Source: an uncultured virus (IMG/VR IMGVR_UViG_3300025572_000450)
Taxonomy: Duplodnaviria; Heunggongvirae; Uroviricota; Caudoviricetes
IMG/VR virus record: IMGVR_UViG_3300025572_000450
Reading direction: 5' to 3' (one strand)
Length of the DNA: 64,000 bases
The position numbers were made by a program, and so were the translations under genes. Position 1 is the stretch's first letter; the number at the start of each line of letters is the position of its first letter. The notes under the pieces were generated by a model. The model had not been told where the DNA came from, searched no databases, and saw only the letters and a program-made list of their open reading frames with translations. This document shows, piece by piece, positions 1 through 64,000 of this stretch.

Positions 1-186
1 CTCGTGGGCGATCATCGCAAGGGCGAACAGGGCGAAAGTGGGCAAGCTCGTGGGCGATCATCGCAAGGGCGAACAGGGCGAAAGTGGGCAAGCTCGTGGG
101 CGATCATCGCAAGGGCGAACAGGGCGAAAGTGGGCAAGCTCGTGGGCAAGCTCGTGGGCAAGCTCGTAGGCAAGCTCGTGGGCAAG
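1..186. repeat. Tandem repeat: three 46-bp units followed by four 12-bp units (CTCGTGGGCAAG)
   Basis: Units at 1-46, 47-92 and 93-138 are identical; 12-mers at 139, 151, 163 (one mismatch) and 175. The array may continue beyond the window start. Confidence 0.95.
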
Positions 187-342
187 CTGGCATTTTTTGC
201 CCACGTTCGCCCATTTTGATCAAAAAACGTGCTACCAGGCATTTTTAACTATTTTTAAACTATTTAAAAATGTCTAGGGCGATTATCGCAAGAGTCAATA
301 TAGCACATATTTTCGGTAGCACGCATGTTCTTCCAGTGTGGC

Positions 343-780
343 TTACGCCAGCTCTAGGAGCGTCGCGCCTCTGATCATCCAGTCTCTACCAATTTTTTCA
401 GCAGGCAGAGTCCCGCGCACGCACCGCATTTTGACGCTATCCTGTTTGATATGCAGCACATCAGCAGCCTGCGCGGTCGTATACAGCCCATGAGGATCTA
501 TATCCTCTATCTGAAGGGTTGCTTTTTCATGATCGGGCAATACCTGCACTTGCTGAACAGTCTCAAATATCTCATCAAACGAGACGGGCTTTTCAAGCGC
601 TTTTGCAAGTGCATCAATAAACTTTTTCGCACTAGCACGCTTAATCAGCTCTCCATCCCAGTATGTTTGCTTAGGGAATCCTAGTCGTCGAAAGAGAGCA
701 GCGTTCGATCGCTCTCCAAACTGGTCTCTAAGATCCGATATATTAATCCGGAATTTGTAATACGTGATTGTTCGCTGCAT
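343..780 (-). CDS. DNA-binding regulator with N-terminal HTH-like and C-terminal excisionase-type HTH
   Basis: C-terminal YTTAQAADVLHIKQDSVKMRCVRGTLPAEKIGRDWMI; divergent from 950. Confidence 0.75.
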   Translation of the reverse strand: MQRTITYYKFRINISDLRDQFGERSNAALFRRLGFPKQTYWDGELIKRASAKKFIDALAKALEKPVSFDEIFETVQQVQVLPDHEKATLQIEDIDPHGLYTTAQAADVLHIKQDSVKMRCVRGTLPAEKIGRDWMIRGATLLELA

Positions 781-844
781 TTTTTACTCCTAAATAAGTA
801 CCTGTAATGCAGCATAACATGCTGTTAAAGTCTCTGTCAATATA

Positions 845-911
845 TGATATATATGTCATATATTAGATTATTTATGACATTATTGACATATCATGAGACG
901 AATGCTATAGT
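845..911 (+). promoter_or_regulatory. Sigma70-type promoter with paired TGACA-N4-TGTCA-like operators
   Basis: TTGACA 883-888, 17-bp spacer, TG-n-TATAGT 903-911; operators at 845-858 and 875-888. Confidence 0.7.
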
Positions 912-949
912 AACGAAAGAACTAGACATAACATGACAGAAGTGGCGTA

Positions 950-1741
950 ATGGGTCTGCATTTCGATACAAGTGAACAGACATGTGAATACGTTCGATCT
1001 CAAACAGATCGAGTTGTTCTTGCGTTCAGTACAGGTAAGGATAGCATTGCAGCTTGGCTGCAATTGCGCAAATTCTGGACTGAACCAGGCCAAATCGTCC
1101 CCATCTATAATTCGGGTGCTGTAAGCACTGATGGGCTGAGAAATTTAGGTTTTGTCGCTAAAACTCTTGCTTACTATGAACAGATCTTCCAAACGAAGAT
1201 TTACAGTATCCCGCATCCTGGGTTTATTCGACAATTGCGCTATGGTATGTATTGCTCTCCTGAGCTGCTACCTATGCGCGATCAACTCGTTTTTCAATAT
1301 AAGGCATTCCCTGAATATACGGCCAATGACCTTAATGAATGGTTAATTAAAAATATTGCAGAGCTGGAAAATGCTTGGTTTGCTACAGGTATTCGAGCAA
1401 AGGACAATCTGACACGTCGCCGGACTATCCAAGGGCAAGGCTCTGTTCATCCCATGAAGAGAAAGTTTTTTCCTGTTTGGGATTGGTCTATTGATCGCCT
1501 CGAAGATGAATTACGTGCAAACAACGTAAAACTGCCAATTGATTACCACTGGTGGAAGCGTTCGTTTGATGATATTTCATACACGACCACAGAAAAGATC
1601 AGAGAACATGTACCAGATGACTATGAAGCTATTCACTTCTGGTTTCCTTTGGTAGATACTGATGCTTTTCGACATGCGTGTTTGGAGCAATTGAATGATC
1701 CTGAACTTAATTCAGACCCTGATTATATTTTCTGTCAATAA
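950..1741 (+). CDS. PAPS-reductase-like (adenine nucleotide alpha hydrolase, PP-loop) protein
   Basis: VVLAFSTGKDS PP-loop, ATGIRAKD..RR, FFPVWDWS motifs. Confidence 0.8.
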   Translation: MGLHFDTSEQTCEYVRSQTDRVVLAFSTGKDSIAAWLQLRKFWTEPGQIVPIYNSGAVSTDGLRNLGFVAKTLAYYEQIFQTKIYSIPHPGFIRQLRYGMYCSPELLPMRDQLVFQYKAFPEYTANDLNEWLIKNIAELENAWFATGIRAKDNLTRRRTIQGQGSVHPMKRKFFPVWDWSIDRLEDELRANNVKLPIDYHWWKRSFDDISYTTTEKIREHVPDDYEAIHFWFPLVDTDAFRHACLEQLNDPELNSDPDYIFCQ

Positions 1742-2487
1742 TGCTACCTGTTAATTCACACCTGAAGTTGTCTTTAAAGACAGCTCAACAAGAGAAAAAA
1801 ACACTAGCCGATCTAGAAGACATTTTTTATCGCGATTATTTTCATCCTGTCGCTAAAAAATGGGCTAATCCAGATGAAGCAAGCAATCTCTATCGCAGTG
1901 CGCGAACGACATCGTTTTGGGTCTGTGTTGTGTTCCAGACCCGAGGAAATAAAGAGGAATTTTTAGATGCCCTCGGCATCATCGACTTCGATGACAAATA
2001 TCTTGTTGGAGAGAGCTTTGCTAATCTCATTGGCATTTCAATGCCTTTGCCACCAAAAGAACTGGGGTATAAGGTCGCTTCCAACTTGCAGCGAAGCGAT
2101 TTGCAGATCAATACAACAACAACGACCTTATCGCTTCAATCAAGTAGAGGCTTACAACTCAAGCGTAGTGAGCCGGAGCCGGAGCCAGAACCTGATCCCA
2201 ACGCATTATCTGAAGCTCAAAAAGCAGAGCTAGACAAGCTGATTAACCGAGAAACGCAAAACTTTGTTAATGACGCAGACTCAGAATATTGGTTCACTCT
2301 TGCTTTTCAAGATCAAGAAAAGCTCGATTTTTTCCTAGAAAGTATGCTCTTACCACTTGGTACTAAGTACATCTGTGGAGAGCACTTAGCACGGGCCTTG
2401 AGCCTCCCAATGCCCGAAGATCGCTTCCACGTAAAACGAAGCGAACCAAAAAAGCGCTTGTTTAATTTAGCGCTTTCTGAAATCTAA
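1741..2487 (+). CDS. Phage protein with an internally duplicated domain
   Basis: SFWVCVVFQTRGNKEEFL..DKYLVGESFA and EYWFTLAFQDQEKLDFFL..TKYICGEHLA; start overlaps the upstream stop. Confidence 0.7.
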   Translation: MLPVNSHLKLSLKTAQQEKKTLADLEDIFYRDYFHPVAKKWANPDEASNLYRSARTTSFWVCVVFQTRGNKEEFLDALGIIDFDDKYLVGESFANLIGISMPLPPKELGYKVASNLQRSDLQINTTTTTLSLQSSRGLQLKRSEPEPEPEPDPNALSEAQKAELDKLINRETQNFVNDADSEYWFTLAFQDQEKLDFFLESMLLPLGTKYICGEHLARALSLPMPEDRFHVKRSEPKKRLFNLALSEI

Positions 2488-2502
2488 TTGGAGGTATTTT
2501 TC

Positions 2503-2835
2503 ATGGCAACTAACCCTGTCGGTGGCGGCGGTGCTGCACCCAGCACTGCTGCTGGTACCACTCAGCAAACGGGTCGTCCCGATAGCCCGATTCCCCTTCA
2601 ACCGATGAACACTCGTCGCCGAGCGATAAGTGCTCAGAACCGTGTGTTTAACCTTCGTCGTGCAGCTCGTGCGATGAGTAATCGCGTTCGTCGTGCCGCT
2701 GCTGGTGGCCCTGCGAGCGGTCGTGCTCCTGCTACTGCCGCCGCTGCTACTACTGGTGCTGCGAGAACGACGAGTACTGGTCGCCCAACCGCCACGGCTC
2801 GCCCCGTTGGTCGCAGCCGCACGCGCCGCCCATAG
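2503..2835 (+). CDS. Small Arg/Ala/Gly/Thr-rich basic protein
   Basis: GGAGG RBS before ATG 2503; only one acidic residue; followed by a hairpin. Confidence 0.7.
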   Translation: MATNPVGGGGAAPSTAAGTTQQTGRPDSPIPLQPMNTRRRAISAQNRVFNLRRAARAMSNRVRRAAAGGPASGRAPATAAAATTGAARTTSTGRPTATARPVGRSRTRRP

Positions 2836-2849
2836 GCCTTTAGCCCTTC

Positions 2850-2882
2850 AGACTTCGCCCTTTTTTAACGGGCGAAGTCTTC
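2850..2882 (+). terminator. Hairpin after the basic-peptide gene
   Basis: AGACTTCGCCC ... GGGCGAAGTCT inverted repeat. Confidence 0.55.
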
Positions 2883-3090
2883 ACATAATACGCAAATGGA
2901 GATAGAGACAATTCATGCAAGAGCAAAAAGTGGAGAAGCCATCAACGTTTTCGGTTCATCAGCGAGGGGGACAATTCAAGATGTCTCCCGAAATGATTAG
3001 AGCCTGCACAAAACGACGTGTTGAACGAGCAATAGCAAAGCGTAAATCGAGTTAATACGATCTAGGTCATTAGTCCGTAGTCATCTCATC

Positions 3091-3585
3091 ATGCCTAAGT
3101 CTCAGACATCAGATAAAAAAATCAAAATCCTAGAGCGACAACTCAACGCGCTCAGTCTACGCCGACAGGGTGGCGATTACGAAACAATTGCCACTCAAAT
3201 GCGCTCCTTACCTGATGTCTCGCCAAAGTACAACCGTTCTCAAGCATATAAAGATGTTCGAGCTGCCCTTGATCGTTTGATCAAAGAAACAAAAGAAGAA
3301 GCTGAACATTATAAACGCTTGCAATTGGAGCGACTTGATGAAATCTTTGTAGGCGTATATCAGCATGCTATCAAGGGTGATGCGACTGCAATTAGTCGCG
3401 TCCTAGCTCTTATGGAAAAAATGGATATGTACCATGGAATCAGCACCAGCAACACCTCTTCAGCGCCTCGTGGAGCTAGTGTGAGTGTCACTACTTCAGG
3501 AGGTACAACCGAGCAGATCAAAATTACTGAAGTGCTTGTTGAGCTGCATGGTGATCCGCACAGAACAGATCCAAATGAGGAATGA
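3091..3585 (+). CDS. Terminase small subunit
   Basis: HTH-like N-terminus (LSLRRQGGDYETIA); lies directly before the large subunit. Confidence 0.7.
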   Translation: MPKSQTSDKKIKILERQLNALSLRRQGGDYETIATQMRSLPDVSPKYNRSQAYKDVRAALDRLIKETKEEAEHYKRLQLERLDEIFVGVYQHAIKGDATAISRVLALMEKMDMYHGISTSNTSSAPRGASVSVTTSGGTTEQIKITEVLVELHGDPHRTDPNEE

Positions 3586-3591
3586 CGCAGA

Positions 3592-4938
3592 GTGCTCCAA
3601 CTTCCAAAAAAAATCCCTCAGATCTGGTCTATCAATGGTTCGCAGCTCAAGCTTTCCTTTCACCCAGGTCAATCTCGTGTTTGGCAAAGCAATCGACGTT
3701 TTGTCGCTATGCTTGCAGGAACGCAAGGAGGAAAGACTTCATTTGGCCCATGGTGGCTTTGGCGCGAAATTCTCAGAAATGGCTCTGGAGACTATCTAGC
3801 AATCACAGCTAGTTTCTCGCTTTTTCAACTCAAAATGCTTCCTGTGATGCGAGAAGTCTTTGAAAGCATTCTCGGGATTGGGAGATACTGGGCTGGAGCT
3901 GGTGTTATTGAACTTGCAGATCCATCAACTGGCAAGTTTTGGGCTGATCGATCCGATAGCCGAATGTGGGGCCGCATTATTCTCCGATCCGCAATGTCAA
4001 AAGGCGGCTTGGAGAGTACAACTGCACTAGCTGCTTGGCTTGATGAAGCTGGCCAAAGCGCATTTACACAAGAGACTTGGGAAGCAATTCTCCGCCGTCT
4101 TTCGTTGGTGCAAGGCCGAGCATTAATCACAACTACGTTGTACGAAACGCAAGGCTGGTTAAAGCGGCTGACTGATCGATGGGAAGCAGGCGATACAAAC
4201 TACGATGTCATTCAATTCGATAGCACACAAAACCCTGCATTTAGCAAAGAGGAATTCGAGCGTGCTAAAGAAGAAATGGCTGACTGGCGCTTTGAGCTGT
4301 TCTATCGTGGCCGATTCGTTAAACTGCCTGGCCAAATTTACGATCTGCCAGACGATCAAGTGGTACGACCCTTTCCGATCCCCAAGCACTGGCCGCGCTA
4401 TGTTGGTATTGACTTTGGAGCTATCAATCAAGCGCTTGTGTGGCTTGCTTATGATCAGCATGGGGAACGAGGCCGACCAGATAGCTACTACATTTATCGT
4501 AGTAGTCTCAGTGGGAATAAAACAACCGAAGAACACTGCTTAGAGAATCTGGCATATACCCGTCGCGTATTGCCTGATGGAGAAATCGAGATTCTTGAGA
4601 ACGTACATGGATGGTATGGCGGCGCACCTGGGGAGCAGCAACAGCGTTGGGATTGGAATAATTACGGCATTCCTGTAATGCGTCCAGCTGTTAGCGATAT
4701 AGAGAGTGGTATCGATCGTGTTACCAAACTATTAAAACAAAAAAGACTATTTGTTTTTAGTGATCAAACTGATCTAATAACGGATTTTCGAGGTTACAGC
4801 CGCGAAATGGATGATCAGGGCAATGTGTTTGAAACAATCCGAGACAAAAACAAATATCACAAATTAGATTGCGTTCGCTATGTCATAAGTAGTGTAGTTC
4901 CTTCCAATTTGGTATACGCACCTAATCTTTATAATTAA
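3592..4938 (+). CDS. terL: Terminase large subunit (phage 1)
   Basis: Walker A AGTQGGKT, Walker B WLDEAG, RNase H-like GIDFG and HKLDCVRY. Confidence 0.9.
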   Translation: MLQLPKKIPQIWSINGSQLKLSFHPGQSRVWQSNRRFVAMLAGTQGGKTSFGPWWLWREILRNGSGDYLAITASFSLFQLKMLPVMREVFESILGIGRYWAGAGVIELADPSTGKFWADRSDSRMWGRIILRSAMSKGGLESTTALAAWLDEAGQSAFTQETWEAILRRLSLVQGRALITTTLYETQGWLKRLTDRWEAGDTNYDVIQFDSTQNPAFSKEEFERAKEEMADWRFELFYRGRFVKLPGQIYDLPDDQVVRPFPIPKHWPRYVGIDFGAINQALVWLAYDQHGERGRPDSYYIYRSSLSGNKTTEEHCLENLAYTRRVLPDGEIEILENVHGWYGGAPGEQQQRWDWNNYGIPVMRPAVSDIESGIDRVTKLLKQKRLFVFSDQTDLITDFRGYSREMDDQGNVFETIRDKNKYHKLDCVRYVISSVVPSNLVYAPNLYN

Positions 4939-4949
4939 GGTTAACCTCT

Positions 4950-6320
4950 ATGGCTACTAACCAACAATTTACGGCAACTGGCCGCCCTCCAATGATCGGG
5001 CAATGCCTGACGCTCCAAGAGTGGCTTGCCTATATCGAAGGTTATGAACTGCCAGTAAGCTGCACTCGACTTGTATTGCACCACACCTATGTGCCAAACC
5101 AAGCGCAGTGGAATGGCATCAACTCGATGCGCGGCATGCAGCGCTACTATGCAGGCTTAGGCTGGTCGGCTGCCCCCCACATTTATGTTGCTCCTGACGG
5201 TATTTGGCTCTTTACACCGTTAGATACTGTCGGCGTTCACGCTGGAAAGGGTAATTCAGGAAACACCAACGGTGCCTTTTGGTATTCAATCGGCCTAGAA
5301 ATGGTAGGTGACTTCGACAAAGTACGCCCATCGGGAGCGGTCTGGGAACAGACCAAAGCAGTAATCGGCAGCATCTCACGTAAAACGGGGATTGAGCCTC
5401 GTAAGCTCGTTTCGTTCCATCGTGACTACACTAACGAGAAAAGCTGTCCTGGCTGGGCTATAACTAAAGAGTGGGTTTGGGGCGAAGTTGAAGCGTGGCT
5501 AAAGCAGACCCAAGAAAAAAAGATGTATCACGTCATCGCTACAGTCGCTCCAATTTACGAAGCACCAAGCATATTGGCTCCGATCGCATGGTCGGGTAAA
5601 GCTGTGATGGGCCATGGCAATACATTTGAAGGCATTGATCAAAACAATGGCTTCGTCTGGCATACAGGAGGAATAGGCTTTGTCGAAAAAAGTCGCATTT
5701 CGCTTGAAAATGCTACAACCTTTACGGAATACGATAGCATCTTTGGTTTTCCTTCAGCAAGCTTCGATACTGTTTGCAAATTTATATTAAATCGAGGATC
5801 AGCTTACGTCCCCTTTGATGTTAAGGTCATCGTTGGCCACATGTTTGACATCGCAACTCCAGTCAACGTAGATCCAATCGTTGTGGCAGCACAATCAATT
5901 CATGAAACAAGTGATCAGGCCGACGATGATCCAGAGCTTGAGCCGTTCTCTAGCTATTGGGCGCTCCGGCCCCGTAGGAATTCGGCAGGCATTGGGGTGA
6001 CGGGCGCGCCTGGTGCTGGTGTTTCCTTTCCGAGCTGGAAAGATAGTATCGAAGCTCAGGTCGGGCGTTTGTTGCGCTACTTCTTGAAAATCGGAGAAGG
6101 TACTGCGGAGCAAATAGCCTTGATGGAAACAGCTCTCAAATGGCGCGATTTGGATATGAGAGCTTGGGGTAGCTGTAGGCATGTTAAACACCTCGGCGCG
6201 ATCCACAACCCTGCAAATGCGGGTTTGCCGCGTGAAAGGTGGGTCGCAGGTTGGGCATGGGATGGCAAGGAATATGGGAAACGAATAGCTGATCTAGTCA
6301 ATGCTATTCGGAACACATAG
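4950..6320 (+). CDS. Endolysin: N-acetylmuramoyl-L-alanine amidase plus C-terminal glucosaminidase-like domain
   Basis: LVLHHT, APHIYV, HAG, SIGLEMVG, FHRDY, KSCPG; C-terminal AQSIHET. Confidence 0.85.
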   Translation: MATNQQFTATGRPPMIGQCLTLQEWLAYIEGYELPVSCTRLVLHHTYVPNQAQWNGINSMRGMQRYYAGLGWSAAPHIYVAPDGIWLFTPLDTVGVHAGKGNSGNTNGAFWYSIGLEMVGDFDKVRPSGAVWEQTKAVIGSISRKTGIEPRKLVSFHRDYTNEKSCPGWAITKEWVWGEVEAWLKQTQEKKMYHVIATVAPIYEAPSILAPIAWSGKAVMGHGNTFEGIDQNNGFVWHTGGIGFVEKSRISLENATTFTEYDSIFGFPSASFDTVCKFILNRGSAYVPFDVKVIVGHMFDIATPVNVDPIVVAAQSIHETSDQADDDPELEPFSSYWALRPRRNSAGIGVTGAPGAGVSFPSWKDSIEAQVGRLLRYFLKIGEGTAEQIALMETALKWRDLDMRAWGSCRHVKHLGAIHNPANAGLPRERWVAGWAWDGKEYGKRIADLVNAIRNT

Positions 6321-6334
6321 ATATTCGCTAAGCA

Positions 6335-6871
6335 ATGATCGACGAAGAGGATAAGCCGCTTTTCGCTCTGGTCATGACGATAGGCGGTACGCTTCTCGCA
6401 TTACTTGCTGCGATCATTGGCGTCAATCCATACGAACGACGGATTTTTCTAGTCTTACTTTTTGGCCTGTTTTTCTGGAATATTCTGTCGCTAGTCAACT
6501 TTCTTGATCGACGCTTTGCTAACTGGTTTAGTTACGGCCTTGAGATCTATTTTCATAAGGTCAGCTATTGGAATGGTCTTTATCGATTAGAAAATCAGAA
6601 GCGCTTAGAAACCGAACAAAAGCTTGAAGAAGAAAAGCTTTATGTTGCCGAACTTACACAAGAGCTACGAAGCTTAAGAGGGCAAGAACGAGAACACAAA
6701 AACAGGTTAGCTGATCGCGAGCGTGATTTAGCAGCTGCACGAAAGCATATCGAGGATGTACATCTAGCTGCTCAAGAAATGCAGGCCGAGATAAATCGCC
6801 TTCGTGCTGAACTTAATCATTACAAACAACGACAGTCGAGGTTCGATGATGAAGCTACTGGCTCAAGCTAA
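6335..6871 (+). CDS. Lysis-cassette membrane protein with coiled coil
   Basis: Two N-terminal hydrophobic helices; clear homolog of 55908-56540. Confidence 0.7.
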   Translation: MIDEEDKPLFALVMTIGGTLLALLAAIIGVNPYERRIFLVLLFGLFFWNILSLVNFLDRRFANWFSYGLEIYFHKVSYWNGLYRLENQKRLETEQKLEEEKLYVAELTQELRSLRGQEREHKNRLADRERDLAAARKHIEDVHLAAQEMQAEINRLRAELNHYKQRQSRFDDEATGSS

Positions 6872-6986
6872 ACCTGAATATGCTCTGACACTAACCTTCG
6901 TTGCATGCATATGTTTTGGAGTAGTCGATCTAATAGCCAATTTCCTGTTATCCGTTTTTGAACAGCTAGTAGGTATGTTCCCATGA
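6846..6986 (+). CDS. Small membrane protein homologous to the C-terminus of 55908-56540
   Basis: GAGG RBS; AQAKPEYALTLTFVA matches AQAKTEYALLLLFVA. Confidence 0.6.
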   Translation: MMKLLAQAKPEYALTLTFVACICFGVVDLIANFLLSVFEQLVGMFP

Positions 6987-7399
6987 ATCAACTTCTTGCC
7001 CGTATAACTCTTAAAAATACCTTGGATGTCATTGCAGTTGTGATTGTAGCGCTCGCTATCATCCCTTCTTACGCAGAGGTGTACAACATTTCATTACCGC
7101 CTGTACTCCTCATGAGTATGAGCATCATCGTAGCTATTCTCAAATTTGTTGAGTTGCGCCTTCAGAAACGTTTGGCTGAAGAGCCAAGTACCCAGCAAGA
7201 AGAAGTAAACAAGAAGCTTGAAAAAGAAAATGCTGTTTACAAAGACGTGATCAGTGACCGAAATCTACGCATCAAACGACTACAGGACGAAAATGCTCGC
7301 TTGCTAGAAACAATAAACGCATTAAACGCGCTAAAAACCAAGCCTAGTGAGGAGCTGGAAATTCGTGGAACTGAAGCTGTAGATACAACGAAAGCCTAA
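6983..7399 (+). CDS. Holin-like two-TM protein with coiled-coil tail
   Basis: TLKNTLD..IIPSYAEVYN; homolog of 56537-56914. Confidence 0.65.
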   Translation: MNQLLARITLKNTLDVIAVVIVALAIIPSYAEVYNISLPPVLLMSMSIIVAILKFVELRLQKRLAEEPSTQQEEVNKKLEKENAVYKDVISDRNLRIKRLQDENARLLETINALNALKTKPSEELEIRGTEAVDTTKA

Positions 7400-7441
7400 C
7401 AACACGAGAAAAAGCTCAGATAGCTATAAGGGGGAAGTGCA

Positions 7442-7579
7442 TTGAGCATCTATTTCATGGTACGCATATCAACAAAGCGCAAAATGATCGATCTTGTCTT
7501 TTGGCCCACCTCTTGGAAGTGGCAACCAAAGTACGGACTGTTTGGCCCTCTTGAGATCGAGATAAGCAAATGGCCATGA
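7442..7579 (+). CDS. 45-aa Trp/Pro-rich small protein (not in ORF track)
   Basis: LSIYFMVRISTKRKMIDLVFWPTSWKWQPKYGLFGPLEIEISKWP; homolog at 57275-57409. Confidence 0.7.
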   Translation: MSIYFMVRISTKRKMIDLVFWPTSWKWQPKYGLFGPLEIEISKWP

Positions 7580-7680
7580 GGCGTAGGCGTCGCTATACAG
7601 TTCAATTGATAGTGTGTTGGGGAATCATTCTGTTGTGCTCGATTATTTCGATTATCACAATGGCAACAATAGCCTTTTGA
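7576..7680 (+). CDS. 34-aa membrane peptide
   Basis: MRRRRRYTVQLIVCWGIILL...; ATGA overlap with the upstream stop. Confidence 0.4.
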   Translation: MRRRRRYTVQLIVCWGIILLCSIISIITMATIAF

Positions 7681-7730
7681 GAGGTCAATACGAATAGTAG
7701 CCTAACTGTCTATAGAAAGCGTTTCAAACG

Positions 7731-8366
7731 ATGAACATACAGCTAATCAACCTTGATCAAATCAGAACAGATGGTGGAACACAACTGCGACTACGTCTCA
7801 ATACCGAGGTTGCAGGTGAATACGCTGATCTCATGAGAGACGATCTGTGGGATTGGAATCGTAGCCCTCTTATAGTTGTACGAGACAGTGAGGAACACCC
7901 CAACTTCTGGCTTGTAGATGGTTTCCATCGTCTTACAGCAGCCAAAGAAGCTGGACTTGACAAAGTTCCCTGCGAAATCCGTAACGGAAATCTACAAGAA
8001 GCGATCTGGATCGCCACGAGCGTCAATGCTCAGCACGGTTTACGCCGATCTAATGAGGAAAAACGTCGGGCTGTTATCGCAGCTCTCTCTCATCCGTATG
8101 CAGCTTCGCTTAGTGACCGCAAATTAGCCGAGCATGTTGGTGTTTCGCACGCTATGGTCAGTATGATCAAGCGCCAGCTTGAAGAAGAGCAGAAGTCTGA
8201 AGAGAGTGCGACTCGTCGCCGCAGACATCCACAACCAGTCGCTCAAGGGCGAGGATCGCCTCTCAAGCAGATTGAAAAATGGTGGCAAAAAGCGCCAGTC
8301 GAAGAAAAGCGCGCACTATATGAGCATCTCAAAGTGCTCTATGAGAGGGAATTTCATTCAGCATGA
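7731..8366 (+). CDS. ParB/Srx-like N-terminal domain protein with HTH
   Basis: LVDGFHRLTAA ParB motif; SDRKLAEHVGVSHAMV HTH. Confidence 0.85.
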   Translation: MNIQLINLDQIRTDGGTQLRLRLNTEVAGEYADLMRDDLWDWNRSPLIVVRDSEEHPNFWLVDGFHRLTAAKEAGLDKVPCEIRNGNLQEAIWIATSVNAQHGLRRSNEEKRRAVIAALSHPYAASLSDRKLAEHVGVSHAMVSMIKRQLEEEQKSEESATRRRRHPQPVAQGRGSPLKQIEKWWQKAPVEEKRALYEHLKVLYEREFHSA

Positions 8367-9718
8367 ACCGAGGGGTCATCAGCCAACACATTATGAATAT
8401 GGCCAAGCATGAGGAACAGCAACGATTGACGCGGCTCCGGCGCGCAATCGATGCCTACTATACCAAGCTGCCGCCAACGCTTCGGCGTAAGCCTGGGCAG
8501 GTTGATGACAATATTAGCCTTGGCCTTGTTCGCTTGCTTGTTGATAAATCAGCGCAGTTCCTCTTCAATAAAAATTTCACGTTCGAGATCGATCTTGTTG
8601 AAAATACAGAAGAGGAAAAGTATCTCAAGCGAGTTTGGGAAAAGAACAGAAAATTCTACACACTTCATAGCATGGCTGTGAATGGGGCATTATGTGGACA
8701 TGTCTTTGTTCGCCTTATGCCGCCCAATGCCAGCCGACCAGTGCCACGAATTCTTGTTCTTGATCCACTTAACATAAATGTCCGTTGGAACCCCAACGAC
8801 ATGGATGAGATTGAATGGATTAGCCATTCTTATCCAGCAATTGATCGTTCCGGCAAGCCCATAACCCATCGCCAGCGTTTTGAACGTGTTGGGCCGGATC
8901 AATGGGTCATCACTGAAGAAATCTCTGACCCTGATGCTGAAAATGGACGTTGGGATGAAGTAAGCCGAGAGGAATGGCCTTGGCCCTTCCCGCCGATTTA
9001 TCACTGCCAAAACTTGCCCGCTCCAAATGAGTTTTGGGGCATTGCAGATGTTGAAGACGATCTTATCGACTTGCTTCAAGCGATGAATTTCGTCTTGGGA
9101 ACGATCCGAAAAATCATTCGTTATCACGGATCACCCAAAACTATTGCATCTGGCATCAACCCACAACAACTTAAAGCTGACACGGACGAAACCATTGTCC
9201 TACCACATCCAGATGCTCGTCTCTACAATCTTGAGATGGCATCGGATCTGGGCGCGGCTATGAACTTTCTAAACCTACTGAGAGAAACACTATATGCCGA
9301 GGCGCGCGTTCCTGAAATTGCTCTTGGCAATCTTGCAAGTGTTGGTGCTCTTTCTGGCGTTGCACTCAAAATCGTATATCAGCCGATCATCGATAAAACA
9401 GAAGTAAAACAATCTCTGTATGGCGAGATGTTAGAGGCTATTAATGCTGCTATCCTCGTCATGGGCGGCTTTCGAGACAGCGTTGATGATGTCGTAGTGC
9501 GAAACATTTGGCCAGAGCTGCTGCCGATCGATGATTTGACTGAACGCCAACTTCTTCAAATCGATAGAGAATTTGGAGTGAGCATACAAACCATCCTTAG
9601 CAAACTTGGCTACGATTATGAAACCGAGCTTGCAAAACGAAAAAAGGTTGATGAAAGCCAAAAAGAACAAGCAGAAACCGAAAGCTTATCTGAATCAGCC
9701 GATCCCGAAGCTCGTTAG
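8363..9718 (+). CDS. Portal protein (SPP1-like)
   Basis: Size, position, and LVDKSAQFL, SGVALKI, IWPELLP motifs. Confidence 0.85.
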   Translation: MNRGVISQHIMNMAKHEEQQRLTRLRRAIDAYYTKLPPTLRRKPGQVDDNISLGLVRLLVDKSAQFLFNKNFTFEIDLVENTEEEKYLKRVWEKNRKFYTLHSMAVNGALCGHVFVRLMPPNASRPVPRILVLDPLNINVRWNPNDMDEIEWISHSYPAIDRSGKPITHRQRFERVGPDQWVITEEISDPDAENGRWDEVSREEWPWPFPPIYHCQNLPAPNEFWGIADVEDDLIDLLQAMNFVLGTIRKIIRYHGSPKTIASGINPQQLKADTDETIVLPHPDARLYNLEMASDLGAAMNFLNLLRETLYAEARVPEIALGNLASVGALSGVALKIVYQPIIDKTEVKQSLYGEMLEAINAAILVMGGFRDSVDDVVVRNIWPELLPIDDLTERQLLQIDREFGVSIQTILSKLGYDYETELAKRKKVDESQKEQAETESLSESADPEAR

Positions 9719-10013
9719 CGAGGTTTACGGGCCTGAAGACCGAGTAATTGCAACAGCTCAATTACAACAGCGCCATGGTGTTTATTGGTTATCGAATGTT
9801 TGGGTAGCAGATACCCATCGCGGCCAGCATCTTGGAACGAAGGTAGTTCGTTCGCTCTTGGAGCAACTAACCATAGGAGAAGAAGTCTATCTGCTCGTTG
9901 AAGCCTTTGGCTACCAAGGCTTAAACGATCAAGAACTCATACAGTTTTACAAACGATTTGGGTTTGTCAAAACCCAAATCCCAGGCATTCTTCATCTCAA
10001 AGTAGAAAGATAG
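9606..10013 (+). CDS. GNAT acetyltransferase (start uncertain, overlaps portal 3' end)
   Basis: VWVADTHRGQHLG motif A and FYKRFGF. Confidence 0.75.
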   Translation: MATIMKPSLQNEKRLMKAKKNKQKPKAYLNQPIPKLVSEVYGPEDRVIATAQLQQRHGVYWLSNVWVADTHRGQHLGTKVVRSLLEQLTIGEEVYLLVEAFGYQGLNDQELIQFYKRFGFVKTQIPGILHLKVER

Positions 10014-10017
10014 AAAA

Positions 10018-10749
10018 ATGGCACGAAAAGCAACAACTGAACAAGAACTTCCAGAAGAGCAGAATTCAGCTGAAACCGAAACTCCTGAAACAAGCGCTGA
10101 AGCAGAGCGCCTCAAGCAGTTTCGTGAACCACCTCGGCCCAAGCCTCCAGTAGAACCTGAAACCGAGGCTGATGAGGTCGTCGAAGAGGTGGCTGAAGAA
10201 GAGGCTGAAGCACAAGCCGATCAGTCGAGTATCAATCCGAAAGAAATCGAGCGATTGCGCAAAGAAGCAGCCGCCGCCAAGGATCTCAACAAGCAACTTA
10301 AAGAGCTTAAAAAGCGAATTGCGGATTTCGAGCGTGAGAAGCTGACCGAGGAACAGAAACGCGAAGCTGACTATCAGGCCGCTATAGAACGTGCTCAAGA
10401 TCTTGAAACAAAGCTGCGTTCGACTTTGGCTACGCAAGCCATCGATCAGGCTGCGCTTGAAGCTGGCGTGCAGCCCAAACACCTGCCTCGCATTCGTAAG
10501 CTGTTGGCCACCAATGTGACCTTCAACGATGACAACGAGGCCGAAAACGCAGCCGAGCTGGTCGCCGAGCTTGTCAAAGAGATCCCTGAATTTGTGCGCC
10601 AAGCGGCTCCTGAGAACCCAGGCAATCCTGCCAGCAACCGCCGTGGTAAGTCGTTGACCTTAGAGATGCTTCGCACCATGTCTCAAGACGAGATCGCCAA
10701 ACTGGACTGGGGTGAAGTCCAGAAAGTTCTGAGTTCGCAAACGGCATAA
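10018..10749 (+). CDS. Capsid scaffolding protein
   Basis: Acidic coiled-coil protein between portal and capsid. Confidence 0.75.
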   Translation: MARKATTEQELPEEQNSAETETPETSAEAERLKQFREPPRPKPPVEPETEADEVVEEVAEEEAEAQADQSSINPKEIERLRKEAAAAKDLNKQLKELKKRIADFEREKLTEEQKREADYQAAIERAQDLETKLRSTLATQAIDQAALEAGVQPKHLPRIRKLLATNVTFNDDNEAENAAELVAELVKEIPEFVRQAAPENPGNPASNRRGKSLTLEMLRTMSQDEIAKLDWGEVQKVLSSQTA

Positions 10750-10799
10750 GAGCATCACAGAGCTGAAATAGCTTGACATAGTACGAGGAACACTATAAT

Positions 10800-11009
10800 A
10801 TGACTTCGGAAAATATTACTATCCCTGAAGCTCGTGAACAGTGGGAAGAGGTGCGGGATCAGCAATCAGGCAAACTCTTATTCAAGATCGACCGCAAGCG
10901 CGGTTTGATCCAGACCCGTCTCTCTTTTTGGGATGAGACACGACGCAAGCGTGTATCGAGCTTGATCGTGACTGATCTAGTGCCACTGTTCAACGGTAAC
11001 AGTCAATAA
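10800..11009 (+). CDS. Small Com-like putative regulator (no Zn ligands)
   Basis: WEEVRDQQSGKLLFKI resembles the Com-family EIRCxxCGKLL pattern; positional analog at 61503. Confidence 0.45.
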   Translation: MTSENITIPEAREQWEEVRDQQSGKLLFKIDRKRGLIQTRLSFWDETRRKRVSSLIVTDLVPLFNGNSQ

Positions 11010-11038
11010 AATTGTTTTTTAAATCCTATAGTTAGTTT

Positions 11039-11113
11039 GAGCCGCCAAAGAGCAGCCTTCTTGTGTGAAGGCTGCTCTTTTTTAGAGCTATTTAGAGCTG
11101 CCACAGAGCTGCC
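11039..11113 (+). promoter_or_regulatory. Terminator-like hairpin flanked by GAGC repeats in the capsid leader
   Basis: 14-bp stem 11047-11060/11067-11080 plus T-run; GAGC at 11039, 11050, 11085, 11095 and 11106. Confidence 0.7.
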
Positions 11114-11135
11114 TTAAATGTGTGGAGGTTTCTCT

Positions 11136-12029
11136 GTGAGTACACACAATTTCATCCCAACAGTATGGGCAGCTCGTCTCCTGCAAAACTTGCAGAACAA
11201 CTTGGTGTATGGTCAAACTGGCGTCGTGAACAACGACTATGAGGGAGAGATCCGAGAATTGGGTGATTCGGTCAAGATTCTGTCGATCGGCAGCATCGAG
11301 ATCGGGGATTACGCTCGTAATCAGGATATGGATCCCCCGCAGGTGCTCGATGACGCTGGTACGACCTTGATCATCGATCACTCTCGCTACTTCAACTTCT
11401 ACGTTGACAACCTCGATCGCGTACAAGCGAACCCCGCTCGTATGGACGCCGCCATGCAGGAAGCCGGCTACGCCATGGCGAACGACACTGACAAGTGGCT
11501 GGCCGAAAAGATGGTTGCCGAAGCTGGCAATAGCGCTACTGGCAACGGTGGCGGCAACATCATCGGCACAGATGCCAATCCGATCCAGCTTGGCCTTGGA
11601 AGCAGTGACAAGAACGCCTATGAGCTGTTAGTCGATCTCTCGACTAAGATGGACGAGGCCAACCTGCCGCCAGAGGGACGATATGTCATCGTTTCGCCAT
11701 GGGTTCATGGCTTGTTGCTCAAGGATGGTCGCTTCACCAACTACGGTACTGAAGCGAACCGTGACACGCTCCAGCGTGGTCGTATTGGCTCTGTGGCAGG
11801 CATGACCGTTCTGCGCTCGAACAATGTCCCTGTTCGTGGCGGCTCGAAATGGAAGATCATCGCCTCGCACAGCATGTGTACTACACTTGCTACCCAGTTC
11901 ACGCGCATTGTTGGCTATGAGCCGGAAAAGCGTTTCGGCGATGCCGTGAAGGGCCTCAAGCTCGAAGGTGCCAAGGTTACGCGACCTTCTGGTGTCATTG
12001 TGGCTACAGTCTCTAAGGGCACAATCTAG
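11136..12029 (+). CDS. Major capsid protein (P22 coat-like family)
   Basis: NFIPTVWAARLL..DYEGEI..GDSVKI; GGAGG RBS before GTG 11136. Confidence 0.9.
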   Translation: MSTHNFIPTVWAARLLQNLQNNLVYGQTGVVNNDYEGEIRELGDSVKILSIGSIEIGDYARNQDMDPPQVLDDAGTTLIIDHSRYFNFYVDNLDRVQANPARMDAAMQEAGYAMANDTDKWLAEKMVAEAGNSATGNGGGNIIGTDANPIQLGLGSSDKNAYELLVDLSTKMDEANLPPEGRYVIVSPWVHGLLLKDGRFTNYGTEANRDTLQRGRIGSVAGMTVLRSNNVPVRGGSKWKIIASHSMCTTLATQFTRIVGYEPEKRFGDAVKGLKLEGAKVTRPSGVIVATVSKGTI

Positions 12030-12070
12030 CTAGTTGGTTGGCCCTAAGTTGAAGTGGAAAGAGAAATAGT

Positions 12071-12496
12071 ATGGCCCGAACAAAAATTACACCTACCCTC
12101 TTGACCGCAGAGAATGCGGTTGCGAGTGGTGCTGGAATCACCATTGATAGCACGCTCGTGAGCAATGGTGTCTATATCGACGCGGATGGCGATGTTGAAC
12201 GCTTAGTTATTCGCGTGGTAAATAGCCACGCTAGCGCAGCCAAAACCTTTACGGTCAAGGCGGCTCCTGCTGAGAATGGCTACCCTCTCGGGGGAGGATA
12301 CCAATTCCTTGCTCCACAGGGGGATATTGTTACGTCGGTTGCGTCGAGCGGCGATATGATGCTGGCTGGCCTCGTGAGCGCTCGTCACGTTACCAAAGAT
12401 CCCGATAGTGGCGACCGTGGTGTCGTTCTTATCGACTTTGAGAACGGCTTCACTGGCGCGATCCGCGTCTATAAGTTGCCCAAAGAGATCTTTTAG
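12071..12496 (+). CDS. Probable capsid decoration or minor head protein
   Basis: Beta-rich 141-aa protein right after the capsid gene. Confidence 0.55.
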   Translation: MARTKITPTLLTAENAVASGAGITIDSTLVSNGVYIDADGDVERLVIRVVNSHASAAKTFTVKAAPAENGYPLGGGYQFLAPQGDIVTSVASSGDMMLAGLVSARHVTKDPDSGDRGVVLIDFENGFTGAIRVYKLPKEIF

Positions 12497-12513
12497 TCGA
12501 GCTACCCTAAAAG

Positions 12514-12551
12514 AATAAGAGCTACCTCTGGTTCAAGAGGTAGCTCTTATT
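12514..12551. terminator. Bidirectional terminator hairpin
   Basis: 16-bp perfect stem AATAAGAGCTACCTCT/AGAGGTAGCTCTTATT between convergent ORFs. Confidence 0.8.
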
Positions 12552-12552
12552 A

Positions 12553-12954
12553 TTATTGGCGTGTTATTACTATACAAGCCGCCGTACAAACTTGTTCAAG
12601 ATCCACACGACAAAATCGAATAATTGACGTTGGCTTTCTTCCTTGACCCGCTCTTGGACTTTTTGGGAGCACACGCTCATGCACTGGCCGATATTGCTGG
12701 CGATCCAGTGCTTCAGCACGTTGATTTAATGTATCTGCTAATGTCCTCAATTCGGCTGCCAACGTTCGCAGCTGCTTTGGTGTTCGCGCTTCTATAATCA
12801 GGGAATTGATAGGCTTGCTACGATCCATGCCTCTTGGTCTTTCGACCTGTGTGGGGCTGGATGCGGCCCTCTTTAAAGTCTTCGGGGTTGGCGAGAATTT
12901 TGTCTCGCCATTCAATTCATGCTCGATGGCGCTCATTGTGATATTCTTCCCCAT
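12553..12954 (-). CDS. Hypothetical protein
   Basis: 133-aa ORF ending at the terminator. Confidence 0.45.
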   Translation of the reverse strand: MGKNITMSAIEHELNGETKFSPTPKTLKRAASSPTQVERPRGMDRSKPINSLIIEARTPKQLRTLAAELRTLADTLNQRAEALDRQQYRPVHERVLPKSPRAGQGRKPTSIIRFCRVDLEQVCTAACIVITRQ

Positions 12955-13095
12955 TCCGCTTGTGAGCTTTTACGTCGCGCTCAAAACTTTTGAGTGCAAC
13001 AGCTATTCATCTATCTTGATGATCCGCAACACTTCGTCTACAGGTACAAGTGTATGCCCATATTGAGTTGCTCCATATTGACGATGTTACGTTGA

Positions 13096-13514
13096 GTTAC
13101 ATTATAATTCATTTTTACAAAAGTGTCAAATATGTCGTTTAATTTTAAAATAATGACAAATATATCATAAAATATTTACAGTAGTGTTTTGATGTTACAA
13201 ACCCAGTAACCCTATTAAGAAGCCTAGTTACAATCATGGTTACAAAAGGTTACAAAATCTTGTCTTTCCTGTAACCCGTGTATAACCCTTTGGAAAGCCC
13301 TAAAAAAGTCTTTACAAGTCGTAGTTACAAGTTCAAGTAAAAAAAATATGTATTAAGGTTTTTTGGTCTCTATAGAGTGATCTCACTAAAATAAATATAT
13401 ATAGTATAAGTCTTGTAACCTTGTAACTATACATATACATATATCTATATAAGCCTTTCTAATGCCTTAAACTGTGGTTACAAAAATAGTTACAAAAAGT
13501 TACAACCAGTTACA
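13096..13514. repeat. AT-rich non-coding region with about 13 GTTACA/TGTAAC repeats; candidate replication origin
   Basis: GTTACA at 13096, 13194, 13227, 13239, 13249, 13324, 13477, 13489, 13499, 13509; TGTAAC at 13270, 13414, 13422. Confidence 0.7.
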
Positions 13515-13661
13515 AAACCTGTTTCTTTTTCTCTTATCCTGTTTCAAGTTTGGTTATGGAGAAAACAAGCCCTTATTTTATTCAAGATTGCCTCTTGATA
13601 TTCTAGTTTTAAGGCAGTAGAATGCCTTGAAAAGCTTATTAGATGCGTGTGACAACGATAA

Positions 13662-13964
13662 TTGTGTCATCGTTACACTATTGATATGCAATTGAAACAT
13701 ATGGCAAAGAAACAAGATGGTATAGTCATTGCCCCCAACGAGCGCAATGTACCGCGTGGCCCTAACAACATGCAGGGCGTCGAACGTTGTTGTTCAATGT
13801 GTCTTCAATGGAAGGCAAGGCTGGAGCATTTCAGGCAAGAGATCGATAATGCGTATTCGATGACTTGCAAGGCGTGCGAAGGGATCGAAGGGAACAAAGA
13901 GACGCTGGCCGATGGGCCGATCATAGCGCGTCGGCGTGTAGACACGAAAGAAGGTACTCAGTGA
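13662..13964 (+). CDS. Small CxxC-CxxC zinc-finger protein
   Basis: CSMC ... CKAC. Confidence 0.55.
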   Translation: MCHRYTIDMQLKHMAKKQDGIVIAPNERNVPRGPNNMQGVERCCSMCLQWKARLEHFRQEIDNAYSMTCKACEGIEGNKETLADGPIIARRRVDTKEGTQ

Positions 13965-14125
13965 CCTACGAGCAATTGTTCGCGTATGGAAAGCTAGGCA
14001 TCGTGATCCGATTGTCAAAAAACGAAGCTGGCATTCAGATACCAGGAGAAGAAGACATTCGTTGGATACCGCTTACAAACCTTCAAGAATTTGCTGCTGG
14101 CGTATTAGAGGTAGTGGACGAATAA
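13961..14125 (+). CDS. Hypothetical 54-aa protein
   Basis: GTGA overlap with the upstream stop; AAGG RBS. Confidence 0.5.
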   Translation: MTYEQLFAYGKLGIVIRLSKNEAGIQIPGEEDIRWIPLTNLQEFAAGVLEVVDE

Positions 14126-14260
14126 GTCGGCTAAACTGTAACAACTTTTTTGGGAATATGCTATAATCAGATTGACAAATTTGTCGCATAAATCCAGTGA
14201 ATTGGCAAATATGTCATCAGGCCGAGATCCGATCAAACAGTACCTGCCGCTTTAGCCCAC

Positions 14261-14370
14261 TGCGCTCACAATGATGTTATATCTTGGCTCATCTTCGAGG
14301 TATAACTGGCCTCTTAACTCCTGAGAGGTCGTGAAATCAAAGGTAGTAAAATATGCCTGTTGTGAGCGCA
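14261..14370 (+). ncRNA. Candidate structured RNA (multi-stem junction)
   Basis: 11-bp closing stem plus three internal hairpins whose G-U pairs fit only the + strand; TGcTATAAT promoter near 14159-14167. Confidence 0.5.
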
Positions 14371-14393
14371 CTAATCACAAGTGATGAGGACAC

Positions 14394-14421
14394 ATGAGAT
14401 TACTTGTATGTAAGCACCTTT
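14394..14421 (+). pseudogene. 5' part of a secreted or membrane phage gene interrupted by the element
   Basis: GAGGA RBS, ATG AGA TTA CTT GTA TGT AAG CAC CTT T; joins in frame to 21630. Confidence 0.85.
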
Positions 14422-14457
14422 GAGGGTGCGTCTTAGGGATTTTCAATTCCGGAAAAT

Positions 14458-14496
14458 ATCGGCATAGTTTGGTATGTATTTACCGGCTATGCCGAT
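14458..14496 (-). terminator. Hairpin at the end of the recombinase remnant
   Basis: ATCGGCATAG / CTATGCCGAT inverted repeat. Confidence 0.6.
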
Positions 14497-14775
14497 TTTT
14501 CATTCTTTGTGGTGGATGTAGAAACCGGTGGATCAAACTCGCCAATGCAGTTCCATACAATTTTGATACGCTGTACCCGCCTGCCATCAATGCGCTCTGC
14601 TTTGTACACATAGATCTTTTCAACGAATTCCCGGATAATTTCCGCTGTGAGTTCCTTAATGTCCGTATACTTTCTTACCAGTGAGAGGAAGTGGTCAACA
14701 TTGAGAGCGCTTTCCTTATCCTCTGTCATAATGGATTTCAGTTCCGTTACTCGCTTCTCAAGAGCCTGCTGCTCG
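14487..14775 (-). pseudogene. C-terminal remnant (DUF4368-like) of a TnpX-type large serine recombinase
   Basis: EQQALEKRVTELKSIM..FLSLVRKYTDIKELTAEIIREFVEKIYV..QRIKIVWNCIG; no catalytic N-terminus. Confidence 0.8.
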
Positions 14776-14990
14776 TGGTCTCCCCGTATCCGATTGCAGC
14801 AGAAGCGCTCCGGCTTTCACCATCGTGGCGGCTACGCTGCAAAAGTATCTCTTGCGGGTGGACTATTCAGTTGTCAAGGAACCGGAATTTAAGTGGTTTT
14901 ACAATTTGTTCTTGTTTTCAATGCCATTGTATAATACAATGTAAGTGATGTTAAATTTTCATCGATTACAATAACGATTACATTCAAAGG

Positions 14991-15950
14991 ATGATTGCCA
15001 TGAAAAAACTGCCGGTAGAAAACCTCGGCTTTGTTGAAATTGGCGGCGCTGGAGAGATGATATATAGGGCTGTGCGATTTCCCGAGTATGTTCCGGACTA
15101 TGACGATGACGGCGAAATAATTAAACCTATCTTCACAGGGCTTCATGCTCCGGAAAGCGGTACTGATTATTCGCTTACCGGACAGGAGCTATTGGTTAGT
15201 CTGTGTAATCTTTACGGGAAATTAAATAACCCAGACAGCACTGTTCCGGTTACAGATGCCGTCTGGGATTGGTGCAGAAACAATATTCATCCTTACAACA
15301 TAGACAGTCTTTATGAAATGCTGGTTAGCGAGAAGTTTGCGCATATAACATACATGGATTTGATTCAGAAAGATGCCACATTCTATGTAAATCAATTCAT
15401 AAAGGATTTATGCGGTCTGGGTACTGTATTTGAGCTTTACTTTGCCTTGAGAAGGGTTAAATACTACGGAGAGATTGACTGCGCAAGGAATCTTTATTAT
15501 GAAGGCAGGCTTTGCGACAGCCTCGCTTTTCTTGAAAGATACCGACAATACGAGGATGACGAGGAATACAAGGCCCGTATATTAGAGAATTACAATGAAC
15601 ACATATCCCAAGTGATTGATATGTTCCCGGACTTCCGTATGAGGCTGAAATTGGATAAGAAAACCAGGAAAGTGATGTACGGAGCAGACATTCAATCGGT
15701 ATTCGATATTTGCTGGTACACCTTTTCCAGAATGGTAGCTGACGTTGCGCCGCCGGTGGATGAAGATTTAAACTATTTTGAATCGCAAGGCTCCATACTT
15801 TCATGCCTTGCCTGCGGGAAATACTTTGTGCGGCATTCAAGCCGCCAGCTATATTGTAATAGTTGGGATTGCCAAGCCGAGCGGAATCGCAGAAACAGAC
15901 GAGCCAGCTATGCCCGGAAGAAAGCCAAGGAAGCAGGTAACAAGAAATAA
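14991..15950 (+). CDS. Protein with C-terminal CGNR-like zinc finger and basic tail
   Basis: CLACGKYF..QLYCNSWDC..RNRRNRR. Confidence 0.7.
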   Translation: MIAMKKLPVENLGFVEIGGAGEMIYRAVRFPEYVPDYDDDGEIIKPIFTGLHAPESGTDYSLTGQELLVSLCNLYGKLNNPDSTVPVTDAVWDWCRNNIHPYNIDSLYEMLVSEKFAHITYMDLIQKDATFYVNQFIKDLCGLGTVFELYFALRRVKYYGEIDCARNLYYEGRLCDSLAFLERYRQYEDDEEYKARILENYNEHISQVIDMFPDFRMRLKLDKKTRKVMYGADIQSVFDICWYTFSRMVADVAPPVDEDLNYFESQGSILSCLACGKYFVRHSSRQLYCNSWDCQAERNRRNRRASYARKKAKEAGNKK

Positions 15951-16090
15951 AAATTGAACTCGCTACCAGCCACTTGGTATAAGTGTGACGTTGTAAATGC
16001 TTTCGGATAAAACTTATTCATGTATTTATTGAAAATTTAACAGAAATGTGATATCCTTTGTATAACTTCTCTTAATTGGAGGTATAGCTT

Positions 16091-16312
16091 ATGGCTGTAA
16101 GTTATAAGAAGTTGCAACACTTAATGATTGATAGAAATATATCTAATGCTGAACTTATGCGTAGAGCAAACATATCAGCAAATATAATCACGAAAATTAG
16201 AACAGGCCAATATATAGCGTTAGATAAAGTGGAAAGCATTTGTTTGGCAATGTGCTGTACACCTAATGATATTTTGGAGTTTGTTCCGGACGAGGAGCAG
16301 ATGAAAAAATGA
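16091..16312 (+). CDS. Cro/C1-type HTH regulator, putative controller of the RM-like operon
   Basis: MAVSYKKL..ANISANIITKI..ICLAMCCTPNDILEF; GGAGG RBS. Confidence 0.85.
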   Translation: MAVSYKKLQHLMIDRNISNAELMRRANISANIITKIRTGQYIALDKVESICLAMCCTPNDILEFVPDEEQMKK

Positions 16313-17013
16313 CGAAACAGGTAAAATCCAAGAAGCGCGTTGCTGAGCATGGCGAGGTTTTTACAGCCGAACGCGAGGTTAAAGCCATGTGCGACTTGGT
16401 GAAACAGGAAACAGAAAGAATTGACTCGCGATTTTTGGAGCCTGCCTGCGGTAATGGAAATTTCCTTGCAGAAATACTTTCAAGGAAACTGGCTGTTGTG
16501 AGGAAAAAATATAAAAAAAGCCCTTATGATTGGGAGCGCAATTCGCTTCTGGCGCTGGGCAGCTTATATGGAGTGGATTTACTGATCGACAACTGTATTG
16601 AATGTAGGCAGCGGCTATTTGAAATGTGGGATAAGGAATATAAGGCTATATGTAAAAAAGAGTGCAATGATGACACCCGCGAGGCTGCCAAGTTTATCCT
16701 CTCCCGTAACATCGTTTGCGGTAATGCGTTGACACTTAAATGTGTCGATGAAAATGGAAAGGATACTAATGAACCTATAGTTTTTTCCGAATGGACTTTT
16801 CCTTTTAATGATGCTATGATGCAACGCAGTGATTATACCTTTGCAGAACTGCTAGCTGCTGAAGAGGAAAGGCCTAAACGTAAAAAGAAAAAAGACGAGC
16901 CTGAGCAAATATCACTCATGCTAGATGAAGATATAAGAGAGGCACCATCGGATGAAGGAGTGTTCCTGAAGAAATACATCTCACATTATAGGAGGATACA
17001 GGAAAATGGCTGA
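16309..17013 (+). CDS. Truncated N6-adenine MTase-like subunit (SAM-binding half)
   Basis: GEVFT and FLEPACGNGNFL present; no NPPY/DPPY catalytic motif. Confidence 0.8.
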   Translation: MTKQVKSKKRVAEHGEVFTAEREVKAMCDLVKQETERIDSRFLEPACGNGNFLAEILSRKLAVVRKKYKKSPYDWERNSLLALGSLYGVDLLIDNCIECRQRLFEMWDKEYKAICKKECNDDTREAAKFILSRNIVCGNALTLKCVDENGKDTNEPIVFSEWTFPFNDAMMQRSDYTFAELLAAEEERPKRKKKKDEPEQISLMLDEDIREAPSDEGVFLKKYISHYRRIQENG

Positions 17014-18547
17014 TACAGGATTATTTAATAATGTATACAATCCGGACGTGCTGTCCTGCCTTGCTAATCTCTCAAACGATGAGGTTTTTACTCCACCCGA
17101 CGTAGTGAACGCTATGCTTGATATGCTGCCGCAGGAGCTCTTTCAGAATCCTCATACCACCTTTCTTGATCCTGCCTGCAAGACTGGTGTCTTTCTTCGT
17201 GAAATTGCCAAAAGGCTTATCAAAGGACTGGAGACGCAGTTCCCAGATTTACAGGAGCGTATAGATCATATTTTTCATAATCAGCTTTATGGTATTGCTA
17301 TTACAGAACTCACCAGTTTGCTTTCACGCAGGGGAGTTTACTGCTCCAAATACCCGAACAGCGAGTTTTCTGTAAGTTACTTTGATGATGATCACGCACA
17401 AGGAAATATTCGCTTTGTGCGTACTAAACATACGTGGAAAGAAGGTAAATGTATATATTGCGGAGCTACTCAAAGCGAGTACGATAGAAGTACAGATCTA
17501 GAAACATATGCTTATGAGTTTATCCATACAAAAAAGCCGGAGGAAATTTTCAATATGAAGTTTGATGTAATAATATCAAATCCACCTTACCAACTGAGTG
17601 ATGGTGGTTATGGAAAAAGTGCTAAACCTATTTATCAGCTTTTTGTGGAAAAAGCTATTCAACTTAATCCACGCTATCTATCAATGGTAATACCTTCTCG
17701 ATGGTTCTCAGGCGGACGTGGTCTTGAGGATTTTAGACGTACAATGCTTTCGGATAAACGTATTAGTACCCTTGTTGATTATGAAAATTTTAAAGATATT
17801 TTCCCAGGTGTTGATCTTGCAGGTGGTGCTTGTTATTTTTTATGGGATAGGGAACACGAAGGAATGTGTCAAGTAATCAATCGTGCAAATGGAGCTGATG
17901 ATGTAGTAGATACCAGATATCTAGATGAGTTTGATGTCTTCATAAGATCGAATAAAGCTCTTTCCATCATCCGTAAAGTTTTGAAAAAACATACTGGTCC
18001 ATTCATGGACAAAACAGTTTCTGCGTCAAAACCATTTGGCTTGCGGACTTTCTATGAACCACAGGAACAAGGTATTCCTTGCCAGTTTATACAGCGAATA
18101 GGACTAAAATATGCTAATCCAGTTGATGTAACTGATAATTTTAATCTACTAAACAAGTGGAAGTTTTTGGCGCCACGTTCACCTATCGCTGGTCAAACTG
18201 ATTTTTCAAAACCGGTAAAATTTTATTATGATGGAAACACTAAAATTGTTCCACCTGGTACATGTTGTACAGAATCTTTTATTGTTTTATTTGCTTCTGA
18301 CTCAGAAGATGAGGTACAATCCTTTAAAACATATCTTTATACTAAAACTGTTCGATTTCTTTTACTTCAATGTGTTGTTTCACAGGATGTCACCAGAGAG
18401 AAATTTAAGTTTGTTCCTGCTATGAATCATTATGAAGGTGTGTATAGCGACCGTCAATTATGTGATTTATGGGGTATAACTGAAGATGAATGGAAATACA
18501 TTGATTCTAAAATCAGTGAAGTGGACGGTGATGACGATGTCAACTGA
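17006..18547 (+). CDS. Eco57I-like amino-methyltransferase with C-terminal TRD
   Basis: DEVFTP, FLDPACKTGVFL, DVIISNPPY, IPSRW. Confidence 0.9.
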   Translation: MADTGLFNNVYNPDVLSCLANLSNDEVFTPPDVVNAMLDMLPQELFQNPHTTFLDPACKTGVFLREIAKRLIKGLETQFPDLQERIDHIFHNQLYGIAITELTSLLSRRGVYCSKYPNSEFSVSYFDDDHAQGNIRFVRTKHTWKEGKCIYCGATQSEYDRSTDLETYAYEFIHTKKPEEIFNMKFDVIISNPPYQLSDGGYGKSAKPIYQLFVEKAIQLNPRYLSMVIPSRWFSGGRGLEDFRRTMLSDKRISTLVDYENFKDIFPGVDLAGGACYFLWDREHEGMCQVINRANGADDVVDTRYLDEFDVFIRSNKALSIIRKVLKKHTGPFMDKTVSASKPFGLRTFYEPQEQGIPCQFIQRIGLKYANPVDVTDNFNLLNKWKFLAPRSPIAGQTDFSKPVKFYYDGNTKIVPPGTCCTESFIVLFASDSEDEVQSFKTYLYTKTVRFLLLQCVVSQDVTREKFKFVPAMNHYEGVYSDRQLCDLWGITEDEWKYIDSKISEVDGDDDVN

Positions 18548-21458
18548 TTTTTTTGCACAACGACCTGTGATTGTACCAACCATCTATGTGTATGAACTCA
18601 TAGGCGTAGCCTCTCACAAGGGATACATAAAAATCGGATATACTGAACGAGATGTTGCTACCCGTATCAAGGAGCAGCTGCACACTGCTGCTGTTCCGTT
18701 TAAGATCCTCTATCAAGAGAGTGCCATGAGGGAGGATGGCTCTGTCTTTACTGATAAGGATATACATCGAATTTTGGAGCGACGAGGTTTCAGACAGCTC
18801 AATGCAGTCGCTGACGATAACGAGTGGTACAACTGCTCCCTAAATGATGTCAAGGCGGCTATTGTTGAGCTTAAAACCGGAAAAATCACTGCTGATAGTC
18901 GGACAGCTGCATTCCGTATGCGTCCGGAGCAGCAGGCAGCCGTAAAACGCACGGTAGAGTATTTTACTAAGGCCAAATACGACGAGCCGGACAGAGCTCC
19001 AAAATTCTTGTGGAATGCCAAGATGCGCTTTGGTAAGACCTTTGCAGCCTATCAGCTTGCAAAAAAGATGGGCTTTAAGCGCGTGTTGGTACTTACCTTT
19101 AAGCCCGCTGTCGAATCCGCATGGCGAGATGATTTGCGCTCTCATGTTGATTTCGAAGAATGGCAGTTTGTTTCCAATAAGGACGCGCACAACAATAACG
19201 TTAATATCGATCAGGCCTACGCGAAGTGTGATAAAAAGAAGCCTATCGTTGTTTTTGGTTCCTTTCAAGACTTGTTGGGTACCAATGAGAATGGTGGCAT
19301 AAAAGCTAAGAATGAATTTATCCATGCGGAAAACTGGGACTTGGTTATTTTTGATGAGTATCACTTTGGCGCATGGCGAGAAAATGCCAAAAAGCTCTTT
19401 GAGAATCCTGATGAGGAAGAAATAGTCGACTTTGATATAGAGAAGTACAAGAAGGATGAGGCCGATAACGCCTATAACGAAACCTTCCTTCCCATTACAG
19501 CCAGTTATTATTTATACCTTTCTGGCACACCTTTCCGCGCCATTAATAGCGGCGAATTTATAGAAGATCAAATATATAACTGGACATATTCTGACGAGCA
19601 ACGTGCAAAGGAAAGCTGGAAAGGCCCTGGTAATCCCTATTTGTCGCTGCCGAGAATGGTCATGCTCACTTATCGGATACCGGATAGCATTCGCCAGATT
19701 GCCACGCAAGGCGAGTTTAACGAGTTCGACTTAAATGTGTTCTTTTCAGCCAAGGGTAAAGGCAAAGAGGCCAGGTTTGTTTACGAGAATGAAGTGCAGA
19801 AATGGCTTGATCTGATTCGCGGTTCATACCTTCCATCCAATGTTGATGATTTAAAACTCGGGCATGACAAGCGTCCTCCGATGCCTTTCTCTGATACACG
19901 ACTTTTGAATGTTCTAAATCATACAATTTGGTTTTTGCCGAATGTAGCATCCTGCCAAGCAATGTATAACCTGATGATGCAGAAGCAGAATGGTTATTAT
20001 AATCAGAAATATAAAATCATCGTTTGCGCCGGAACTCAAGCCGGTATCGGTCTAGATGCTCTCTATCCGGTACTACATGCCATGGGAAATCCATTGGAGA
20101 CATACACCATCACTCTCACCTGTGGTAAACTAACTACGGGTGTTACCGTAAAGCCGTGGACGGGTATCTTTATGTTGCGAAACCTAAAGAGTCCAGAAAC
20201 ATATTTCCAAGCAGCTTTCCGAGTCCAATCTCCGTGGGTGGTAAAAGATGAAGAAGGCAAAGACCTGATTATGAAAGAAGAATGCTATGTTTTTGACTTT
20301 GCGTTGGACAGGGCACTGCGGCAGATTGCAGACTATTCTTGTCGTTTGAATGTGGATGAAAGCAATCCTGAAAAGAAGGTAGCAGAGTTCATTAATTTCC
20401 TGCCGGTGTTGGCCTACGACGGCAGTACCATGCGTCAAATTAATGCGCAGGACATTCTCGACATCGCAATGGCTGGAACTTCCGCTACTCTGCTTGCAAA
20501 ACGCTGGGAATCTGCGCTACTGGTAAATGTTGACAATGACACTCTGCAACGCCTAATGAATAACAAAGAAGCTCTCGACGCTCTTATGAGCATTGAAGGT
20601 TTCCGCTCGTTGAATCAAGATATTCAGACTATCATCAACAAGTCAGAAGCGGTAAAGAAAGCCAAGAAAGAAGCCGAGAAGATGACTCCGAAGGAGAAAA
20701 AGGAAATCTCAGAAGAGGAAAAGGAATATAAGTCTCTTCGGAAGCAGATTCAGGAAAAACTCATCAAATTTGCTACCCGCATTCCGATATTTATGTACCT
20801 CACTGATTATCGCGAGCGGTCGCTCCGAGATGTTATAACTCAGCTTGAACCGGGGTTGTTCAAAAAGGTAACGGGCTTAAATGTTAAGGACTTTGAACTT
20901 CTTTGCAGCCTTGGGGTATTTAATGCAAGCCTGATGAACGATGCCATTTTTAAGTTCAAGCGTTACGAAGACAGCAGCCTTTCCTATACCGGTATCGACA
21001 AGCACGAAGGTAAAGATGTCGGTGGCTGGGATACCGTCATCAAACGCGAAGAATATGATAGACTGTTTTACAATCAACAGGCTACAATGGAATCCATCAA
21101 CTCGGCGTTCGAAGAAGCAATTGAAAAAGATGTTAAGCCCGTTGCGGCTGTGCCAAAGCCTGATCCAAAACCATCTGCTACAAAATATGTTACGGGGCAG
21201 TTTGGAATTAAGCCTCCGCTGTCGAAAGTAGCCGAGCATAAGAAACCTTATAGCACCAGCACGCAAGCCGATGAGGAAATGGAAGAGTTTGTTATACCGG
21301 AGATTTCGGAAGGCGATGCGGTTAAGCATAAGAGCTTCGGTGATGGTATAGTTACAAAGCTCGATAAAGCTGGGAAACACATTCGTGTGAAGTTTGCGGT
21401 TGGGGAAAAACTCTTCTTATTCCCAGATGCTTTCAAGCAGGGTTACTTGAAGTTGTAA
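18537..21458 (+). CDS. GIY-YIG/T5orf172-like nuclease, SF2 (ResIII-like) helicase and C-terminal Tudor-like domain
   Basis: IYVY..YIKIGYT..NEWY; AKMRFGKT; DEYH; LSGTP; QAAFRVQS; GDAVKHKSFGDGIV. Confidence 0.85.
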   Translation: MSTDFFAQRPVIVPTIYVYELIGVASHKGYIKIGYTERDVATRIKEQLHTAAVPFKILYQESAMREDGSVFTDKDIHRILERRGFRQLNAVADDNEWYNCSLNDVKAAIVELKTGKITADSRTAAFRMRPEQQAAVKRTVEYFTKAKYDEPDRAPKFLWNAKMRFGKTFAAYQLAKKMGFKRVLVLTFKPAVESAWRDDLRSHVDFEEWQFVSNKDAHNNNVNIDQAYAKCDKKKPIVVFGSFQDLLGTNENGGIKAKNEFIHAENWDLVIFDEYHFGAWRENAKKLFENPDEEEIVDFDIEKYKKDEADNAYNETFLPITASYYLYLSGTPFRAINSGEFIEDQIYNWTYSDEQRAKESWKGPGNPYLSLPRMVMLTYRIPDSIRQIATQGEFNEFDLNVFFSAKGKGKEARFVYENEVQKWLDLIRGSYLPSNVDDLKLGHDKRPPMPFSDTRLLNVLNHTIWFLPNVASCQAMYNLMMQKQNGYYNQKYKIIVCAGTQAGIGLDALYPVLHAMGNPLETYTITLTCGKLTTGVTVKPWTGIFMLRNLKSPETYFQAAFRVQSPWVVKDEEGKDLIMKEECYVFDFALDRALRQIADYSCRLNVDESNPEKKVAEFINFLPVLAYDGSTMRQINAQDILDIAMAGTSATLLAKRWESALLVNVDNDTLQRLMNNKEALDALMSIEGFRSLNQDIQTIINKSEAVKKAKKEAEKMTPKEKKEISEEEKEYKSLRKQIQEKLIKFATRIPIFMYLTDYRERSLRDVITQLEPGLFKKVTGLNVKDFELLCSLGVFNASLMNDAIFKFKRYEDSSLSYTGIDKHEGKDVGGWDTVIKREEYDRLFYNQQATMESINSAFEEAIEKDVKPVAAVPKPDPKPSATKYVTGQFGIKPPLSKVAEHKKPYSTSTQADEEMEEFVIPEISEGDAVKHKSFGDGIVTKLDKAGKHIRVKFAVGEKLFLFPDAFKQGYLKL

Positions 21459-21515
21459 CAGACTTCTGGGTGTTAGCAATACTGTGGGCACGATATAGAT
21501 AATATATTCAACGAG

Positions 21516-21559
21516 AAGGACTGCACCAAAGGTTTTATCCTTCAGTGCAGTCCTTTCTT
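21516..21559 (+). terminator. Hairpin terminator after the helicase
   Basis: AAGGACTGCAC / GTGCAGTCCTT followed by TCTTT. Confidence 0.7.
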
Positions 21560-21629
21560 TGCTGTCTCCGCTTGAAGAGAGCCGGTCAAAAATTACTTGT
21601 TTTCGTAAATCCCTAAGGCCAACTCCCTT

Positions 21630-21958
21630 TAGTGGTGCTTTTTGTTTGTTTTGTGTTTATATTCTTGCTTTCTTGGCGCGAAGCTCAAACACAGGCTGCA
21701 ACACGAGAACGGATCTATTTGATCCAGAAACATCAGAGCGGCTCGATTTGGTATGTCGTTTATGGAGTAGAGAACGCCACAGGCCCTATTGCAGTTGAGG
21801 GCGTAAAAAGCTATCGCGTTTACTCAGTGCAATACAATGGGCTTTGGAGCGCAACGCTTGTTGCAAGGATACATTGTGGTGAGACGCTGCGAGTCAACGG
21901 GCGCTTACTCGATCACAACTATTGCACCTATGCTCCCTTGGTGCCTGACAAGACATAA
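21630..21958 (+). pseudogene. 3' part of the interrupted gene; homolog of 56911-57363
   Basis: AATRERIYLIQ vs AAVPRIYRIQ; CGETLRVNGRLL..C vs CDSRLLLDGRVV..C. Confidence 0.8.
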
Positions 21959-22001
21959 TCTATTGCGTAACATGCTATAATGCAATTAGTCAATGTGCCT
22001 T

Positions 22002-22035
22002 GAGCGCTATCTCATCTGAGATAGGCGCTCTTTTT
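22002..22035 (+). promoter_or_regulatory. GAGC-led terminator-like hairpin in the neck-gene leader
   Basis: GAGCGCTATCTCA / TGAGATAGGCGCTC plus T-run, downstream of TGcTATAAT (21973-81). Confidence 0.65.
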
Positions 22036-22054
22036 ATTTGCTCGGGATATCGAT

Positions 22055-22612
22055 ATGGCACGAACCAGCATGCAGGCGCTGATCACGCGCCTACGACAAA
22101 TGACTAACTTGCTTGGAGATCGTTTAACGATCATCGACGATGATGAAATTCAGGAATTGCTTGATGAACATCGTGATGAATATCGAGTAGCGACGTTGGA
22201 ACCGATCGACAGGATCGAGCCAGGCGGAAAGATCCGATGGGAATCGTGGTATTCGCCTATTGGCGGCTTCTGGGAAGATAATTGTGTTTTTCAGAGCGGC
22301 AACAACTGGGAATATATCGTTCCCGTTGAGAGTGACAACCAGAACGGACGCTGGACTTTTGCTGAGCATCAGAATAGTGGCGTCTTTGTGACTGGCTTTG
22401 TCTACGATGTGTACGCAGCTGCTGCCGATCTGTGCGAACGGTTAGCCACTGGCGAGCTGCATCGCTTCGATTCTAGCGATTCCACATCGGGTATGAGCTT
22501 TCGACGATCACAAGTATTACAGAACTATCGAAGCATGGCGGATCGTTATCGAGCCAAAGCGCGTCTTCGCTATGGAACAATGATCCGCAGCGACGCAACA
22601 GGGCAGGGCTAG
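22055..22612 (+). CDS. Head-tail adaptor
   Basis: Position; DVYAAAADLCE motif. Confidence 0.7.
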   Translation: MARTSMQALITRLRQMTNLLGDRLTIIDDDEIQELLDEHRDEYRVATLEPIDRIEPGGKIRWESWYSPIGGFWEDNCVFQSGNNWEYIVPVESDNQNGRWTFAEHQNSGVFVTGFVYDVYAAAADLCERLATGELHRFDSSDSTSGMSFRRSQVLQNYRSMADRYRAKARLRYGTMIRSDATGQG

Positions 22613-22615
22613 CCG

Positions 22616-22996
22616 ATGAGTATGAATGTTCGGGCCGTAACAACCATTGAAGCAGACGATCTTGCTAACTTGCGCGAACAAATCGGTCAGACTTTGCGAA
22701 AAACTTGCGAAGTGTTGACCTACAGCTATGAGAGTGATGGTGCAGGAGGCCGCAAAAAAGTCAGCTCTGTTGCTGCTACATATGCTTGCAAGCTCGGCAA
22801 CCCCTCGCAGCGTGAATTGGAGCTAGCCCAACGCCTAACACAGAAATCGATTATGGCTGTGGTCTTGCCTTGGAACGCTGTTGTGAGCACAAAACAGCAA
22901 ATTCGGATCAATTCTGTGGTCTATGAGATCATTGAAGTCATTCAGCCCGATGATGCGGCGGCGACTCGCGTGCTTATTGCTAATTTATCGAATTGA
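22616..22996 (+). CDS. Head closure (stopper) protein
   Basis: SDGAGG, QQIRINSVVYEIIEV. Confidence 0.75.
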   Translation: MSMNVRAVTTIEADDLANLREQIGQTLRKTCEVLTYSYESDGAGGRKKVSSVAATYACKLGNPSQRELELAQRLTQKSIMAVVLPWNAVVSTKQQIRINSVVYEIIEVIQPDDAAATRVLIANLSN

Positions 22997-23403
22997 GGAC
23001 GCTCATGCCTTTAACTGTTACATCTCGCTTTCCTGAATTGATCGCAACTATTCAGCAGAATGCAGACTTAGCGGCGCAACATGCTGCTGAAGGCATGGTC
23101 GAAACAATGAAGGCATCGATGAAGGCATCGATGCGCGCACCCAGCCGCCGTGACGCTCAAGGTAAACCCGTGTCGGCCCCAGGCGAAGCTCCTGCTAGCT
23201 CTGGCGATGGCGAATTATACGAGAGCTTGCAAAGCGAAAAGATTGCTGATGGGCATTGGGCCGCCTATTCTGATAGCCAAATTGCTGCCTATCTGGAGTA
23301 TGGCACCAAGCACATGGCTCCGAGGCCGTTTATGACTCCAGCAGCAGACGAAATTGCCCCGAAATTCTTTGAGGAGCTGAAAGAGAATGTGTTCAAACTA
23401 TGA
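22993..23403 (+). CDS. HK97 gp10-like tail-completion protein
   Basis: SAPGEAPA, YLEYGTKHMAPRPFMTPA. Confidence 0.85.
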   Translation: MRTLMPLTVTSRFPELIATIQQNADLAAQHAAEGMVETMKASMKASMRAPSRRDAQGKPVSAPGEAPASSGDGELYESLQSEKIADGHWAAYSDSQIAAYLEYGTKHMAPRPFMTPAADEIAPKFFEELKENVFKL

Positions 23404-23828
23404 GCAATGAGTTTGCATTGGCTGATCGCTGGATCTATAAGACCTTATCCAGTGACCCGATTATTCAATCTCTTGCGCTTGGAGGTGTTCATGCCGAGAT
23501 CGCGCTTGATGCAGTCTCTCCCTATATTGTTTTTTGGCAACAAAGTGTAGGGAATGATCTGCCACGTATCGGTGGTGGCCGCATTTTGACCTCGCCAACC
23601 TATACGATCGCTGCGACAATTGAAGCAGAGTCATTTGAGGGAATTATAGACCTTGCTGATCGCATTGATCAGCTTCTTGATCGCAAACAGGCGACAGTGA
23701 ATGGAGGCCAGATTGTCTCCTGCACGCGCATTCGCGGCTTCCGGCGCGTGATCCCTGCCGAGGGCGGTAGCTTATATCGGCAGCTTGGTGCTCAGTATCA
23801 ATTGCAGGTTCAATCAGACTCATTCTGA
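23400..23828 (+). CDS. Tail terminator protein
   Basis: Position; SPYIVF motif. Confidence 0.7.
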   Translation: MSNEFALADRWIYKTLSSDPIIQSLALGGVHAEIALDAVSPYIVFWQQSVGNDLPRIGGGRILTSPTYTIAATIEAESFEGIIDLADRIDQLLDRKQATVNGGQIVSCTRIRGFRRVIPAEGGSLYRQLGAQYQLQVQSDSF

Positions 23829-23882
23829 TTGATATGCCAGTCATCTGCCATGAGCAGTAGTTTTTTTGAGTGAGGAATTCTC

Positions 23883-25193
23883 ATGGTAGCAGAACGAGCA
23901 ACGGTCTTTCAACGTGCTCAACTGGGCGTTGAAAGCACCCCAGGAACAGCAGTTGCAGCAACGAAGCAGCTTCAATCGCTAAGTTTTAACTTGGCGGCTA
24001 ATATCGAAACGCAGCGCATTCGGCCAGAAGGCTCGAAGTCGCCAACCGTGCAGACAGTTGGGCGTGAATGGACAAACGTACCCATTTCTGGTACACCGAC
24101 CTTTGACGAGCAGATCTATGCTTGGGCAAGCGTGCTTTGCAAACCAACGCCAACCACGGTCACGGCAGGTGTCTATGAATGGCTGTTTTCGATGCAGAAT
24201 TTTGCGGCGGATACGACCGCAACATTCACTATTGAGCATGGTAGTGCAGAGCGAGCAGCCCGTGCTAAGGGCGTTCAGTTGACCGAGTTTGGCTATACGC
24301 TGAACCGAACAGCTTGGACGCAGAGCGGCAACGCAGTAGGCCAAGAATATGAAGACGGCTTTGGGCTATCGGTTATTGCGCAGCCGACCAACCAGAAAAA
24401 CGCGATCACTATGAGTGACGTGACTGGTGGCACTTTCACGTTGACCATTGGCTCAGTCACGAGCGGCGATATTCCATACAATGCAACTCCTGCACAGGTT
24501 CAGACAGCCCTTGAAGGCATGAGTAATATTGGCGCTGGCAATGTTGTTGTTACTGGCACGGCCTTGCCAGAAGGCCCCCTAGTAATCATGTTCGTAGGCA
24601 AATTTGCTGCTACGGACATGGGCACTATCACTGCTGATACCAGCGATCTTATTAGCGATACAACACCTTCGGTGTCAATAATGCAAACTCAAGCTGGCGT
24701 GCGCGGTGGCTTCTTGCCCGTGATCCCCATGGTGCCCAGTCAAGTGGACTGCTATTTCTCGCAGACCGCCGAGGGCTTGGACTATGCCATCCCGCTCGAC
24801 TATATGTTTGAATTGAGCTGGAAGATCAGCAATCGTTTTGGCCAGTCGTGGCCGTTGCGTTCGAGCTATAAGAGCTTCCAGAGTTCGGTAGAACTGGAGC
24901 CAAAGATCGATTTGAGCTTCAAAGTCAAGTCAGACAGCAATGGTATGGCTCTGTTGAATAAGCTGCGAAACGGCGAAACGGTGTTTTTCCGTACTGTGGC
25001 AACTGGGCCACTTATTAGTGGGTCGCATACCTATAAATTCCAGCATGATACTGCGTTGAAGGTCGCTTCGATTGGTGCTCTTTCTGACAATGGTGGTGTC
25101 TATGCTGCCACCTTTAGTGCTGAAGGAGCATACGACGCAGGCTGGGGCAAAACAACCGAAGTGAAGATAATCAATACAACAGGAAGTTTGTAG
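23883..25193 (+). CDS. Major tail tube protein with an inserted accessory domain
   Basis: QLGVESTPGT N-terminus; insert GGTFTLT..IPYNATPAQVQTALE. Confidence 0.8.
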   Translation: MVAERATVFQRAQLGVESTPGTAVAATKQLQSLSFNLAANIETQRIRPEGSKSPTVQTVGREWTNVPISGTPTFDEQIYAWASVLCKPTPTTVTAGVYEWLFSMQNFAADTTATFTIEHGSAERAARAKGVQLTEFGYTLNRTAWTQSGNAVGQEYEDGFGLSVIAQPTNQKNAITMSDVTGGTFTLTIGSVTSGDIPYNATPAQVQTALEGMSNIGAGNVVVTGTALPEGPLVIMFVGKFAATDMGTITADTSDLISDTTPSVSIMQTQAGVRGGFLPVIPMVPSQVDCYFSQTAEGLDYAIPLDYMFELSWKISNRFGQSWPLRSSYKSFQSSVELEPKIDLSFKVKSDSNGMALLNKLRNGETVFFRTVATGPLISGSHTYKFQHDTALKVASIGALSDNGGVYAATFSAEGAYDAGWGKTTEVKIINTTGSL

Positions 25194-25195
25194 AA

Positions 25196-25762
25196 ATGGC
25201 TCTACGCTTTTCAGAAGTAATCCAATTGTCGCAGGATGCTATTCCTGAACGTAAGGTGCAGGCGGAGTGGCAAGGTCATTCTATTACGCTGGTCTATCGG
25301 CCAGGTCTAATTACGCCAGCGAAACTTGAGGAGATGTCGATCCTCTCCATGCAAGGCCAAAATACACTTTTCAATTCTAAGTATCTCAAGAATTGTTTAG
25401 TGGACTGGGACGTGTTGGGCGATAATGGAGAGCCTTATCCCCTACCAGCTCACGCGGGGCAGTTTGGTATCCTTGTCAACGCAATTCGAGAGAAGCTTGT
25501 GTCAGAGGGTAAGGCTGCCACGCCCCAACGCATTCTTGCTCTTCTTCCTGAAGAGGAGGGCGAAAGCGATGAGGATGAAGAGCTTACCAAGCAGAAAAAG
25601 GCTACGATCAAACAAGAGAAGCTTGAGAAGATACGACATGCACTTGAATGCTATGATGCGATCGATCGATTCCCAGGCACTTTCCTTAATGCACTGGTAG
25701 AGGCTATTGTAGAGGATATTCGCCCAAAGCGGAAGAGCGGTGGGAGCTTCAGCGATTCCTGA
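25196..25762 (+). CDS. Tail assembly chaperone (G)
   Basis: LVDWDV..GEPYP; lies between tube and tape measure. Confidence 0.75.
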   Translation: MALRFSEVIQLSQDAIPERKVQAEWQGHSITLVYRPGLITPAKLEEMSILSMQGQNTLFNSKYLKNCLVDWDVLGDNGEPYPLPAHAGQFGILVNAIREKLVSEGKAATPQRILALLPEEEGESDEDEELTKQKKATIKQEKLEKIRHALECYDAIDRFPGTFLNALVEAIVEDIRPKRKSGGSFSDS

Positions 25763-25926
25763 TCCATGGCGGCCAAATAGGCTCGCTCCCGCCGTACTAC
25801 AAGCTAATTAGGGCGGCACGGTATTTGGGTGTGCCACCTTGGGAGCTTGCAAAACAGCCAGTCTATTGGCAAGAGATTGCTTGGATGTGCGAGATGGCCG
25901 AGATCGGCGCAGCTAAGCAAAGCTAG
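25723..25926 (+). CDS. -1 frameshift extension (GT) of the chaperone
   Basis: Slippery C CCA AAG at 25723-29; the -1 frame is open to TAG at 25926 (ARYLGVPPWEL). Confidence 0.75.
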   Translation, partial: PKAEERWELQRFLIHGGQIGSLPPYYKLIRAARYLGVPPWELAKQPVYWQEIAWMCEMAEIGAAKQS

Positions 25927-26475
25927 TTATTCGCCATCAGGACAATCACGGAAAAGTTGAGGGAGAAATTCATCAATACCATGGGTATTAAAGGTCATCT
26001 CGACTAGATTCCCCTCGTAATTGATGAAGCTGGTAACAAAGGTCTTTGTATCCCGAAAAGTATTGATCGCCGTTGTAGGTTTGAGGTGTATTCTTGAGAG
26101 CTTCGAGACGTTATGATAGCTTTCTACAACCTCGGAACCGTCAAAGCTTGATCGAAGAACAATCCTACCGCCTGTTATACCGTCTTGAGTCTCCAAGAAG
26201 CCATTAAGTTTGCCGTCTGTACACGAGAACTCAATGTAAGGCATTCGATATTTTTCGGGTACAACCATATCTGCTTCTAAAGTTAGCTTTGATTGAACAG
26301 ACGTGGTTCCAATTCGTTCAAAGCGCCATTTTGTTGTTGTGGAAACACTTGTTGGCTGAACACGAGCCTGGGGAATAGGATTTCGGTTGCGAATTTGGTC
26401 AACCGCAACAGCAAAACCGATTGTTACAAGGATGCCAGCGACGAACCCAACGATAAGACCGAGCGAAAATTTCAT
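25927..26475 (-). CDS. Membrane-anchored moron protein
   Basis: N-terminal TM helix; opposite strand inside the tail operon. Confidence 0.65.
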   Translation of the reverse strand: MKFSLGLIVGFVAGILVTIGFAVAVDQIRNRNPIPQARVQPTSVSTTTKWRFERIGTTSVQSKLTLEADMVVPEKYRMPYIEFSCTDGKLNGFLETQDGITGGRIVLRSSFDGSEVVESYHNVSKLSRIHLKPTTAINTFRDTKTFVTSFINYEGNLVEMTFNTHGIDEFLPQLFRDCPDGE

Positions 26476-26521
26476 AAGATTACTCCTTTGTTAAAAGAAT
26501 GAGAGGAGATATTAAACTTAT

Positions 26522-26560
26522 GCGCCTAGAGCGCCTGTTAACACAGGCGTTTTTTGTTTT
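26522..26560 (+). promoter_or_regulatory. GCGCC/GAGCGCC repeat plus hairpin in the tape-measure leader
   Basis: GCGCCTGT / ACAGGCGT plus T-run. Confidence 0.6.
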
Positions 26561-26572
26561 GTAGGAGACACC

Positions 26573-29500
26573 ATGGCAATTCAGGCAGCAGAAATCCGAG
26601 CGGATGTTGTAGCAAACACAAATCAGGCAGTCGCAAACCTGAATGAAGTGTGGTCAATCATTCAGCGTATGGAAAATGCTGCTGGATCTGGCCTCGACTA
26701 TGTTATCACTGTCGATACTGATAATGCGAAAGCTGCTCTCGATAGTTTATTCCAAGGTGACAACCAATCCGAACCACCTACAATCACCCCTCAAGTAGAC
26801 GAAGCTGCTTCTATTCAGCAAATGGTAGCGCTACTTACCGAGTTGCGCGATCTTGCTGCGGCGAACCAGCCTAAAGTTGAGCCAGATGTAGACACCAAGA
26901 AGCCAAAAGATGCCCTTAAAGAGTTCCTTAAATACGCTCTAGACACATCTACAGAGATTGCGAACTCCTTCAACGAAATCAGTGCAGCACTTAGTACGGC
27001 TATAGCGCCAATTCAGGGCGTTGTTGCTGCTGGCCTCGAAGCGCACAACTCATACACTATGCTCTCGCAGTCGCTTGAAGCGCTGACCGCGCGAGAGCTG
27101 CTGCATGCAGGAACCGTGACAGAAATGTCTGAGGCACTTGCGCTAGCGGCTCCAAAAGCAAAAGAGCTATTAGATTGGAACCGAGAGTTGGCCTTGAACT
27201 CTCCTTTTAGCGAGGAGGGCGTGGCGGAGGCATTCAAGATGGCTCAGGCTTTCGGCTTTGTGACTGAAAGTGCCAATGAGAATGTCATCTCAGCCAAGCG
27301 GCTAACGGAAGCGCTCATCGACTATACCGTTGCGACTGGTAACAGTGAAGAGATGATGAGCAGGCTCCAGCTCGCTTTGGGCCAGATCCAAGCGAAAGGC
27401 AAGCTAGCTGGTGATGAAGTGCTGCAATTGGTCGAGGCTGGTGTCAACGTCGATAAAATCCTTGCAGATGCCTTTGGCAAATCCAGAGAAGAGATCGTGC
27501 AGATGCGCGAGAAAGGTCTTATCCCCGCGAACGATGCAATTTTGGCGATCGTTCAGTCGATGGAGCGCGATTATGAAGGGGCTGCCGAGCGCATGTCCAA
27601 CACCATGGCTGGTGTTCAGAATGCCATGGACGATCTTACCAAGGTGGCGCTGCGCGAGTTTTTTGAATCAACCTTCACTGCGATAACCCCTATTCTTGCA
27701 GACTTCATTGACACGTTATCTGATCCAGATAACTTAGCAAAGATCAACGCATGGGGCGAAAGGCTTGGCGAAGGCGTTGTTGTTGTGCTCCCCATGTTGA
27801 TCGATGGAGCAAGCAAGACAGCTGAAGCCCTTGAAACCTTGTATTCAGCAGGTTCAGCTGTTGTAGACCTAATTGGGGATAAAGCAGGCCCTCTCTTCAT
27901 GGGTGCGACCAGTGCGATTGTCGCTTATACCGCTGCGACTACCGCAGCGAATATACAAACTGCACTCTTTGCCGCGACCTCACAGACACAGCTCATTCCT
28001 GCCCTTACAACGTTGGCTTCATCTATTGGAGCTAGTGCAGCAGCGACAGCACTGGCCGCTGGACCCTATATCGCTTTTGCAGCTGCTGTAGCTGGCGTAA
28101 CTTGGGCCATCAACGATCTCAACAAGAAGATCGATGAGGGCGTTGCCAAAGCTGCAAATCATTCCGAGGGCTACAGGGATAGCTCTGCTGTGTTGGCCGA
28201 ATTTGAGCAAGCTTCAGTAAGGACGAAGGAAGCCCTTCAAGGCAATATCGATGCCTTAAAACATAATCGAGAAGCTTTTGAGCAGCAGATTGAGAATGTT
28301 GGTCGGCTTGGCCTTATTTATGGTGAAAATTCACCAAAATATGCCGAAGCCTATGAGAAGATGCTCAACATGTCGAAGCAGTTGGAAGCAGACAGTGAGC
28401 TGATCCGTGGTCAAATTTCAGATTTAGAAGCCCATAATCGGGCTGTTTCTGAGAGCACACAAGCTATAGAAGGCCAAACGAACGCACAGAAGGGCTTAGG
28501 CATGAGTCTCTCTCTAACAGGAGAGGCTTTAAGGCAGTACAACGAGCAAATTAAGGAGATTAACGCTGAAGGTGCTGAATCGTGGCGCTCTTTGCAGGAT
28601 CTGTATGCAGAAGAAGATGCGGCGGCAGAGGAGCGAGCGGCAGAACACGAGGCGAAACTCCTAGCGATCCAAGAAGCAGCTGCTGAAAATGCTGAGGAGC
28701 AGCTAGCCAAACACTTAGACAAGCTTGCCGAGATCGAGGACTCTGGCCAAGAGAAACGAGAGGCGATCAACGAGCAGTTCGCTGAAGCGATTCAGGCGGC
28801 CCAGAAGAAATACCAAGAGGGTATGGAAGAGGCTGCAACTCAGCATGCTGATCGTTTGTTAGAGCTGGAAGAGAAAGCAGCATCAAACCGAGAAAAAGCA
28901 GCAGAAGCTCTTGCAAAGAAGCTGCAAGAACTTGCTGCATCGCACCAGCAAGCACAGTTGGACGCTGAAGCAAATTATCAGCAGAAATTGCTTGATATTA
29001 CTGAACAGGCTAACGAAAAGCGAGCAGATCTTGCCGAGCGATCAGCGGCCAAAATTGCAGATCTAGAGCGACAGATTGCAGGACTCAACGACGATGAGGC
29101 ACGCGCCGCTATTAAAAAGAAGATCGACGCCGAAAATGAGAGCTATGCCGAGCGCTTGGCGAATTTAGAAGATTCTAAAGAAGCCCGTATTGCTTCTGAA
29201 GAAAAAGAATTTGAGAAGCGTCTCGCAAATCTAGAGAAAAACACGCAGAAATCGCTTGAAAAAGAACGCCAGAGCTATGCAGATCGCCTTATTGCACTAC
29301 AAAACAGTTTAGAAAACCTCAAGGCAACCGAGGAACAGAACTACGAAACTCGTCTTGCAAATCAAGAGGCCAAGACCGCTGCGGCTCTTGCTAAGCTTGA
29401 GGAACTATACCAAACCAATCAGGAGCGTTTGAATTCGATCCTTTATCAAGGTCAGAAGCAAATATCTGATTACACAGAAGATCACGAGGATCGGCTAGCT

Positions 29501-31405
29501 AATATTCGCGAGAATGGTAATGACAAGCAGCTTGCTCTCGATCTTGAGCATGCAGAAGCGATTGCTGCGCTTGAGAAAGAAGCACGACAGGCACGCTTCT
29601 ATTGGCAACAACAAGCAATCTTTGAGGAAATAGAGCTGCTCAATCAAGCATACGCGAAAGAGAGTCAAGCTATAGCTGATGCTGTAGCAAAACAAGAGGC
29701 TGCCGAGATCGCTGCATATGAAAAGCGCAAAGGTCGCATGGAGCGTGACCTCCAAGAGCGCTTAGATGCTGAGCAAGCAGCCGCAGAGAAGCGATTAGCG
29801 CAAGCACAAGCAAATCTTGAGAATGAGCAAGCTATTTATGAGAGGCTTGCAGCTGAACATAAAGCTAAATTGTTGGCGATCGATGAAGACTACCAACTAG
29901 CTCTTGAAGAATTGCAGGAAGCCCATGCGGCTAACAATGCGCAGATTCTTGCAAATCAAGCAGAGAACATTGAGGCGCTAACAGCAGAGCACAAAGAGCG
30001 CTTGCTCAAATATGAAGATGCATGGCGCGAAAGCGTTCTTCAAGCTGAAAGCGCGCACCAGAAGAAGCTAACGGCGCTCAATGAGGAGATGAATGAAGAT
30101 CGACTCTCTAAGCAGATTGAAGCGCTTCAGGCCAAGATTGAAGCTGAACGAGCTTCTTATGAAGCCTCTCTTATCGATCTGGATGAGAACGTTGCCAAAC
30201 AAATTGAAAAAGCTCAAATTGCCTTAGATAAGAAGAGTGCCGATCTTGATAAAGCGCTGGAACGCGATACCGCAAAACAACGAGCGGCTTATCAAGAGCG
30301 TTTGCTTGACATAGATGAGAGTTTGGCAGAGGCGCAAGAGAAAGAGAATGCCTCTTACGAAAAACGACAAGCTGATTTGCAATCGGCCCTAGATAAAGCT
30401 ATCGAGACTGCCAACACTTCTTATACAAAGCGCTTAGATGAGTTAGATAAGACGCTCGCAAAGCAGCGATCGAAAGAAGAGGCTGCATATCTCCAGCAAC
30501 AAGCTTCTTTGCAAAAAAGCTTAGATGAAAAGCTGCTGGCCGAACAGCTCGCTTATGAAAAAGCTCAACAGCGGGCTGACGAGTATTATGCAGAGCGAGA
30601 ACAGGCGCAGTTGAAGCATTTGGGCCAGATGCTTGATGACTATTTGGCCGCTCAACAACAGCGCTATCCTCATCTAGTTGAATCTATCGAAAAAGAACGC
30701 AAGAAGATCCAAGAGGAGTACGGTCTAATCGATCACGAGGCCAACAGGGCTTGGGCCAACATTGCTGAGTACACGCTTCGAGCCACTGGTGCGATTACTC
30801 CTCAAATGGAAGCCCAAACAGCTAAGATCCGCGATCTTCATGATCGGCTCTTAGAGCAGCGTGATGCGAATTTTAAAGCTATTGATGCGACCCAGACTTA
30901 TAACAGTAAGCTGGAAGATTCAAAGCAGGCTCTTGACTTTTGGACTGGTGCTAGTAAGCCTTACATTGTTCAGCTCGATGATATGAACAATCGCTTAGGC
31001 ACTACTGAGAGTCGATTGCAAGGAACGACCACAGGTACACGTACTTGGATCGACGCCTTGCTAGACTTTCCGAGCTGGCTCTTTGGAGGTGGCTCTGGAT
31101 CAAACAACTCAATCGAAGGTCGTGCAAGTGGTGGCCCAGTCAAGGCAGGTAAGGTCTATGAGATCAATGAGACTGGCCAAGAGTATTTCATGCCTTATCA
31201 AGATGGAACTATCTTGCCAGCAGGCAGTTTGGTTCCGAGTAGCACGGCAGCAGCTTACGGCGGTAACAACGGTTCGCGCTCTGAGCCGATCACTATTCAG
31301 ATCTATCCGCAAGCTATGTTTACGACCGAGCGAGACTTGATCGAATTCATTCGTGAAGGTCTTAAAGAGCGTGGCCGTGTGAATGGCTATGAGGTACAGG
31401 TGTAG
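26573..31405 (+). CDS. Tape measure protein
   Basis: 1610 aa; ALGQIQAKGKLAGDE tape domain, long coiled coil, RASGGPV..INETGQE. Confidence 0.95.
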   Translation: MAIQAAEIRADVVANTNQAVANLNEVWSIIQRMENAAGSGLDYVITVDTDNAKAALDSLFQGDNQSEPPTITPQVDEAASIQQMVALLTELRDLAAANQPKVEPDVDTKKPKDALKEFLKYALDTSTEIANSFNEISAALSTAIAPIQGVVAAGLEAHNSYTMLSQSLEALTARELLHAGTVTEMSEALALAAPKAKELLDWNRELALNSPFSEEGVAEAFKMAQAFGFVTESANENVISAKRLTEALIDYTVATGNSEEMMSRLQLALGQIQAKGKLAGDEVLQLVEAGVNVDKILADAFGKSREEIVQMREKGLIPANDAILAIVQSMERDYEGAAERMSNTMAGVQNAMDDLTKVALREFFESTFTAITPILADFIDTLSDPDNLAKINAWGERLGEGVVVVLPMLIDGASKTAEALETLYSAGSAVVDLIGDKAGPLFMGATSAIVAYTAATTAANIQTALFAATSQTQLIPALTTLASSIGASAAATALAAGPYIAFAAAVAGVTWAINDLNKKIDEGVAKAANHSEGYRDSSAVLAEFEQASVRTKEALQGNIDALKHNREAFEQQIENVGRLGLIYGENSPKYAEAYEKMLNMSKQLEADSELIRGQISDLEAHNRAVSESTQAIEGQTNAQKGLGMSLSLTGEALRQYNEQIKEINAEGAESWRSLQDLYAEEDAAAEERAAEHEAKLLAIQEAAAENAEEQLAKHLDKLAEIEDSGQEKREAINEQFAEAIQAAQKKYQEGMEEAATQHADRLLELEEKAASNREKAAEALAKKLQELAASHQQAQLDAEANYQQKLLDITEQANEKRADLAERSAAKIADLERQIAGLNDDEARAAIKKKIDAENESYAERLANLEDSKEARIASEEKEFEKRLANLEKNTQKSLEKERQSYADRLIALQNSLENLKATEEQNYETRLANQEAKTAAALAKLEELYQTNQERLNSILYQGQKQISDYTEDHEDRLANIRENGNDKQLALDLEHAEAIAALEKEARQARFYWQQQAIFEEIELLNQAYAKESQAIADAVAKQEAAEIAAYEKRKGRMERDLQERLDAEQAAAEKRLAQAQANLENEQAIYERLAAEHKAKLLAIDEDYQLALEELQEAHAANNAQILANQAENIEALTAEHKERLLKYEDAWRESVLQAESAHQKKLTALNEEMNEDRLSKQIEALQAKIEAERASYEASLIDLDENVAKQIEKAQIALDKKSADLDKALERDTAKQRAAYQERLLDIDESLAEAQEKENASYEKRQADLQSALDKAIETANTSYTKRLDELDKTLAKQRSKEEAAYLQQQASLQKSLDEKLLAEQLAYEKAQQRADEYYAEREQAQLKHLGQMLDDYLAAQQQRYPHLVESIEKERKKIQEEYGLIDHEANRAWANIAEYTLRATGAITPQMEAQTAKIRDLHDRLLEQRDANFKAIDATQTYNSKLEDSKQALDFWTGASKPYIVQLDDMNNRLGTTESRLQGTTTGTRTWIDALLDFPSWLFGGGSGSNNSIEGRASGGPVKAGKVYEINETGQEYFMPYQDGTILPAGSLVPSSTAAAYGGNNGSRSEPITIQIYPQAMFTTERDLIEFIREGLKERGRVNGYEVQV

Positions 31406-31411
31406 TGTAGT

Positions 31412-33277
31412 ATGGCCGATCCTGATATTAAAGTTGAAGTAAGTTTTACGTCTACACCTTCAGAAGCTGATGTGTGGACTGATATTTCAGATTATGTGCA
31501 AGACGATGGAATTGTCATCCGACGTGGTAGCAATGATGAATTGGAACCCTTAGTATCGTCTTCACTTAATCTGGTCTTGGATAATCGCCTACTTCATTTT
31601 GATCCAGAAAATGAGGCTAGTCCATTTTATCCAAACGTTCGACCTATGAAACATATCCGTGTTCAAGCGCTGTATGATGGTGAATACCTGCCGCTCTTTG
31701 ATGGATATGTACAATCTTGGAACCCAATGCGCGCAGGTTTTGGTTATGCGCTCACAATGGTATCAGCTGTAGACGCCCTCGGCGCTGCGCTAGCACAAGC
31801 AAAGTTCCCAGAGCAGCTATTCATTGTGCGCAATGCCCCTTTTCAGGCTACAACCTATAACGCGCTAAACGGATCGACCGATTTACCTGGTGACAATCCA
31901 ACTGGATCGTATATGACGAATGTTCGTTTTCCCAACTCCATTGCGAGCATGACAGGAGGAACATTCAAAATAAAGATATTTGACAAGGAGACGCCAGATT
32001 TACCATATAACATTACCATTCAAGAAACAATAGACATTCTTGAGGGTACTGGCATGGTAGAGCCAAATACCATCTTTGTCAGCACGCTCTTATCTACTGG
32101 CGTGGATTTAAACAATCCACTGTTTAGTGACGCAATTCTCCACTTTGGTGGAGAGTATATTTATCGCGATATTTCGATTCAAGTCAGGCTTACAGATATA
32201 GCTATTACTCCATCTGGAGTAAATACGAATCTCAGAAAGCATATTCCCGATGCGACCGTGGTTGGTGTACTTCAACGAATTGAAGGTAGGCCGATTCAAG
32301 TACGTCTCATCACTCCACGAGGTATCTATGGATCGCTTCGTGTTGGTGTATCTGGGCTTGTGGCAAATTCTCGCGAAATACGCATGGAGTGGCATACCTT
32401 TACAAATGCCGATCCTCGGATCATCTTGATTTCGGCGGAATTTTCGCAAGTGTTTCGCGTCACAATCCAAGGTTATACCGATTCCCGAAACGCGGAAAAT
32501 AGTGCTGAAGTAAGTATCCTTAATGGAGATCTTGCATCGGATTATAGCGGGATTATGGCTCGAAGAGCTGCTCGCTGGGCTGGATGGAAGGGTAACATTG
32601 AAGCTGAACGAGGTATATCTCAGTTAGCATCTGTCAACGTTGTTGGAAAAAGCATGCTTGATGTGCTTGGCCTGATAGCGCGCAGCGAGAGCGGTAAGGT
32701 CTTTGTGGCTCGTGATGGCACTCTTACTTTCAAGAGTCGAGCTGCATCTCGCGGTGAAAGCAAGGCGGTCTTTGGTGGTAGTGGAGGCCTGCCTTTTGAG
32801 AGTGTGTCATTGACATACGACGAGCGCTATATCCGAAATAGCGTTACCGTGCAGGCTATTGAAGGGGTTCCGCAGAATATTCAAGATCAATCAAGCATCG
32901 AGCGCTATTTCATCAGAACATATAGCGAATCAGGCATGCTTATCATCACAAATCTTGAGGCCATGAGCCGTGCTCGCTATTTGTTGGGCCGCTATAAAGA
33001 GCCAACAATGCGCGTTAACGCATTGATCTTGCGACCTGATCTAGACCCAGACAATTTATGGCCCGTCTTTTTCAGTTGCGATCTTGCAGATAAAATCACT
33101 TTATTTTATCAACCCATGCCTAGCGTGACTCGCAAATTGGATCTGGTGATCCAAGGTGTTACAATTACGCTAAAAAGAGGCCAATGGCAAGCAGTGTGGA
33201 ACTGTTCTGTCGCAGAGCCAAATATTTTCATTCTGGATCATTCTCTTTTGGATGGCCCTGACATCTTGTTGTATTGA
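31412..33277 (+). CDS. Tail tip/hub protein
   Basis: WTDISDYV..IRRG..LDN; follows the tape measure. Confidence 0.75.
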   Translation: MADPDIKVEVSFTSTPSEADVWTDISDYVQDDGIVIRRGSNDELEPLVSSSLNLVLDNRLLHFDPENEASPFYPNVRPMKHIRVQALYDGEYLPLFDGYVQSWNPMRAGFGYALTMVSAVDALGAALAQAKFPEQLFIVRNAPFQATTYNALNGSTDLPGDNPTGSYMTNVRFPNSIASMTGGTFKIKIFDKETPDLPYNITIQETIDILEGTGMVEPNTIFVSTLLSTGVDLNNPLFSDAILHFGGEYIYRDISIQVRLTDIAITPSGVNTNLRKHIPDATVVGVLQRIEGRPIQVRLITPRGIYGSLRVGVSGLVANSREIRMEWHTFTNADPRIILISAEFSQVFRVTIQGYTDSRNAENSAEVSILNGDLASDYSGIMARRAARWAGWKGNIEAERGISQLASVNVVGKSMLDVLGLIARSESGKVFVARDGTLTFKSRAASRGESKAVFGGSGGLPFESVSLTYDERYIRNSVTVQAIEGVPQNIQDQSSIERYFIRTYSESGMLIITNLEAMSRARYLLGRYKEPTMRVNALILRPDLDPDNLWPVFFSCDLADKITLFYQPMPSVTRKLDLVIQGVTITLKRGQWQAVWNCSVAEPNIFILDHSLLDGPDILLY

Positions 33278-33284
33278 GGTTCTG

Positions 33285-34538
33285 ATGGCCCTATCTCCCA
33301 TTTTTGCAACTAAAGAGTTTGAATCGACGACTGCATTACCTGCAAGCGATCTCAATCAGTATGTCTCTAATTCCCTACTGTACCTGCATCGATTCCAAGG
33401 CGAGCAGGCTACAGACTGGCCGCTTTCACCAGCGGTCAATCAGCGTGTGTATCGATCAGATTTTCGCGCCGATTTTGTTTATGACGGAACGACGTGGATG
33501 CAGACAAGCGTCGGTTCGTTTGATGGAATCTACCCGAGCAGTCCAATAGTAAATCTACGTGTCTATCGTACTGATCTAGCTCAAGAGCGGGTCTGGAACG
33601 GATCAGTATGGGTAACAACTACCTCTGTTGCTAGTGGGAATGTTACTGGCGTCCTGCCAGCAGCCAATGGAGGTACAGGCGTTAACAATGGCTCCAACAC
33701 TCTTACAATCCCTGCAAGTGGCACAGCTGTTTTGCGTTCTGGCAGTGGCACAGCTGGTCGTGTTGCGTTGTGGTCGAATGCTAATGAGATTGGCAATGAT
33801 GGCAATTTGACCTATGGCAGTAATACATTAAATGCACCAAATCTAAATGTTTCGGGCAATGTTATTGCAGGCCTATTTGCTATTGGTGTCACAACGCCTG
33901 CCCGACCAGTCCACATTAGGCATGTAGGCGCTTCAATGCTATTCCAGCGACTTGACGGCGCATTGCCTGGCTTTTTCCTATCGGTCTTCTCTTTGGACAA
34001 TCTAGACACACCTACAAAGGTCTTCTATTTGGGAGGCATTGGTAATGACAGCGTTGGTTTCCGTGATCATGGCACTACAGAAGGTGGTGGTGGAACGGTT
34101 CGGCTTCGTGTAACAGGAACTGGATCGGTGCTTATTGGCCGCGATACAGGTTTAACTGGTGCAGGAGATTTAGATGTGAATGGTAATCTCCGTATCGGGA
34201 ACAACCTGACTCTGACCAGTGGCACTCTAATCGTATCAAGCGGAGGTATTTCTGCTGTAAACGGATATATCAGTGGTCAGAATTTGAGTGCTTCCAACTC
34301 GTTAGGTACGGGAGGGAACGCGTATATAGGAGGAAATCTCAGTGTGACAGGCAATATTACCGGTTCAGCCTCGGGCGGCAGCGCAGTCAGGCTATCAAAC
34401 GGAGCCGCATTTTTCGCGGGTGTTGGTTACGCCAATCGACCGAGCGTTATCGGGTCACGTGATGGAAATCCTGCGCTTACAAGTCTGCTAATTGTACTTG
34501 ACAGCTACGGCCTTATTTACAACAATACGACTGCATAG
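33285..34538 (+). CDS. Tail fibre or receptor-binding protein
   Basis: GVLPAANGGTG and Gly-rich beta repeats. Confidence 0.75.
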   Translation: MALSPIFATKEFESTTALPASDLNQYVSNSLLYLHRFQGEQATDWPLSPAVNQRVYRSDFRADFVYDGTTWMQTSVGSFDGIYPSSPIVNLRVYRTDLAQERVWNGSVWVTTTSVASGNVTGVLPAANGGTGVNNGSNTLTIPASGTAVLRSGSGTAGRVALWSNANEIGNDGNLTYGSNTLNAPNLNVSGNVIAGLFAIGVTTPARPVHIRHVGASMLFQRLDGALPGFFLSVFSLDNLDTPTKVFYLGGIGNDSVGFRDHGTTEGGGGTVRLRVTGTGSVLIGRDTGLTGAGDLDVNGNLRIGNNLTLTSGTLIVSSGGISAVNGYISGQNLSASNSLGTGGNAYIGGNLSVTGNITGSASGGSAVRLSNGAAFFAGVGYANRPSVIGSRDGNPALTSLLIVLDSYGLIYNNTTA

Positions 34539-34546
34539 GAGAAAAT

Positions 34547-34861
34547 ATGTTTTTTCAAGATTCTGAGGCCATTCAATCGATCTATCAAGCTTCTGGATTA
34601 CGCAATGCTTTGGTGTCGATATATAGTGCAGCAAAGAGTGTAGAACATCTTCTGAACCTTTATTCAGAAGGAACAGACCCTACTTTTAATGCTGTCATTG
34701 ACACCTTGTATAATGAGCAGGAAAAAGGCGAGCTGGCTGCAATGCTAACGACAATTTCCTTGTTAATCGAGGATTGGGAGAAGAATCATCGAGCAGCTAT
34801 CAATTTAGAGCCTATTGAAGACCCAGAGGGACAAGGCGACTTAGAAGGTCAGGAGGAATAA
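34547..34861 (+). CDS. Hypothetical protein (possible fibre chaperone)
   Basis: AGGAG RBS; follows the fibre gene. Confidence 0.55.
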   Translation: MFFQDSEAIQSIYQASGLRNALVSIYSAAKSVEHLLNLYSEGTDPTFNAVIDTLYNEQEKGELAAMLTTISLLIEDWEKNHRAAINLEPIEDPEGQGDLEGQEE

Positions 34862-34866
34862 CTATA

Positions 34867-35064
34867 GTGTTAACCGCAGCATTAGACCAAAAGCTTAAAG
34901 AATATCAAGCTGAACGAGATCAAGTCTATTTGCGCGTTTGTGCAAGTGATGAGTATCAGCGATTGGTCTCGTTAGATGGTTCCATCGCAGCATTGACTGC
35001 TTTGAAAAACGAGGCTAACGAGCAGCCTGAGCAGGGAGATGAGCAGCTCTTGAACGAAAGCTAG
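34867..35064 (+). CDS. Small coiled-coil protein
   Basis: GGAGG RBS; last gene of the tail operon. Confidence 0.5.
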   Translation: MLTAALDQKLKEYQAERDQVYLRVCASDEYQRLVSLDGSIAALTALKNEANEQPEQGDEQLLNES

Positions 35065-35077
35065 TTTTTTTAAGTCG

Positions 35078-35131
35078 TATATGCCAGATATGTCATTATT
35101 TCTTGACACAATGACATATCTGGCATATAAT
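35078..35131 (+). promoter_or_regulatory. Consensus promoter embedded in a perfect 20-bp inverted repeat
   Basis: TTGACA 35103-08, 17-bp spacer, TATAAT 35126-31; arms 35078-97 and 35110-29. Confidence 0.9.
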
Positions 35132-35138
35132 TTGATCA

Positions 35139-35375
35139 ATGGATACGCACAGTACGGATTGTACGGATTTTATGGACACACCAGATCAAGTAGAAACAGC
35201 CGAACTGAGTACCGAGCAGGTCGCTGATCAGCTTGGGGTTTCGTCAGCAACAATACGACGCTATGCACGTTGCGGCTTGCTCGATTATCAAACTAAGTGG
35301 ATTGGTCTAAAAAAAGAATACCGCTTCACATTAGAAGCGGTACGACGGTTTCGCGATCAAGCTCAAAATAACTAG
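35139..35375 (+). CDS. MerR/excisionase-type HTH protein
   Basis: LSTEQVADQLGVSSATIRRYARCG..YRF. Confidence 0.8.
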   Translation: MDTHSTDCTDFMDTPDQVETAELSTEQVADQLGVSSATIRRYARCGLLDYQTKWIGLKKEYRFTLEAVRRFRDQAQNN

Positions 35376-35492
35376 CGGTGACGGCACTCTGTCAAAACGA
35401 CGCCACCGCTAGCAGGTTGAAGAATGCACGTTTTGCGTGCTTAGCTTCGTGTGCCATTATACCAGATATGGCACACCACTTGAAGGTGAAAA

Positions 35493-36506
35493 ATGTTTCA
35501 GGCTACAGAACAGCAATCGAAACGCCCTCGATTACTACCGCCGATAGAACCCACGCAATTTCCATTCAAAAATGGTAAGACCATCTGGAATGGTCTTTAT
35601 GGCCACCTCGATCTTAAAGAACGCCCAACCTTTTGCACCCTCTATATATCGATCGATCCTCTAGCGATACAGATAGATGACGTTAATCGTGCAGAGAATG
35701 CCAATATCGACGTGCTAAATGACAAACGGATTAATGAAGCTGTTATTCAGCCTCTGCTAGCGCTTTTGTCTGACATCTACGAAGTTCCTCCAGCTCTGTG
35801 TTTAACGGAACGGGGAGAAATGTGGGTTATGACCAAAGCTGATGCGATTGAAACTATCCATCGAGGCTATGCACCTGGCTCCAAGATAGAAATTCCAAAG
35901 GTTTTCGAATGGAGTTGGATGTTTTGTAGCAAATTTTCATCAGTTGAGTTTGGCCAAAATCCTGTTGTCAAGAGCGTTGGAATGGTTTTGTTTGGTGTTT
36001 TCTTGCTCCTTTTGGTGGGCGTATTGCGCATTATGGCCATTGCTACTAGCGCTGTCGCTGAACCAATTGAGAAGCTGTTGCTTAATTTGGAACCGAACGG
36101 GGACTATTACTACGTTGCAGCTCTTATTGCATTGGCTTGGCAGGCTATCAATTTGTTGTTTCTCTTCCCACCTGCCCGAAAAGCAGTAATTGTTATCGTA
36201 GTAATTAATTGCCTTGTTAGCGTTGTCTACGCTTATTTTGACGGTGCTTCATGGGCCATGATAGCTGCTCATCCTATTATCGTGATTGGTCTCTACACTC
36301 TACCCGTTTTCGTCATCCTTTATCTCGTTGGCAATGTGATCTTCTTGTCTCCAATTTTGACATGGCTGCCGAATCAAGCAGGGAAAATAGCAGCTTTGAG
36401 TATCAACCGCTACAAACTTGAGCGCCACCTTGCGCAGTACGACTATCAACAAAAACTTAATCAAGACATACGGGTTTTGAAGCGGGAGACTCGCTACTTA
36501 CCATAA
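35493..36506 (+). CDS. Multi-pass membrane protein of the transfer-like operon
   Basis: Four to five hydrophobic segments in the C-terminal half. Confidence 0.7.
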   Translation: MFQATEQQSKRPRLLPPIEPTQFPFKNGKTIWNGLYGHLDLKERPTFCTLYISIDPLAIQIDDVNRAENANIDVLNDKRINEAVIQPLLALLSDIYEVPPALCLTERGEMWVMTKADAIETIHRGYAPGSKIEIPKVFEWSWMFCSKFSSVEFGQNPVVKSVGMVLFGVFLLLLVGVLRIMAIATSAVAEPIEKLLLNLEPNGDYYYVAALIALAWQAINLLFLFPPARKAVIVIVVINCLVSVVYAYFDGASWAMIAAHPIIVIGLYTLPVFVILYLVGNVIFLSPILTWLPNQAGKIAALSINRYKLERHLAQYDYQQKLNQDIRVLKRETRYLP

Positions 36507-36518
36507 AGGAATAAAGCA

Positions 36519-38222
36519 ATGACGGCGATTATCCGTTATGAACAACCGAGACTCACCTTGTTAGATTGGTTCTTGAAGGCGTTTCAGTCAAAGCCCAAGT
36601 GTTTAATCGAGCCAATCGCCGAGCAGGACATCCCACAGGTTTGGGACTTGCTCAAGCAAATCGATTTTGATCACTTACAGGGAGATACCGAAAGTGTTGC
36701 ATTACGAAAATTGCAACAAGTTGCTCGCAATTTGGAGAAGCGCGGTGCGGTTGTACGAGGCGTCTATTTCAAGATCGATCGATCTTTTCCCATAGGCTTA
36801 ATTAAGATTCACAACCAGCACGAGGAACGCATTACACGCTATCTTTCATCTCTCAAGCTTGCACAAGGTTACGCCGTTGGGAGCTGGATTTGGTTAGCAC
36901 TTGCTTTTGCTCATCAAGTAACGAGGCCCATGCTCCCAGCTCCTGCACTGCGCAAGATGTTGCCAACAACGAACTCGCTGCGGTCAGTCAGGATTGATCT
37001 GCCAACGCCTGCTATTGAGACTTCCTTTGAGGCTCCCTTTGAGGCTCCTTTGGAAGTCTCTATCGAAGAACCTTTTGAGGCATCTATCGAGGCTCAACAG
37101 GATCTTACACCTGTGAAACCATCTCTTTCATACCCAAAGCCTTATATGACAGGCCAAGGCGCGATGAGAGAGCTTCATGTGGGTATTGGTACTGTAGATG
37201 GAGAATGGATTTATGCCCCTCTAGCTCATGGTGCTGTCATTAATCCAACTGGAGGTGGGAAAACAAACCTCTTCGCTTTGATGATGGCGCAGGTGCGTTA
37301 TCTCATGGCTCAAGGCGAACCGATTGAAATGTTCTATGCGACCTGTAAGTATGTGCCAATTGATCCTATCGACAAATTAGATCAACGGCCATTGATAGAT
37401 GGTCTTGATCGCAAAGCTGTAGCCATCGATATGAATGACATTTTGAGCTGGTTGGCTCGTGTATCTGCTTATGCGATGGCTCGATACAATCGAATGCGAA
37501 GTGAGCCAGGTTGGTTCCCAGAGAAAAAGGCTGTTGTTTTCTTAGACGAACTGAAGGGCTTTTTCGAGCTGCTAGGGGATGAGAAGGCAGGAAATACGAC
37601 CTACAAGAAGATGGCTTCTCGTTATCTGAAGATCCTACTTATTATGGCACGCGAGGCAAATATGCATGTCATATTTGCATCACAAGATTGCTACTGTGGG
37701 TCGGTAACACTCACACGGGCAGAAATGAAAAACCTTGGACTGGTGCTGATCCATCCATCAAGCGATGATCGTTCGCTAGAAAACGCTTTGGGGAAAGAAG
37801 CTCTCACATTGCCCAAAGGTGGATTACATGACTGGTATCTCTTTTCTAAGGCTCGGTCTGGGATTGCTCTGGTATCAGTGCCACGAGTCACCCAAGGATT
37901 ATTGCAAACATATGGACTCACAGGAACAAACATCGGCGTGTTTTTAAGCGAGACGACGCTAGGCTTTGTAGCTCATGTTGAAACTCCCCAAACGAACGAC
38001 TTGCCAGTTGAGGAGCTTGTAACGAGCGTGGCACAAAGATTAGGGTTTTCCCTACCTTTGGCACTGGTGGAGATTGAGAACAAACAAGTTCAGAGCCTCA
38101 TCAAGTTGGCTGCTAAGCGAGGCATGAAGGTGCAGCCTATTGCGAGATTACTTTTCGATGCCGGATCAAACGGACGTTTCCAGACTGAGCGGATCAAGCC
38201 GCTTGTTACTGAGAAATCTTAA
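36519..38222 (+). CDS. FtsK/SpoIIIE/TraB-like P-loop ATPase
   Basis: NPTGGGKT, VVFLDE, AREANMHVIFASQ; HTH-like C-terminus. Confidence 0.8.
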   Translation: MTAIIRYEQPRLTLLDWFLKAFQSKPKCLIEPIAEQDIPQVWDLLKQIDFDHLQGDTESVALRKLQQVARNLEKRGAVVRGVYFKIDRSFPIGLIKIHNQHEERITRYLSSLKLAQGYAVGSWIWLALAFAHQVTRPMLPAPALRKMLPTTNSLRSVRIDLPTPAIETSFEAPFEAPLEVSIEEPFEASIEAQQDLTPVKPSLSYPKPYMTGQGAMRELHVGIGTVDGEWIYAPLAHGAVINPTGGGKTNLFALMMAQVRYLMAQGEPIEMFYATCKYVPIDPIDKLDQRPLIDGLDRKAVAIDMNDILSWLARVSAYAMARYNRMRSEPGWFPEKKAVVFLDELKGFFELLGDEKAGNTTYKKMASRYLKILLIMAREANMHVIFASQDCYCGSVTLTRAEMKNLGLVLIHPSSDDRSLENALGKEALTLPKGGLHDWYLFSKARSGIALVSVPRVTQGLLQTYGLTGTNIGVFLSETTLGFVAHVETPQTNDLPVEELVTSVAQRLGFSLPLALVEIENKQVQSLIKLAAKRGMKVQPIARLLFDAGSNGRFQTERIKPLVTEKS

Positions 38223-38224
38223 CA

Positions 38225-38405
38225 CTGGAAAGGGAAACAAGCATCGGTATTGAAATCGAGTAATTTTCCAAGGCTTTAGGAAGCAGCGGAAAAGGTTTTT
38301 GACACTTTCCGGCAAGATTGAGGACTTTCCACTTTCCAGAAAGTGTCAAAAATTATACGCGAAAGCATATATAGATTTATATAAACCTATATAGATTTAT
38401 ATACA
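38225..38405. repeat. CTTTCC/GGAAAG repeats, 14-bp inverted repeat, and duplicated TATATAGATTTATATA
   Basis: ACTTTCC three times in 38304-38337; IR 38296-309/38339-352; AT direct repeat near 38368-38403. Confidence 0.65.
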
Positions 38406-38501
38406 GGAACGTATATGACTTACAACATGACACGGGTCTTGTATACATTGCGACCAACAGTAGGACGTAAATTGCTGATCGAATTAGAGGGAGCTGGACA
38501 A

Positions 38502-39647
38502 ATGACAATCCAAGAAGTCGAGAATGCTGCTACGCAGTTGGTAGAGGGTGATAAGAAGATCATTCGGATCGGCGGCGACTTTGGCAATGGTGCGACGAAG
38601 CTGGTCGCAAACAAAGAAGATCTGCAACGCTTGGGCATTCGTGCTCAGGCTCAGGTCACAATTCCAAGCGCAATTGGTGCGCGGCACGCTGGCTCTCAGG
38701 AGTTATACAAGCGACATCGTGTTGCTTATGGCGATGTTGCTGGACTGAAAGAGCAATCGAAGCTGCGAGACTTCTACATCCTCCAAGAGGGAATGATTGA
38801 GTATTTGGTTGGCAGTGCGGCTCAGGCATACGCGCTCGACGCGAACACTGCTCGCGGCGCTCAGTCTCGCTATTTTGATGGCTGGACGCGACGCTTGATG
38901 CTTGTAGCTCTGCACGCGATGTTTCCTGTTCTGCCTGATGACGTTGAAATCCATCTTATGACTGGCGTGCCAGCATCATTCTGGTCAAGCGAGATGGTTG
39001 AGAAGATCCGAACGAGCCTAGGCGGTCGTCATGCGGTTACGATCAACAATGAGACACGCACCTTCAACGTGGCTTTTGTGGATGTTGCTGTTGAGGGAGA
39101 GAGCGCTTTGCGCACGCTCAGCTTAGCTGATCAAGTGGTGTTTTGCCTTGATGTTGGCGCATACACGGCGGCCTATGGGGTATTCAAGATTACAGAGAAT
39201 GAAATCTTGAACTCACCAGCTCATGCGGGAGTCGAATATTTGGGCATTCAGGAAATGCTTGATGTTTTGGATAATGCGCTTGTATCCTCTAAGTTTCGCC
39301 CTCTTACGATCTTAGAACGCCAAGAACTGTTAGTCGCACTTCGCGACAAGCAAGCCTATTACATCATCGTCAATAATCAGCGTGTGCGTGTTGATGATGC
39401 GGCCCAGAAGGTTTTTAGCCAGCTGCTTGCCGATCTGATGCGTATCATCGGTAAGAAGATTGATCTGCGCAAGGTGCAGAAGGCTGTACTCGTTGGCGGC
39501 GGCGCATATTTCCTGATCGATGCCCTTAATCAGATCGCGCCGATCGCATTCGAGAGCTTTGATCAATCGGAATTCTTGAACGCTCTTGCGTACTTGAGCA
39601 TGCTTGGCGGTGATGTAAAGCGAGCTGCTAAAAAGCGAAAGAAGTAA
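38502..39647 (+). CDS. ParM/StbA-family actin-like ATPase
   Basis: GGDFGNGATK, LMTGVP, VEGESA, LDVGAYT, LVGGGA; the ORF is open from 38415. Confidence 0.9.
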   Translation: MTIQEVENAATQLVEGDKKIIRIGGDFGNGATKLVANKEDLQRLGIRAQAQVTIPSAIGARHAGSQELYKRHRVAYGDVAGLKEQSKLRDFYILQEGMIEYLVGSAAQAYALDANTARGAQSRYFDGWTRRLMLVALHAMFPVLPDDVEIHLMTGVPASFWSSEMVEKIRTSLGGRHAVTINNETRTFNVAFVDVAVEGESALRTLSLADQVVFCLDVGAYTAAYGVFKITENEILNSPAHAGVEYLGIQEMLDVLDNALVSSKFRPLTILERQELLVALRDKQAYYIIVNNQRVRVDDAAQKVFSQLLADLMRIIGKKIDLRKVQKAVLVGGGAYFLIDALNQIAPIAFESFDQSEFLNALAYLSMLGGDVKRAAKKRKK

Positions 39648-39650
39648 GCG

Positions 39651-39914
39651 ATGGCGCAAAAGAAGCCTGTTGTTTTATGCTCGGTTCCACCTGCCTTATT
39701 TGAAGCCCTAAAGCGAGAGGCAGAGCAAGAAGGAAAAAGCATCCCTGCTACGTTGGTTGAATGGGCACGAAATTGGCACAAACTACAGCAACAACAAGCT
39801 CCTGTAAATCCTCCTGTATCTCCTGTAAATCCTCCTGTATCTCCTGCTTTATTTACTGTAGAACCACTTGAAAGTGATCAAGATGACTTTGGCTTCTCAT
39901 TTGAAAGGCGATAG
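39651..39914 (+). CDS. Ribbon-helix-helix adaptor (ParR-like)
   Basis: VVLCSVPPALFEALKREAEQEGKSIPATLVEW; directly after ParM. Confidence 0.7.
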   Translation: MAQKKPVVLCSVPPALFEALKREAEQEGKSIPATLVEWARNWHKLQQQQAPVNPPVSPVNPPVSPALFTVEPLESDQDDFGFSFERR

Positions 39915-39916
39915 CC

Positions 39917-41194
39917 ATGGAAGTCAGACGACATCGCGAAGGGGAGAGCGGCCATACTCTCCCCTCGCCTTCCAAAGCCATTTCTATTTCAAGAGCACGC
40001 GGTTCTGGTTCTTTGCAACCCTCGCAACCCTCGCAACCGTTGTTGCCACAGCCTGAACCTGTTCGGGTGGTATATGAGATCCGGCATGTTCCTGCTGCTT
40101 ATGAGCAAGAAGAGCTGCATGCTACTTCACGCTGCTATCATAAACGCTTTCCTGCTTTTACAACCTTGCTCGTTGTGATACTTTTACTTGGCGCTGCTGT
40201 TGGCTCAGGAGCAGTAAAGATCCAGATAAGCAATACCTCACTAAGCAATGCCATAGCCAACTCATTTTCATTTCAGCAACCAGAAAAACCGATACTAAAC
40301 AACTATGCCGATTTAGGAATAGTGCAGAGCGCTCCTAGCATCGGGCCAGATAAGATCAATCAGATCTTGCAATCCTATGGCTCTCCTGCCGCTGGAACGG
40401 GTCAAGTCTGGTATGACTTGGGTCTTAAATACAATATCGATCCGGCCTATGCGATCGCCTTCTTTATTCACGAAAGTTCGGCGGGTACTAATCCGGCGTG
40501 GGCTGGCTGGAAAGATTACAGCAACCGTGTCAGTACCCATAATGTTGGCAACATCATTTGTGCTGGTTATTCGACCTGTTTTGGTCGTTTTCGTGACTAT
40601 CCCAACTGGGCCGCAGGCATAGAGGATTGGTATCGCCTTATTGCAGTGGAATATATCGAGGGGCGAGGTGCTGTAACGGTGGCCCAGATCATTCCGATCT
40701 ATGCGCCTTCCTTTGAAAACGATGTTCAAGCCTATGTGAACGCTGTTGAGCGCTTAGTCGATAGCTGGCGCAAGGAGAGCCAAAGCAGCTCGCAAGGCAG
40801 CACTAAAGCTGAATTGTGGCCGAATGCCACCGTTTGCGCTGGTACGCCGATTCATGATGGAGCATACGATTGGTGTGCTCCTCAAGGCACTCCAGTTCAT
40901 GCGCCGTGGGCTGGCACGTTTTTAGGGCAGGGATTTTATGCAGATGAGAGGCACTTCGGAGCCTATATGATGTTTTTGCGTGATGATGGGCTTGAAGTCT
41001 ACGTTGGCCATCTCGATCAAGAGACAGTTAACCCTTTGGGGTGGCAGCGAGGAGATCGTATCGAAGCTGGCCAGCAGCTTGGCCAGCTTGGGCCATTTCC
41101 CTTTACCGAGCCGCATGCCCACTTACAATTTTCTCGAAATGGGGATGTGATTTGGAATAGCGACTTATGGTGGAAAGAATACGGAGGGAATTAA
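39917..41194 (+). CDS. Membrane-anchored peptidoglycan hydrolase (glucosaminidase-like plus M23 peptidase)
   Basis: TM helix; IDPAYAIAFFIHES; HDGAYD..GTPVHAP..GHL..HAH. Confidence 0.85.
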   Translation: MEVRRHREGESGHTLPSPSKAISISRARGSGSLQPSQPSQPLLPQPEPVRVVYEIRHVPAAYEQEELHATSRCYHKRFPAFTTLLVVILLLGAAVGSGAVKIQISNTSLSNAIANSFSFQQPEKPILNNYADLGIVQSAPSIGPDKINQILQSYGSPAAGTGQVWYDLGLKYNIDPAYAIAFFIHESSAGTNPAWAGWKDYSNRVSTHNVGNIICAGYSTCFGRFRDYPNWAAGIEDWYRLIAVEYIEGRGAVTVAQIIPIYAPSFENDVQAYVNAVERLVDSWRKESQSSSQGSTKAELWPNATVCAGTPIHDGAYDWCAPQGTPVHAPWAGTFLGQGFYADERHFGAYMMFLRDDGLEVYVGHLDQETVNPLGWQRGDRIEAGQQLGQLGPFPFTEPHAHLQFSRNGDVIWNSDLWWKEYGGN

Positions 41195-41212
41195 GAGGTA
41201 TGCAAACAAACA

Positions 41213-41250
41213 AAAACCTCTACCGAATTCGGTAGAGGTTGTTTTTTATT
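41213..41250. terminator. Bidirectional terminator
   Basis: AACCTCTACCG / CGGTAGAGGTT with T-run, between convergent genes. Confidence 0.8.
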
Positions 41251-41272
41251 TAACCTGCCAATTTGCAGGCTG

Positions 41273-41479
41273 CTAGGCAGTAACTGCGTCTACCGAGGCT
41301 GCAATAACCATTCCAGGCTCAAAAGGGTTTTCCTCGGTTGCAATTTTTTGCAAAATGTCATGGATGATGTTGATCTGCTCCAAGCGCTCTTCAGTTGTTA
41401 GTTTATTCCATTCCTCGCTGTCGATACCGATGCGGATAGCTAAAGGTACAATCATAGTGCTTCTCCTGTTGTCAAGCAT
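41273..41479 (-). CDS. Hypothetical protein
   Basis: Short ORF in a run of minus-strand genes. Confidence 0.45.
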   Translation of the reverse strand: MLDNRRSTMIVPLAIRIGIDSEEWNKLTTEERLEQINIIHDILQKIATEENPFEPGMVIAASVDAVTA

Positions 41480-41661
41480 GCTTGACAGAACGATTCATCT
41501 TCTACCTGTTGGACATCACGAGCGATAAGGTCTTCTATGCTCTCAAAAACATGGCCACAAACTGGACATGTCTCGCCGAGCTGCATTAGCAGCTGTAACC
41601 GTACAATTGGATCGAGCGGTTTATTGTCTTCTTCTATGTTATTCATAGCTTCCTCAAGCAT
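41452..41661 (-). CDS. Small CxxC zinc-ribbon protein
   Basis: CPVC ... CQAC. Confidence 0.55.
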   Translation of the reverse strand: MLEEAMNNIEEDNKPLDPIVRLQLLMQLGETCPVCGHVFESIEDLIARDVQQVEDESFCQACLTTGEAL

Positions 41662-41810
41662 GTTCTTTGCGAATGCGTTCTATAGCCATATTAAGATTTT
41701 GCATTAGTTCAGTGCTGGATGTTTTCGGTAGCACTATTTTTGCGACGCACATGCAGTTTGATGGTACGTTCCTGAAGCTCAAAAGTCAAACGCACTATAG
41801 CTTTTGCTTT

Positions 41811-42245
41811 TCATAGCAGCTCTACCTGCACATATTCAATTGTTTCAACGCCCAAGATTTCTAAGAGAGCAATGCCGATTATATCGGCATGGCATGCATC
41901 GGCTCGATGATTGGTATGCTTGTAGGGCGGCCTTAGTTGTTTTGCGCACCAACAGCAGAGAGTGATATGCTTTTGCTCTGCTAACAAGCCAATTAAGCGC
42001 GCAAATTCCATTGATACTGGGTTAACAGAAAGCATCTGTCGTTGAAAATGGTCGTTGTATTTCTTGATAGCTTGATCTAATGACTGATCAGGCCGAAAAG
42101 GGTTGCCTAGAGGAGATCCTGTGCGAATGCTTGCCAATAGATCAGGATCAATATAGGGTGATTTAAATGCTGGCATTGCGCGGCCAACATAGACTGGTGT
42201 TATGAGTTTTGGTGTTGTAACATGAGCTATAGATACTTGGAACAT
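41811..42245 (-). CDS. DUF4326-like protein
   Basis: VYVGR, GSPLGNPF, LCCWCA, CHADII. Confidence 0.8.
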   Translation of the reverse strand: MFQVSIAHVTTPKLITPVYVGRAMPAFKSPYIDPDLLASIRTGSPLGNPFRPDQSLDQAIKKYNDHFQRQMLSVNPVSMEFARLIGLLAEQKHITLCCWCAKQLRPPYKHTNHRADACHADIIGIALLEILGVETIEYVQVELL

Positions 42246-42275
42246 TTCAGCACTTTTGAATCAAATAAGAGCCGA

Positions 42276-43820
42276 TTAAAGGACTATCGGCTCTCGATAG
42301 GTATTCCAAAACGGGCGAAATGTTGGGCTATATGCGAGGTCAAGCCCCATCAGCCACCCCATAGACAGCATAGAGGTCGTCGCCTCAACCAAGGGAGCGT
42401 AAGCTCCGGTTGGAGTGATGGCCTCTATGCTATTTGTCTCCTCTTTTCCTCTTGATAACCAGAACTTACTGATAATCCGCCGAATAAGCAGCCGTTGCAT
42501 TTCTGGATCAGCCTGCTTGAGTGCATCACCAATTGTGGTTAGCGTATTCACCGCCGAGACCAAGTCGAGCTGGCTAACAGTTTTTGGCCGAGCTGTTTTG
42601 AGCGCTTGCAGGCTTTCAAGCTGTCGACGGTAGGTCGCCTCGTCTATCCCTCCCAATGAAAACGCCAATGACAAGCGTCGCTTTTGTTCGTCGATCTGCT
42701 CGGGGCTAATCACCTTTACTTCTTGAGTCGCACCAATCATACCTTCGGCTATAGTAAGAATACGATCGCGCCAGTCCGTTGGAATAGCGAGTTGTTGCAA
42801 GATCGATATGGCTTGATCCTCAACAACTTGGGCGCTTACAAAGGGTGCGTCGCAGGTTCGCCGCGATCGACCAGAGCAGACATAGTAGATGCGACGCTTG
42901 CGATTGCCGTCGCCTGCGCTGGTATGCCTCCACATGCGTTCGCCGCACTTGGCACACCAGACCAGCTCGGTAAGTAATCCGCCCGTTTCAGGTAAACCTA
43001 CGCTAAAGCGCGCCTTTTTATGGGTGCGGTGTTCGCGGATCGATTGGGCCAGCTCAAAGGTCTCTTTGCTAACCAAGGCCGGGTGTTTTCCAGGGTATTC
43101 TTGGTCGTTGATGCTAACCATGCCAATATAGGCTTTGTTGCGCAAAATATAGCGTATGTTCTCGCGGCCAAACAGTCCGCGCTCTCCGGTCTTCCAATCG
43201 AGCGTGCGCCAACCACGCTGATTCAATTCATCTGCAAGCGAGGTATAGGAGTGCGAGCCAGAGGTATAGAGCGAAAAGATCAGCTGTACCGCTGGAGCAT
43301 CATTCGACGGCCGCAGTGTCGAGCCATCGCGTTCATAGCCGTAGGGCACCGGCCCAACCCAACCGCCCTGCATCGCCTTCTCTTGAAGGCCTTTTTTTGT
43401 TTCGGTCCCTAAGTTATCGCTGTAATACTGGGCGAAACTGGCCAGCATTGCAAGTGATACCTTACCCATGGGCGTTCGGAAATCGATCTGCTCGCTTACC
43501 GAGAGCACCCCTACACCGATCGCCTCCATATCTTCGACCAGCTTGAGGAGCAGCGCGGTATTGCGCGCTAGCCGATCGATCTTATGGGCGATGATACAGC
43601 TAAAGCGTTTAAGGTGAGCGTCGCGAATCATCTCATTAAAGGATGGTCGATCGGCTCGCCTACCGCTATAGTCATCGTCGATGTAGATACGATAGACCTC
43701 AAAGCCAAGGATTTCGGCGTAGGAGCGACATTGCCGCTCCTGCGCTTCGGTGCTGTACTCGCTCTGCTCTTCTGTGGAGCGGCGAATATAGATCGCCGCT
43801 CTTCGTGTAGACATAGCCAT
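42276..43820 (-). CDS. Large serine recombinase (integrase)
   Basis: YIRRSTEEQ, DDYSG..RP, IDRLAR, PYGY, Zn ribbon CAKC..YYVC..C, coiled coil. Confidence 0.95.
   Translation of the reverse strand: MAMSTRRAAIYIRRSTEEQSEYSTEAQERQCRSYAEILGFEVYRIYIDDDYSGRRADRPSFNEMIRDAHLKRFSCIIAHKIDRLARNTALLLKLVEDMEAIGVGVLSVSEQIDFRTPMGKVSLAMLASFAQYYSDNLGTETKKGLQEKAMQGGWVGPVPYGYERDGSTLRPSNDAPAVQLIFSLYTSGSHSYTSLADELNQRGWRTLDWKTGERGLFGRENIRYILRNKAYIGMVSINDQEYPGKHPALVSKETFELAQSIREHRTHKKARFSVGLPETGGLLTELVWCAKCGERMWRHTSAGDGNRKRRIYYVCSGRSRRTCDAPFVSAQVVEDQAISILQQLAIPTDWRDRILTIAEGMIGATQEVKVISPEQIDEQKRRLSLAFSLGGIDEATYRRQLESLQALKTARPKTVSQLDLVSAVNTLTTIGDALKQADPEMQRLLIRRIISKFWLSRGKEETNSIEAITPTGAYAPLVEATTSMLSMGWLMGLDLAYSPTFRPFWNTYREPIVL
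42313..42361 (+). other. att-like site containing the 3' end of a tRNA-His-like sequence
   Basis: GGTCAAGCCCCATCAGCCACCCCA (42338-61) lies within the integrase 3' end; no tRNA 5' half upstream. Confidence 0.6.
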
Positions 43821-43822
43821 GC

Positions 43823-43978
43823 TTAACCTCGTGCTGTGTGCTGTGGCGTATCTTGGCTAGATTGTACAGCACGTTGAGCGATCGCCAAGGCGATCGATGC
43901 CAGAGTTTGTAACAGCGCCTCGATCTGCTGCTGCTCTTTCTCTTCAGTATCACTGGGTAGGATTATGATCTCGGCCAT
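43823..43978 (-). CDS. 51-aa ORF directly upstream of the integrase (possible directionality factor)
   Basis: MAEIIILPSDTEEKEQQQIEALLQTL...; fills the gap between two genes. Confidence 0.45.
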   Translation of the reverse strand: MAEIIILPSDTEEKEQQQIEALLQTLASIALAIAQRAVQSSQDTPQHTARG

Positions 43979-43980
43979 GG

Positions 43981-44298
43981 TTACACCTTTAAGACTCTCA
44001 GCTCAATGTTGGGGTAGCGCTTGCGAAAGAACCACGCCTTGATACGGAATACCGGAGTCTCAACGCCCTTGATATCTTCCACAATGATTCGTTCACCGAT
44101 AGAGTAGCGAAAGTCACCGATGTAGACGGGCGCGCCTTTGCCATCGTCGAGCGGGTAGCGCGGTTGACAGACCAGATGCGCGATCGCGCCCTGCTTCTCC
44201 AGCTTCTTGAGCTGAATATACCTTCGTGCCTCGGCCTTGCTTGCGAAGCGGCGGCCATCCACGTGAACTGGCTGGTTGCCGTACTTGGAATAGCTCAC
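43981..44298 (-). CDS. DUF1064-like PD-(D/E)xK nuclease
   Basis: SKYGN..DGRRFASKAEARRY..YIGDF..VEDIKG. Confidence 0.85.
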   Translation of the reverse strand: MSYSKYGNQPVHVDGRRFASKAEARRYIQLKKLEKQGAIAHLVCQPRYPLDDGKGAPVYIGDFRYSIGERIIVEDIKGVETPVFRIKAWFFRKRYPNIELRVLKV

Positions 44299-44657
44299 GA
44301 GTATTCTTCCTCCAGCTCAAAATCCTCTTCATCTGTGTTGTACAGATCTTCGTCGAGCGCCCGCTCCAGCGGGGTGGCCTCGGGCTGCTTCTTCTCTCGC
44401 AGAACGGTGTCCTCGATCTTGGTATTGAACTTGACCTCGATGCCAGGCGCGCGACGGTAGAGCTTTTGCGCAATAGTGGATTTTGCCCGCTGCAGATCCT
44501 CGGTGCTGAGAAAGTAGAGCTTGAACTTGATCTCGCTACCCGCTTCAACTTCAAGAATATCGGCTAAGCGCTCGAGAAAGTCGCGACGGTCTGCATCGCT
44601 GCCAAGCTTTGCGGTGATGGTCAATTCGGCCTTAGTGTTTTGCACATCAGCTTTCAC
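44295..44657 (-). CDS. Hypothetical protein
   Basis: Coupled ORF with acidic tail. Confidence 0.55.
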   Translation of the reverse strand: MKADVQNTKAELTITAKLGSDADRRDFLERLADILEVEAGSEIKFKLYFLSTEDLQRAKSTIAQKLYRRAPGIEVKFNTKIEDTVLREKKQPEATPLERALDEDLYNTDEEDFELEEEYS

Positions 44658-44671
44658 TGGTATCTCTCTTC

Positions 44672-44938
44672 CTATGCTGCTGTTCGGCGAATCCTGGGCC
44701 GACGTCGCGAATGCGTCGGCTGCGGCATGGGTACGACCTCAAGGCCCAAGTTGTTGATGCGAGCGATCTCCCGGCGGCGCCGCTCCCAGGCGTGAGCCAG
44801 CTGCTCGCGCAGGCTTGCCGCTTGCTCGCGGTTTATTCCTCGATCCGGCCAAGAATGATATAGCTCACGTAGTCGCCGCTCGAGTCGTTGCACTTGCTCT
44901 AGTGCGGGTTGCGGTGGTGAGTGAGTTCGGAAGCGCAT
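44672..44938 (-). CDS. Hypothetical basic protein
   Basis: Start overlaps the HNH stop. Confidence 0.45.
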   Translation of the reverse strand: MRFRTHSPPQPALEQVQRLERRLRELYHSWPDRGINREQAASLREQLAHAWERRRREIARINNLGLEVVPMPQPTHSRRRPRIRRTAA

Positions 44939-45246
44939 TACAAACCTCTCTGAGATTTGCGAGCCTTGCGAGTCTGGGCTGCTTTTTTGGCTCGCATTGG
45001 TGCGTCGAGTCTGTTGTGACAGCGCTGGCAAAGCGCTTGAAGATTCTCGGGTCTGCAATCCATAGGATCAGGATTTTGAATATGTGCGATCGTCAAGACA
45101 ATTCGTGCATTCTTGCCTGTTTTGTCGTTGTAGCGAGTGGCATAGTTGGCGATACCACAACGTTCACAGTGATGCTTGGCGCGCTCAAGGATCTGGGCGC
45201 GAATCTGTTTCCAGTTGGGCGGGTACAGCTTGTAATCGATTGGCAC
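44938..45246 (-). CDS. HNH endonuclease
   Basis: CERC..LTIAH..NLQALCQRCHN. Confidence 0.85.
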   Translation of the reverse strand: MPIDYKLYPPNWKQIRAQILERAKHHCERCGIANYATRYNDKTGKNARIVLTIAHIQNPDPMDCRPENLQALCQRCHNRLDAPMRAKKAAQTRKARKSQRGL

Positions 45247-45258
45247 TTGAGCCCTCGC

Positions 45259-46029
45259 TCACCTACAAGGTTTAATCATCGGCATCAGGGCGAACATATA
45301 CCCTTCGTCATCCACAGACCGGAATATCACGACGTCGCGCGGCGAGATACACTCGATCGCCACTGAGCCCTCGATATGATCAAGTGCGTCTCGTAGATAT
45401 TTGCCGTCCAAGACGACGGTAGTTGGTGTTTTACCTTCAACATCGCACGCGATATGACCCACTTCTTGGTCATATCGAACCTTTTCAAAGTTGGACTTTG
45501 TGTATGCTTGGGACGTCAACACTGTCAGTTGTCCAGCTTCCAGCGCCAATTTGATTACAGACAACGAACCCTTGCTAAACGGTCGAATAATCCGTTCCAG
45601 CTCGTGTGCGTTAACGACACAGCGCGAGTTGTAGCAGTTCGGGAGAGCGCTTTCATAGTTGACGTATTCTTTGTCGATCAGCTGTATTGTCTGATCGACG
45701 CTTCCGCTCTGGAACTGCGCTTGATAGTCATCGCTGTAGATTTTCACGGCCTGCCTGCCGCGGCGCAGTGCCAGCCACAGTTGGTCTAGCTCTCGTGCCG
45801 GAACAAGCAGATCTCGAGAGCTAGCGACCGGCTCGGCCAGTGTGACAATCTTTCGAGCCAACCGAATCTTGTCGGTAGCAACGAACGTTGCCTGTTCACC
45901 CTTGAGACTGATGAGCACGCCTCTGAAGACCGGATGACAATCGTCCTGATCTGCTGCAAAGACGACCTGGTCAATCGCCTTCTTCAGACTATCGATGTTT
46001 ACTGACATTAAATATTCCATCATCTGCAC
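45259..46029 (-). CDS. DNA polymerase III beta-clamp-like protein, two domains only
   Basis: QVVFAA..VFRGVL..VATDKIRLA..LIDKEYVNYE..YLRDAL..LMPM. Confidence 0.8.
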   Translation of the reverse strand: MQMMEYLMSVNIDSLKKAIDQVVFAADQDDCHPVFRGVLISLKGEQATFVATDKIRLARKIVTLAEPVASSRDLLVPARELDQLWLALRRGRQAVKIYSDDYQAQFQSGSVDQTIQLIDKEYVNYESALPNCYNSRCVVNAHELERIIRPFSKGSLSVIKLALEAGQLTVLTSQAYTKSNFEKVRYDQEVGHIACDVEGKTPTTVVLDGKYLRDALDHIEGSVAIECISPRDVVIFRSVDDEGYMFALMPMIKPCR

Positions 46030-46031
46030 AC

Positions 46032-46988
46032 CTACAGGCTTGCTTGGCGCAAGGCGCGATAATCACTGATCACCAGTTCGATACAGGTACACGAGCCCTT
46101 GATACGTGAACGAATGCGCGGATCGTTCAGCTGGTCTACAGGGTAGTTACTGGTATAGATGGTCGGGCGCTCGGCATTGTCACGCCCAGTCACCAGTTCG
46201 AATAAGGTCATTTCTGACCATTGGGTTGTGTTTTCGGTGCCAAGATCGTCGATTACCAAGAGTGGGCAATTGATCAGCGCTTCAAGTCGTTGGCTTGCAC
46301 TGCCATCGCTAAACCCGTCTTGCACCAGGCGTAACAGGCTGCTGACTGTGCCATAGCGAGCGGGAACACCAGTAGCACAGGCAGCATTAACGATCGCTGC
46401 GGCTAGGTGGCTTTTGCCCGATCCTGGAGGCCCGTAGAAGAACAGGCCCTCAATCCCTTGCGGATCGAAGTCGCGAGCGATTCCAAGCGCCTTCACAAGC
46501 GCCTTCCGTTGCTCTTGCTCGCTGAAGCTCTTACCATTCCAGCTAATCGGCGCAAGAGGTCGAGCACGATCCAAAGTTTCAAAGGTGCAGTGTCGTAACT
46601 TGCCCAGATCGGCATGGAGCTGCTGCGTGTAGCGGCTTGCGATCGCAGCTGCAGCTGCTGTTCGTTCTGCTTGGAGGGTTGCTTGCATACAACAACACAC
46701 TTGTAATTTTCCCCAATCTTGATGGCCAAAAGGAACGTCCAGCAGGAAGTGGCCAATACCTCGACAGATTTCACATGTGGGATCCGCTTTGGGATTGCCG
46801 TTGCTGGCGCTGCGCGTTCCGAGCGGCGACGGCGGCGGCATAGCGTTGCCGCTCTCGCTGCTCGACCAGGTCGAGCTCGTCGAGCTCTGCTTGGCTAAGC
46901 TCAGATCGTTGTGGTCGATCCGTCGAAAGTTGCTGGGCTTCTGGTGCTCGCCCTCGCCCCGGTCCCATGGTCCGCTGCGGTACTGCAT
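46032..46988 (-). CDS. DnaC/IstB-like helicase loader ATPase
   Basis: CEIC Zn motif, GPPGSGKSHLA, LVIDDLGTE, YTSN. Confidence 0.9.
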   Translation of the reverse strand: MQYRSGPWDRGEGEHQKPSNFRRIDHNDLSLAKQSSTSSTWSSSESGNAMPPPSPLGTRSASNGNPKADPTCEICRGIGHFLLDVPFGHQDWGKLQVCCCMQATLQAERTAAAAAIASRYTQQLHADLGKLRHCTFETLDRARPLAPISWNGKSFSEQEQRKALVKALGIARDFDPQGIEGLFFYGPPGSGKSHLAAAIVNAACATGVPARYGTVSSLLRLVQDGFSDGSASQRLEALINCPLLVIDDLGTENTTQWSEMTLFELVTGRDNAERPTIYTSNYPVDQLNDPRIRSRIKGSCTCIELVISDYRALRQASL

Positions 46989-47736
46989 AGGATTTCTCCT
47001 GGTATTTCAGCTCAGGTGGAAGTGCTAGCTCGTTGAGGGCTGCTCGGATGATTGCGCCTGCTCTTCCGCCTGAGCGGGTTATGCTTTCGATCAAGGCTGC
47101 GATTCGCTCGGGTGGCAAGGCTGCTGCTTGCTGCATGAGGCCAGTGGCTACACAGCCGGCTTGTACAAGGAGCTGGTAGCTTTCCGGGTAGAAGTTCGGC
47201 TTTGCTGGCTGTCTGGCTTGTTCAGAAAGAGACTCTGGAGTTTGATCACCACCACCACCAACCGGTTCTTGCTTGGGGGGTAGGGGGGTGGAAACTTTCT
47301 TTAATATTTCTTTCTCTTTATTTTGTGAGTCAACTGAGTTGACTAGCTCTGGTCTACTGAGTTGACTAGTCTGGTCTACTGAGTTGACTACCCCTTGCTC
47401 TTGCTGGTCTACTGAGTTGACTAGGGGTAGTCCACTCTCTTGACTGGTCTGGTCTACTGAGTTGACTGCCTGAACAGGCTCAATTAGGCCATACTTGCAG
47501 CCCTCGTCGGTTTTGATCTTGCGAACAACACCCAATTTGACCGCTTGCTGAATGCTCGCCACAACGCCTTGGCGGCTCAGACCAGTCCAGGTCTGGAACT
47601 GGCTGATGCTGATCTCGTCGAACTCTCGGTGATAGCCGTAGGTTTGCCGTGCGACGACCAGCACAATCTTGGTCATCGCGTTTGGCCAATTTGGGATTTG
47701 ATCGAATATCCAGTTTGGAACTTGGGTGTAGTTCAT
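46771..47736 (-). CDS. Lambda O-like replication initiator
   Basis: NYTQVPN..RQTYGY..ISISQF..TGLSRQ; contains internal iterons. Confidence 0.85.
   Translation of the reverse strand: MNYTQVPNWIFDQIPNWPNAMTKIVLVVARQTYGYHREFDEISISQFQTWTGLSRQGVVASIQQAVKLGVVRKIKTDEGCKYGLIEPVQAVNSVDQTSQESGLPLVNSVDQQEQGVVNSVDQTSQLSRPELVNSVDSQNKEKEILKKVSTPLPPKQEPVGGGGDQTPESLSEQARQPAKPNFYPESYQLLVQAGCVATGLMQQAAALPPERIAALIESITRSGGRAGAIIRAALNELALPPELKYQEKSYAVPQRTMGPGRGRAPEAQQLSTDRPQRSELSQAELDELDLVEQRERQRYAAAVAARNAQRQQRQSQSGSHM
47333..47467. repeat. Iterons (five ACTGAGTTGACT); origin of phage 2
   Basis: Copies at 47333, 47356, 47378, 47411 and 47456. Confidence 0.85.
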
Positions 47737-47797
47737 AGCTGATCTCTTGAAGGCGAGAGGTGGAACGCGTTCCACCTCTCTCGGATTGTCCAGTGGG

Positions 47798-48109
47798 CTA
47801 GGCGCGCTCTTTACAGTAGCTGCCATCGCCCATTTTGTGACTGCAATACCACGTACCCGGGCGCTTGGTGCTCTCCTTCATAGGCCCGTGATACGGACAT
47901 ATGGGCGCTTCTCGGGCCCTCTCTGTGCGAGCTTGGCGCGCAGCTGCAGGGGCCACCGCACCGATCTCGCGCAGGCTTTTGAGCGCATTCCTCAGGCGCT
48001 TGGCGCTGCCAACAATCTGAACATCAATCGGGAAATCGTCCAGAATGATGTGAATGGTGAATCTCGGCGGCGGTAGATTCTGTTCGTCTTGCGTGTATTC
48101 GTCGCTCAT
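47798..48109 (-). CDS. Small protein with C-terminal Zn ribbon
   Basis: CPYHG..WYC..YC. Confidence 0.65.
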   Translation of the reverse strand: MSDEYTQDEQNLPPPRFTIHIILDDFPIDVQIVGSAKRLRNALKSLREIGAVAPAAARQARTERAREAPICPYHGPMKESTKRPGTWYCSHKMGDGSYCKERA

Positions 48110-48802
48110 CTACTTCACCTCGTCGAGCTCGGCCAGCTGACGCTTGGTCGCCTCCAGCAGCATGTGTTCGTCTGCTTCTACAAACAGCTCCAACTCCTGA
48201 CACAGATCGACCCAGGCCTCCAAACGTTGGCGTAATTGGGCCACTCGTTTGGCTTGTTCAATCACTTCGGTCTGGGCGCGCTGTGCTTCGTCCATCCACA
48301 TCCTGCGCTCTTGCCAGGCGACGTTAAAACTGCACTGGAGCATATCGGCTTGCTGTCTGTGAATCTCGGCGTGCGCCTTTGCCTGCTCGGCTTCGCGGCA
48401 GCGCTCAACGAGATCGTTGATGCCCTGGTTGAGATCGGCAATCTCGCTCCAGGCCGATAGAAGCGCCCCTCCGTCCAGTCTGAGCATAAACTCGGTCTGT
48501 TCACGATCGTAGATTGCGTTGTTGAGCTGGTTCTGGCTCAGCTCGATGCAGTGGTATGCAATCTCAAGCTCGTGCTCCAGCTCGCGAACACGATCTTCGG
48601 CACTGTTCTTGATCTCGCGCAGCGCGTCGAGCCGGCTTTCTAGGTCGTTAGCGCGCTCGGTCTGGATTGCAAGTTGTTGCTCAGCTTCTTCCGCTCGTTT
48701 GCGGAAGAACAACAGCCAGCCACTTTTGTTGCAGATCTGTTCGCCGTCTCTCTGTTCGCCGTCCCGACTCGCCAGAGTGTTGAAATGTGGTATGATTGAC
48801 AT
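48110..48802 (-). CDS. Coiled-coil protein
   Basis: Heptad-rich, 230 aa. Confidence 0.6.
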   Translation of the reverse strand: MSIIPHFNTLASRDGEQRDGEQICNKSGWLLFFRKRAEEAEQQLAIQTERANDLESRLDALREIKNSAEDRVRELEHELEIAYHCIELSQNQLNNAIYDREQTEFMLRLDGGALLSAWSEIADLNQGINDLVERCREAEQAKAHAEIHRQQADMLQCSFNVAWQERRMWMDEAQRAQTEVIEQAKRVAQLRQRLEAWVDLCQELELFVEADEHMLLEATKRQLAELDEVK

Positions 48803-48858
48803 GTTCGAGTTTTTCCTTTGGAGTGCTTATGTGGTGGCACCACATAAGCACTCCGCTT

Positions 48859-49071
48859 TTAATCGTGCTTGTGTTTCACGTGATCAAATGGCGGCTGTGC
48901 TTTGATATAGTGATCAATGGCTTGCAGGGCCGCCAACATCTTGGGCGCTGCTACGATCAGATTGGCGTGCTCTTCGTGATTCACCTCGGCGATACAGACC
49001 CCTTGCCGATCGATGATATAGAAGCTGTTGCCGACTTGTCGCACGCTCCAGTGTTGTGCTTGTTTAGCCAT
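48859..49071 (-). CDS. Small phage protein
   Basis: ANLIVAAPKMLAAL motif common in phage early genes. Confidence 0.65.
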   Translation of the reverse strand: MAKQAQHWSVRQVGNSFYIIDRQGVCIAEVNHEEHANLIVAAPKMLAALQAIDHYIKAQPPFDHVKHKHD

Positions 49072-49405
49072 CCTTCTTTTGTCCTAAATACTCATCGCCC
49101 TTTTGGGTGATCCCGTATGTTTCGTTCTGGTCGATCAGCAGCCTCCAGCGTAAGTCACTGCCGCGTTGCTCTAGCTCGCTATTGGTCTTGCTTGCCTCGT
49201 CTTTTGTCATCACCCGCGATCCTGCGACCGCGTCCGTTGTGATACTCGCCAGTTCATAGAAGCGACGTTCAGGACGTTTGGAGAGAAATGTGCGCCCAGA
49301 CATATCGCGCCGAGTCTCGCCTGAATGCGCGGTGTATAACTTCTCTACCAACTCCTCTGGTGAATGTGCTTCACCGTCGATCATTTCATACTTTGGTAGT
49401 CGCAT
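49064..49405 (-). CDS. Hypothetical protein
   Basis: Coupled early-operon ORF. Confidence 0.5.
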   Translation of the reverse strand: MRLPKYEMIDGEAHSPEELVEKLYTAHSGETRRDMSGRTFLSKRPERRFYELASITTDAVAGSRVMTKDEASKTNSELEQRGSDLRWRLLIDQNETYGITQKGDEYLGQKKDG

Positions 49406-49631
49406 AGACTTGTCCTTGCTGATACTGTTTGCTTGCCTTCTGACGTAAGTCGGCTACACGTTCCCGAATAACCTCTGCTGCTTCAAGAACTTCACGTAGT
49501 TCGTTGTAATCCTCTCGGCTTAGGCTGCTGCGCTGCCTTGCCGCCACAATTGCGATTGCCTCCCGTTGACGATCGAGCGCCGCTGCAATGTCGTCTAGTG
49601 CTGCAATCTCAGCGCTCTCGCGTCGTGCCAA
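49386..49631 (-). CDS. Hypothetical helical protein
   Basis: GGAGG RBS; coupled ORF. Confidence 0.55.
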   Translation of the reverse strand: MARRESAEIAALDDIAAALDRQREAIAIVAARQRSSLSREDYNELREVLEAAEVIRERVADLRQKASKQYQQGQVYATTKV

Positions 49632-49914
49632 TGATTGCCTCCTTGGTGAGTTGCCCGGCCAGGTAGGCCGACTCGATCTCCCCCGGTTGTTCCCCGCGAT
49701 GTGTACGCCACAGATGTAAGCCGCCCACTACCGCGCCGCCAATTCCTACAATCGCCCAAATCCCTATCAACACTTGGATATCCCCAAGTAAAAGGAGCGC
49801 CACACTAATGCCTAGAAATAGGGCAGTTGTGCCAAGGGTGTAGCGCGAGACTCGCGAGAGACGAGCATTCCAGAGAAGCGCGTGCTCTAGAATGAGTAGG
49901 GATGTTGAAACCAT
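49609..49914 (-). CDS. Small membrane protein
   Basis: Three hydrophobic segments. Confidence 0.55.
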   Translation of the reverse strand: MVSTSLLILEHALLWNARLSRVSRYTLGTTALFLGISVALLLLGDIQVLIGIWAIVGIGGAVVGGLHLWRTHRGEQPGEIESAYLAGQLTKEAIIGTTRER

Positions 49915-49979
49915 CGCGCCTATAACAAATTCGTACACAGTTTTTGCTTTCTCTACTACACTAGCTAAAGAAACGGGCA

Positions 49980-50486
49980 CTAGTCGACTTGGCAGCGCAG
50001 CCAAAGGGTGGCAGCGCGCTGGTGTTTGCAGCGAGCGACCCGAGCAGGGCAGCTGCAGCTGCTGGCTGAAACGAGGTAGTACCGGTTGCTCGAATCGCTC
50101 GGCATCAAAATGCCGTTTTTGGCCTTGCGCACTCGGTGAAAGTGGCGGATCAGATACTGCACAACTGCTAGTGATTTCGGATCATCAAGGCTCTGCTCCC
50201 AGGCCCGGGCCAACACAACCGCGCCGCTCCAGTAGATCTGGCGGGTGTTGGCGAAGATCTCGGCCGCCCGAGTGGGGGCGTCGATCTCTTCCTCGAAGCT
50301 TGGGACTTGGTTGAGTACAGCAGGTGCACGAAGTTCGCGGGTAAGGTACTGGATCTCGTCCTGGGCTTCTGCTTGGTGGTGGAACGGCCCAAACGTCGCG
50401 GCGTTGATGTCGGCCCACCACTGGCCGCGCTCTTGGTAGATGCGCGGTTTGGACATTGTGTCCAAAGTTGTGAGAGTGGCTAGCAT
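49980..50486 (-). CDS. SWIM zinc-finger protein
   Basis: CSCPA..CKH. Confidence 0.7.
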   Translation of the reverse strand: MLATLTTLDTMSKPRIYQERGQWWADINAATFGPFHHQAEAQDEIQYLTRELRAPAVLNQVPSFEEEIDAPTRAAEIFANTRQIYWSGAVVLARAWEQSLDDPKSLAVVQYLIRHFHRVRKAKNGILMPSDSSNRYYLVSASSCSCPARVARCKHQRAATLWLRCQVD

Positions 50487-50944
50487 TCGGTTTGCTCCTT
50501 GCTGGTCTTGGCCGGGGCCAATGCACAATCGTCTTCTGGGTAGCTGTCGTCATTCAACTCTTCGCCGCAGTGTCGACAGATCGACATTACGGTTGCTGCG
50601 TTCGCCAGATCGCTAAGGGCTTCTAAATAGAGGCGACCAAGAACGCCGTCTACAGCGTGCTGCATTGCGCGAAACGATCCGGGCTGATCGACTGGAACAA
50701 GCTTGTAGTCTGTTCCATCGACCCGGAACACATACCAGAGACAGTCGTCTATGGTGCGCTTCTCCAACGAGATGGTGCTCGTGGCCTCGACCGGAATAGA
50801 ATGGCGTTGGAGGCCAGGCCCATCGATCTCAATGGTGATCATCGCTATTCCTTGGTTCGCTAATCCAGTGGCGTGCGATGGTGCGGGTGCGGCTGCGACT
50901 AGCGAGGATGGCGCGCAGACTTGCTGCTTGCTCGCGTCGGTCAC
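50480..50944 (-). CDS. Hypothetical protein (start uncertain)
   Basis: First gene of the leftward early operon. Confidence 0.5.
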   Translation of the reverse strand: MTDASKQQVCAPSSLVAAAPAPSHATGLANQGIAMITIEIDGPGLQRHSIPVEATSTISLEKRTIDDCLWYVFRVDGTDYKLVPVDQPGSFRAMQHAVDGVLGRLYLEALSDLANAATVMSICRHCGEELNDDSYPEDDCALAPAKTSKEQTEC

Positions 50945-51002
50945 GCATCGCTTTGAGCCGCACTTTCACGTTTAGCTCCTATTCGGTTGTTAAGGTACAT
51001 AG

Positions 51003-51370
51003 GGAAGAAAACTTCCTGTTCATAATACAGGAAGTTTTCTTCCGTGTCAAGAACTTTTTGAGGACGAGCGATTAGTTGCCGCATTTGCAAGAGCGGCGGC
51101 CAGAGTAGGATGTAAAAGAAATCGGGTTAGAGTCTTGGGGATGGCTTCTAAGCGCCAATTTCTTAGGGTTCTTTCGCTGATACCCAAAGCTTCTGCGCGC
51201 TCGATATCGGTATCGCCTAAAGAAATAATGGCCTGCTCAAGTTCGGGAATGTCAGATAACTTAACTTGAATCATAATATACTCCGGTAGAAAACTTCCTA
51301 TTATGGAAGTATACCGGAGTAATAAAAAGAGTGCAATAGGGAAGTTTTTGGGTGTAGGAAAAAAAGTGCC
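51003..51370. promoter_or_regulatory. Operator repeats GGAAG-N4-CTTCC around the genetic switch
   Basis: 51003-16, 51030-43 and 51285-98, with half-sites near 51305 and 51340. Confidence 0.7.
51047..51274 (-). CDS. Cro-like HTH protein
   Basis: ERAEALGISERTLRNW. Confidence 0.75.
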   Translation of the reverse strand: MIQVKLSDIPELEQAIISLGDTDIERAEALGISERTLRNWRLEAIPKTLTRFLLHPTLAAALANAATNRSSSKSS

Positions 51371-51390
51371 GGACTTTTATACTTTGAGGT

Positions 51391-51750
51391 ATGAGTATGA
51401 CACACGTTGGAATTTATATAGCCACTTTGCGCACTGGCCGTTTTAGCCAAGAGGAAATAGCTAAACGAATAGGGGTTTCCGAGAAGATTGTGCGCGCTTG
51501 GGAAAAAGGGGTTCACGAGCCAAAGGTGAGCTTGATGAACGCCCTTCTCTCCATATTGCAGGGTTCTTGGGATGATGTAAAACGTCTCATGCTCGAAGAC
51601 GCCAATGATACCATGGCGAGAGAGATGGCGAAACAGCGCTTAAAAGGGACTGGCCTAACCGACGAGCAGCGCGCTTTTCTTGAATCTCTCAATCCTGATC
51701 AGCGTGAGGCGCTTCTGGCTTTTGCTCGGCAGATGATACAACGTCGATAA
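51391..51750 (+). CDS. CI-like XRE repressor
   Basis: SQEEIAKRIGVSEKIVRAWEKG; divergent from the cro-like gene. Confidence 0.85.
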   Translation: MSMTHVGIYIATLRTGRFSQEEIAKRIGVSEKIVRAWEKGVHEPKVSLMNALLSILQGSWDDVKRLMLEDANDTMAREMAKQRLKGTGLTDEQRAFLESLNPDQREALLAFARQMIQRR

Positions 51751-51958
51751 TATCAGACCAAATAGCTTCTCGAAGGCTGTTTTGTTCTACTTCGCGTTCG
51801 CGCTCGGCGAGCCGCCAAAGCAGCCACACTGCAGCGCAACCGAGAGGTGCTACTAGCCAGCGAACATCGGGTAGTCCAGCAACTAGAATTAGAGTTAAAC
51901 AGGGCACAAAAAGTAGTAATGGTCGCATAACACCTCCAAGTGCGAAATAGAATAGCAT
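51689..51958 (-). CDS. Small membrane protein
   Basis: Two hydrophobic segments. Confidence 0.4.
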   Translation of the reverse strand: MLFYFALGGVMRPLLLFVPCLTLILVAGLPDVRWLVAPLGCAAVWLLWRLAEREREVEQNSLREAIWSDIIDVVSSAEQKPEAPHADQD

Positions 51959-52147
51959 AAATGTTCTGTTTTTGGTATAGGTTTCGTTACATCTGAATTA
52001 CAGTGCTCCTCGACTCGCTTAAGAGTTACATTTGAAACGGTAATAGTTTAGTACTTCCGTACTGGTAGACTAACCTCACACTGTGCAACCAATACCTGTA
52101 CCGACTCTTTTAGAGTTCTGGAATATTTTATTAGTGTTGAGGTCATT

Positions 52148-52984
52148 ATGCGAGTCAAAGAATTTGGTATCGCCATTGTTGTTATGGTCGGTTTATTAGC
52201 TTTAACCCAAATTCCCATGGGTTTTGCCCAAAATGTGTCTAATCTTCATGGTCAGTACCTTCCAGCAGTGTTTAAGGCATTTCCAACAAGCACCTCTACC
52301 AGAACCTCTACGGCTACTCGGACAAATATCCCTACGAATACTTTGGCCCCAACTATCACTTCGATACCCATTATGGAATTGCGTAATGGTTCTTTTGAAG
52401 AAGGTAGCTCGGGGTGGATTAGTGTTACTGCCGGTTTTCCGGTAATCACTCAGCAATTCCCTAGTACTGTTCGCGCACATAGTGGTACATGGGCTGTTTG
52501 GTTGGGTGGTGTCTATGACGAGACCACTGCTGTTTCGCAGCGCGTCACAATTCCAGCAGACCGGCCCTATCTCACCTATTGGCGTTGGATCGCATCAAGT
52601 GATTACTGCCTTCAAGATGATATTGCTGGTGTTTCACTGGTGAATGATGATGGAAGGGTTACTAGCGATGAAATTGTGGATGCATTTGAATTGTGCGATG
52701 ACACAAGTACCCTAGGTTGGGTAAAGCGATCTATAGATGTAAGACAGTTTGCAGGCCAGACGCGAACCTTATTCATACTCGCTTCTACAGATAGCTTCTT
52801 GAACAGCAATCTGTTTATTGATGATGTATCTTTTCAAGCAAGCCCTGGCACGGGAGAGGCTGAACCCTCGGGTACAGCTTCAGACGAGGCCGCTGCGCCT
52901 TATGAAAATCCGGAGCCTGTAACATCGGCTATCGATCTTCCTGAAGGGCTAGTTGAACAGGTTCGCACTAGACTGGGGCAATAA
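52148..52984 (+). CDS. Secreted protein with Thr/Pro linker and jelly-roll-like domain (moron)
   Basis: Signal peptide, YLPAVFK, LRNGSFE..AHSGTWAVWLGG..FIDDVS. Confidence 0.75.
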   Translation: MRVKEFGIAIVVMVGLLALTQIPMGFAQNVSNLHGQYLPAVFKAFPTSTSTRTSTATRTNIPTNTLAPTITSIPIMELRNGSFEEGSSGWISVTAGFPVITQQFPSTVRAHSGTWAVWLGGVYDETTAVSQRVTIPADRPYLTYWRWIASSDYCLQDDIAGVSLVNDDGRVTSDEIVDAFELCDDTSTLGWVKRSIDVRQFAGQTRTLFILASTDSFLNSNLFIDDVSFQASPGTGEAEPSGTASDEAAAPYENPEPVTSAIDLPEGLVEQVRTRLGQ

Positions 52985-53189
52985 AGCTTTAGGCGGTTAG
53001 GATCGACGATGACCCTAACCGCCTTAACAGCGATGGCGATGGTATTCCCTGCGAGTCGCTGCCAGGCGCGCCGTAGGCAGTGGGTCACAATGGCTTAGTA
53101 GATTGAAGCGTAAAACGTAGGAGAGTATAACAGTAATGTTCTATCATTGTATTTTAGAACGGTTGTGCTAAAATAAGATAGGGAGAAGT

Positions 53190-53462
53190 ATGCCGGAAAT
53201 AGATTCTGCTTCACCATTCTGGCGCTTATTTCAGTTGGCCCGTGAGTATATACAACTTATTAACTATACAATGGAGTATACTTTAAGCACCGAGGAACTT
53301 GAGCAGCTTAATTCAGAGCGTTCAGGTTTACATGACTCGATCTGGAGAGAATGTATACGTATTGGCCTCACTGAAGATCGCGAAACTGCTGCTCAACGTG
53401 CGTTAACACTAGCAAAATGGTTTTCTGATGCCAATGACTGGCCTGACTATGGAGGCCTATGA
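53190..53462 (+). CDS. Hypothetical helical protein
   Basis: GGGAG RBS; first gene of a three-gene cassette. Confidence 0.6.
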   Translation: MPEIDSASPFWRLFQLAREYIQLINYTMEYTLSTEELEQLNSERSGLHDSIWRECIRIGLTEDRETAAQRALTLAKWFSDANDWPDYGGL

Positions 53463-53474
53463 AGACAATGAATA

Positions 53475-53945
53475 ATGGAGGCGATTATGCCTAAATGTCC
53501 ATATACAGAGATTTGCCGAGCAGAAGCGCTCAAAGATTTTGAGCAGTTTCCTGAGCTTATTGCCGTGTTTCAACAACGGACACAATGCTCAGAGCAAAAC
53601 GAACAACGAGCCTTACGATGTGCAACACGTCTGGGATTGACAGAGAAGCCTCTACCAGCCCTAGGAAGCTATATTCAAGAGCAACGTCGCTCTCAAAGAA
53701 TTACACAATCCGCCCTAGCGCAACAGGTAGGCGTTGATATTCAGACGCTTCGTAACCTAGAGAATAATAAGTTACCTTCATCAAGTATCTCGCAATCTCT
53801 TCTTGAAGGCTTAGGTAAAGCGCTATCTACCTCTGTTGAGTATTTGAAAAGTCTGGTTCGAGATGCGACAACGCCTGCTCCTTCTCGAATGGGGGCAGCC
53901 TTCACTCGAATTACCCCTCCATCTGATGAAGCAAAAGAGGAATAA
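53475..53945 (+). CDS. XRE HTH protein
   Basis: TQSALAQQVGVDIQTLRNLENN. Confidence 0.8.
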   Translation: MEAIMPKCPYTEICRAEALKDFEQFPELIAVFQQRTQCSEQNEQRALRCATRLGLTEKPLPALGSYIQEQRRSQRITQSALAQQVGVDIQTLRNLENNKLPSSSISQSLLEGLGKALSTSVEYLKSLVRDATTPAPSRMGAAFTRITPPSDEAKEE

Positions 53946-53948
53946 GCT

Positions 53949-54575
53949 ATGCAACTAACTTGGAAGGGATTTGCAGTTCGTGAAGCGCGTTCCATTATTG
54001 ATGAATGGGAAAGGCAGTTTGGCGCACTCACTCTTCCGGTTCCTGTTGATGATATAGCAGATCTTTTATGTACACTGTCTATTGATATTACTAACTCACT
54101 ACCTACTGAGATGGCTGGACGGCTCCAAGTTGAGGATCGTATTATCGAGGTTCGTGATAGTGATATACCAACTCGTCAGCGATTTACGGTAGCCCATGAA
54201 ATAGGGCACTATCGTTTGCATGTGTTAGCTGAAAAGCTCCACTTACAGGGCTTTATGTGTAACCATGAACAAATTGCGGCCATTGGTGAACAAAGCAGCT
54301 TTGCAAATGATGCTCTTCCCGGTTTCGATGTTCCTATGACGCCTAGACCAAGGGTTTTGTCAGACAAAGACAAACGCCGTCTAGAAATAGAGGCTAACAC
54401 CTTTGGGTCTGAGTTATTGATGCCTGCTCGATTAATCGAAGAGGCGGTCAATCAATATGGTGCAGATGTACGTGAATTAGCTGCACGATTTGATGTATCG
54501 CCAATCGCGATGCGCTATCGATTAGAAAAAATGCTCTATATCCCTTCAAGGGGACAAAAGAGCCTCTTTGATTAA
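53949..54575 (+). CDS. ImmA/IrrE-family Zn metallopeptidase
   Basis: RQRFTVAHEIGH, EIEANTFGSELLMP. Confidence 0.9.
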   Translation: MQLTWKGFAVREARSIIDEWERQFGALTLPVPVDDIADLLCTLSIDITNSLPTEMAGRLQVEDRIIEVRDSDIPTRQRFTVAHEIGHYRLHVLAEKLHLQGFMCNHEQIAAIGEQSSFANDALPGFDVPMTPRPRVLSDKDKRRLEIEANTFGSELLMPARLIEEAVNQYGADVRELAARFDVSPIAMRYRLEKMLYIPSRGQKSLFD

Positions 54576-54632
54576 GTCTTCACCATTGTCAGTATAATTC
54601 CAATAATACGCACAGATATGCTATACTAAAAG

Positions 54633-54694
54633 AAGGGATCGAGGAACGCGGAAAGCGAATTCTCGATCCCTTTATGCGCCGCGTTCCTCGATCC
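54633..54694 (+). promoter_or_regulatory. Mutually exclusive hairpins in the lysis/late leader
   Basis: 54633-43 pairs with 54662-72, or 54636-51 pairs with 54679-94. Confidence 0.6.
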
Positions 54695-54716
54695 AATCAC
54701 AGACGAGGAGCGCGCG

Positions 54717-55673
54717 ATGCAGATAGATACCTCTTTTACCTCAACTCACTCCAGCAGCCGAAACGGCGCGCCAGTGCTGGCCATTGTTATCCACGCAACT
54801 GCTGGCACCAACAGTCTGTCTTGGTTGATCAAGAATCCCGATCAAGTCAGTGCTCACTACCTTATTCGCAAAGATGGCTGGATCTATCAACTGGTCGCGC
54901 TTGATCGAGCGGCACACCACTGCGGTTACAGTAAGATCACCGTTGATGGCAAAACTTACAGCCAAAGCACCAGTCCAGACCCAAACCAAATCTCGGTTGG
55001 GATCGAGCTAGAGAATCTCAACAACGGCAAAGACCCCTATCCGGTCGCACAAATCGCCGCCCTTCGCGAGCTACTTGACTTTCTGCGCGCTCGCTACCCC
55101 AAGGCTTTACTCTTTTTCCACCGCGATATCGATACGCGAGGAAAAACCGACCCTCGCGGCCTCGATTGGCCTGACATTTTCCCGCCCGATCCTAAGCCAC
55201 ATACCCGTGTAATCGGCACGGGCCCAAGTGTCACATACGAGCAGTTCACCGCCTGGCTGAAGCGCCGCAAAGCGCCGATCGTCGATGTCGTGATTGAGCG
55301 CATTTACCAGCTTTCTGTCTGGCTCGATATCGATCCCGCCTTCATCGCTGCGATCTGGGCACACGAGACCAGCCAAACGCCCGGCGTGATTGGCAGTTCA
55401 GATCTGTTTAAAAAGAGCAATAACGCGGGCGCGATCGTCGCCTACGGCCGTTGGCCGAGTGTGACCCACAATGGGCGACAATTCAACAAGTATGAGTCGG
55501 CCCAGCTCGGCTTGATGCATCTTGTTGTGCACCTAAAGCAGATCTATGGCGCGGTTGGGCTACTTGATGTTGAGACGATTATTCCTGTGTACGCACCGGC
55601 TGAAGATAACAACCAGCCACAGAGCTACATTCAGGCCGTGCTGCGCGACATGAGAGAGATGAGGTCGCTGTGA
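54717..55673 (+). CDS. Endolysin: amidase plus glucosaminidase-like domain
   Basis: IVIHAT, SAHY, SVGIELEN, HRDI..KTDP; AIWAHET. Confidence 0.9.
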   Translation: MQIDTSFTSTHSSSRNGAPVLAIVIHATAGTNSLSWLIKNPDQVSAHYLIRKDGWIYQLVALDRAAHHCGYSKITVDGKTYSQSTSPDPNQISVGIELENLNNGKDPYPVAQIAALRELLDFLRARYPKALLFFHRDIDTRGKTDPRGLDWPDIFPPDPKPHTRVIGTGPSVTYEQFTAWLKRRKAPIVDVVIERIYQLSVWLDIDPAFIAAIWAHETSQTPGVIGSSDLFKKSNNAGAIVAYGRWPSVTHNGRQFNKYESAQLGLMHLVVHLKQIYGAVGLLDVETIIPVYAPAEDNNQPQSYIQAVLRDMREMRSL

Positions 55674-55939
55674 CAAGTGATTTGGGCGATGCGCAAGAGC
55701 ATTTACAGGCGGCTTATCACGATTTTTTGAAAGCGCTGGCGAGTCAAGAGCAGCAACAAATTGATGCGTCAGCTGGCCGAGCGGCCGAGGCTTGGCAGCT
55801 TTTCATTGTTCGACTGATTGAACGTCACACCGCCATGGCGGCATCGGCGGCGCTGGCGCTGACCAGGCGCTACGAGGAGCGAATTACCAAGTTGGAAAAA
55901 CGGCTCGATGCTGAAAATCACGATAACTGGAGAGGGTAA
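55670..55939 (+). CDS. Hypothetical helical protein
   Basis: Coupled ORF in the lysis cassette. Confidence 0.55.
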   Translation: MTSDLGDAQEHLQAAYHDFLKALASQEQQQIDASAGRAAEAWQLFIVRLIERHTAMAASAALALTRRYEERITKLEKRLDAENHDNWRG

Positions 55940-56540
55940 GCCGCTGTTTACCCTAGTTGTAACCCTAGGAGGGGTGCTGCTAGTCGCCTATGCTGCTGTG
56001 ATTGGGATTACACCTTTTGAGCGACGGATTATACTGGTTCTTCTTTTCAATCTGCTTTTCTGGAATATTTTATCGCTTCTGAGTTTTCTAGATCGACGAA
56101 TGGCGCGCTGGCGCTTTTACGGCAACGAACTCTACTATCGATATATTCGCCGTATCGCACTCCAGCGCGACCAGGCGCTTGCGAAAGCTCATGACTTGCA
56201 AGTCGACATGGACCTAGCGCGTGCACATTACACTCAAATAGAGAATGAATTGCGCGCTGTTAAGCGAGATCTTGATGAGCGAGAGAAGCAGCTCGGCGCT
56301 GCGCAAAAACATATTCGTAATCAAATGCAGGAGAAAGAGGCGCTGCGCCAAGAGGCTCAGCAACGTATTAACAGTTTAAAAATGGAAATTGAAGCACTAA
56401 CGAAGGCAAAAGCGCAAGCGAAAACAGAATATGCTCTTCTTCTTCTCTTTGTTGCCACTATGTGCATTGGCCTGGTATCAGTGATTGGTTTGTTTCTACT
56501 GGCTGTTTTTACACAAGTGACGGAGTTTTTCCTGCAATGA
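55908..56540 (+). CDS. Lysis-cassette membrane coiled-coil protein
   Basis: Homolog of 6335-6871 joined to 6846-6986. Confidence 0.7.
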   Translation: MLKITITGEGKPLFTLVVTLGGVLLVAYAAVIGITPFERRIILVLLFNLLFWNILSLLSFLDRRMARWRFYGNELYYRYIRRIALQRDQALAKAHDLQVDMDLARAHYTQIENELRAVKRDLDEREKQLGAAQKHIRNQMQEKEALRQEAQQRINSLKMEIEALTKAKAQAKTEYALLLLFVATMCIGLVSVIGLFLLAVFTQVTEFFLQ

Positions 56541-56914
56541 ACATGCTCGACCGCATCCTTGAATACTTCACGCTCAAAAACGTTCTTGACGGTCTTGCGT
56601 TTATCATCATCGTTCTTGCCGTCATTCCGCCTTACGCCGAAGTCTATAACGTTCATCTGCCTGCAGAGCTTTTGATGATTATCGGAATTCTGCTGGCAGC
56701 GCTGAAGGAGGCTGAACGACGCTTACAGAAGCGCTTAGCAGCGGAGCCGAGCGCAGAACAAGAGAGTGTCATTGCACAACTACAGGACGAATTGAGTACA
56801 TATGCAATAACGTTGGCCAAGCGCAATCGGGAGCTCATTGAGCTGCGTTCGAAGATTGAGCGCACCGAGCGAGTCGAGCAGGATGGAGAGCCAGAGCGGG
56901 AGCTCGAGCAATGA
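56537..56914 (+). CDS. Holin-like protein
   Basis: Homolog of 6983-7399. Confidence 0.65.
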   Translation: MNMLDRILEYFTLKNVLDGLAFIIIVLAVIPPYAEVYNVHLPAELLMIIGILLAALKEAERRLQKRLAAEPSAEQESVIAQLQDELSTYAITLAKRNRELIELRSKIERTERVEQDGEPERELEQ

Positions 56915-57363
56915 AGCAAAAACGACGGTATAGCCGGCGCACCGAGTGGCCGGTCCTGCTGCTGATCTTGGTCTTTGCATTTTTAGCGGTTATGCCGTCC
57001 GCACGGGCCGCCGTGCCGCGCATCTACCGAATTCAGTACACCCCGACATCTGATGGCGTACACATGGTCATAGGCTTCGAGGGGTTTGGGCGCGAACCGA
57101 GTATTCAGATTGTTAATGGTAAACTCGGCACAGTGTCGATCTTGGACCAGGGCAACGAATTTCACGGCGCAATAGCATTCAGATTGAACTGGTGTGATAG
57201 CCGGCTACTTCTTGATGGTCGAGTGGTGGCCGAGCAGCGCTGCTTGTGGCTTCCGGTAGTGAGGAGACTATCAAGTGAATCTTTATCTCTTGTTTCGCAT
57301 CTCAACAGACCGCGTGTTGATCGATATTATTCTATGGCCTCCTGTGTGGGAATGGAACTTTAA
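56911..57363 (+). CDS. Secreted protein; intact homolog of the gene interrupted at 14421/21630
   Basis: Signal peptide and shared motifs. Confidence 0.7.
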   Translation: MKQKRRYSRRTEWPVLLLILVFAFLAVMPSARAAVPRIYRIQYTPTSDGVHMVIGFEGFGREPSIQIVNGKLGTVSILDQGNEFHGAIAFRLNWCDSRLLLDGRVVAEQRCLWLPVVRRLSSESLSLVSHLNRPRVDRYYSMASCVGMEL

Positions 57364-57409
57364 AGAAGGGCGATATGGGCCGATTGAGGTTGATATAAGT
57401 AGATGGTGA
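57275..57409 (+). CDS. 44-aa Trp/Pro-rich small protein (not in ORF track)
   Basis: GAGGAG RBS, GTG start; MNLYLLFRISTDRVLIDIILWPPVWEWNFKEGRYGPIEVDISRW. Confidence 0.7.
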   Translation: MNLYLLFRISTDRVLIDIILWPPVWEWNFKEGRYGPIEVDISRW

Positions 57410-57472
57410 AGCAACCACCACCACCCGCCCGAAGGGCGTCTTTGATTTATTGATTTCTTACAGGGTTTTTCA

Positions 57473-57880
57473 ATGGCAGGTAAAGGCGGAGCGCGGCCCG
57501 GCGCTGGTCGCAAACCAAAAGCAGAGAAATTTAAGCAGCCGATCGCTAAAGCAGAAAAGCGCATCGCTGATCGCTTGCCGAGCCTGATCGACAAGATGCT
57601 CGATCTTGCCGATGGTGTCATGGTTGAAGAGGTCGATCTAAGCGGAGAAAAAACGGTCTATCAACGGCCTCCAGATCGAGTGGCTTTGATCTATTTGATT
57701 GATCGCATTATGGGCAAGCCAACCGAGCGGCGCGAGCTCAGCGGACCAGAGCGCGGCCCTATTCCAGTAGAAACATTTGACTATGGCACTGCTATTGCCG
57801 CGATTGCGGATGGATCAGACGAGGATAGCGAAGCATCCAGCGAAGACGCAAGTCTTGGCGATGGGGAGGCGATGGGGTAA
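57473..57880 (+). CDS. Terminase small subunit (phage 2)
   Basis: GGARPGAGRK..DRIMGKP..ELSG. Confidence 0.75.
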   Translation: MAGKGGARPGAGRKPKAEKFKQPIAKAEKRIADRLPSLIDKMLDLADGVMVEEVDLSGEKTVYQRPPDRVALIYLIDRIMGKPTERRELSGPERGPIPVETFDYGTAIAAIADGSDEDSEASSEDASLGDGEAMG

Positions 57881-58991
57881 GTCAACGCTTGGCGGTTCGC
57901 TGTCGCTGGCCTGCGCAAACGCTGGCGCGAAAGTTGCTTGGGTTGTGCCGACTTATAAAAACGGTCGACCGCTCTGGCGTTGGGCCGAGGCCACCGTTGC
58001 ACCCGTGCGGCGTTTGGGCGTCGATATCAGCCGATCGGAGCGAATGATATCGTTTCCATCGGGAGGATTTCTGGGGATCTATTCGGCTGACAACCCAACA
58101 AGCATCTTGGGCGACTCGTTCCATTTAGTGGTTATCGACGAGGCCGCCCGAATCGCTGAAGAGGTGTGGACCGAAACCCTCTTGCCGACACTGGCCGACT
58201 ACGACGGGCGCGCCCTGCTGATCAGTTCGCCGCGTGGTCGAAACTGGTTTTACAACGAATGGTGTCGTGGTCAACGACCAAACAGCGAGATTAAAAGCTG
58301 GCGAGCGCCGACCTCGGCCAACCCAAACCCGCGCATTCAGCGAGCGGCCCAGCTGGCCCGGGAGCGTATTCCAAACGCTGTTTATCGCCAAGAGTGGAAT
58401 GCCGAGTTTGTTGAAGATGGTCTTACCCTCTTTCGCCTGGTCGATGTTGAGCACGCCGAGATCGATGCGGTCGGTGATCAGCCTAAGCAAGAGGGCCATA
58501 GCTATCTGACCAGTGTGGATATTGGCCGCCGGCAAGATGCAACCATTATCAACACGTTCGACACAACAAAAGAGCCATTCCAGCGCGTAGCCTTCGAGCG
58601 CCTAGAGCGCGTACCTTATCCCGTTATTCAAAGCCATATCGAACGGCGCTGGAAGCAATACGGCGGCGCGCTGGTGATCGAATCGAACGGTGTTGGTGAT
58701 CCAGTCATTGAAAACTTGAGGGTGCCAGCAACGCCATTTGTAACCAGCAGCCGCACCAAAGTGCAGGCGATCGAAGCGCTGCAGCTGTTGTTAGAAAAAG
58801 GTCGCCTCAAAGCCAAGTGGGATCAGCGCGAACGATCAGAGCTCGACAAAGCCGCCTGGGATGATGACCATACCGCCGACGAGATTATGAGCTTGGCGAT
58901 CGGTGCCTATCAGCTACAAAATAACCTAGATGTAAGTCAATGGATTCAACGATATCAGACAGCACGAGGCCAACATGCCGACGCCACCTAA
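57777..58991 (+). CDS. terL: Terminase large subunit (phage 2)
   Basis: MGRRWGKS, VIDEAA, ISSPRG, SVDIG, DEIMSLA. Confidence 0.9.
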   Translation: MTMALLLPRLRMDQTRIAKHPAKTQVLAMGRRWGKSTLGGSLSLACANAGAKVAWVVPTYKNGRPLWRWAEATVAPVRRLGVDISRSERMISFPSGGFLGIYSADNPTSILGDSFHLVVIDEAARIAEEVWTETLLPTLADYDGRALLISSPRGRNWFYNEWCRGQRPNSEIKSWRAPTSANPNPRIQRAAQLARERIPNAVYRQEWNAEFVEDGLTLFRLVDVEHAEIDAVGDQPKQEGHSYLTSVDIGRRQDATIINTFDTTKEPFQRVAFERLERVPYPVIQSHIERRWKQYGGALVIESNGVGDPVIENLRVPATPFVTSSRTKVQAIEALQLLLEKGRLKAKWDQRERSELDKAAWDDDHTADEIMSLAIGAYQLQNNLDVSQWIQRYQTARGQHADAT

Positions 58992-61095
58992 TGGACGAAT
59001 AATAGATCTAAGCTATGCCGCTGCGCGGATCGCCGATCGCGTGATCGGCTCGAATTTCAGCAGCTTGATGGCGACGCGCTTTGGGCCGGGCCAGCCTATC
59101 GCGCCGACGGCGAGCGCAAGCGACCAGGCCGCCGGGCCGCGCCAGTTCCAATATCCGGTTGCGGTCAATACCAACATTGTCACGCCTCGGCGCGAGTATC
59201 CCCAACTTACGCCCTTTGAGCAGTTGCGCAGCCTAGCGGCATCGTATGACGTCGCCTCCTTGTGCATTGCTACTATCACTGACATTGTGTCTAACCTCGA
59301 ATTGCAGATCGTTGCCAAGAACAAGAAAGAGCAGGCCGCCGAAAATGGAACCTGCGACGCGCTGCGCGATTGGTTTAGCAAGCCCGATAAAGTCAACGAT
59401 TTAAGCTCTTGGCTCACCATGCTGATCTATGACCAGCTGGTGCTCGATGCCTTGACGATCTATCCAAGGCGAGCCCAGGGCGGCGGCCTGTGGGGCCTTG
59501 AAGTGGTCGACGGCTCGACGATCAAGCCGCTGCTCGATACACGCGGCCAAGTAGCCGCTTATCAGCAGATTCTCTTTGGTACACCATGGAGCAACTACGA
59601 ACGATCCGACGGCGCGCCCGACGATGACGACTTCCCGCAGTTCAGCACGCAAGAGCTGCTGTATAAGCCGCGTTGGACCCGTACCATCACGCCCTATGGC
59701 TTTCCACCCACAGAGCGCATCATTATTCGCGTCAATATGGCGCTGCGCAAGCAAACCCAAGACCTGAGCCGCTTCACCGATAGCAATATCCCCGCTGGTG
59801 TGATGTCACCGCCCGACGGCATTATGAACCCTGAACAGGTGGCCGCTTGGGAAGAATGGTGGAATGCCAAGCTGGCCGGTAGCGACGTTGCGCGATCGCG
59901 AATTGTGTTTTCGCCTTGGAAGGGTAACTTTATTCCCTTCAGCGAATTGTCTGAAGGTGGTCGCTACGAAAGTGCGCTCGACGAGTGGATGCTCAAAGTA
60001 ACCTGCGCAGCCTACGGTGTGCCGCCCCAAGAGCTTGGCTTCACCGCCGATATCAACAAGGCCACCGGTGAGATTCAGCAGAATGCGCTCTATCGGCGCT
60101 GTATTATTCCGCTGACACAATGGTTGGTACGAACGATCTTTAATCCGATTATTCAATCTCCTGAATATCTTGGCCAGCCTCAGCTGGAAGCGAAATTCGA
60201 GTATGGCGAAAGCGCGGACTCGCTCAAGCAGGCCCAAGAAGACAGGATCTATTTTGACACTGGCGCAGTCTCTAGCGACGAACTGCGCGCTATGCGCTAT
60301 CCCGACTTGGAAGGGAAAGCGCCCGGTGTGCCTGTTACCCCAACTGCTCCAGTGTCTGCACCTAATCCTGCTCCTATCGAGCAAATGGCCAAAGCCGAGA
60401 TTAGCAAGGTCGGCGATGAACAAGAGCCGCCCCACGAGCGCGAGCGCCGCCAGTGGGAGAACAAGTTGCTCACTTGGCTGACCGAGATCTATGGCCGCCA
60501 GGCTGAGCGGATTCGCGACGCGCTGCGCGAGGCTGGCGATGCAATCAATATTGACGAGATCTTTGCCAGTGAGACGCTGGCCATCTTGCGCGATATCTTG
60601 CCCCACTATGATGACATTCTCAGCAATGCCGCTGTGTTGGCATTCGACGAGGTGCCGATCGGCGTTGACTGGGATCTGGTTAATAGCGCGGTGTTCGATC
60701 TAGCCAAGCAAGAGGCCCAACGCTTTGCAAGCGAAGTCAGCGAGACCAGCAAGGCCCAGACCGCCAAGCTTATTGCCGATTGGATCGAAACCGGCGGCAC
60801 CATGGATGAACTGATCGAGCGTGTTGGGCGCGTTTGGAGCGGGCCGCGTGCTGATGTAGCCGCTATCACAGAAGTGACTCGCCTGTTTGCCGCTGGCAAC
60901 CGTGCTGCTTGGCAGGCCTCGGGCGTTGTGCAATCGCTGCAATGGAAGACCGCCAACGATGAACGGGTGTGCCCGGTCTGTGGGCCGCTCCACAATAGCG
61001 AGCTAGCGCTTGATAGCACGGCCATTCCCCCGGCGCACCCGCGCTGTCGCTGTTGGATTGTGCCGATCGTCAAGCCGATTCCCAAGCGAGGCTAA
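58975..61095 (+). CDS. Portal protein fused to a MuF/SPP1 gp7-like minor head domain
   Basis: Portal motifs (VDGSTI, YGFPP, YGVPPQELG) then TEVTR..DERVCPVC..PPAHPRCRC. Confidence 0.85.
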   Translation: MPTPPNGRIIDLSYAAARIADRVIGSNFSSLMATRFGPGQPIAPTASASDQAAGPRQFQYPVAVNTNIVTPRREYPQLTPFEQLRSLAASYDVASLCIATITDIVSNLELQIVAKNKKEQAAENGTCDALRDWFSKPDKVNDLSSWLTMLIYDQLVLDALTIYPRRAQGGGLWGLEVVDGSTIKPLLDTRGQVAAYQQILFGTPWSNYERSDGAPDDDDFPQFSTQELLYKPRWTRTITPYGFPPTERIIIRVNMALRKQTQDLSRFTDSNIPAGVMSPPDGIMNPEQVAAWEEWWNAKLAGSDVARSRIVFSPWKGNFIPFSELSEGGRYESALDEWMLKVTCAAYGVPPQELGFTADINKATGEIQQNALYRRCIIPLTQWLVRTIFNPIIQSPEYLGQPQLEAKFEYGESADSLKQAQEDRIYFDTGAVSSDELRAMRYPDLEGKAPGVPVTPTAPVSAPNPAPIEQMAKAEISKVGDEQEPPHERERRQWENKLLTWLTEIYGRQAERIRDALREAGDAINIDEIFASETLAILRDILPHYDDILSNAAVLAFDEVPIGVDWDLVNSAVFDLAKQEAQRFASEVSETSKAQTAKLIADWIETGGTMDELIERVGRVWSGPRADVAAITEVTRLFAAGNRAAWQASGVVQSLQWKTANDERVCPVCGPLHNSELALDSTAIPPAHPRCRCWIVPIVKPIPKRG

Positions 61096-61097
61096 GT

Positions 61098-61499
61098 ATG
61101 CCAATCGAAGTAGTTGGCCTGAATGAAACAATCAAGGATTGCCAAGAGGCACCAGAGCTGATCAAAGAGCTGCTGCTACCAGCGATGGAAGCATCGCTCT
61201 TATCGTTGCTGCCAGATCTGGCAGACTATCCGCCAGCGCGCCCTACAAGTGACCGCAAAGGCATTCTAGCGAAGTTTTGGACAACCGCCAAACCTGAATT
61301 TACATCACTGGCAAGCGGCTTTGAAGGCAGTGTTGGCAATAAGCTGCATTACGCTCCTTTTGTTCAAGGATCGCCGCAGGCTCGCCCATTTCGCGGCTGG
61401 TGGAATGAAGCCGAGAAGGTTCTACAAAAACATAAGCCAGATATTGAAGCGCGATTACAAGCCGCCATAGAGGATATCAACCTAGAATTAGGCAGATAG
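61098..61499 (+). CDS. HK97 gp10-like or neck protein
   Basis: IEVVGL..VGNKLHYAPFVQ. Confidence 0.65.
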   Translation: MPIEVVGLNETIKDCQEAPELIKELLLPAMEASLLSLLPDLADYPPARPTSDRKGILAKFWTTAKPEFTSLASGFEGSVGNKLHYAPFVQGSPQARPFRGWWNEAEKVLQKHKPDIEARLQAAIEDINLELGR

Positions 61500-61502
61500 C
61501 GT

Positions 61503-61700
61503 ATGCAAACTAAATATGCTACAATACCAAGAGACGAACAAACGAGCGCACCAAACGACATTGTTGAACTACGCGGACCATCAGGAAGGCTGTATGGACG
61601 CCTCAATCTACAAACACTCGAATTAGAGGTAAAGTGTAAGAACGAAGCGCCAGAGCGCATCGATCTACGCCAATTCCTTCAAGCTAGCAAGCTAGCCTAA
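61503..61700 (+). CDS. Small Com-like putative regulator
   Basis: VELRGPSGRLYGRL..LEVKC; precedes a hairpin and the head genes. Confidence 0.45.
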   Translation: MQTKYATIPRDEQTSAPNDIVELRGPSGRLYGRLNLQTLELEVKCKNEAPERIDLRQFLQASKLA

Positions 61701-61708
61701 ATATCTTA

Positions 61709-61760
61709 GAGTACTGTAAGTACCCCTTTCCCTTGCGGGATTGTGGGTACTTTTTATTTG
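61709..61760 (+). promoter_or_regulatory. AGTAC repeat plus terminator-like hairpin in the head-gene leader
   Basis: AAGTACCC / GGGTACTT plus T-run. Confidence 0.55.
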
Positions 61761-61770
61761 GATTACAGCT

Positions 61771-63042
61771 ATGCCCTATCTCTTTACACCAATTGCCAAA
61801 CAAGATACCGAGCAGCGGATTGTCTATGGCATCGCCTCGACCGATACCCTTGATAATCAGCCGGGTGTTATGGACGGCGTGTCCTACGCCGGCGATATTG
61901 TTGACCCAAGCGCAGTAAAAGACGCGCTCGACGATTACTTGCAGTGGGCCAACGTGCGTGAGATGCACAACCCGGTTGCGGCCGGTACCGCAATCGCTGC
62001 CGACGTGATCAACGGCAAGCTGATGCTAGCCGTCAAGGTAGTTGATGACACTGCTTGGAAGAAAGTTAGAGAGGGCGTCTACAAGGGTTTCTCGATCGGC
62101 GGGCGGGTTCTCAAGGCGGTTCTTGAAAAACTGCCCGATGGTCGCTACGTTCGCCGCATTCTGAAACTGCTTTTGACAGAGATCAGCCTGGTCGATCGGC
62201 CAGCGAATCCGGATGCTCGCATTCTCGTGTTTAAAGGAACCGCGATGGACAAAGAAGAAGAAGAGAAGACAGAAGAGTCGCCCCAAGCACTTGCAGCGCT
62301 CCAGAAGCTGGCCGAAAAGGTTGCGCCACAGCTCCAGCTCCAAAAAGCAAGTGCAGACCCGGCCAAGATCGTCGCCTTGATCCAAGCCGCTCGCAACGAG
62401 TGCGAACTGGGCGGCGATATGCAGGGCGCGCAACTCTACACCCAAGCGATCGCGCTGGTGATGCAGGCCTCGGGTGAGGCTGACGCAACAACGGAAGCTA
62501 GCGAGACAGAGACGAGCGAGACAGAGACGAGCGAGGTCGTAGAGAGCGCAGGCGCGGTCGCCCTGGCCGCAAAGGCCACGCTCAAGAAGGCAGGTAAGGC
62601 GATTAGCAGCGAGCGCATGAACGCGCTCAAGCAGGCGGCCAAAGCCTTGGTGCAGATGGCTGCCGATGCAGGCGATGAAGAGTGCATGGCAGCGCTGAAG
62701 GCCTTTGGTGTTGGAGCATCGACCAACGAAGAAGGTGTCGAACTGGCGGCCAAAGCGATCAGCAGCGAGCTAGAGAAAGTGCTGACGCCGTTCGCAACTG
62801 TGCTTACCAGCATCGATGCTCGTTTGAGCAAAGTGGAAGCACAGCCGGTAGCAGGTGGTCCAGTGCTGCGAGCTGTCGAGAAGCAGCTCGGCTCGACCAA
62901 GACGTCGCAAAAGCCGCAGATGCCTAACCTTATCAAGGCTCAATTAGATGCACTGTGGCAGAAAGCGCACACTGATCCGAATCCTGCGAAGCGGTCAGAC
63001 TATTTGAAGCAGCACAACGATCTGAAAGCGCAATACGAATAG
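61771..63042 (+). CDS. Prohead protease/scaffold fusion
   Basis: VYGIAST, VREMH, YKGFSIGG, EISLVDRPANP. Confidence 0.85.
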   Translation: MPYLFTPIAKQDTEQRIVYGIASTDTLDNQPGVMDGVSYAGDIVDPSAVKDALDDYLQWANVREMHNPVAAGTAIAADVINGKLMLAVKVVDDTAWKKVREGVYKGFSIGGRVLKAVLEKLPDGRYVRRILKLLLTEISLVDRPANPDARILVFKGTAMDKEEEEKTEESPQALAALQKLAEKVAPQLQLQKASADPAKIVALIQAARNECELGGDMQGAQLYTQAIALVMQASGEADATTEASETETSETETSEVVESAGAVALAAKATLKKAGKAISSERMNALKQAAKALVQMAADAGDEECMAALKAFGVGASTNEEGVELAAKAISSELEKVLTPFATVLTSIDARLSKVEAQPVAGGPVLRAVEKQLGSTKTSQKPQMPNLIKAQLDALWQKAHTDPNPAKRSDYLKQHNDLKAQYE

Positions 63043-63100
63043 TTCGTACTAGCGACGAAATACGCTCAATTTCTATTCGAGTTCTGAGGAGAAAAAGAAC

Positions 63101-64000
63101 ATGCCGCTGATTAATCAGGATGGTCGCGATGTGACCGCCGAAACCCTGCAATCCATTCACAAAATGATTCACGATACTGGCGTTGGTCCAGAGGGCGGCC
63201 CCGAGGATCTGCGCAAGGCTGCGGGTACGGTTACGCTAGCAAACAACCTTGTCGCCTACGACCTTGAAGCCCCTGCCAAGAACCTCTATCCGGTACAGAC
63301 GCCGTTGCGCAACCGTATTCCGCGCGAAACCAAGTCGAGCGGCGCTGGTACTGCGGCCCACTGGAAAGAAGTTTCAGCAATCAAGGGCGGTTCAGCCTTG
63401 CCGTTTATGGGATGGGTGCCTGAAGGTCGGCGCGCTCCCCGTATGGAGATCACGACCGCCGATCGCTCGGCCTCCTATGTCACATTTGGCCTAGAGAGCG
63501 ATGTCACCTTCGAAGCCCAAAGCGCAGCTGCTGGCTTCGAAGACGAGTTGGCTGCTTCGGGTATGCGCCTGCTTCAGCAGACCATGATCATCGAAGAGAA
63601 CGCGCTGCTTGGAGCAAACTGCAATGTTGCCCTCGGCACAACCGCAACGCCGACTCTGAGCGCCAGCGGGTCAAACGCGACTCTGCCGGCTGCCACCTAC
63701 AGCGTGCGGGCGTTCGCATTGACCCATGAGGGCTACCTTATGGCGTCAATCACCGGCGGTATCAAACGCTTGGAAGCAGTCACCAGCATGGACAATCGCG
63801 GCACCTATAACCTCTGTGGTGGCTCAAGCGCCGCCGGTGCGGCTGCCACCCAAGCCGTAACCCTTGGCCAAACCCTCTTTGCTAGCATTCCTGCTATCAA
63901 AGGCGCGGTTGCCTATGCCTGGTATGTCGGCACGGCTGGCAACGAAAAGCTGGAGGCGATCACCACTATTAATAGTGCCGCCTTCTCTGAACCACTCCTT
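63101..64000 (+). CDS. Major capsid protein (partial, runs off the window)
   Basis: GAGGAG RBS; NLVAYDLEAPAKNLYPVQTPLRNRIPR. Confidence 0.8.
   Translation, partial: MPLINQDGRDVTAETLQSIHKMIHDTGVGPEGGPEDLRKAAGTVTLANNLVAYDLEAPAKNLYPVQTPLRNRIPRETKSSGAGTAAHWKEVSAIKGGSALPFMGWVPEGRRAPRMEITTADRSASYVTFGLESDVTFEAQSAAAGFEDELAASGMRLLQQTMIIEENALLGANCNVALGTTATPTLSASGSNATLPAATYSVRAFALTHEGYLMASITGGIKRLEAVTSMDNRGTYNLCGGSSAAGAAATQAVTLGQTLFASIPAIKGAVAYAWYVGTAGNEKLEAITTINSAAFSEPLL

Follow-up and report, generated by a model that had tools for sequence, protein, structure and literature searches.

In the window, the 64,000-nucleotide stretch of DNA analyzed here, a 7.2-kb block interrupts a phage gene, and this insertion is real and natural. 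Its ends, its recombinase remnant, and its relatives identify the block as a degraded representative of the DUF4368 “multi-targeting” large serine recombinase (LSR) family, a remnant rather than a working member. It is a further member of a known serine-recombinase family and not a new kind of system. Very probably, a family element inserted by exchange at a TT dinucleotide, and a 6.1-kb deletion then left its cargo fixed in place. A sequence-only reading of the same DNA had already described a serine-recombinase-type insertion with a TT crossover, flanking arms, a phage gene as target, and loss of autonomous mobility, all of which we recovered along with its ribosome-binding site (RBS), inverted repeat, recombinase remnant, and junction letters (identical on both sides when the sequence was reread). 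Its core register, its restored open reading frame (ORF), its “intact homolog,” and its suggestion of a chimera did not hold.

Insertion site and crossover register

The interrupted gene, the crossover dinucleotides, and the element-derived arms are as follows.

14386..14420, + strand: 5′ stump of the interrupted phage gene (RBS GAGGA at 14386-14390 upstream of ATG at 14394, YLYVST at 14401-14418, then the attL core)
14419..14420, + strand: attL crossover dinucleotide TT (P0001 requires the join 14418|21629; left edge of family conservation)
14421..14442, + strand: right arm of attP, element derived (TGAGGGTGCGT, 11 nt, plus the inverted repeat CTTAGGGATTT; conserved in 68 related attL sites)
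21607..21628, + strand: left arm of attP, element derived (inverted repeat AAATCCCTAAG plus GCCAACTCCCT, 11 nt; conserved in related right ends)
21629..21630, + strand: attR crossover dinucleotide TT (first two bases of Leu codon TTA in the intact gene)
21631..21958, + strand: 3′ part of the interrupted gene (hydrophobic N-terminal segment and a domain of ∼90 aa; stop at 21956-21958)
56911..57363, + strand: distant paralogue of the interrupted gene, in a second phage-like region

Uninterrupted alleles of the target gene exist as proteins (P0001, P0002, P0005, and P0006). The N terminus of P0001 (117 aa, from Logan) reads MRYLYVST|LVVLFVCF, and its last 107 residues are identical to the window reading from 21635. 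YLYVST lies at 14401-14418 in the window and LVVLFVCF starts at 21629, with no contiguous copy of the two anywhere in the window. The P0001 N terminus and the window codons therefore place the true join at 14418|21629, with an empty site of two T's and not four. Insertion was conservative, as P0001 corresponds to window 14401-14418 followed by 21629 onward, with a single shared TT and no target-site duplication.

The TT crossover with symmetric flanking arms proposed earlier is thus of the right type but in a different register (cores at 14419-14420 and 21629-21630), and P0001 rules out an attP of 10+TT+10 as well as an empty site of four T's. The restored 118-aa ORF given with it, beginning MRLLVCKHLLVV, is wrong: P0001 and P0002 naturally begin MRYLYVSTLVVLFVCF, and P0006 has the same stretch behind a longer N terminus. 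That frame closes only because the two surplus T's that were kept compensate for a +1 T frameshift in the window copy at 14400/14401, where P0001 has no extra T. Uninterrupted alleles of the rejoined gene were nevertheless found, joined at 14418|21629 rather than as proposed. The gene at 56911, taken earlier for an intact homolog, shares just 25% identity over 106 aa (pairwise E value, 5e-5). The empty-site DNA pattern, suggested as a search target, had no match in the viral or metagenome contig collections, and the empty allele is known from protein sequences only. Related phage loci for the 108-aa protein were limited, among viral contigs, to the contig of IMG/VR record G001.

Intact alleles of the P0001 type could be products of precise excision in trans instead of ancestral forms, which would make the insertion older than it looks. 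Serine recombinase excision is precise and would restore a two-T site, and the interrupted and uninterrupted forms do not differ in their last 107 aa. We nonetheless regard reversion as improbable, since the interrupted copy carries an extra T that P0001 is missing, and the diverged alleles P0002 and P0006 (67% identity) are likewise uninterrupted with the same N terminus, for which an ancestral empty site is simpler.

Independent support for the junctions

The junctions were checked in assembled contigs, not raw reads, and contigs through a multicopy element can be mosaic; both junctions were bridged by contigs of runs from other studies, and the right one also by G001. Contigs of run X6, from a different study, cover 12500-16080 and 20739-22555, and one contig of run X11 covers 20535-22167. 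Run X1, possibly the source sample, covers both junctions with 0 differences. The stretch of G001 searched is 100% identical to window 20907-24500 and crosses the right junction; the record begins at window 20907, and its extent implies continuation to ∼32105. Contigs of run X8 end 27 and 29 nt within the element, where depth goes from ∼12 to ∼60. None of the contigs from the four runs compared skipped the element; contigs cannot show absence. In the tetranucleotide comparison proposed earlier, element composition is foreign to the phage (r = 0.54, versus 0.86 to 0.91 for nine size-matched phage segments), with a GC content of 42% versus 47%.

This unlike composition could also indicate a block attached to phage DNA during assembly or by deliberate construction, as could the presence of multiple element copies in these communities and the contigs that break nearby (G001 at window 20907; X8 27 to 29 nt inside). 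We reject such a chimera as extremely improbable. The two junctions lie at a single point in a single gene and coincide with conserved family ends, contigs of other studies' runs bridge them, and removing the block at the TT cores yields the exact N terminus of independently assembled intact alleles.

Element ends

The perfect 11-bp inverted repeat noted earlier is present (14432-14442, CTTAGGGATTT; 21607-21617, AAATCCCTAAG), spaced 11 nt from the core rather than 10, so that the arms are 11+11 and not 10+10. Taken alone it is within chance, as a repeat search found 40 inverted pairs of at least 11 nt in 7.45 kb; it is significant because it is conserved at the ends of 68 related insertions. 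The 68 attL sites have in common TT+[T/A]GAGGG...CTTAGGGA, with the base after TT being T in 35, A in 32, and G in 1. One site (L042) has just two T's ahead of GAGGG and breaks the TT+T/A rule (1/68). A T-run of at least 3 was present in 11/11 attR sites examined, a set that leaves out the variant right end of L075 (TCAA instead of the T-run). DNA homology among related loci ends at window 14411-14430, most often at 14419, and the conserved attP arms abut variable flanks in the 68 attL and 11 attR sites, with TT common to both sides.

Tn4451/Tn4453 and Tn5397 elements use a GA core. We rejected a GA-core model of the Tn4451 type, as GA was found in only 1/6 of the right junctions first examined, in which TTT is followed by A, G, C, G, G, or T. 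Because GA is absent from the other five, the crossover was assigned to TT. The excised circle would measure 7,210 bp, with an inferred attP of 46 bp. The exact circular junction, also proposed earlier as a search target, was unmatched in the viral and metagenome contig collections, and an exact-match scan cannot show absence. The exact attB, attL, and attR, together with the 46-bp attP, can be tested with the intact recombinase of relatives.

Target-site preference

14412..14418, + strand: left half-stem of attB, AAGCACC (pairs with GGTGCTT at 21634-21640)

Judging from rebuilt attB sites and the target profile, the family inserts into the loops of terminator-like hairpins, with the phage site a look-alike within a coding sequence. 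Nine of 10 rebuilt sites form a hairpin whose loop contains the TT. Across 68 sites, the target profile has C at positions −2 to −7 in 36 to 47 sites and A at −9 to −18 in 36 to 63. The usual target is a quasi-palindrome resembling a bidirectional intrinsic terminator (A-run, C-rich arm, TT loop, G-rich arm, T-run), of which the phage gene start (AAGCACC-TTAGT-GGTGCTT, then T's) is a chance, weak copy. The rebuilt phage attB folds with a 7-bp stem and a 5-nt loop (−6.9 kcal/mol, DNA parameters) and fits the family profile poorly, matching the C-rich arm at −2 and −4 only and lacking the A-run. The site was presumably hit because its sequence mimics the usual terminator-like target, which would make it an example of a multi-targeting serine recombinase using a pseudo-site in a coding sequence. 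A flank-DNA search for empty sites among family-level relatives of two metagenome-assembled genomes (MAGs) returned only 66 to 86% matches, too distant for intergenic sites.

In the text of Durrant et al. 2022 (PMC10083194), 63% of the multi-targeting LSR clade have DUF4368, one example has a TT core, and TndX-like enzymes are assigned to this clade. The element described here shares with the clade as presented there a DUF4368-tailed LSR, many sites per recombinase, no duplication beyond the core, and the TT core conserved in LSR 2871; it differs in that no recombinase is left in the window copy. A hairpin-like form is not seen in the 21 attB sites published for LSR 2871, which are AT-rich (PMC10083194), whereas the sites here are GC-rich quasi-palindromes bearing runs of A and of T. 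The main text of that paper contains none of the words terminator, hairpin, and palindrome, and the element-end motifs were not found in its eight supplementary files, of which file 3, parts 79 and 82, shows other motifs. No paper in the collection searched dealt with serine recombinases, intrinsic terminators, and insertion sites in combination. The family-wide target profile bears on site choice by multi-targeting recombinases and is relevant to users of integration tools.

Recombinase remnant and autonomous relative

14454..14500, unstranded: hairpin just past the recombinase stop codon, probable terminator (14-nt arms, 93% complementary)
14487..14729, − strand: 80-aa DUF4368 remnant, C-terminal end of a TnpW-fused LSR (Pfam PF14287; E value, 3.2e-26)
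14763..14774, unstranded: internal deletion junction (microhomology ...CTGCTC; 6.1 kb of relatives missing)

The DUF4368 tail is the sole recombinase remnant in the element, with Resolvase, Recombinase, and Zn_ribbon_recom domains absent, in agreement with the earlier claim that only the C terminus remains and that the element is nonautonomous. The 80-aa tail is identical at 80/80 positions to the C terminus of a 635-aa recombinase (locus L005) and 70 to 100% identical at 79 loci with different flanks, mostly in Clostridia-labelled MAGs, placing one recombinase lineage at many unrelated sites.

Autonomous relatives, which the sequence-only reading had suggested seeking, do exist. A 13.8-kb copy in a Christensenellales MAG (G003:C1:94209-108003) is colinear with the window element at 89 to 99% identity and carries the same cargo. 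The autonomous-type relative encodes a 635-aa recombinase with TnpW, Resolvase, Recombinase, Zn_ribbon_recom, and DUF4368 domains, a Phage_capsid gene (E value, 1.4e-67), and a D5/NrS-1-type primase. Its capsid protein is unlike those of both window capsid genes (E values, 0.76 and 1.4), and on this capsid comparison a phage-satellite (PICI/P4-like) reading of the autonomous relatives, with a helper phage, was rejected. The element had no match among plasmids, and its sole match among phages was the cargo (74%). As in the clostridial elements Tn4451/Tn4453 (TnpX) and Tn5397 (TndX), a large serine recombinase serves as the transposase; a TnpW-like segment, fused to the relative's recombinase, is a further point of likeness.

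Internal deletion and mobility

We propose that a DUF4368/TnpW-type multi-targeting LSR element entered codons 8 to 9 of the 117-aa phage gene by conservative strand exchange at a TT dinucleotide. The incoming element would have been of the 13- to 14-kb type that is intact in the Christensenellales MAG, with a recombinase, a lone HK97 capsid gene, a D5-type primase-helicase, the 319-aa gene, an HTH regulator, a methyltransferase, and a nuclease-helicase. A deletion between short direct repeats would subsequently have left both att arms, the DUF4368 tail, and restriction-modification-like cargo as a fixed passenger of the phage. The window copy lacks 6.1 kb that includes the catalytic part of the recombinase, the capsid gene, and the primase.

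The earlier conclusion that the element must be mobilized in trans was not borne out. Under that alternative, the element was already recombinase-less on entry and was moved, and can still be moved, by a co-resident full-length recombinase. Intact arms remain at both att sites, relatives with a dead recombinase are frequent (13 of 55 judgeable loci, out of 79 in total), and autonomous copies occur in the same communities, where loose ends in X8 and X11 (14775 and 14769) run into an intact recombinase gene and an intact upstream module at a depth of ∼60. These observations make mobilization in trans possible, but we consider it the less likely course. The window deletion junction was absent from all 79 related loci, and its 33-mer was unmatched in viral contigs; every other decayed copy has its own endpoints, as expected for decay in place (L017 at 14728|15753; remnants of 1.9 to 3 kb at L079, L019, and L055). 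Excision by LSRs usually requires a directionality factor as well. Decay after insertion appears more likely, and is the simpler reading because the deletion junction is found nowhere else and each decayed copy has its own endpoints.

Like CIMEs and other decayed remnants of integrative elements, the block retains both att sites, has lost its recombinase, and is potentially mobilizable in cis or trans. Unlike CIMEs, it lies in a phage genome, within a coding sequence, and has a complete-looking cargo operon.

Cargo genes

14991..15950, + strand: 319-aa gene conserved in the element family (78 to 97% DNA identity, ∼25 loci)
16091..16312, + strand: HTH_26 (Cro/C1-type) regulator, 73 aa (E value, 2.1e-17)
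16309..17013, + strand: methyltransferase-like protein, 234 aa (weak matches, N-terminal part only)
17006..18547, + strand: Eco57I-type N6-adenine DNA methyltransferase, 513 aa (PF07669 E value, 1.2e-37; PADLOC MTase_II, 4.6e-44)
18486..21458, + strand: 990-aa protein with T5orf172/GIY-YIG-like nuclease domain and ResIII helicase (PADLOC PDLC03626 E value, 3.5e-37)
21516..21555, unstranded: terminator-like hairpin downstream of the 990-aa gene (conserved in relatives)

The cargo resembles a restriction-modification gene set, in which the 990-aa protein is probably the restriction subunit; its activity and a benefit to the phage or its lysogen are putative. One type IIG profile (PADLOC PDLC03626) is split between two proteins, with the 513-aa protein matching 863-1320 and the 990-aa protein matching 146-801. 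The Pfam Eco57I and ResIII matches are above cutoffs, and no NCBIfam model reached its cutoff. As in type III and type ISP-like systems, a methyltransferase gene precedes a helicase-nuclease gene; the set differs from those systems in its T5orf172/GIY-YIG-like nuclease domain and in reaching no curated NCBIfam cutoff. The 319-aa gene had no match in Pfam, PHROGs, PADLOC, or NCBIfam and fell only in unnamed or weakly named ESM Atlas clusters. In phage NatCom_35866 (PV036449.1, human feces), a methyltransferase and its 975-aa neighbor match element positions 2603-6671 at 74% DNA identity; the cargo module alone is in common, and no serine-recombinase ends were seen there. The window would be a clean natural case of a phage that took up a defense-type gene set by way of a chromosomal mobile element and retained it once the element's machinery had decayed.

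Phage host and origin of the element

Element DNA is 95 to 99% identical to the copy in the Christensenellales MAG, an example of a nearly identical element in genomes labelled as different phyla, and a cross-phylum origin is plausible. The phage large terminase had matches in 9/401 genomes sampled from the phylum of an Anaerolinea-labelled MAG and in 0/401 sampled from the phylum of the Christensenellales-labelled MAG. A capsid-protein host test was even between the two sampled phyla (11 versus 7 of 401). When the tetranucleotides of 30 chromosomal flanks were compared with those of the phage, the Anaerolinea-labelled flank was best (r = 0.57), and two Clostridia-labelled flanks reached 0.56.

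A broader and rather doubtful reading is that terminator-like loops are generic safe landing pads and that family members cross phylum borders because serine recombination needs no host factor. A copy 95 to 99% identical to one on a Clostridia chromosome would then have reached a Chloroflexota-type temperate phage, lost its genes for mobility and capsid, and been kept as a restriction-modification “moron” that the phage ferries and that co-resident autonomous relatives could excise in trans. The phage region also encodes a large serine integrase of its own, which is without DUF4368 and unrelated to the element's recombinase tail.

42276..43820, − strand: large serine integrase of the phage region

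Phage context and authenticity of the insertion

Two phage-like regions (1-41200 and 43900-64000) follow one another in the window, both equipped with separate terminase and portal genes, and six genes lie between the junctions of the element, which interrupts a small gene of the first region.

Features of the window (coordinates, strand where recorded, description)
3592: large terminase, first region
8363: portal, first region
11118: major head protein, first region
14487-14729, minus: DUF4368 ORF, 80 aa (E 3.2e-26), element
14991-15950: 319-aa ORF, no family, element
Element gene: HTH_26 regulator
Element gene: methyltransferase-like ORF, 234 aa
Element gene: Eco57I-type methyltransferase
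Element gene: 990-aa protein with T5orf172/GIY-YIG and ResIII helicase domains
Up to about 41200: tail genes, first region
42276-43820, minus: large serine integrase without DUF4368, separating both phage-like regions
Minus: replication genes, second region; a lysis cassette is also present
57777: terminase, second region
58975: portal, second region

A tetranucleotide signature is common to both phage-like regions (r = 0.88) and not to the inserted block; the two regions differ in GC (47% versus 53%) despite this match. The element correlates with the first region at r = 0.54, whereas nine equally sized phage chunks reach 0.86 to 0.91, and the GC of the element is 42% versus 47% for the phage. 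Positions 12553-14390, which separate the interrupted gene from the head genes, have low GC (37% at 13001-14000) and small unassigned ORFs and look like a moron region. A paralogue of the interrupted gene (56911) ends a lysis-type cassette at 54717-57363 (an amidase at 54717 with several small ORFs after it, two of them membrane-like by eye only), a position that hints that the gene family may have a function related to the envelope.

The junction letters quoted in the sequence-only reading were confirmed on both sides. On the left, GAGGA (14386-14390) precedes ATG 14394, downstream of which the junction reads GTAAGCACC TTT GAGGGTGCGT CTTAGGGATTT. The right junction reads AAATCCCTAAG GCCAACTCCC TTT AGTGGTGCTTTTTG and leads into a 108-aa ORF (21632-21958). 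The 11-bp perfect inverted repeat described there is present (14432-14442 and 21607-21617), but it is unremarkable by itself because the same 7.45 kb contains 40 inverted pairs of at least 11 nt.

That reading had also raised an assembly or constructed chimera, which is excluded by independent contigs. An 11,199-bp IMG/VR record (G001) is 100% identical to window 20907-24500 over the stretch searched and therefore spans the right junction. The phage stretch 10500-14800 was found in 20 runs from 10 studies, among the matches listed, from bioreactor, compost, sludge, soil, and manure (2017 to 2025), and we compared Logan contigs of four runs with window 12500-23500. Both junctions were crossed with 0 differences in run X1, possibly the source sample. 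In X6, from another study, one contig covered 12500-16080 (58 differences and 2 gaps) and a second covered 20739-22555, and a single X11 contig covered 20535-22167. Contigs of run X8 end at 14448 and begin at 21601, 27 and 29 nt into the element, where depth changes from ~12 to ~60; such breaks are the expected effect of a multicopy repeat on a k-mer assembler. No element-skipping contig was present among the contigs of these four runs over 12500-23500, which, being contigs rather than reads, speak to presence only. The insertion is real, and the earlier observation was largely right except for the crossover register and the restored ORF.

Crossover register and the interrupted gene

In 68 aligned left ends of family members, the element sequence opens TT(T/A)GAGGG (35 T, 32 A, and 1 G at the variable position), and 11 right ends carry a run of at least three T's after CTCCC, followed by variable letters. 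The right-end set left out the variant of locus L075, which reads TCAA. This Acetobacterium carbinolicum member (L075 at about 9298; L130, G831:C1:1679977-1680107), in which TCAA replaces the T-run at both junctions, is a family variant with a different core context.

From these family ends, we predict that the joint of the excised circle (attP) reads IR(11)-11 nt-TT-11 nt-IR(11), with four T's. Since serine recombination conserves every base, the empty target site (attB) of the window is predicted to have two T's, in conflict with the four-T empty site proposed earlier. A protein search identified uninterrupted relatives of the 108-aa ORF in Logan assemblies, so that alleles without the element are shown to exist. 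P0001 (117 aa) begins MRYLYVSTLVVLFVCF and its final 107 residues are those of the window; P0005 (131 aa) is another uninterrupted allele, and P0002 and P0006 are 67% identical with the same N terminus. The natural join is 14418|21629, because these alleles are contiguous where the window has YLYVST (14401-14418) and LVVLFVCF (from 21629); a contiguous version of the two occurs nowhere in the window. The cores are TT at 14419-14420 and 21629-21630, the excised circle would be 7,210 bp, and the empty site would read ...AAGCACC-TT-AGTGGTGCTT..., which makes the earlier register of the core wrong. The result is an exact natural set of attB, attL, and attR.

The 118-aa ORF that the sequence-only reading had restored is not natural. 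MR (14394-14399) and YLYVST are in different frames, and the window copy therefore has an extra T at 14400/14401 relative to intact alleles; the 118-aa frame closes only when this T is offset by two surplus T's kept at the core. The interrupted gene therefore carries a second lesion, which is common to runs X6 and X8, whose contigs have no indel there.

Family membership and decay

The 80-aa tail is all that remains of the recombinase, as had been proposed, and the window copy has no catalytic domain. Relatives of the tail were found at 79 loci (70 to 100% identity), mainly in Clostridia-labeled MAGs, among species-representative genomes. When window 13800-22300 was compared with these loci by BLASTN, homology ended at 14411-14430, most commonly at 14419, and a second homologous segment, which begins at 14763, lay 3 to 7 kb more distant in the same loci. 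In L005, on a 2.38-Mb contig of a Christensenellales-labeled MAG, the 6.1 kb absent from the window encodes the first 555 of the 635 residues of a recombinase (domains TnpW, Resolvase, Recombinase, Zn_ribbon_recom, and DUF4368). It also encodes a Phage_capsid protein (E 1.4e-67) and a D5/NrS-1-type primase-helicase. In full, this relative measures 13.8 kb (G003:C1:94209-108003) and is colinear with the window element at 89 to 99% identity. The inserted block is thus a decayed copy from an already described recombinase clade.

In autonomous relatives such as this one (L005 3102-9243), the neighbors of the recombinase are a D5-type primase and an HK97-type capsid gene that stands alone, a satellite-like arrangement. 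A link to the window phage through this capsid was rejected, as the protein is unlike either window capsid protein.

The recombinase ORF is at least 450 aa at 42 of the 79 loci and short at 13; the remainder were cut off by the locus edge (12) or missed by the search pattern (12). Endpoints differ among decayed copies: L017 joins 14728 to 15753, and L019, L055, and L079 are 1.9 to 3.1 kb. The independent deletions of the window (14727-14774) and L017 (9001-9002) end no more than ~35 nt from the internal Met at which the tail begins, and both therefore retain it whole; this may be coincidence, or a feature required in cis may have been preserved.

Target choice and order of events

Across the 30 nt on the left side of the core at 68 insertions, C occupies positions -2 to -7 in 36 to 47 cases and A occupies -9 to -18 in 36 to 63. 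Ten attB sites, the window's included, were rebuilt from both flanks. Nine, again including the window's, form a hairpin with TT in a 4- to 6-nt loop, mostly with A and T runs alongside; the rebuilt site of L044 has no such hairpin. Targets include terminators 3' of a tRNA gene (G004) and of parB (G003). The phage site, within codons 6 to 12 of the gene, combines a 7-bp stem and a 5-nt loop with a T-rich tail and is a weak mimic of the family's terminator-like site, that is, a coding sequence mimicking a terminator target. Durrant et al. named the DUF4368 clade multi-targeting and described one member with a TT core (PMC10083194). The attB sites that they list are AT-rich and not hairpins, whereas those rebuilt here are mostly hairpins, and the words terminator, hairpin, and palindrome are absent from their main text (PMC10083194).

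The junctions show that the element entered a pseudo-site in a phage gene by conservative exchange at TT, at the ends that characterize its family. A full-size element would have integrated while in the host of the phage, and a microhomology deletion would then have removed 6.1 kb; the deletion joint has a short microhomology (...CTGCTC). Alternatively, an already deleted copy possibly moved in trans, and contigs of X8 and X11 with loose ends at 14769 and 14775 indicate that autonomous copies co-occur. We favor insertion followed by deletion because the joint did not recur elsewhere among the 79 loci and viral contigs and every decayed relative is unique. The limit that a phage head sets on packable DNA would reward such a deletion.

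Host range and cargo

The large terminase matched 9 of 401 sampled genomes in the phylum of G002 (a record titled Anaerolinea sp.; best identity, 50%) and 0 of 401 in that of G003 (Christensenellales); for the head protein, the counts were 11 and 7 of 401, with 51% identity in each. These samples are a small draw from each phylum and do not establish the host, and flank tetranucleotides gave no clear pointer to either phylum. A 369-kb contig of G002 itself carries a 10.3-kb family member whose 565-aa recombinase ORF is intact. The proposed cross-phylum jump gains from the terminase counts but not from those of the head protein; a Chloroflexota-type phage bearing an element 95 to 99% identical to a Clostridia copy is plausible.

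One type IIG PADLOC profile is matched by the Eco57I-type methyltransferase at positions 863-1320 and by the 990-aa protein at positions 146-801; together they resemble a split restriction-modification pair. A human gut phage (NatCom_35866, PV036449.1 11159-15234) has 74% DNA identity to this module (window 17024-21092); unlike the window element, its copy has no recombinase-type ends. We conjecture that the retained methyltransferase and nuclease-helicase benefit the phage or its lysogen, which would have kept putative defense-like cargo after its carrier decayed. The 319-aa gene had no match across four profile libraries; it is conserved in some 25 members of the family, its C terminus is basic and Cys-rich, and its Atlas neighbors include one cluster auto-named "zinc finger CGNR." At 18541-20731, contigs of X6, X8, and X11 have many alternative letters in common (140 differences in 2,191 nt for X6), representing either other element copies or recombinant cargo in the phage copy.

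Follow-up and report, generated by a model that had tools for sequence, protein, structure and literature searches.

The window analysed here, the whole 64,000-nucleotide stretch of an uncultured virus record, carries the virion genes of one tailed phage (phage 1), a six-gene module behind its tail genes, and a recombinase of a second phage (phage 2) (Table 1). The module starts 75 bp past the last tail-module gene, and its six ORFs, all on the plus strand, encode in order an HTH protein, a membrane protein, an ATPase, an actin-like protein (ALP), a probable adaptor and a wall hydrolase, each at the place and in the order given by a sequence-only reading of this DNA.

Table 1. Features of phage 1, the six-gene module and the right-hand junction, with positions in the window
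Feature	Position	Strand	Details
Divergent promoter region of phage 1	851..911	+	Inverted pair of an 8-bp core, 851-858 and 884-891
Packaging, lysis, head and tail genes of phage 1	950..35064	+	Terminase 3592-4938; amidase endolysin 4950-6320
Further virion genes of phage 1		+	SPP1-type portal; capsid 11118-12029; tape measure 26573-31405
Operator-like inverted repeat, 25-bp arms	35078..35131	+	Overlaps sigma-70 promoter
Sigma-70 promoter, 12/12 consensus	35103-35131	+	Beneath operator-like repeat
HTH_17 protein, 78 aa, excisionase/MerR-like	35139..35375	+	E 1e-7, above cut-off
Third, imperfect operator-arm copy	35458..35473	+	Upstream of membrane gene
Membrane protein, 337 aa	35493..36506	+	150-aa soluble N-terminus, then four hydrophobic segments; no family
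FtsK-clade ATPase, 567 aa	36519..38222	+	Walker A aa 242-249; Walker B D343-E344; R378 and Q389 conserved
GGAAA-core repeat cluster, 7 copies (3 forward, 4 reverse)	38225..38352	.	Includes 21-bp-arm inverted repeat 38296-38352
Two 20-bp AT-rich direct repeats	38363..38402	.	Just upstream of ALP gene
ParM/StbA-type ALP	38415..39647	+	ALP_N 46.8 bits, cut-off 26.3
Probable adaptor, 87 aa	39651..39914	+	3 bp downstream of ALP; RHH_5 E 0.09; low-complexity acidic tail
Glucosaminidase-M23 hydrolase, TM-anchored	39917..41194	+	One TM, aa 76-105
Bidirectional intrinsic terminator	41204..41251	.	Closes operon
Three small convergent genes, right end of phage 1	41273..42245	-	Last is DUF4326
Large serine recombinase of phage 2	42276..43820	-	Sole recombinase within window
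tRNA-His 3' core	42340..42361	+	Serves as attR for phage 1; phage 2 is inserted here

The HTH_17 protein is likely a regulator or Xis. The 4-TM membrane protein is a candidate anchor or pore; it has one relative (55%), an Atlas search with it returned nothing usable, and its predicted complex with the ATPase scored 0.00, a value that counts neither way. The core of the module operator is identical to the 8-bp core in the divergent promoter region of phage 1, which suggests that control of the module is tied to that phage.

The ATPase had been described as FtsK/TraB-like, and of this the FtsK fold stands, supported by Atlas, Foldseek and VIA, whereas the likeness to TraB is one of fold only and does not extend to detectable sequence kinship. 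It has no Pfam, PHROG or NCBIfam match; TcpA and FtsK head its structural matches (TcpA Z 21.5, rmsd 3.2 over 238 residues), and the catalytic motifs are conserved across 21 family rows, with Asn in place of the first Walker-A glycine in the ATPase itself. When set against TraB, TcpA and FtsK by profile and phylogeny, as had been proposed, the family comes out separate. The 21 rows form their own clade (100/100) and three TraB rows another (96/90), in a tree with long branches and unsettled deep forks, from which two rows were lost at Walker-A trimming. The nearest reference to the family profile is the chromosomal FtsK of E. coli (E 3e-6), followed by TcpA (E 2e-4), pIJ101 Tra (E 0.33) and three TraB sequences (E 6 to 60). 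As judged from sequence and tree, the protein has the FtsK/TcpA fold and appears to belong to a family of its own, apart from TraB. The C-terminal winged helix of TraB reads clt repeats; the ATPase has three C-terminal helices (aa 521-564; pLDDT 57 in a separate model), HTH_24 matches one of the 21 family members (E 0.001), and a fold search with the C-terminal 74 aa, made with a low-confidence model, gave no match at E 0.001. An N-terminal hydrophobic segment is present in 18 of 21 relatives. The present ATPase has no such segment (its hydropathy peaks at 1.21) and so no built-in membrane anchor; its closest relative lacks the segment too, yet both stand behind a 4-TM gene.

No tblastn match to the ATPase was found among 72,556 plasmids, and a search of viral contigs, genome contigs, GenBank phages and PLSDB gave no close-relative loci; one 2.9-kb metagenome contig was found. 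The relatives of the membrane gene, ATPase and ALP (55, 71 and 85%) all come from a single 12,094-bp contig. More distant relatives of the ATPase sit in small Chloroflexia elements (nine loci, fetched DNA), three with a tyrosine integrase and four with a primase or Rep, and Replic_Relax adjoins the ATPase at L035 and L050. This last association, together with the place of TcpA at the top of the fold matches, where it ties for first, would suit an ATPase that acts as a TcpA-like coupling protein in ordinary ssDNA conjugation, for which the left arm of phage 1 would supply a relaxase, perhaps Replic_Relax or an integrase-like protein, and the mating channel would come in cis or from a helper element; the closest genomic relative of the ALP (L042) likewise has VirB4-like and TraG/VirD4-like neighbors. 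We regard this as unlikely: the tree does not place the family with TcpA, and the 70 window ORFs hold no relaxase, T4SS or tyrosine-integrase family in Pfam searches, which cover the window and not the left arm outside it. The earlier statement that the window shows no relaxase, T4SS or phage-1 integrase is thus borne out, the serine recombinase being that of phage 2.

The repeats reported between the ATPase and ALP genes are present (38225-38402) and fall into two sets. The GGAAA cluster is a candidate loading site for the pump; seven cores in 128 bp are reached by 8 of 3992 scanned segments, the other seven of which are one tandem array, for a motif that was picked after inspection. The cores point both ways, and the best 8-mer of the cluster occurs twice, versus five copies behind pSVH1 traB. 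The AT-rich direct repeats form a plausible centromere/promoter. Of the ParM and RHH pair that had been named, the first is solid and the second weak: the ALP exceeds the ALP_N cut-off, matches PHROG 691 and ParM/StbA proteins of plasmids and has four actin motifs, and these features mark it as a genuine actin-like protein, whereas a role of the 87-aa protein as its adaptor is plausible from its position and weak RHH match. An ALP gene lies beside an FtsK-type ATPase gene in 3 of 18 ALP regions, and also at L047 and L050, and the ALP-linked ATPases of other loci fall outside the query clade.

The hydrolase matches M23 (E 1e-9) and, below cut-off, glucosaminidase (E 3e-4). Over residues 136-287 it shares 87.5% identity with a glucosaminidase encoded on a Chloroflexales chromosome, and this domain looks like a recent acquisition from the host. 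Because phage 1 has a separate endolysin, the hydrolase is not needed for lysis. We considered it as an orthologue of TcpG and rejected this, TcpG being glucosaminidase plus NlpC/P60, not M23, and showing no BLASTP likeness. The hydrolase is unmatched in any of the other ALP-FtsK regions, which, with the host origin of its glucosaminidase domain, would fit captured cargo that serves cell separation or helps lysis. Such a role belongs to a reading in which the module works inside one cell only, where ALP and adaptor would position or segregate the excised circle and the ATPase would clear it from closing septa as FtsK and SpoIIIE do. The best sequence match of the ATPase among the references, chromosomal FtsK, agrees with this, as do two described systems: AlpAC of the integrated prophage CGP3, needed for efficient replication (PMC4446434), and srpMRC, which stabilizes excised ICEs (PMC4489591). 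Nevertheless, segregation does not call for a dedicated 4-TM protein, pump and membrane-anchored wall hydrolase together in one operon, and the related ATPases reside in small integrative elements; we hold action within one cell to be possible, if somewhat less likely than transfer between cells.

The module and phage 1 are one unit in other assemblies as well. Tail genes and module share a contig in runs from three of four studies: a 19,844-bp contig of run X4 spans the join with 0 differences over 30001-40474, and runs X7 and X12 carry tail and module on one record, whereas X13 is fragmented. On the X4, X7 and X12 contigs we rejected an assembly chimera at the join. Nor is there support for the module as an element of its own lying behind phage 1, because there is one att core and no second, no integrase lies within 35078-42340, GC is similar (0.471 in the module versus 0.482 in the tail genes) and the operator core is held in common.

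The right-hand junction indicates that phage 1, a temperate tailed phage, has very probably integrated into the tRNA-His 3' end of a Chloroflexales host. The tRNA-His core occurs once within the window, and contigs of X4, X7 and X13 (three runs, three studies), all without phage 2, depart from the window at 42361. Beyond that point all three match, X4 and X7 in 30 of 30 letters, the DNA past the attR of another prophage at tRNA-His; this prophage lies in G002, a Chloroflexales genome that has no phage-1 DNA except enzyme paralogues. At its start this downstream sequence has a hairpin and U-run, and over 4.1 kb it contains no ORF large enough for an integrase; in most of the relatives listed a hairpin follows tRNA-His, and the junction sequence is alike. 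Phage 2 is a tandem insertion at the attR core of phage 1. We rejected its serine recombinase as the integrase of phage 1, since it accompanies phage 2 in G002, and its depth in X4, X7 and X12 is 0 to 0.7, versus 8 to 20 for the module. The replication arm of phage 1 is left of the window, and its integrase presumably lies on that left arm too, also outside. A search of other sequences did not find this arm, G001 being an 11-kb inner fragment, and the module genes are absent from the fetched DNA of 44 terminase relatives (39-59%). In X7, a 32-bp unitig common to element and host gene has a depth of 28.2, the element 14.4 and 11.6; in X12, the host homologue has 12.5 versus 8 to 9 for the element. 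These values fit about one copy per chromosome, but depth is not a copy number and we leave it out of the evidence.

The sequence-only reading had proposed a phage-plasmid, and phage 1 does carry virion genes, as a phage-plasmid would. Maintenance outside the chromosome by ParMRC, with no integrase of its own, would also agree with the unseen attL and phage-1 integrase, with a locus (L050) at which Rep, an ALP and an FtsK-type ATPase lie next to genes that are tail-like by eye, and with the pairing of ParM and RHH adaptor, typical of Bacillus plasmid prophages (PMC8026635). Because an attR-like tRNA-His core links the element to host DNA, what the examined samples contain is an integrated prophage rather than a phage-plasmid; this attR-type junction in three runs of three studies, the hairpin behind tRNA-His in most relatives listed, as at the junction, and the 351,762-bp length of the source contig make the extrachromosomal alternative very improbable. 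A chromosomal element with its integrase outside the window, which that reading had itself named as contrary to its proposal, is largely what the junction indicates. ParMRC-type loci are no proof of plasmid life, since they are known on integrated elements (AlpAC, PMC4446434; srpMRC, PMC4489591), and ParM beside tail genes, a common shortcut, does not equal a phage-plasmid.

Among the possible uses of the operon, we consider single-ATPase spread from cell to cell the likeliest, and tentatively propose that the module, after excision, positions the phage circle and pumps dsDNA through cross-walls into the next cell. The right end of phage 1 carries a single operon behind an operator-covered promoter; once the circle is excised, the adaptor would bind the direct repeats (38363-38402), and filaments of the ALP would hold the circle and carry it to the membrane. 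There the ATPase, as a hexamer that pumps dsDNA and is held in place by the 4-TM protein, would load onto the GGAAA cluster just downstream of the ATPase gene, the membrane-anchored hydrolase would open the cross-wall or cell contact, and the circle would pass into the neighboring cell along the filament and re-integrate. This mode of action would resemble that of TraB and Spd, outside that family. In favor of the pump count the TcpA/FtsK fold with its conserved catalytic motifs, the 4-TM gene ahead of ATPases that lack an anchor, the small elements that carry distant relatives, the recurring ALP-ATPase pairing, the density of the repeat cluster and a hydrolase that lysis does not require. Several observations count against transfer: on pCW3, TcpA, the top fold match, has a relaxase and a T4SS as partners; a Bacillus plasmid joins ParM and FtsK to a replication-relaxation gene, and L035 and L050 have Replic_Relax next to the ATPase; the cluster repeats run in both orientations, Asn stands in for the first Walker-A glycine, the profile gives no sequence link to TraB and the ALP-linked ATPases of other loci lie outside the query clade; and AlpAC of CGP3 serves replication, not spread (PMC4446434).

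A close parallel to the proposed transfer is with the TraB/clt/Spd systems of Streptomyces plasmids (pSVH1, pSG5, pIJ101) and AICEs (PMC4447253, PMC3429521), which likewise combine a single FtsK-fold ATPase, an adjoining 4-TM protein, repeats right behind the ATPase gene and an operator-covered promoter, with no relaxase or T4SS in the window here; integration at a tRNA is as in AICEs. Unlike TraB, the present ATPase has no TM and no detectable sequence likeness; the regulator is HTH_17, not GntR-type TraR/KorA; the repeats are degenerate and in both orientations, whereas theirs are direct 8-bp clt repeats, recognized by the TraB C-terminus (PMC4447253); and a ParM pair and a wall hydrolase are present, in a virion-encoding Chloroflexales phage. 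In the integrated prophage CGP3 of Corynebacterium glutamicum (PMC4446434), AlpA and AlpC also comprise an adaptor and actin-like protein with upstream repeats, but the motor precedes the adaptor here (ParM-ParR order), the reverse of CGP3, and here the ALP shares its operon region with a pump, membrane protein and hydrolase. The srpMRC locus of SXT/R391 ICEs (PMC4489591) is similarly a ParMRC-type partition system on a chromosomal, excising element, yet those ICEs use a relaxase and T4SS and carry no virion genes. Clostridium perfringens pCW3 offers both the top fold match (TcpA) and a glucosaminidase hydrolase (TcpG) in the same locus, but the relaxase TcpM and channel genes TcpC/D/E/F/H found there are absent here between tail genes and attR. 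Bacillus cereus-group plasmid prophages share the ParM and RHH-adaptor pair (PMC8026635), and plasmid pl36 has ParM, a nearby FtsK-type gene and Replic_Relax, its ATPase being unrelated by sequence to the query family (E 41); these are extrachromosomal, whereas phage 1 is joined to tRNA-His DNA.

Single-ATPase dsDNA transfer has been described for mycelial actinomycetes (PMC3429521). It is conceivable, and we put this forward with more reserve than the transfer itself, that a phage of filamentous Chloroflexales has two routes of spread, virions and a virion-free dsDNA circle moved by a soluble FtsK-type motor with a 4-TM anchor, an actin-like filament and a host-derived hydrolase, and that TraB-like transfer evolved in parallel within a phage outside actinomycetes. 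A literature search, with most subscription journals outside its reach, found no paper tying Chloroflexi prophages to TraB/FtsK in filaments or Chloroflexota integrative elements to FtsK dsDNA conjugation. If such a parallel device is used, a prophage could spread through an entire filament with no need of lysis, receptors or free virions. With six genes, the operon is small enough to test. The host occurs in compost, manure, sludge and bioreactor runs.

Six plus-strand ORFs (35139-41194) directly follow the last tail-module gene of phage 1, the tailed phage of the left part of the window, with that gene ending at 35064, and form an operon that is real and part of this phage. The genes that a sequence-only reading had placed in this post-tail region are all confirmed, each in position, and its statement that the window lacks relaxase, type IV secretion system (T4SS) and phage-1 integrase genes agrees with Pfam scans of 70 window ORFs, in which no relaxase, T4SS or tyrosine-integrase family was found. 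That the ATPase is a coupling protein working with a putative relaxase encoded beyond the window is unlikely. The 8-bp core of the inverted repeat around the operon promoter occurs six times in the window versus 1.45 expected, a count reached in one of 100 shuffles for a motif picked after looking; four of the six copies make up two inverted pairs, one at the operon promoter and the other at a phage-1 promoter (851-911).

Features of the operon that follows the phage-1 tail genes
Feature	Position	Strand	Observation
Sigma-70 promoter	35103-35131		12/12 match; inside an inverted repeat with 25-bp arms
HTH_17 protein	first ORF	+	domain match
337-aa protein		+	four hydrophobic segments; no family matched
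567-aa ATPase	36519-38222 (third ORF)	+	
Actin-like protein (ALP)		+	ALP_N, 46.8 bits (cut-off 26.3)
87-aa protein		+	weak RHH match (E 0.09)
Hydrolase		+	one TM segment; weak glucosaminidase match; M23 domain
Two-way terminator	41204-41251		closes the operon

The 567-aa ATPase finds no match in Pfam, PHROG or NCBIfam; the Atlas assigns it to FtsK/SpoIIIE clusters at 0.94, and the top structural matches of its AlphaFold model (mean pLDDT 69.6, core mostly >85) are TcpA and FtsK (Foldseek E 7e-10; Z 21.5, tied). Twenty-four relatives are present among 1.84 billion representatives, and the Walker A lysine, Walker B glutamate and Q389 are kept in the 20 that were aligned with the query. In a motor-core tree of 44 rows, in which the deep forks are open and from which two rows dropped out at trimming, the query and its relatives (21 rows) group into one clade with support of 100/100, separate from three TraB proteins, pIJ101 Tra, TcpA/B and E. 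coli FtsK. Scored with the family profile, FtsK reaches 3e-6, TcpA 2e-4 and TraB 6-60. No TM segment is present in the query; 18 of 21 relatives have one. By sequence, the ATPase is an FtsK-clade protein with a family of its own and not TraB; of the earlier description as FtsK/TraB-like, the second half holds at the level of fold only. Because relatives of the membrane gene, the ATPase and the ALP are each assigned to a 12,094-bp contig, taken as the same contig from the identical figure, this trio is probably conserved.

Directly behind the ATPase gene lie seven GGAAA cores within 128 bp, a count reached by 8 of 3992 windows, the other seven of which represent one tandem array; the repeats of the pSVH1 clt region are tighter. 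Short degenerate repeats, with a different core in each, also lie behind the ATPase genes of relatives L001 (1350-1440), L036 and L038.

Profile matches to the ATPase occur in 8 of 401 Chloroflexia genomes at E 1e-8 and in 10 of 167 genomes of the order at 1e-6, all of them distant. Among nine loci from the Chloroflexia search, selected ORFs of which were scanned, a tyrosine integrase is nearby in three, a primase or Rep in four and Replic_Relax in one. Small Chloroflexia elements (L032-L036) combine a Cro-like HTH, a TM-anchored FtsK/HerA ATPase, a primase, Xis and a tyrosine integrase in a layout like that of actinomycete integrative elements (AICEs), outside actinomycetes. Among 401 genomes of the phylum, 17 contain ALP_N, at 21 places in total; 18 regions were fetched, leaving out the three weakest, and an FtsK-type ATPase adjoins the ALP in 3/18, with most of the remainder looking chromosomal. 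Two relatives of the window ALP were found at the level of the order: L047, whose neighbours are a membrane gene and an FtsK-type ATPase, and L042, next to T4SS-like genes. Since the ALP-linked ATPases of other loci fall outside the query's clade in the tree, the two genes have been either reshuffled or paired repeatedly. Locus L050 (G263:C997, 4876-19999), where Rep, ALP, an ATPase with a TM segment, ParB and Replic_Relax lie beside genes that are tail-like by eye (no Pfam match), is a stronger phage-plasmid candidate than the window. Many genomes of the phylum carry a conserved ALP and adaptor pair that is apparently chromosomal, with housekeeping-like genes around it (L076-L085, L088 and L090).

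Nine of 10 window proteins looked up in the protein collection are present there, each with a longest contig of 351,762 bp. Sixteen sequencing runs, from bioreactor, compost, manure and sludge, contain the module at ≥0.97 of its words. Four runs from four studies (X4, X7, X12 and X13), all but X4 flagged as possible sources, were compared over window positions 30001-50000. One contig spans tail genes and module in X4, X7 and X12, while X13 is fragmented; run contigs end near 40445-40474, within a stretch common to a host gene. Past 42361, depth drops from 8-20 to <1 in X4, X7 and X12, where phage 2, the second phage running rightwards from 42340, is absent, and at this position contigs of X4, X7 and X13 pass into different sequence. 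The sequence at 42340-42361 corresponds to the tRNA-His 3' end; it occurs once in the window, in which no tRNA genes were found. The recombinase gene at 42276-43820 has a close relative (L002) in G002, a Chloroflexales MAG in which a near copy of phage 2 sits integrated at tRNA-His. The DNA directly behind the attR of that prophage is identical to the X4 and X7 contig ends in 30/30 letters, opens with a hairpin plus U-run, and lacks an ORF of integrase size over the 4.1 kb up to the contig end; by eye, a hairpin also lies 3' of most intact tRNA-His genes displayed from relatives. Within the limits of a MAG, G002 shows no phage-1 DNA beyond enzyme paralogues. On the plain reading of these sequences, 42340-42361 would be the attR of phage 1, with phage 2 a tandem insertion there. 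Most probably, phage 1 is integrated as a prophage, with a circular stage expected after excision; a search for its left part (integrase and replication genes) and attL found nothing. That it is a true phage-plasmid, as first proposed, is very improbable, given the attR-type junction to tRNA-His downstream DNA found instead in X4, X7 and X13. The phage-2 serine recombinase, which uses the tRNA 3' end, has 496 aa in G002, its gene ending inside tRNA-His, and 514 aa here, 18 aa longer by reading into phage-1 DNA. Filamentous growth is a trait of the Chloroflexales as a group.

Residues 136-287 of the hydrolase share 87.5% identity with a G002 glucosaminidase located among housekeeping genes; at the level of sequence comparison, this domain is shown to be host-derived. 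The host gene is followed by a separate M23 gene, to which the M23 part of the window hydrolase bears no clear likeness. Phage 1 encodes a separate amidase endolysin. In TcpG of pCW3 the glucosaminidase is joined to NlpC/P60, in contrast to M23 here, so that TcpG is no more than an analogue.

Cell-to-cell DNA transfer is, tentatively, the likeliest single use of the operon. The operon would be derepressed together with excision, the putative adaptor (the 87-aa protein) and ALP filament would hold and place the excised circle, and the motor, tethered via the 4-TM protein and loading behind its own gene, would drive dsDNA across the wall where the hydrolase has opened it. Work on Streptomyces transfer describes clt as having direct 8-bp repeats, traR-traB as a Kil-Kor pair and SpdB2 as a pore-forming protein with four TM segments, homologues of which occur on some actinophages (PMC4447253); AICEs, found in actinobacteria, are described as having one FtsK-like Tra (PMC3429521). 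Somewhat less probable, yet a serious contender, is that the operon serves only positioning and segregation within one cell. Other studies report a role of AlpAC of the integrated Corynebacterium prophage CGP3 in replication at the membrane (PMC4446434), stabilization of excised ICEs by srpMRC (PMC4489591), and ParM with an RHH protein in Bacillus plasmid prophages (PMC8026635). No Chloroflexota precedent for such a module was found in the literature searched, which includes few subscription journals. What is particular to phage 1 is that, in an integrated phage, one operon carries a pump whose anchor is a separate protein, together with a ParM pair and a host-captured hydrolase.

Elsewhere in phage 1, an AT-rich stretch separating the capsid gene from the head-tail genes (13140-13560) contains 11/20 of the window's GTTACAA copies, a putative origin-like or protein-binding array. 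At 1-215, 44-bp and 12-bp tandem repeats lie at the end of an ORF that the window edge truncates; a binding array at the gene end, iterons and an assembly slip are possible readings. A low-GC insertion (14394-21958) carries Eco57I-type methylase and helicase genes, and the right end of this insertion is joined to the neck and tail genes in an 11-kb virus record (G001) as well. In the G002 relative of phage 2, too, the tail genes are followed at the element's end by two membrane-protein genes that match no family, here without an ATPase (L029, 4565-6557); this relative has an adenine methylase-like gene at the position of the phage-2 gene for a DNA polymerase III beta-clamp homologue (45259-46029).
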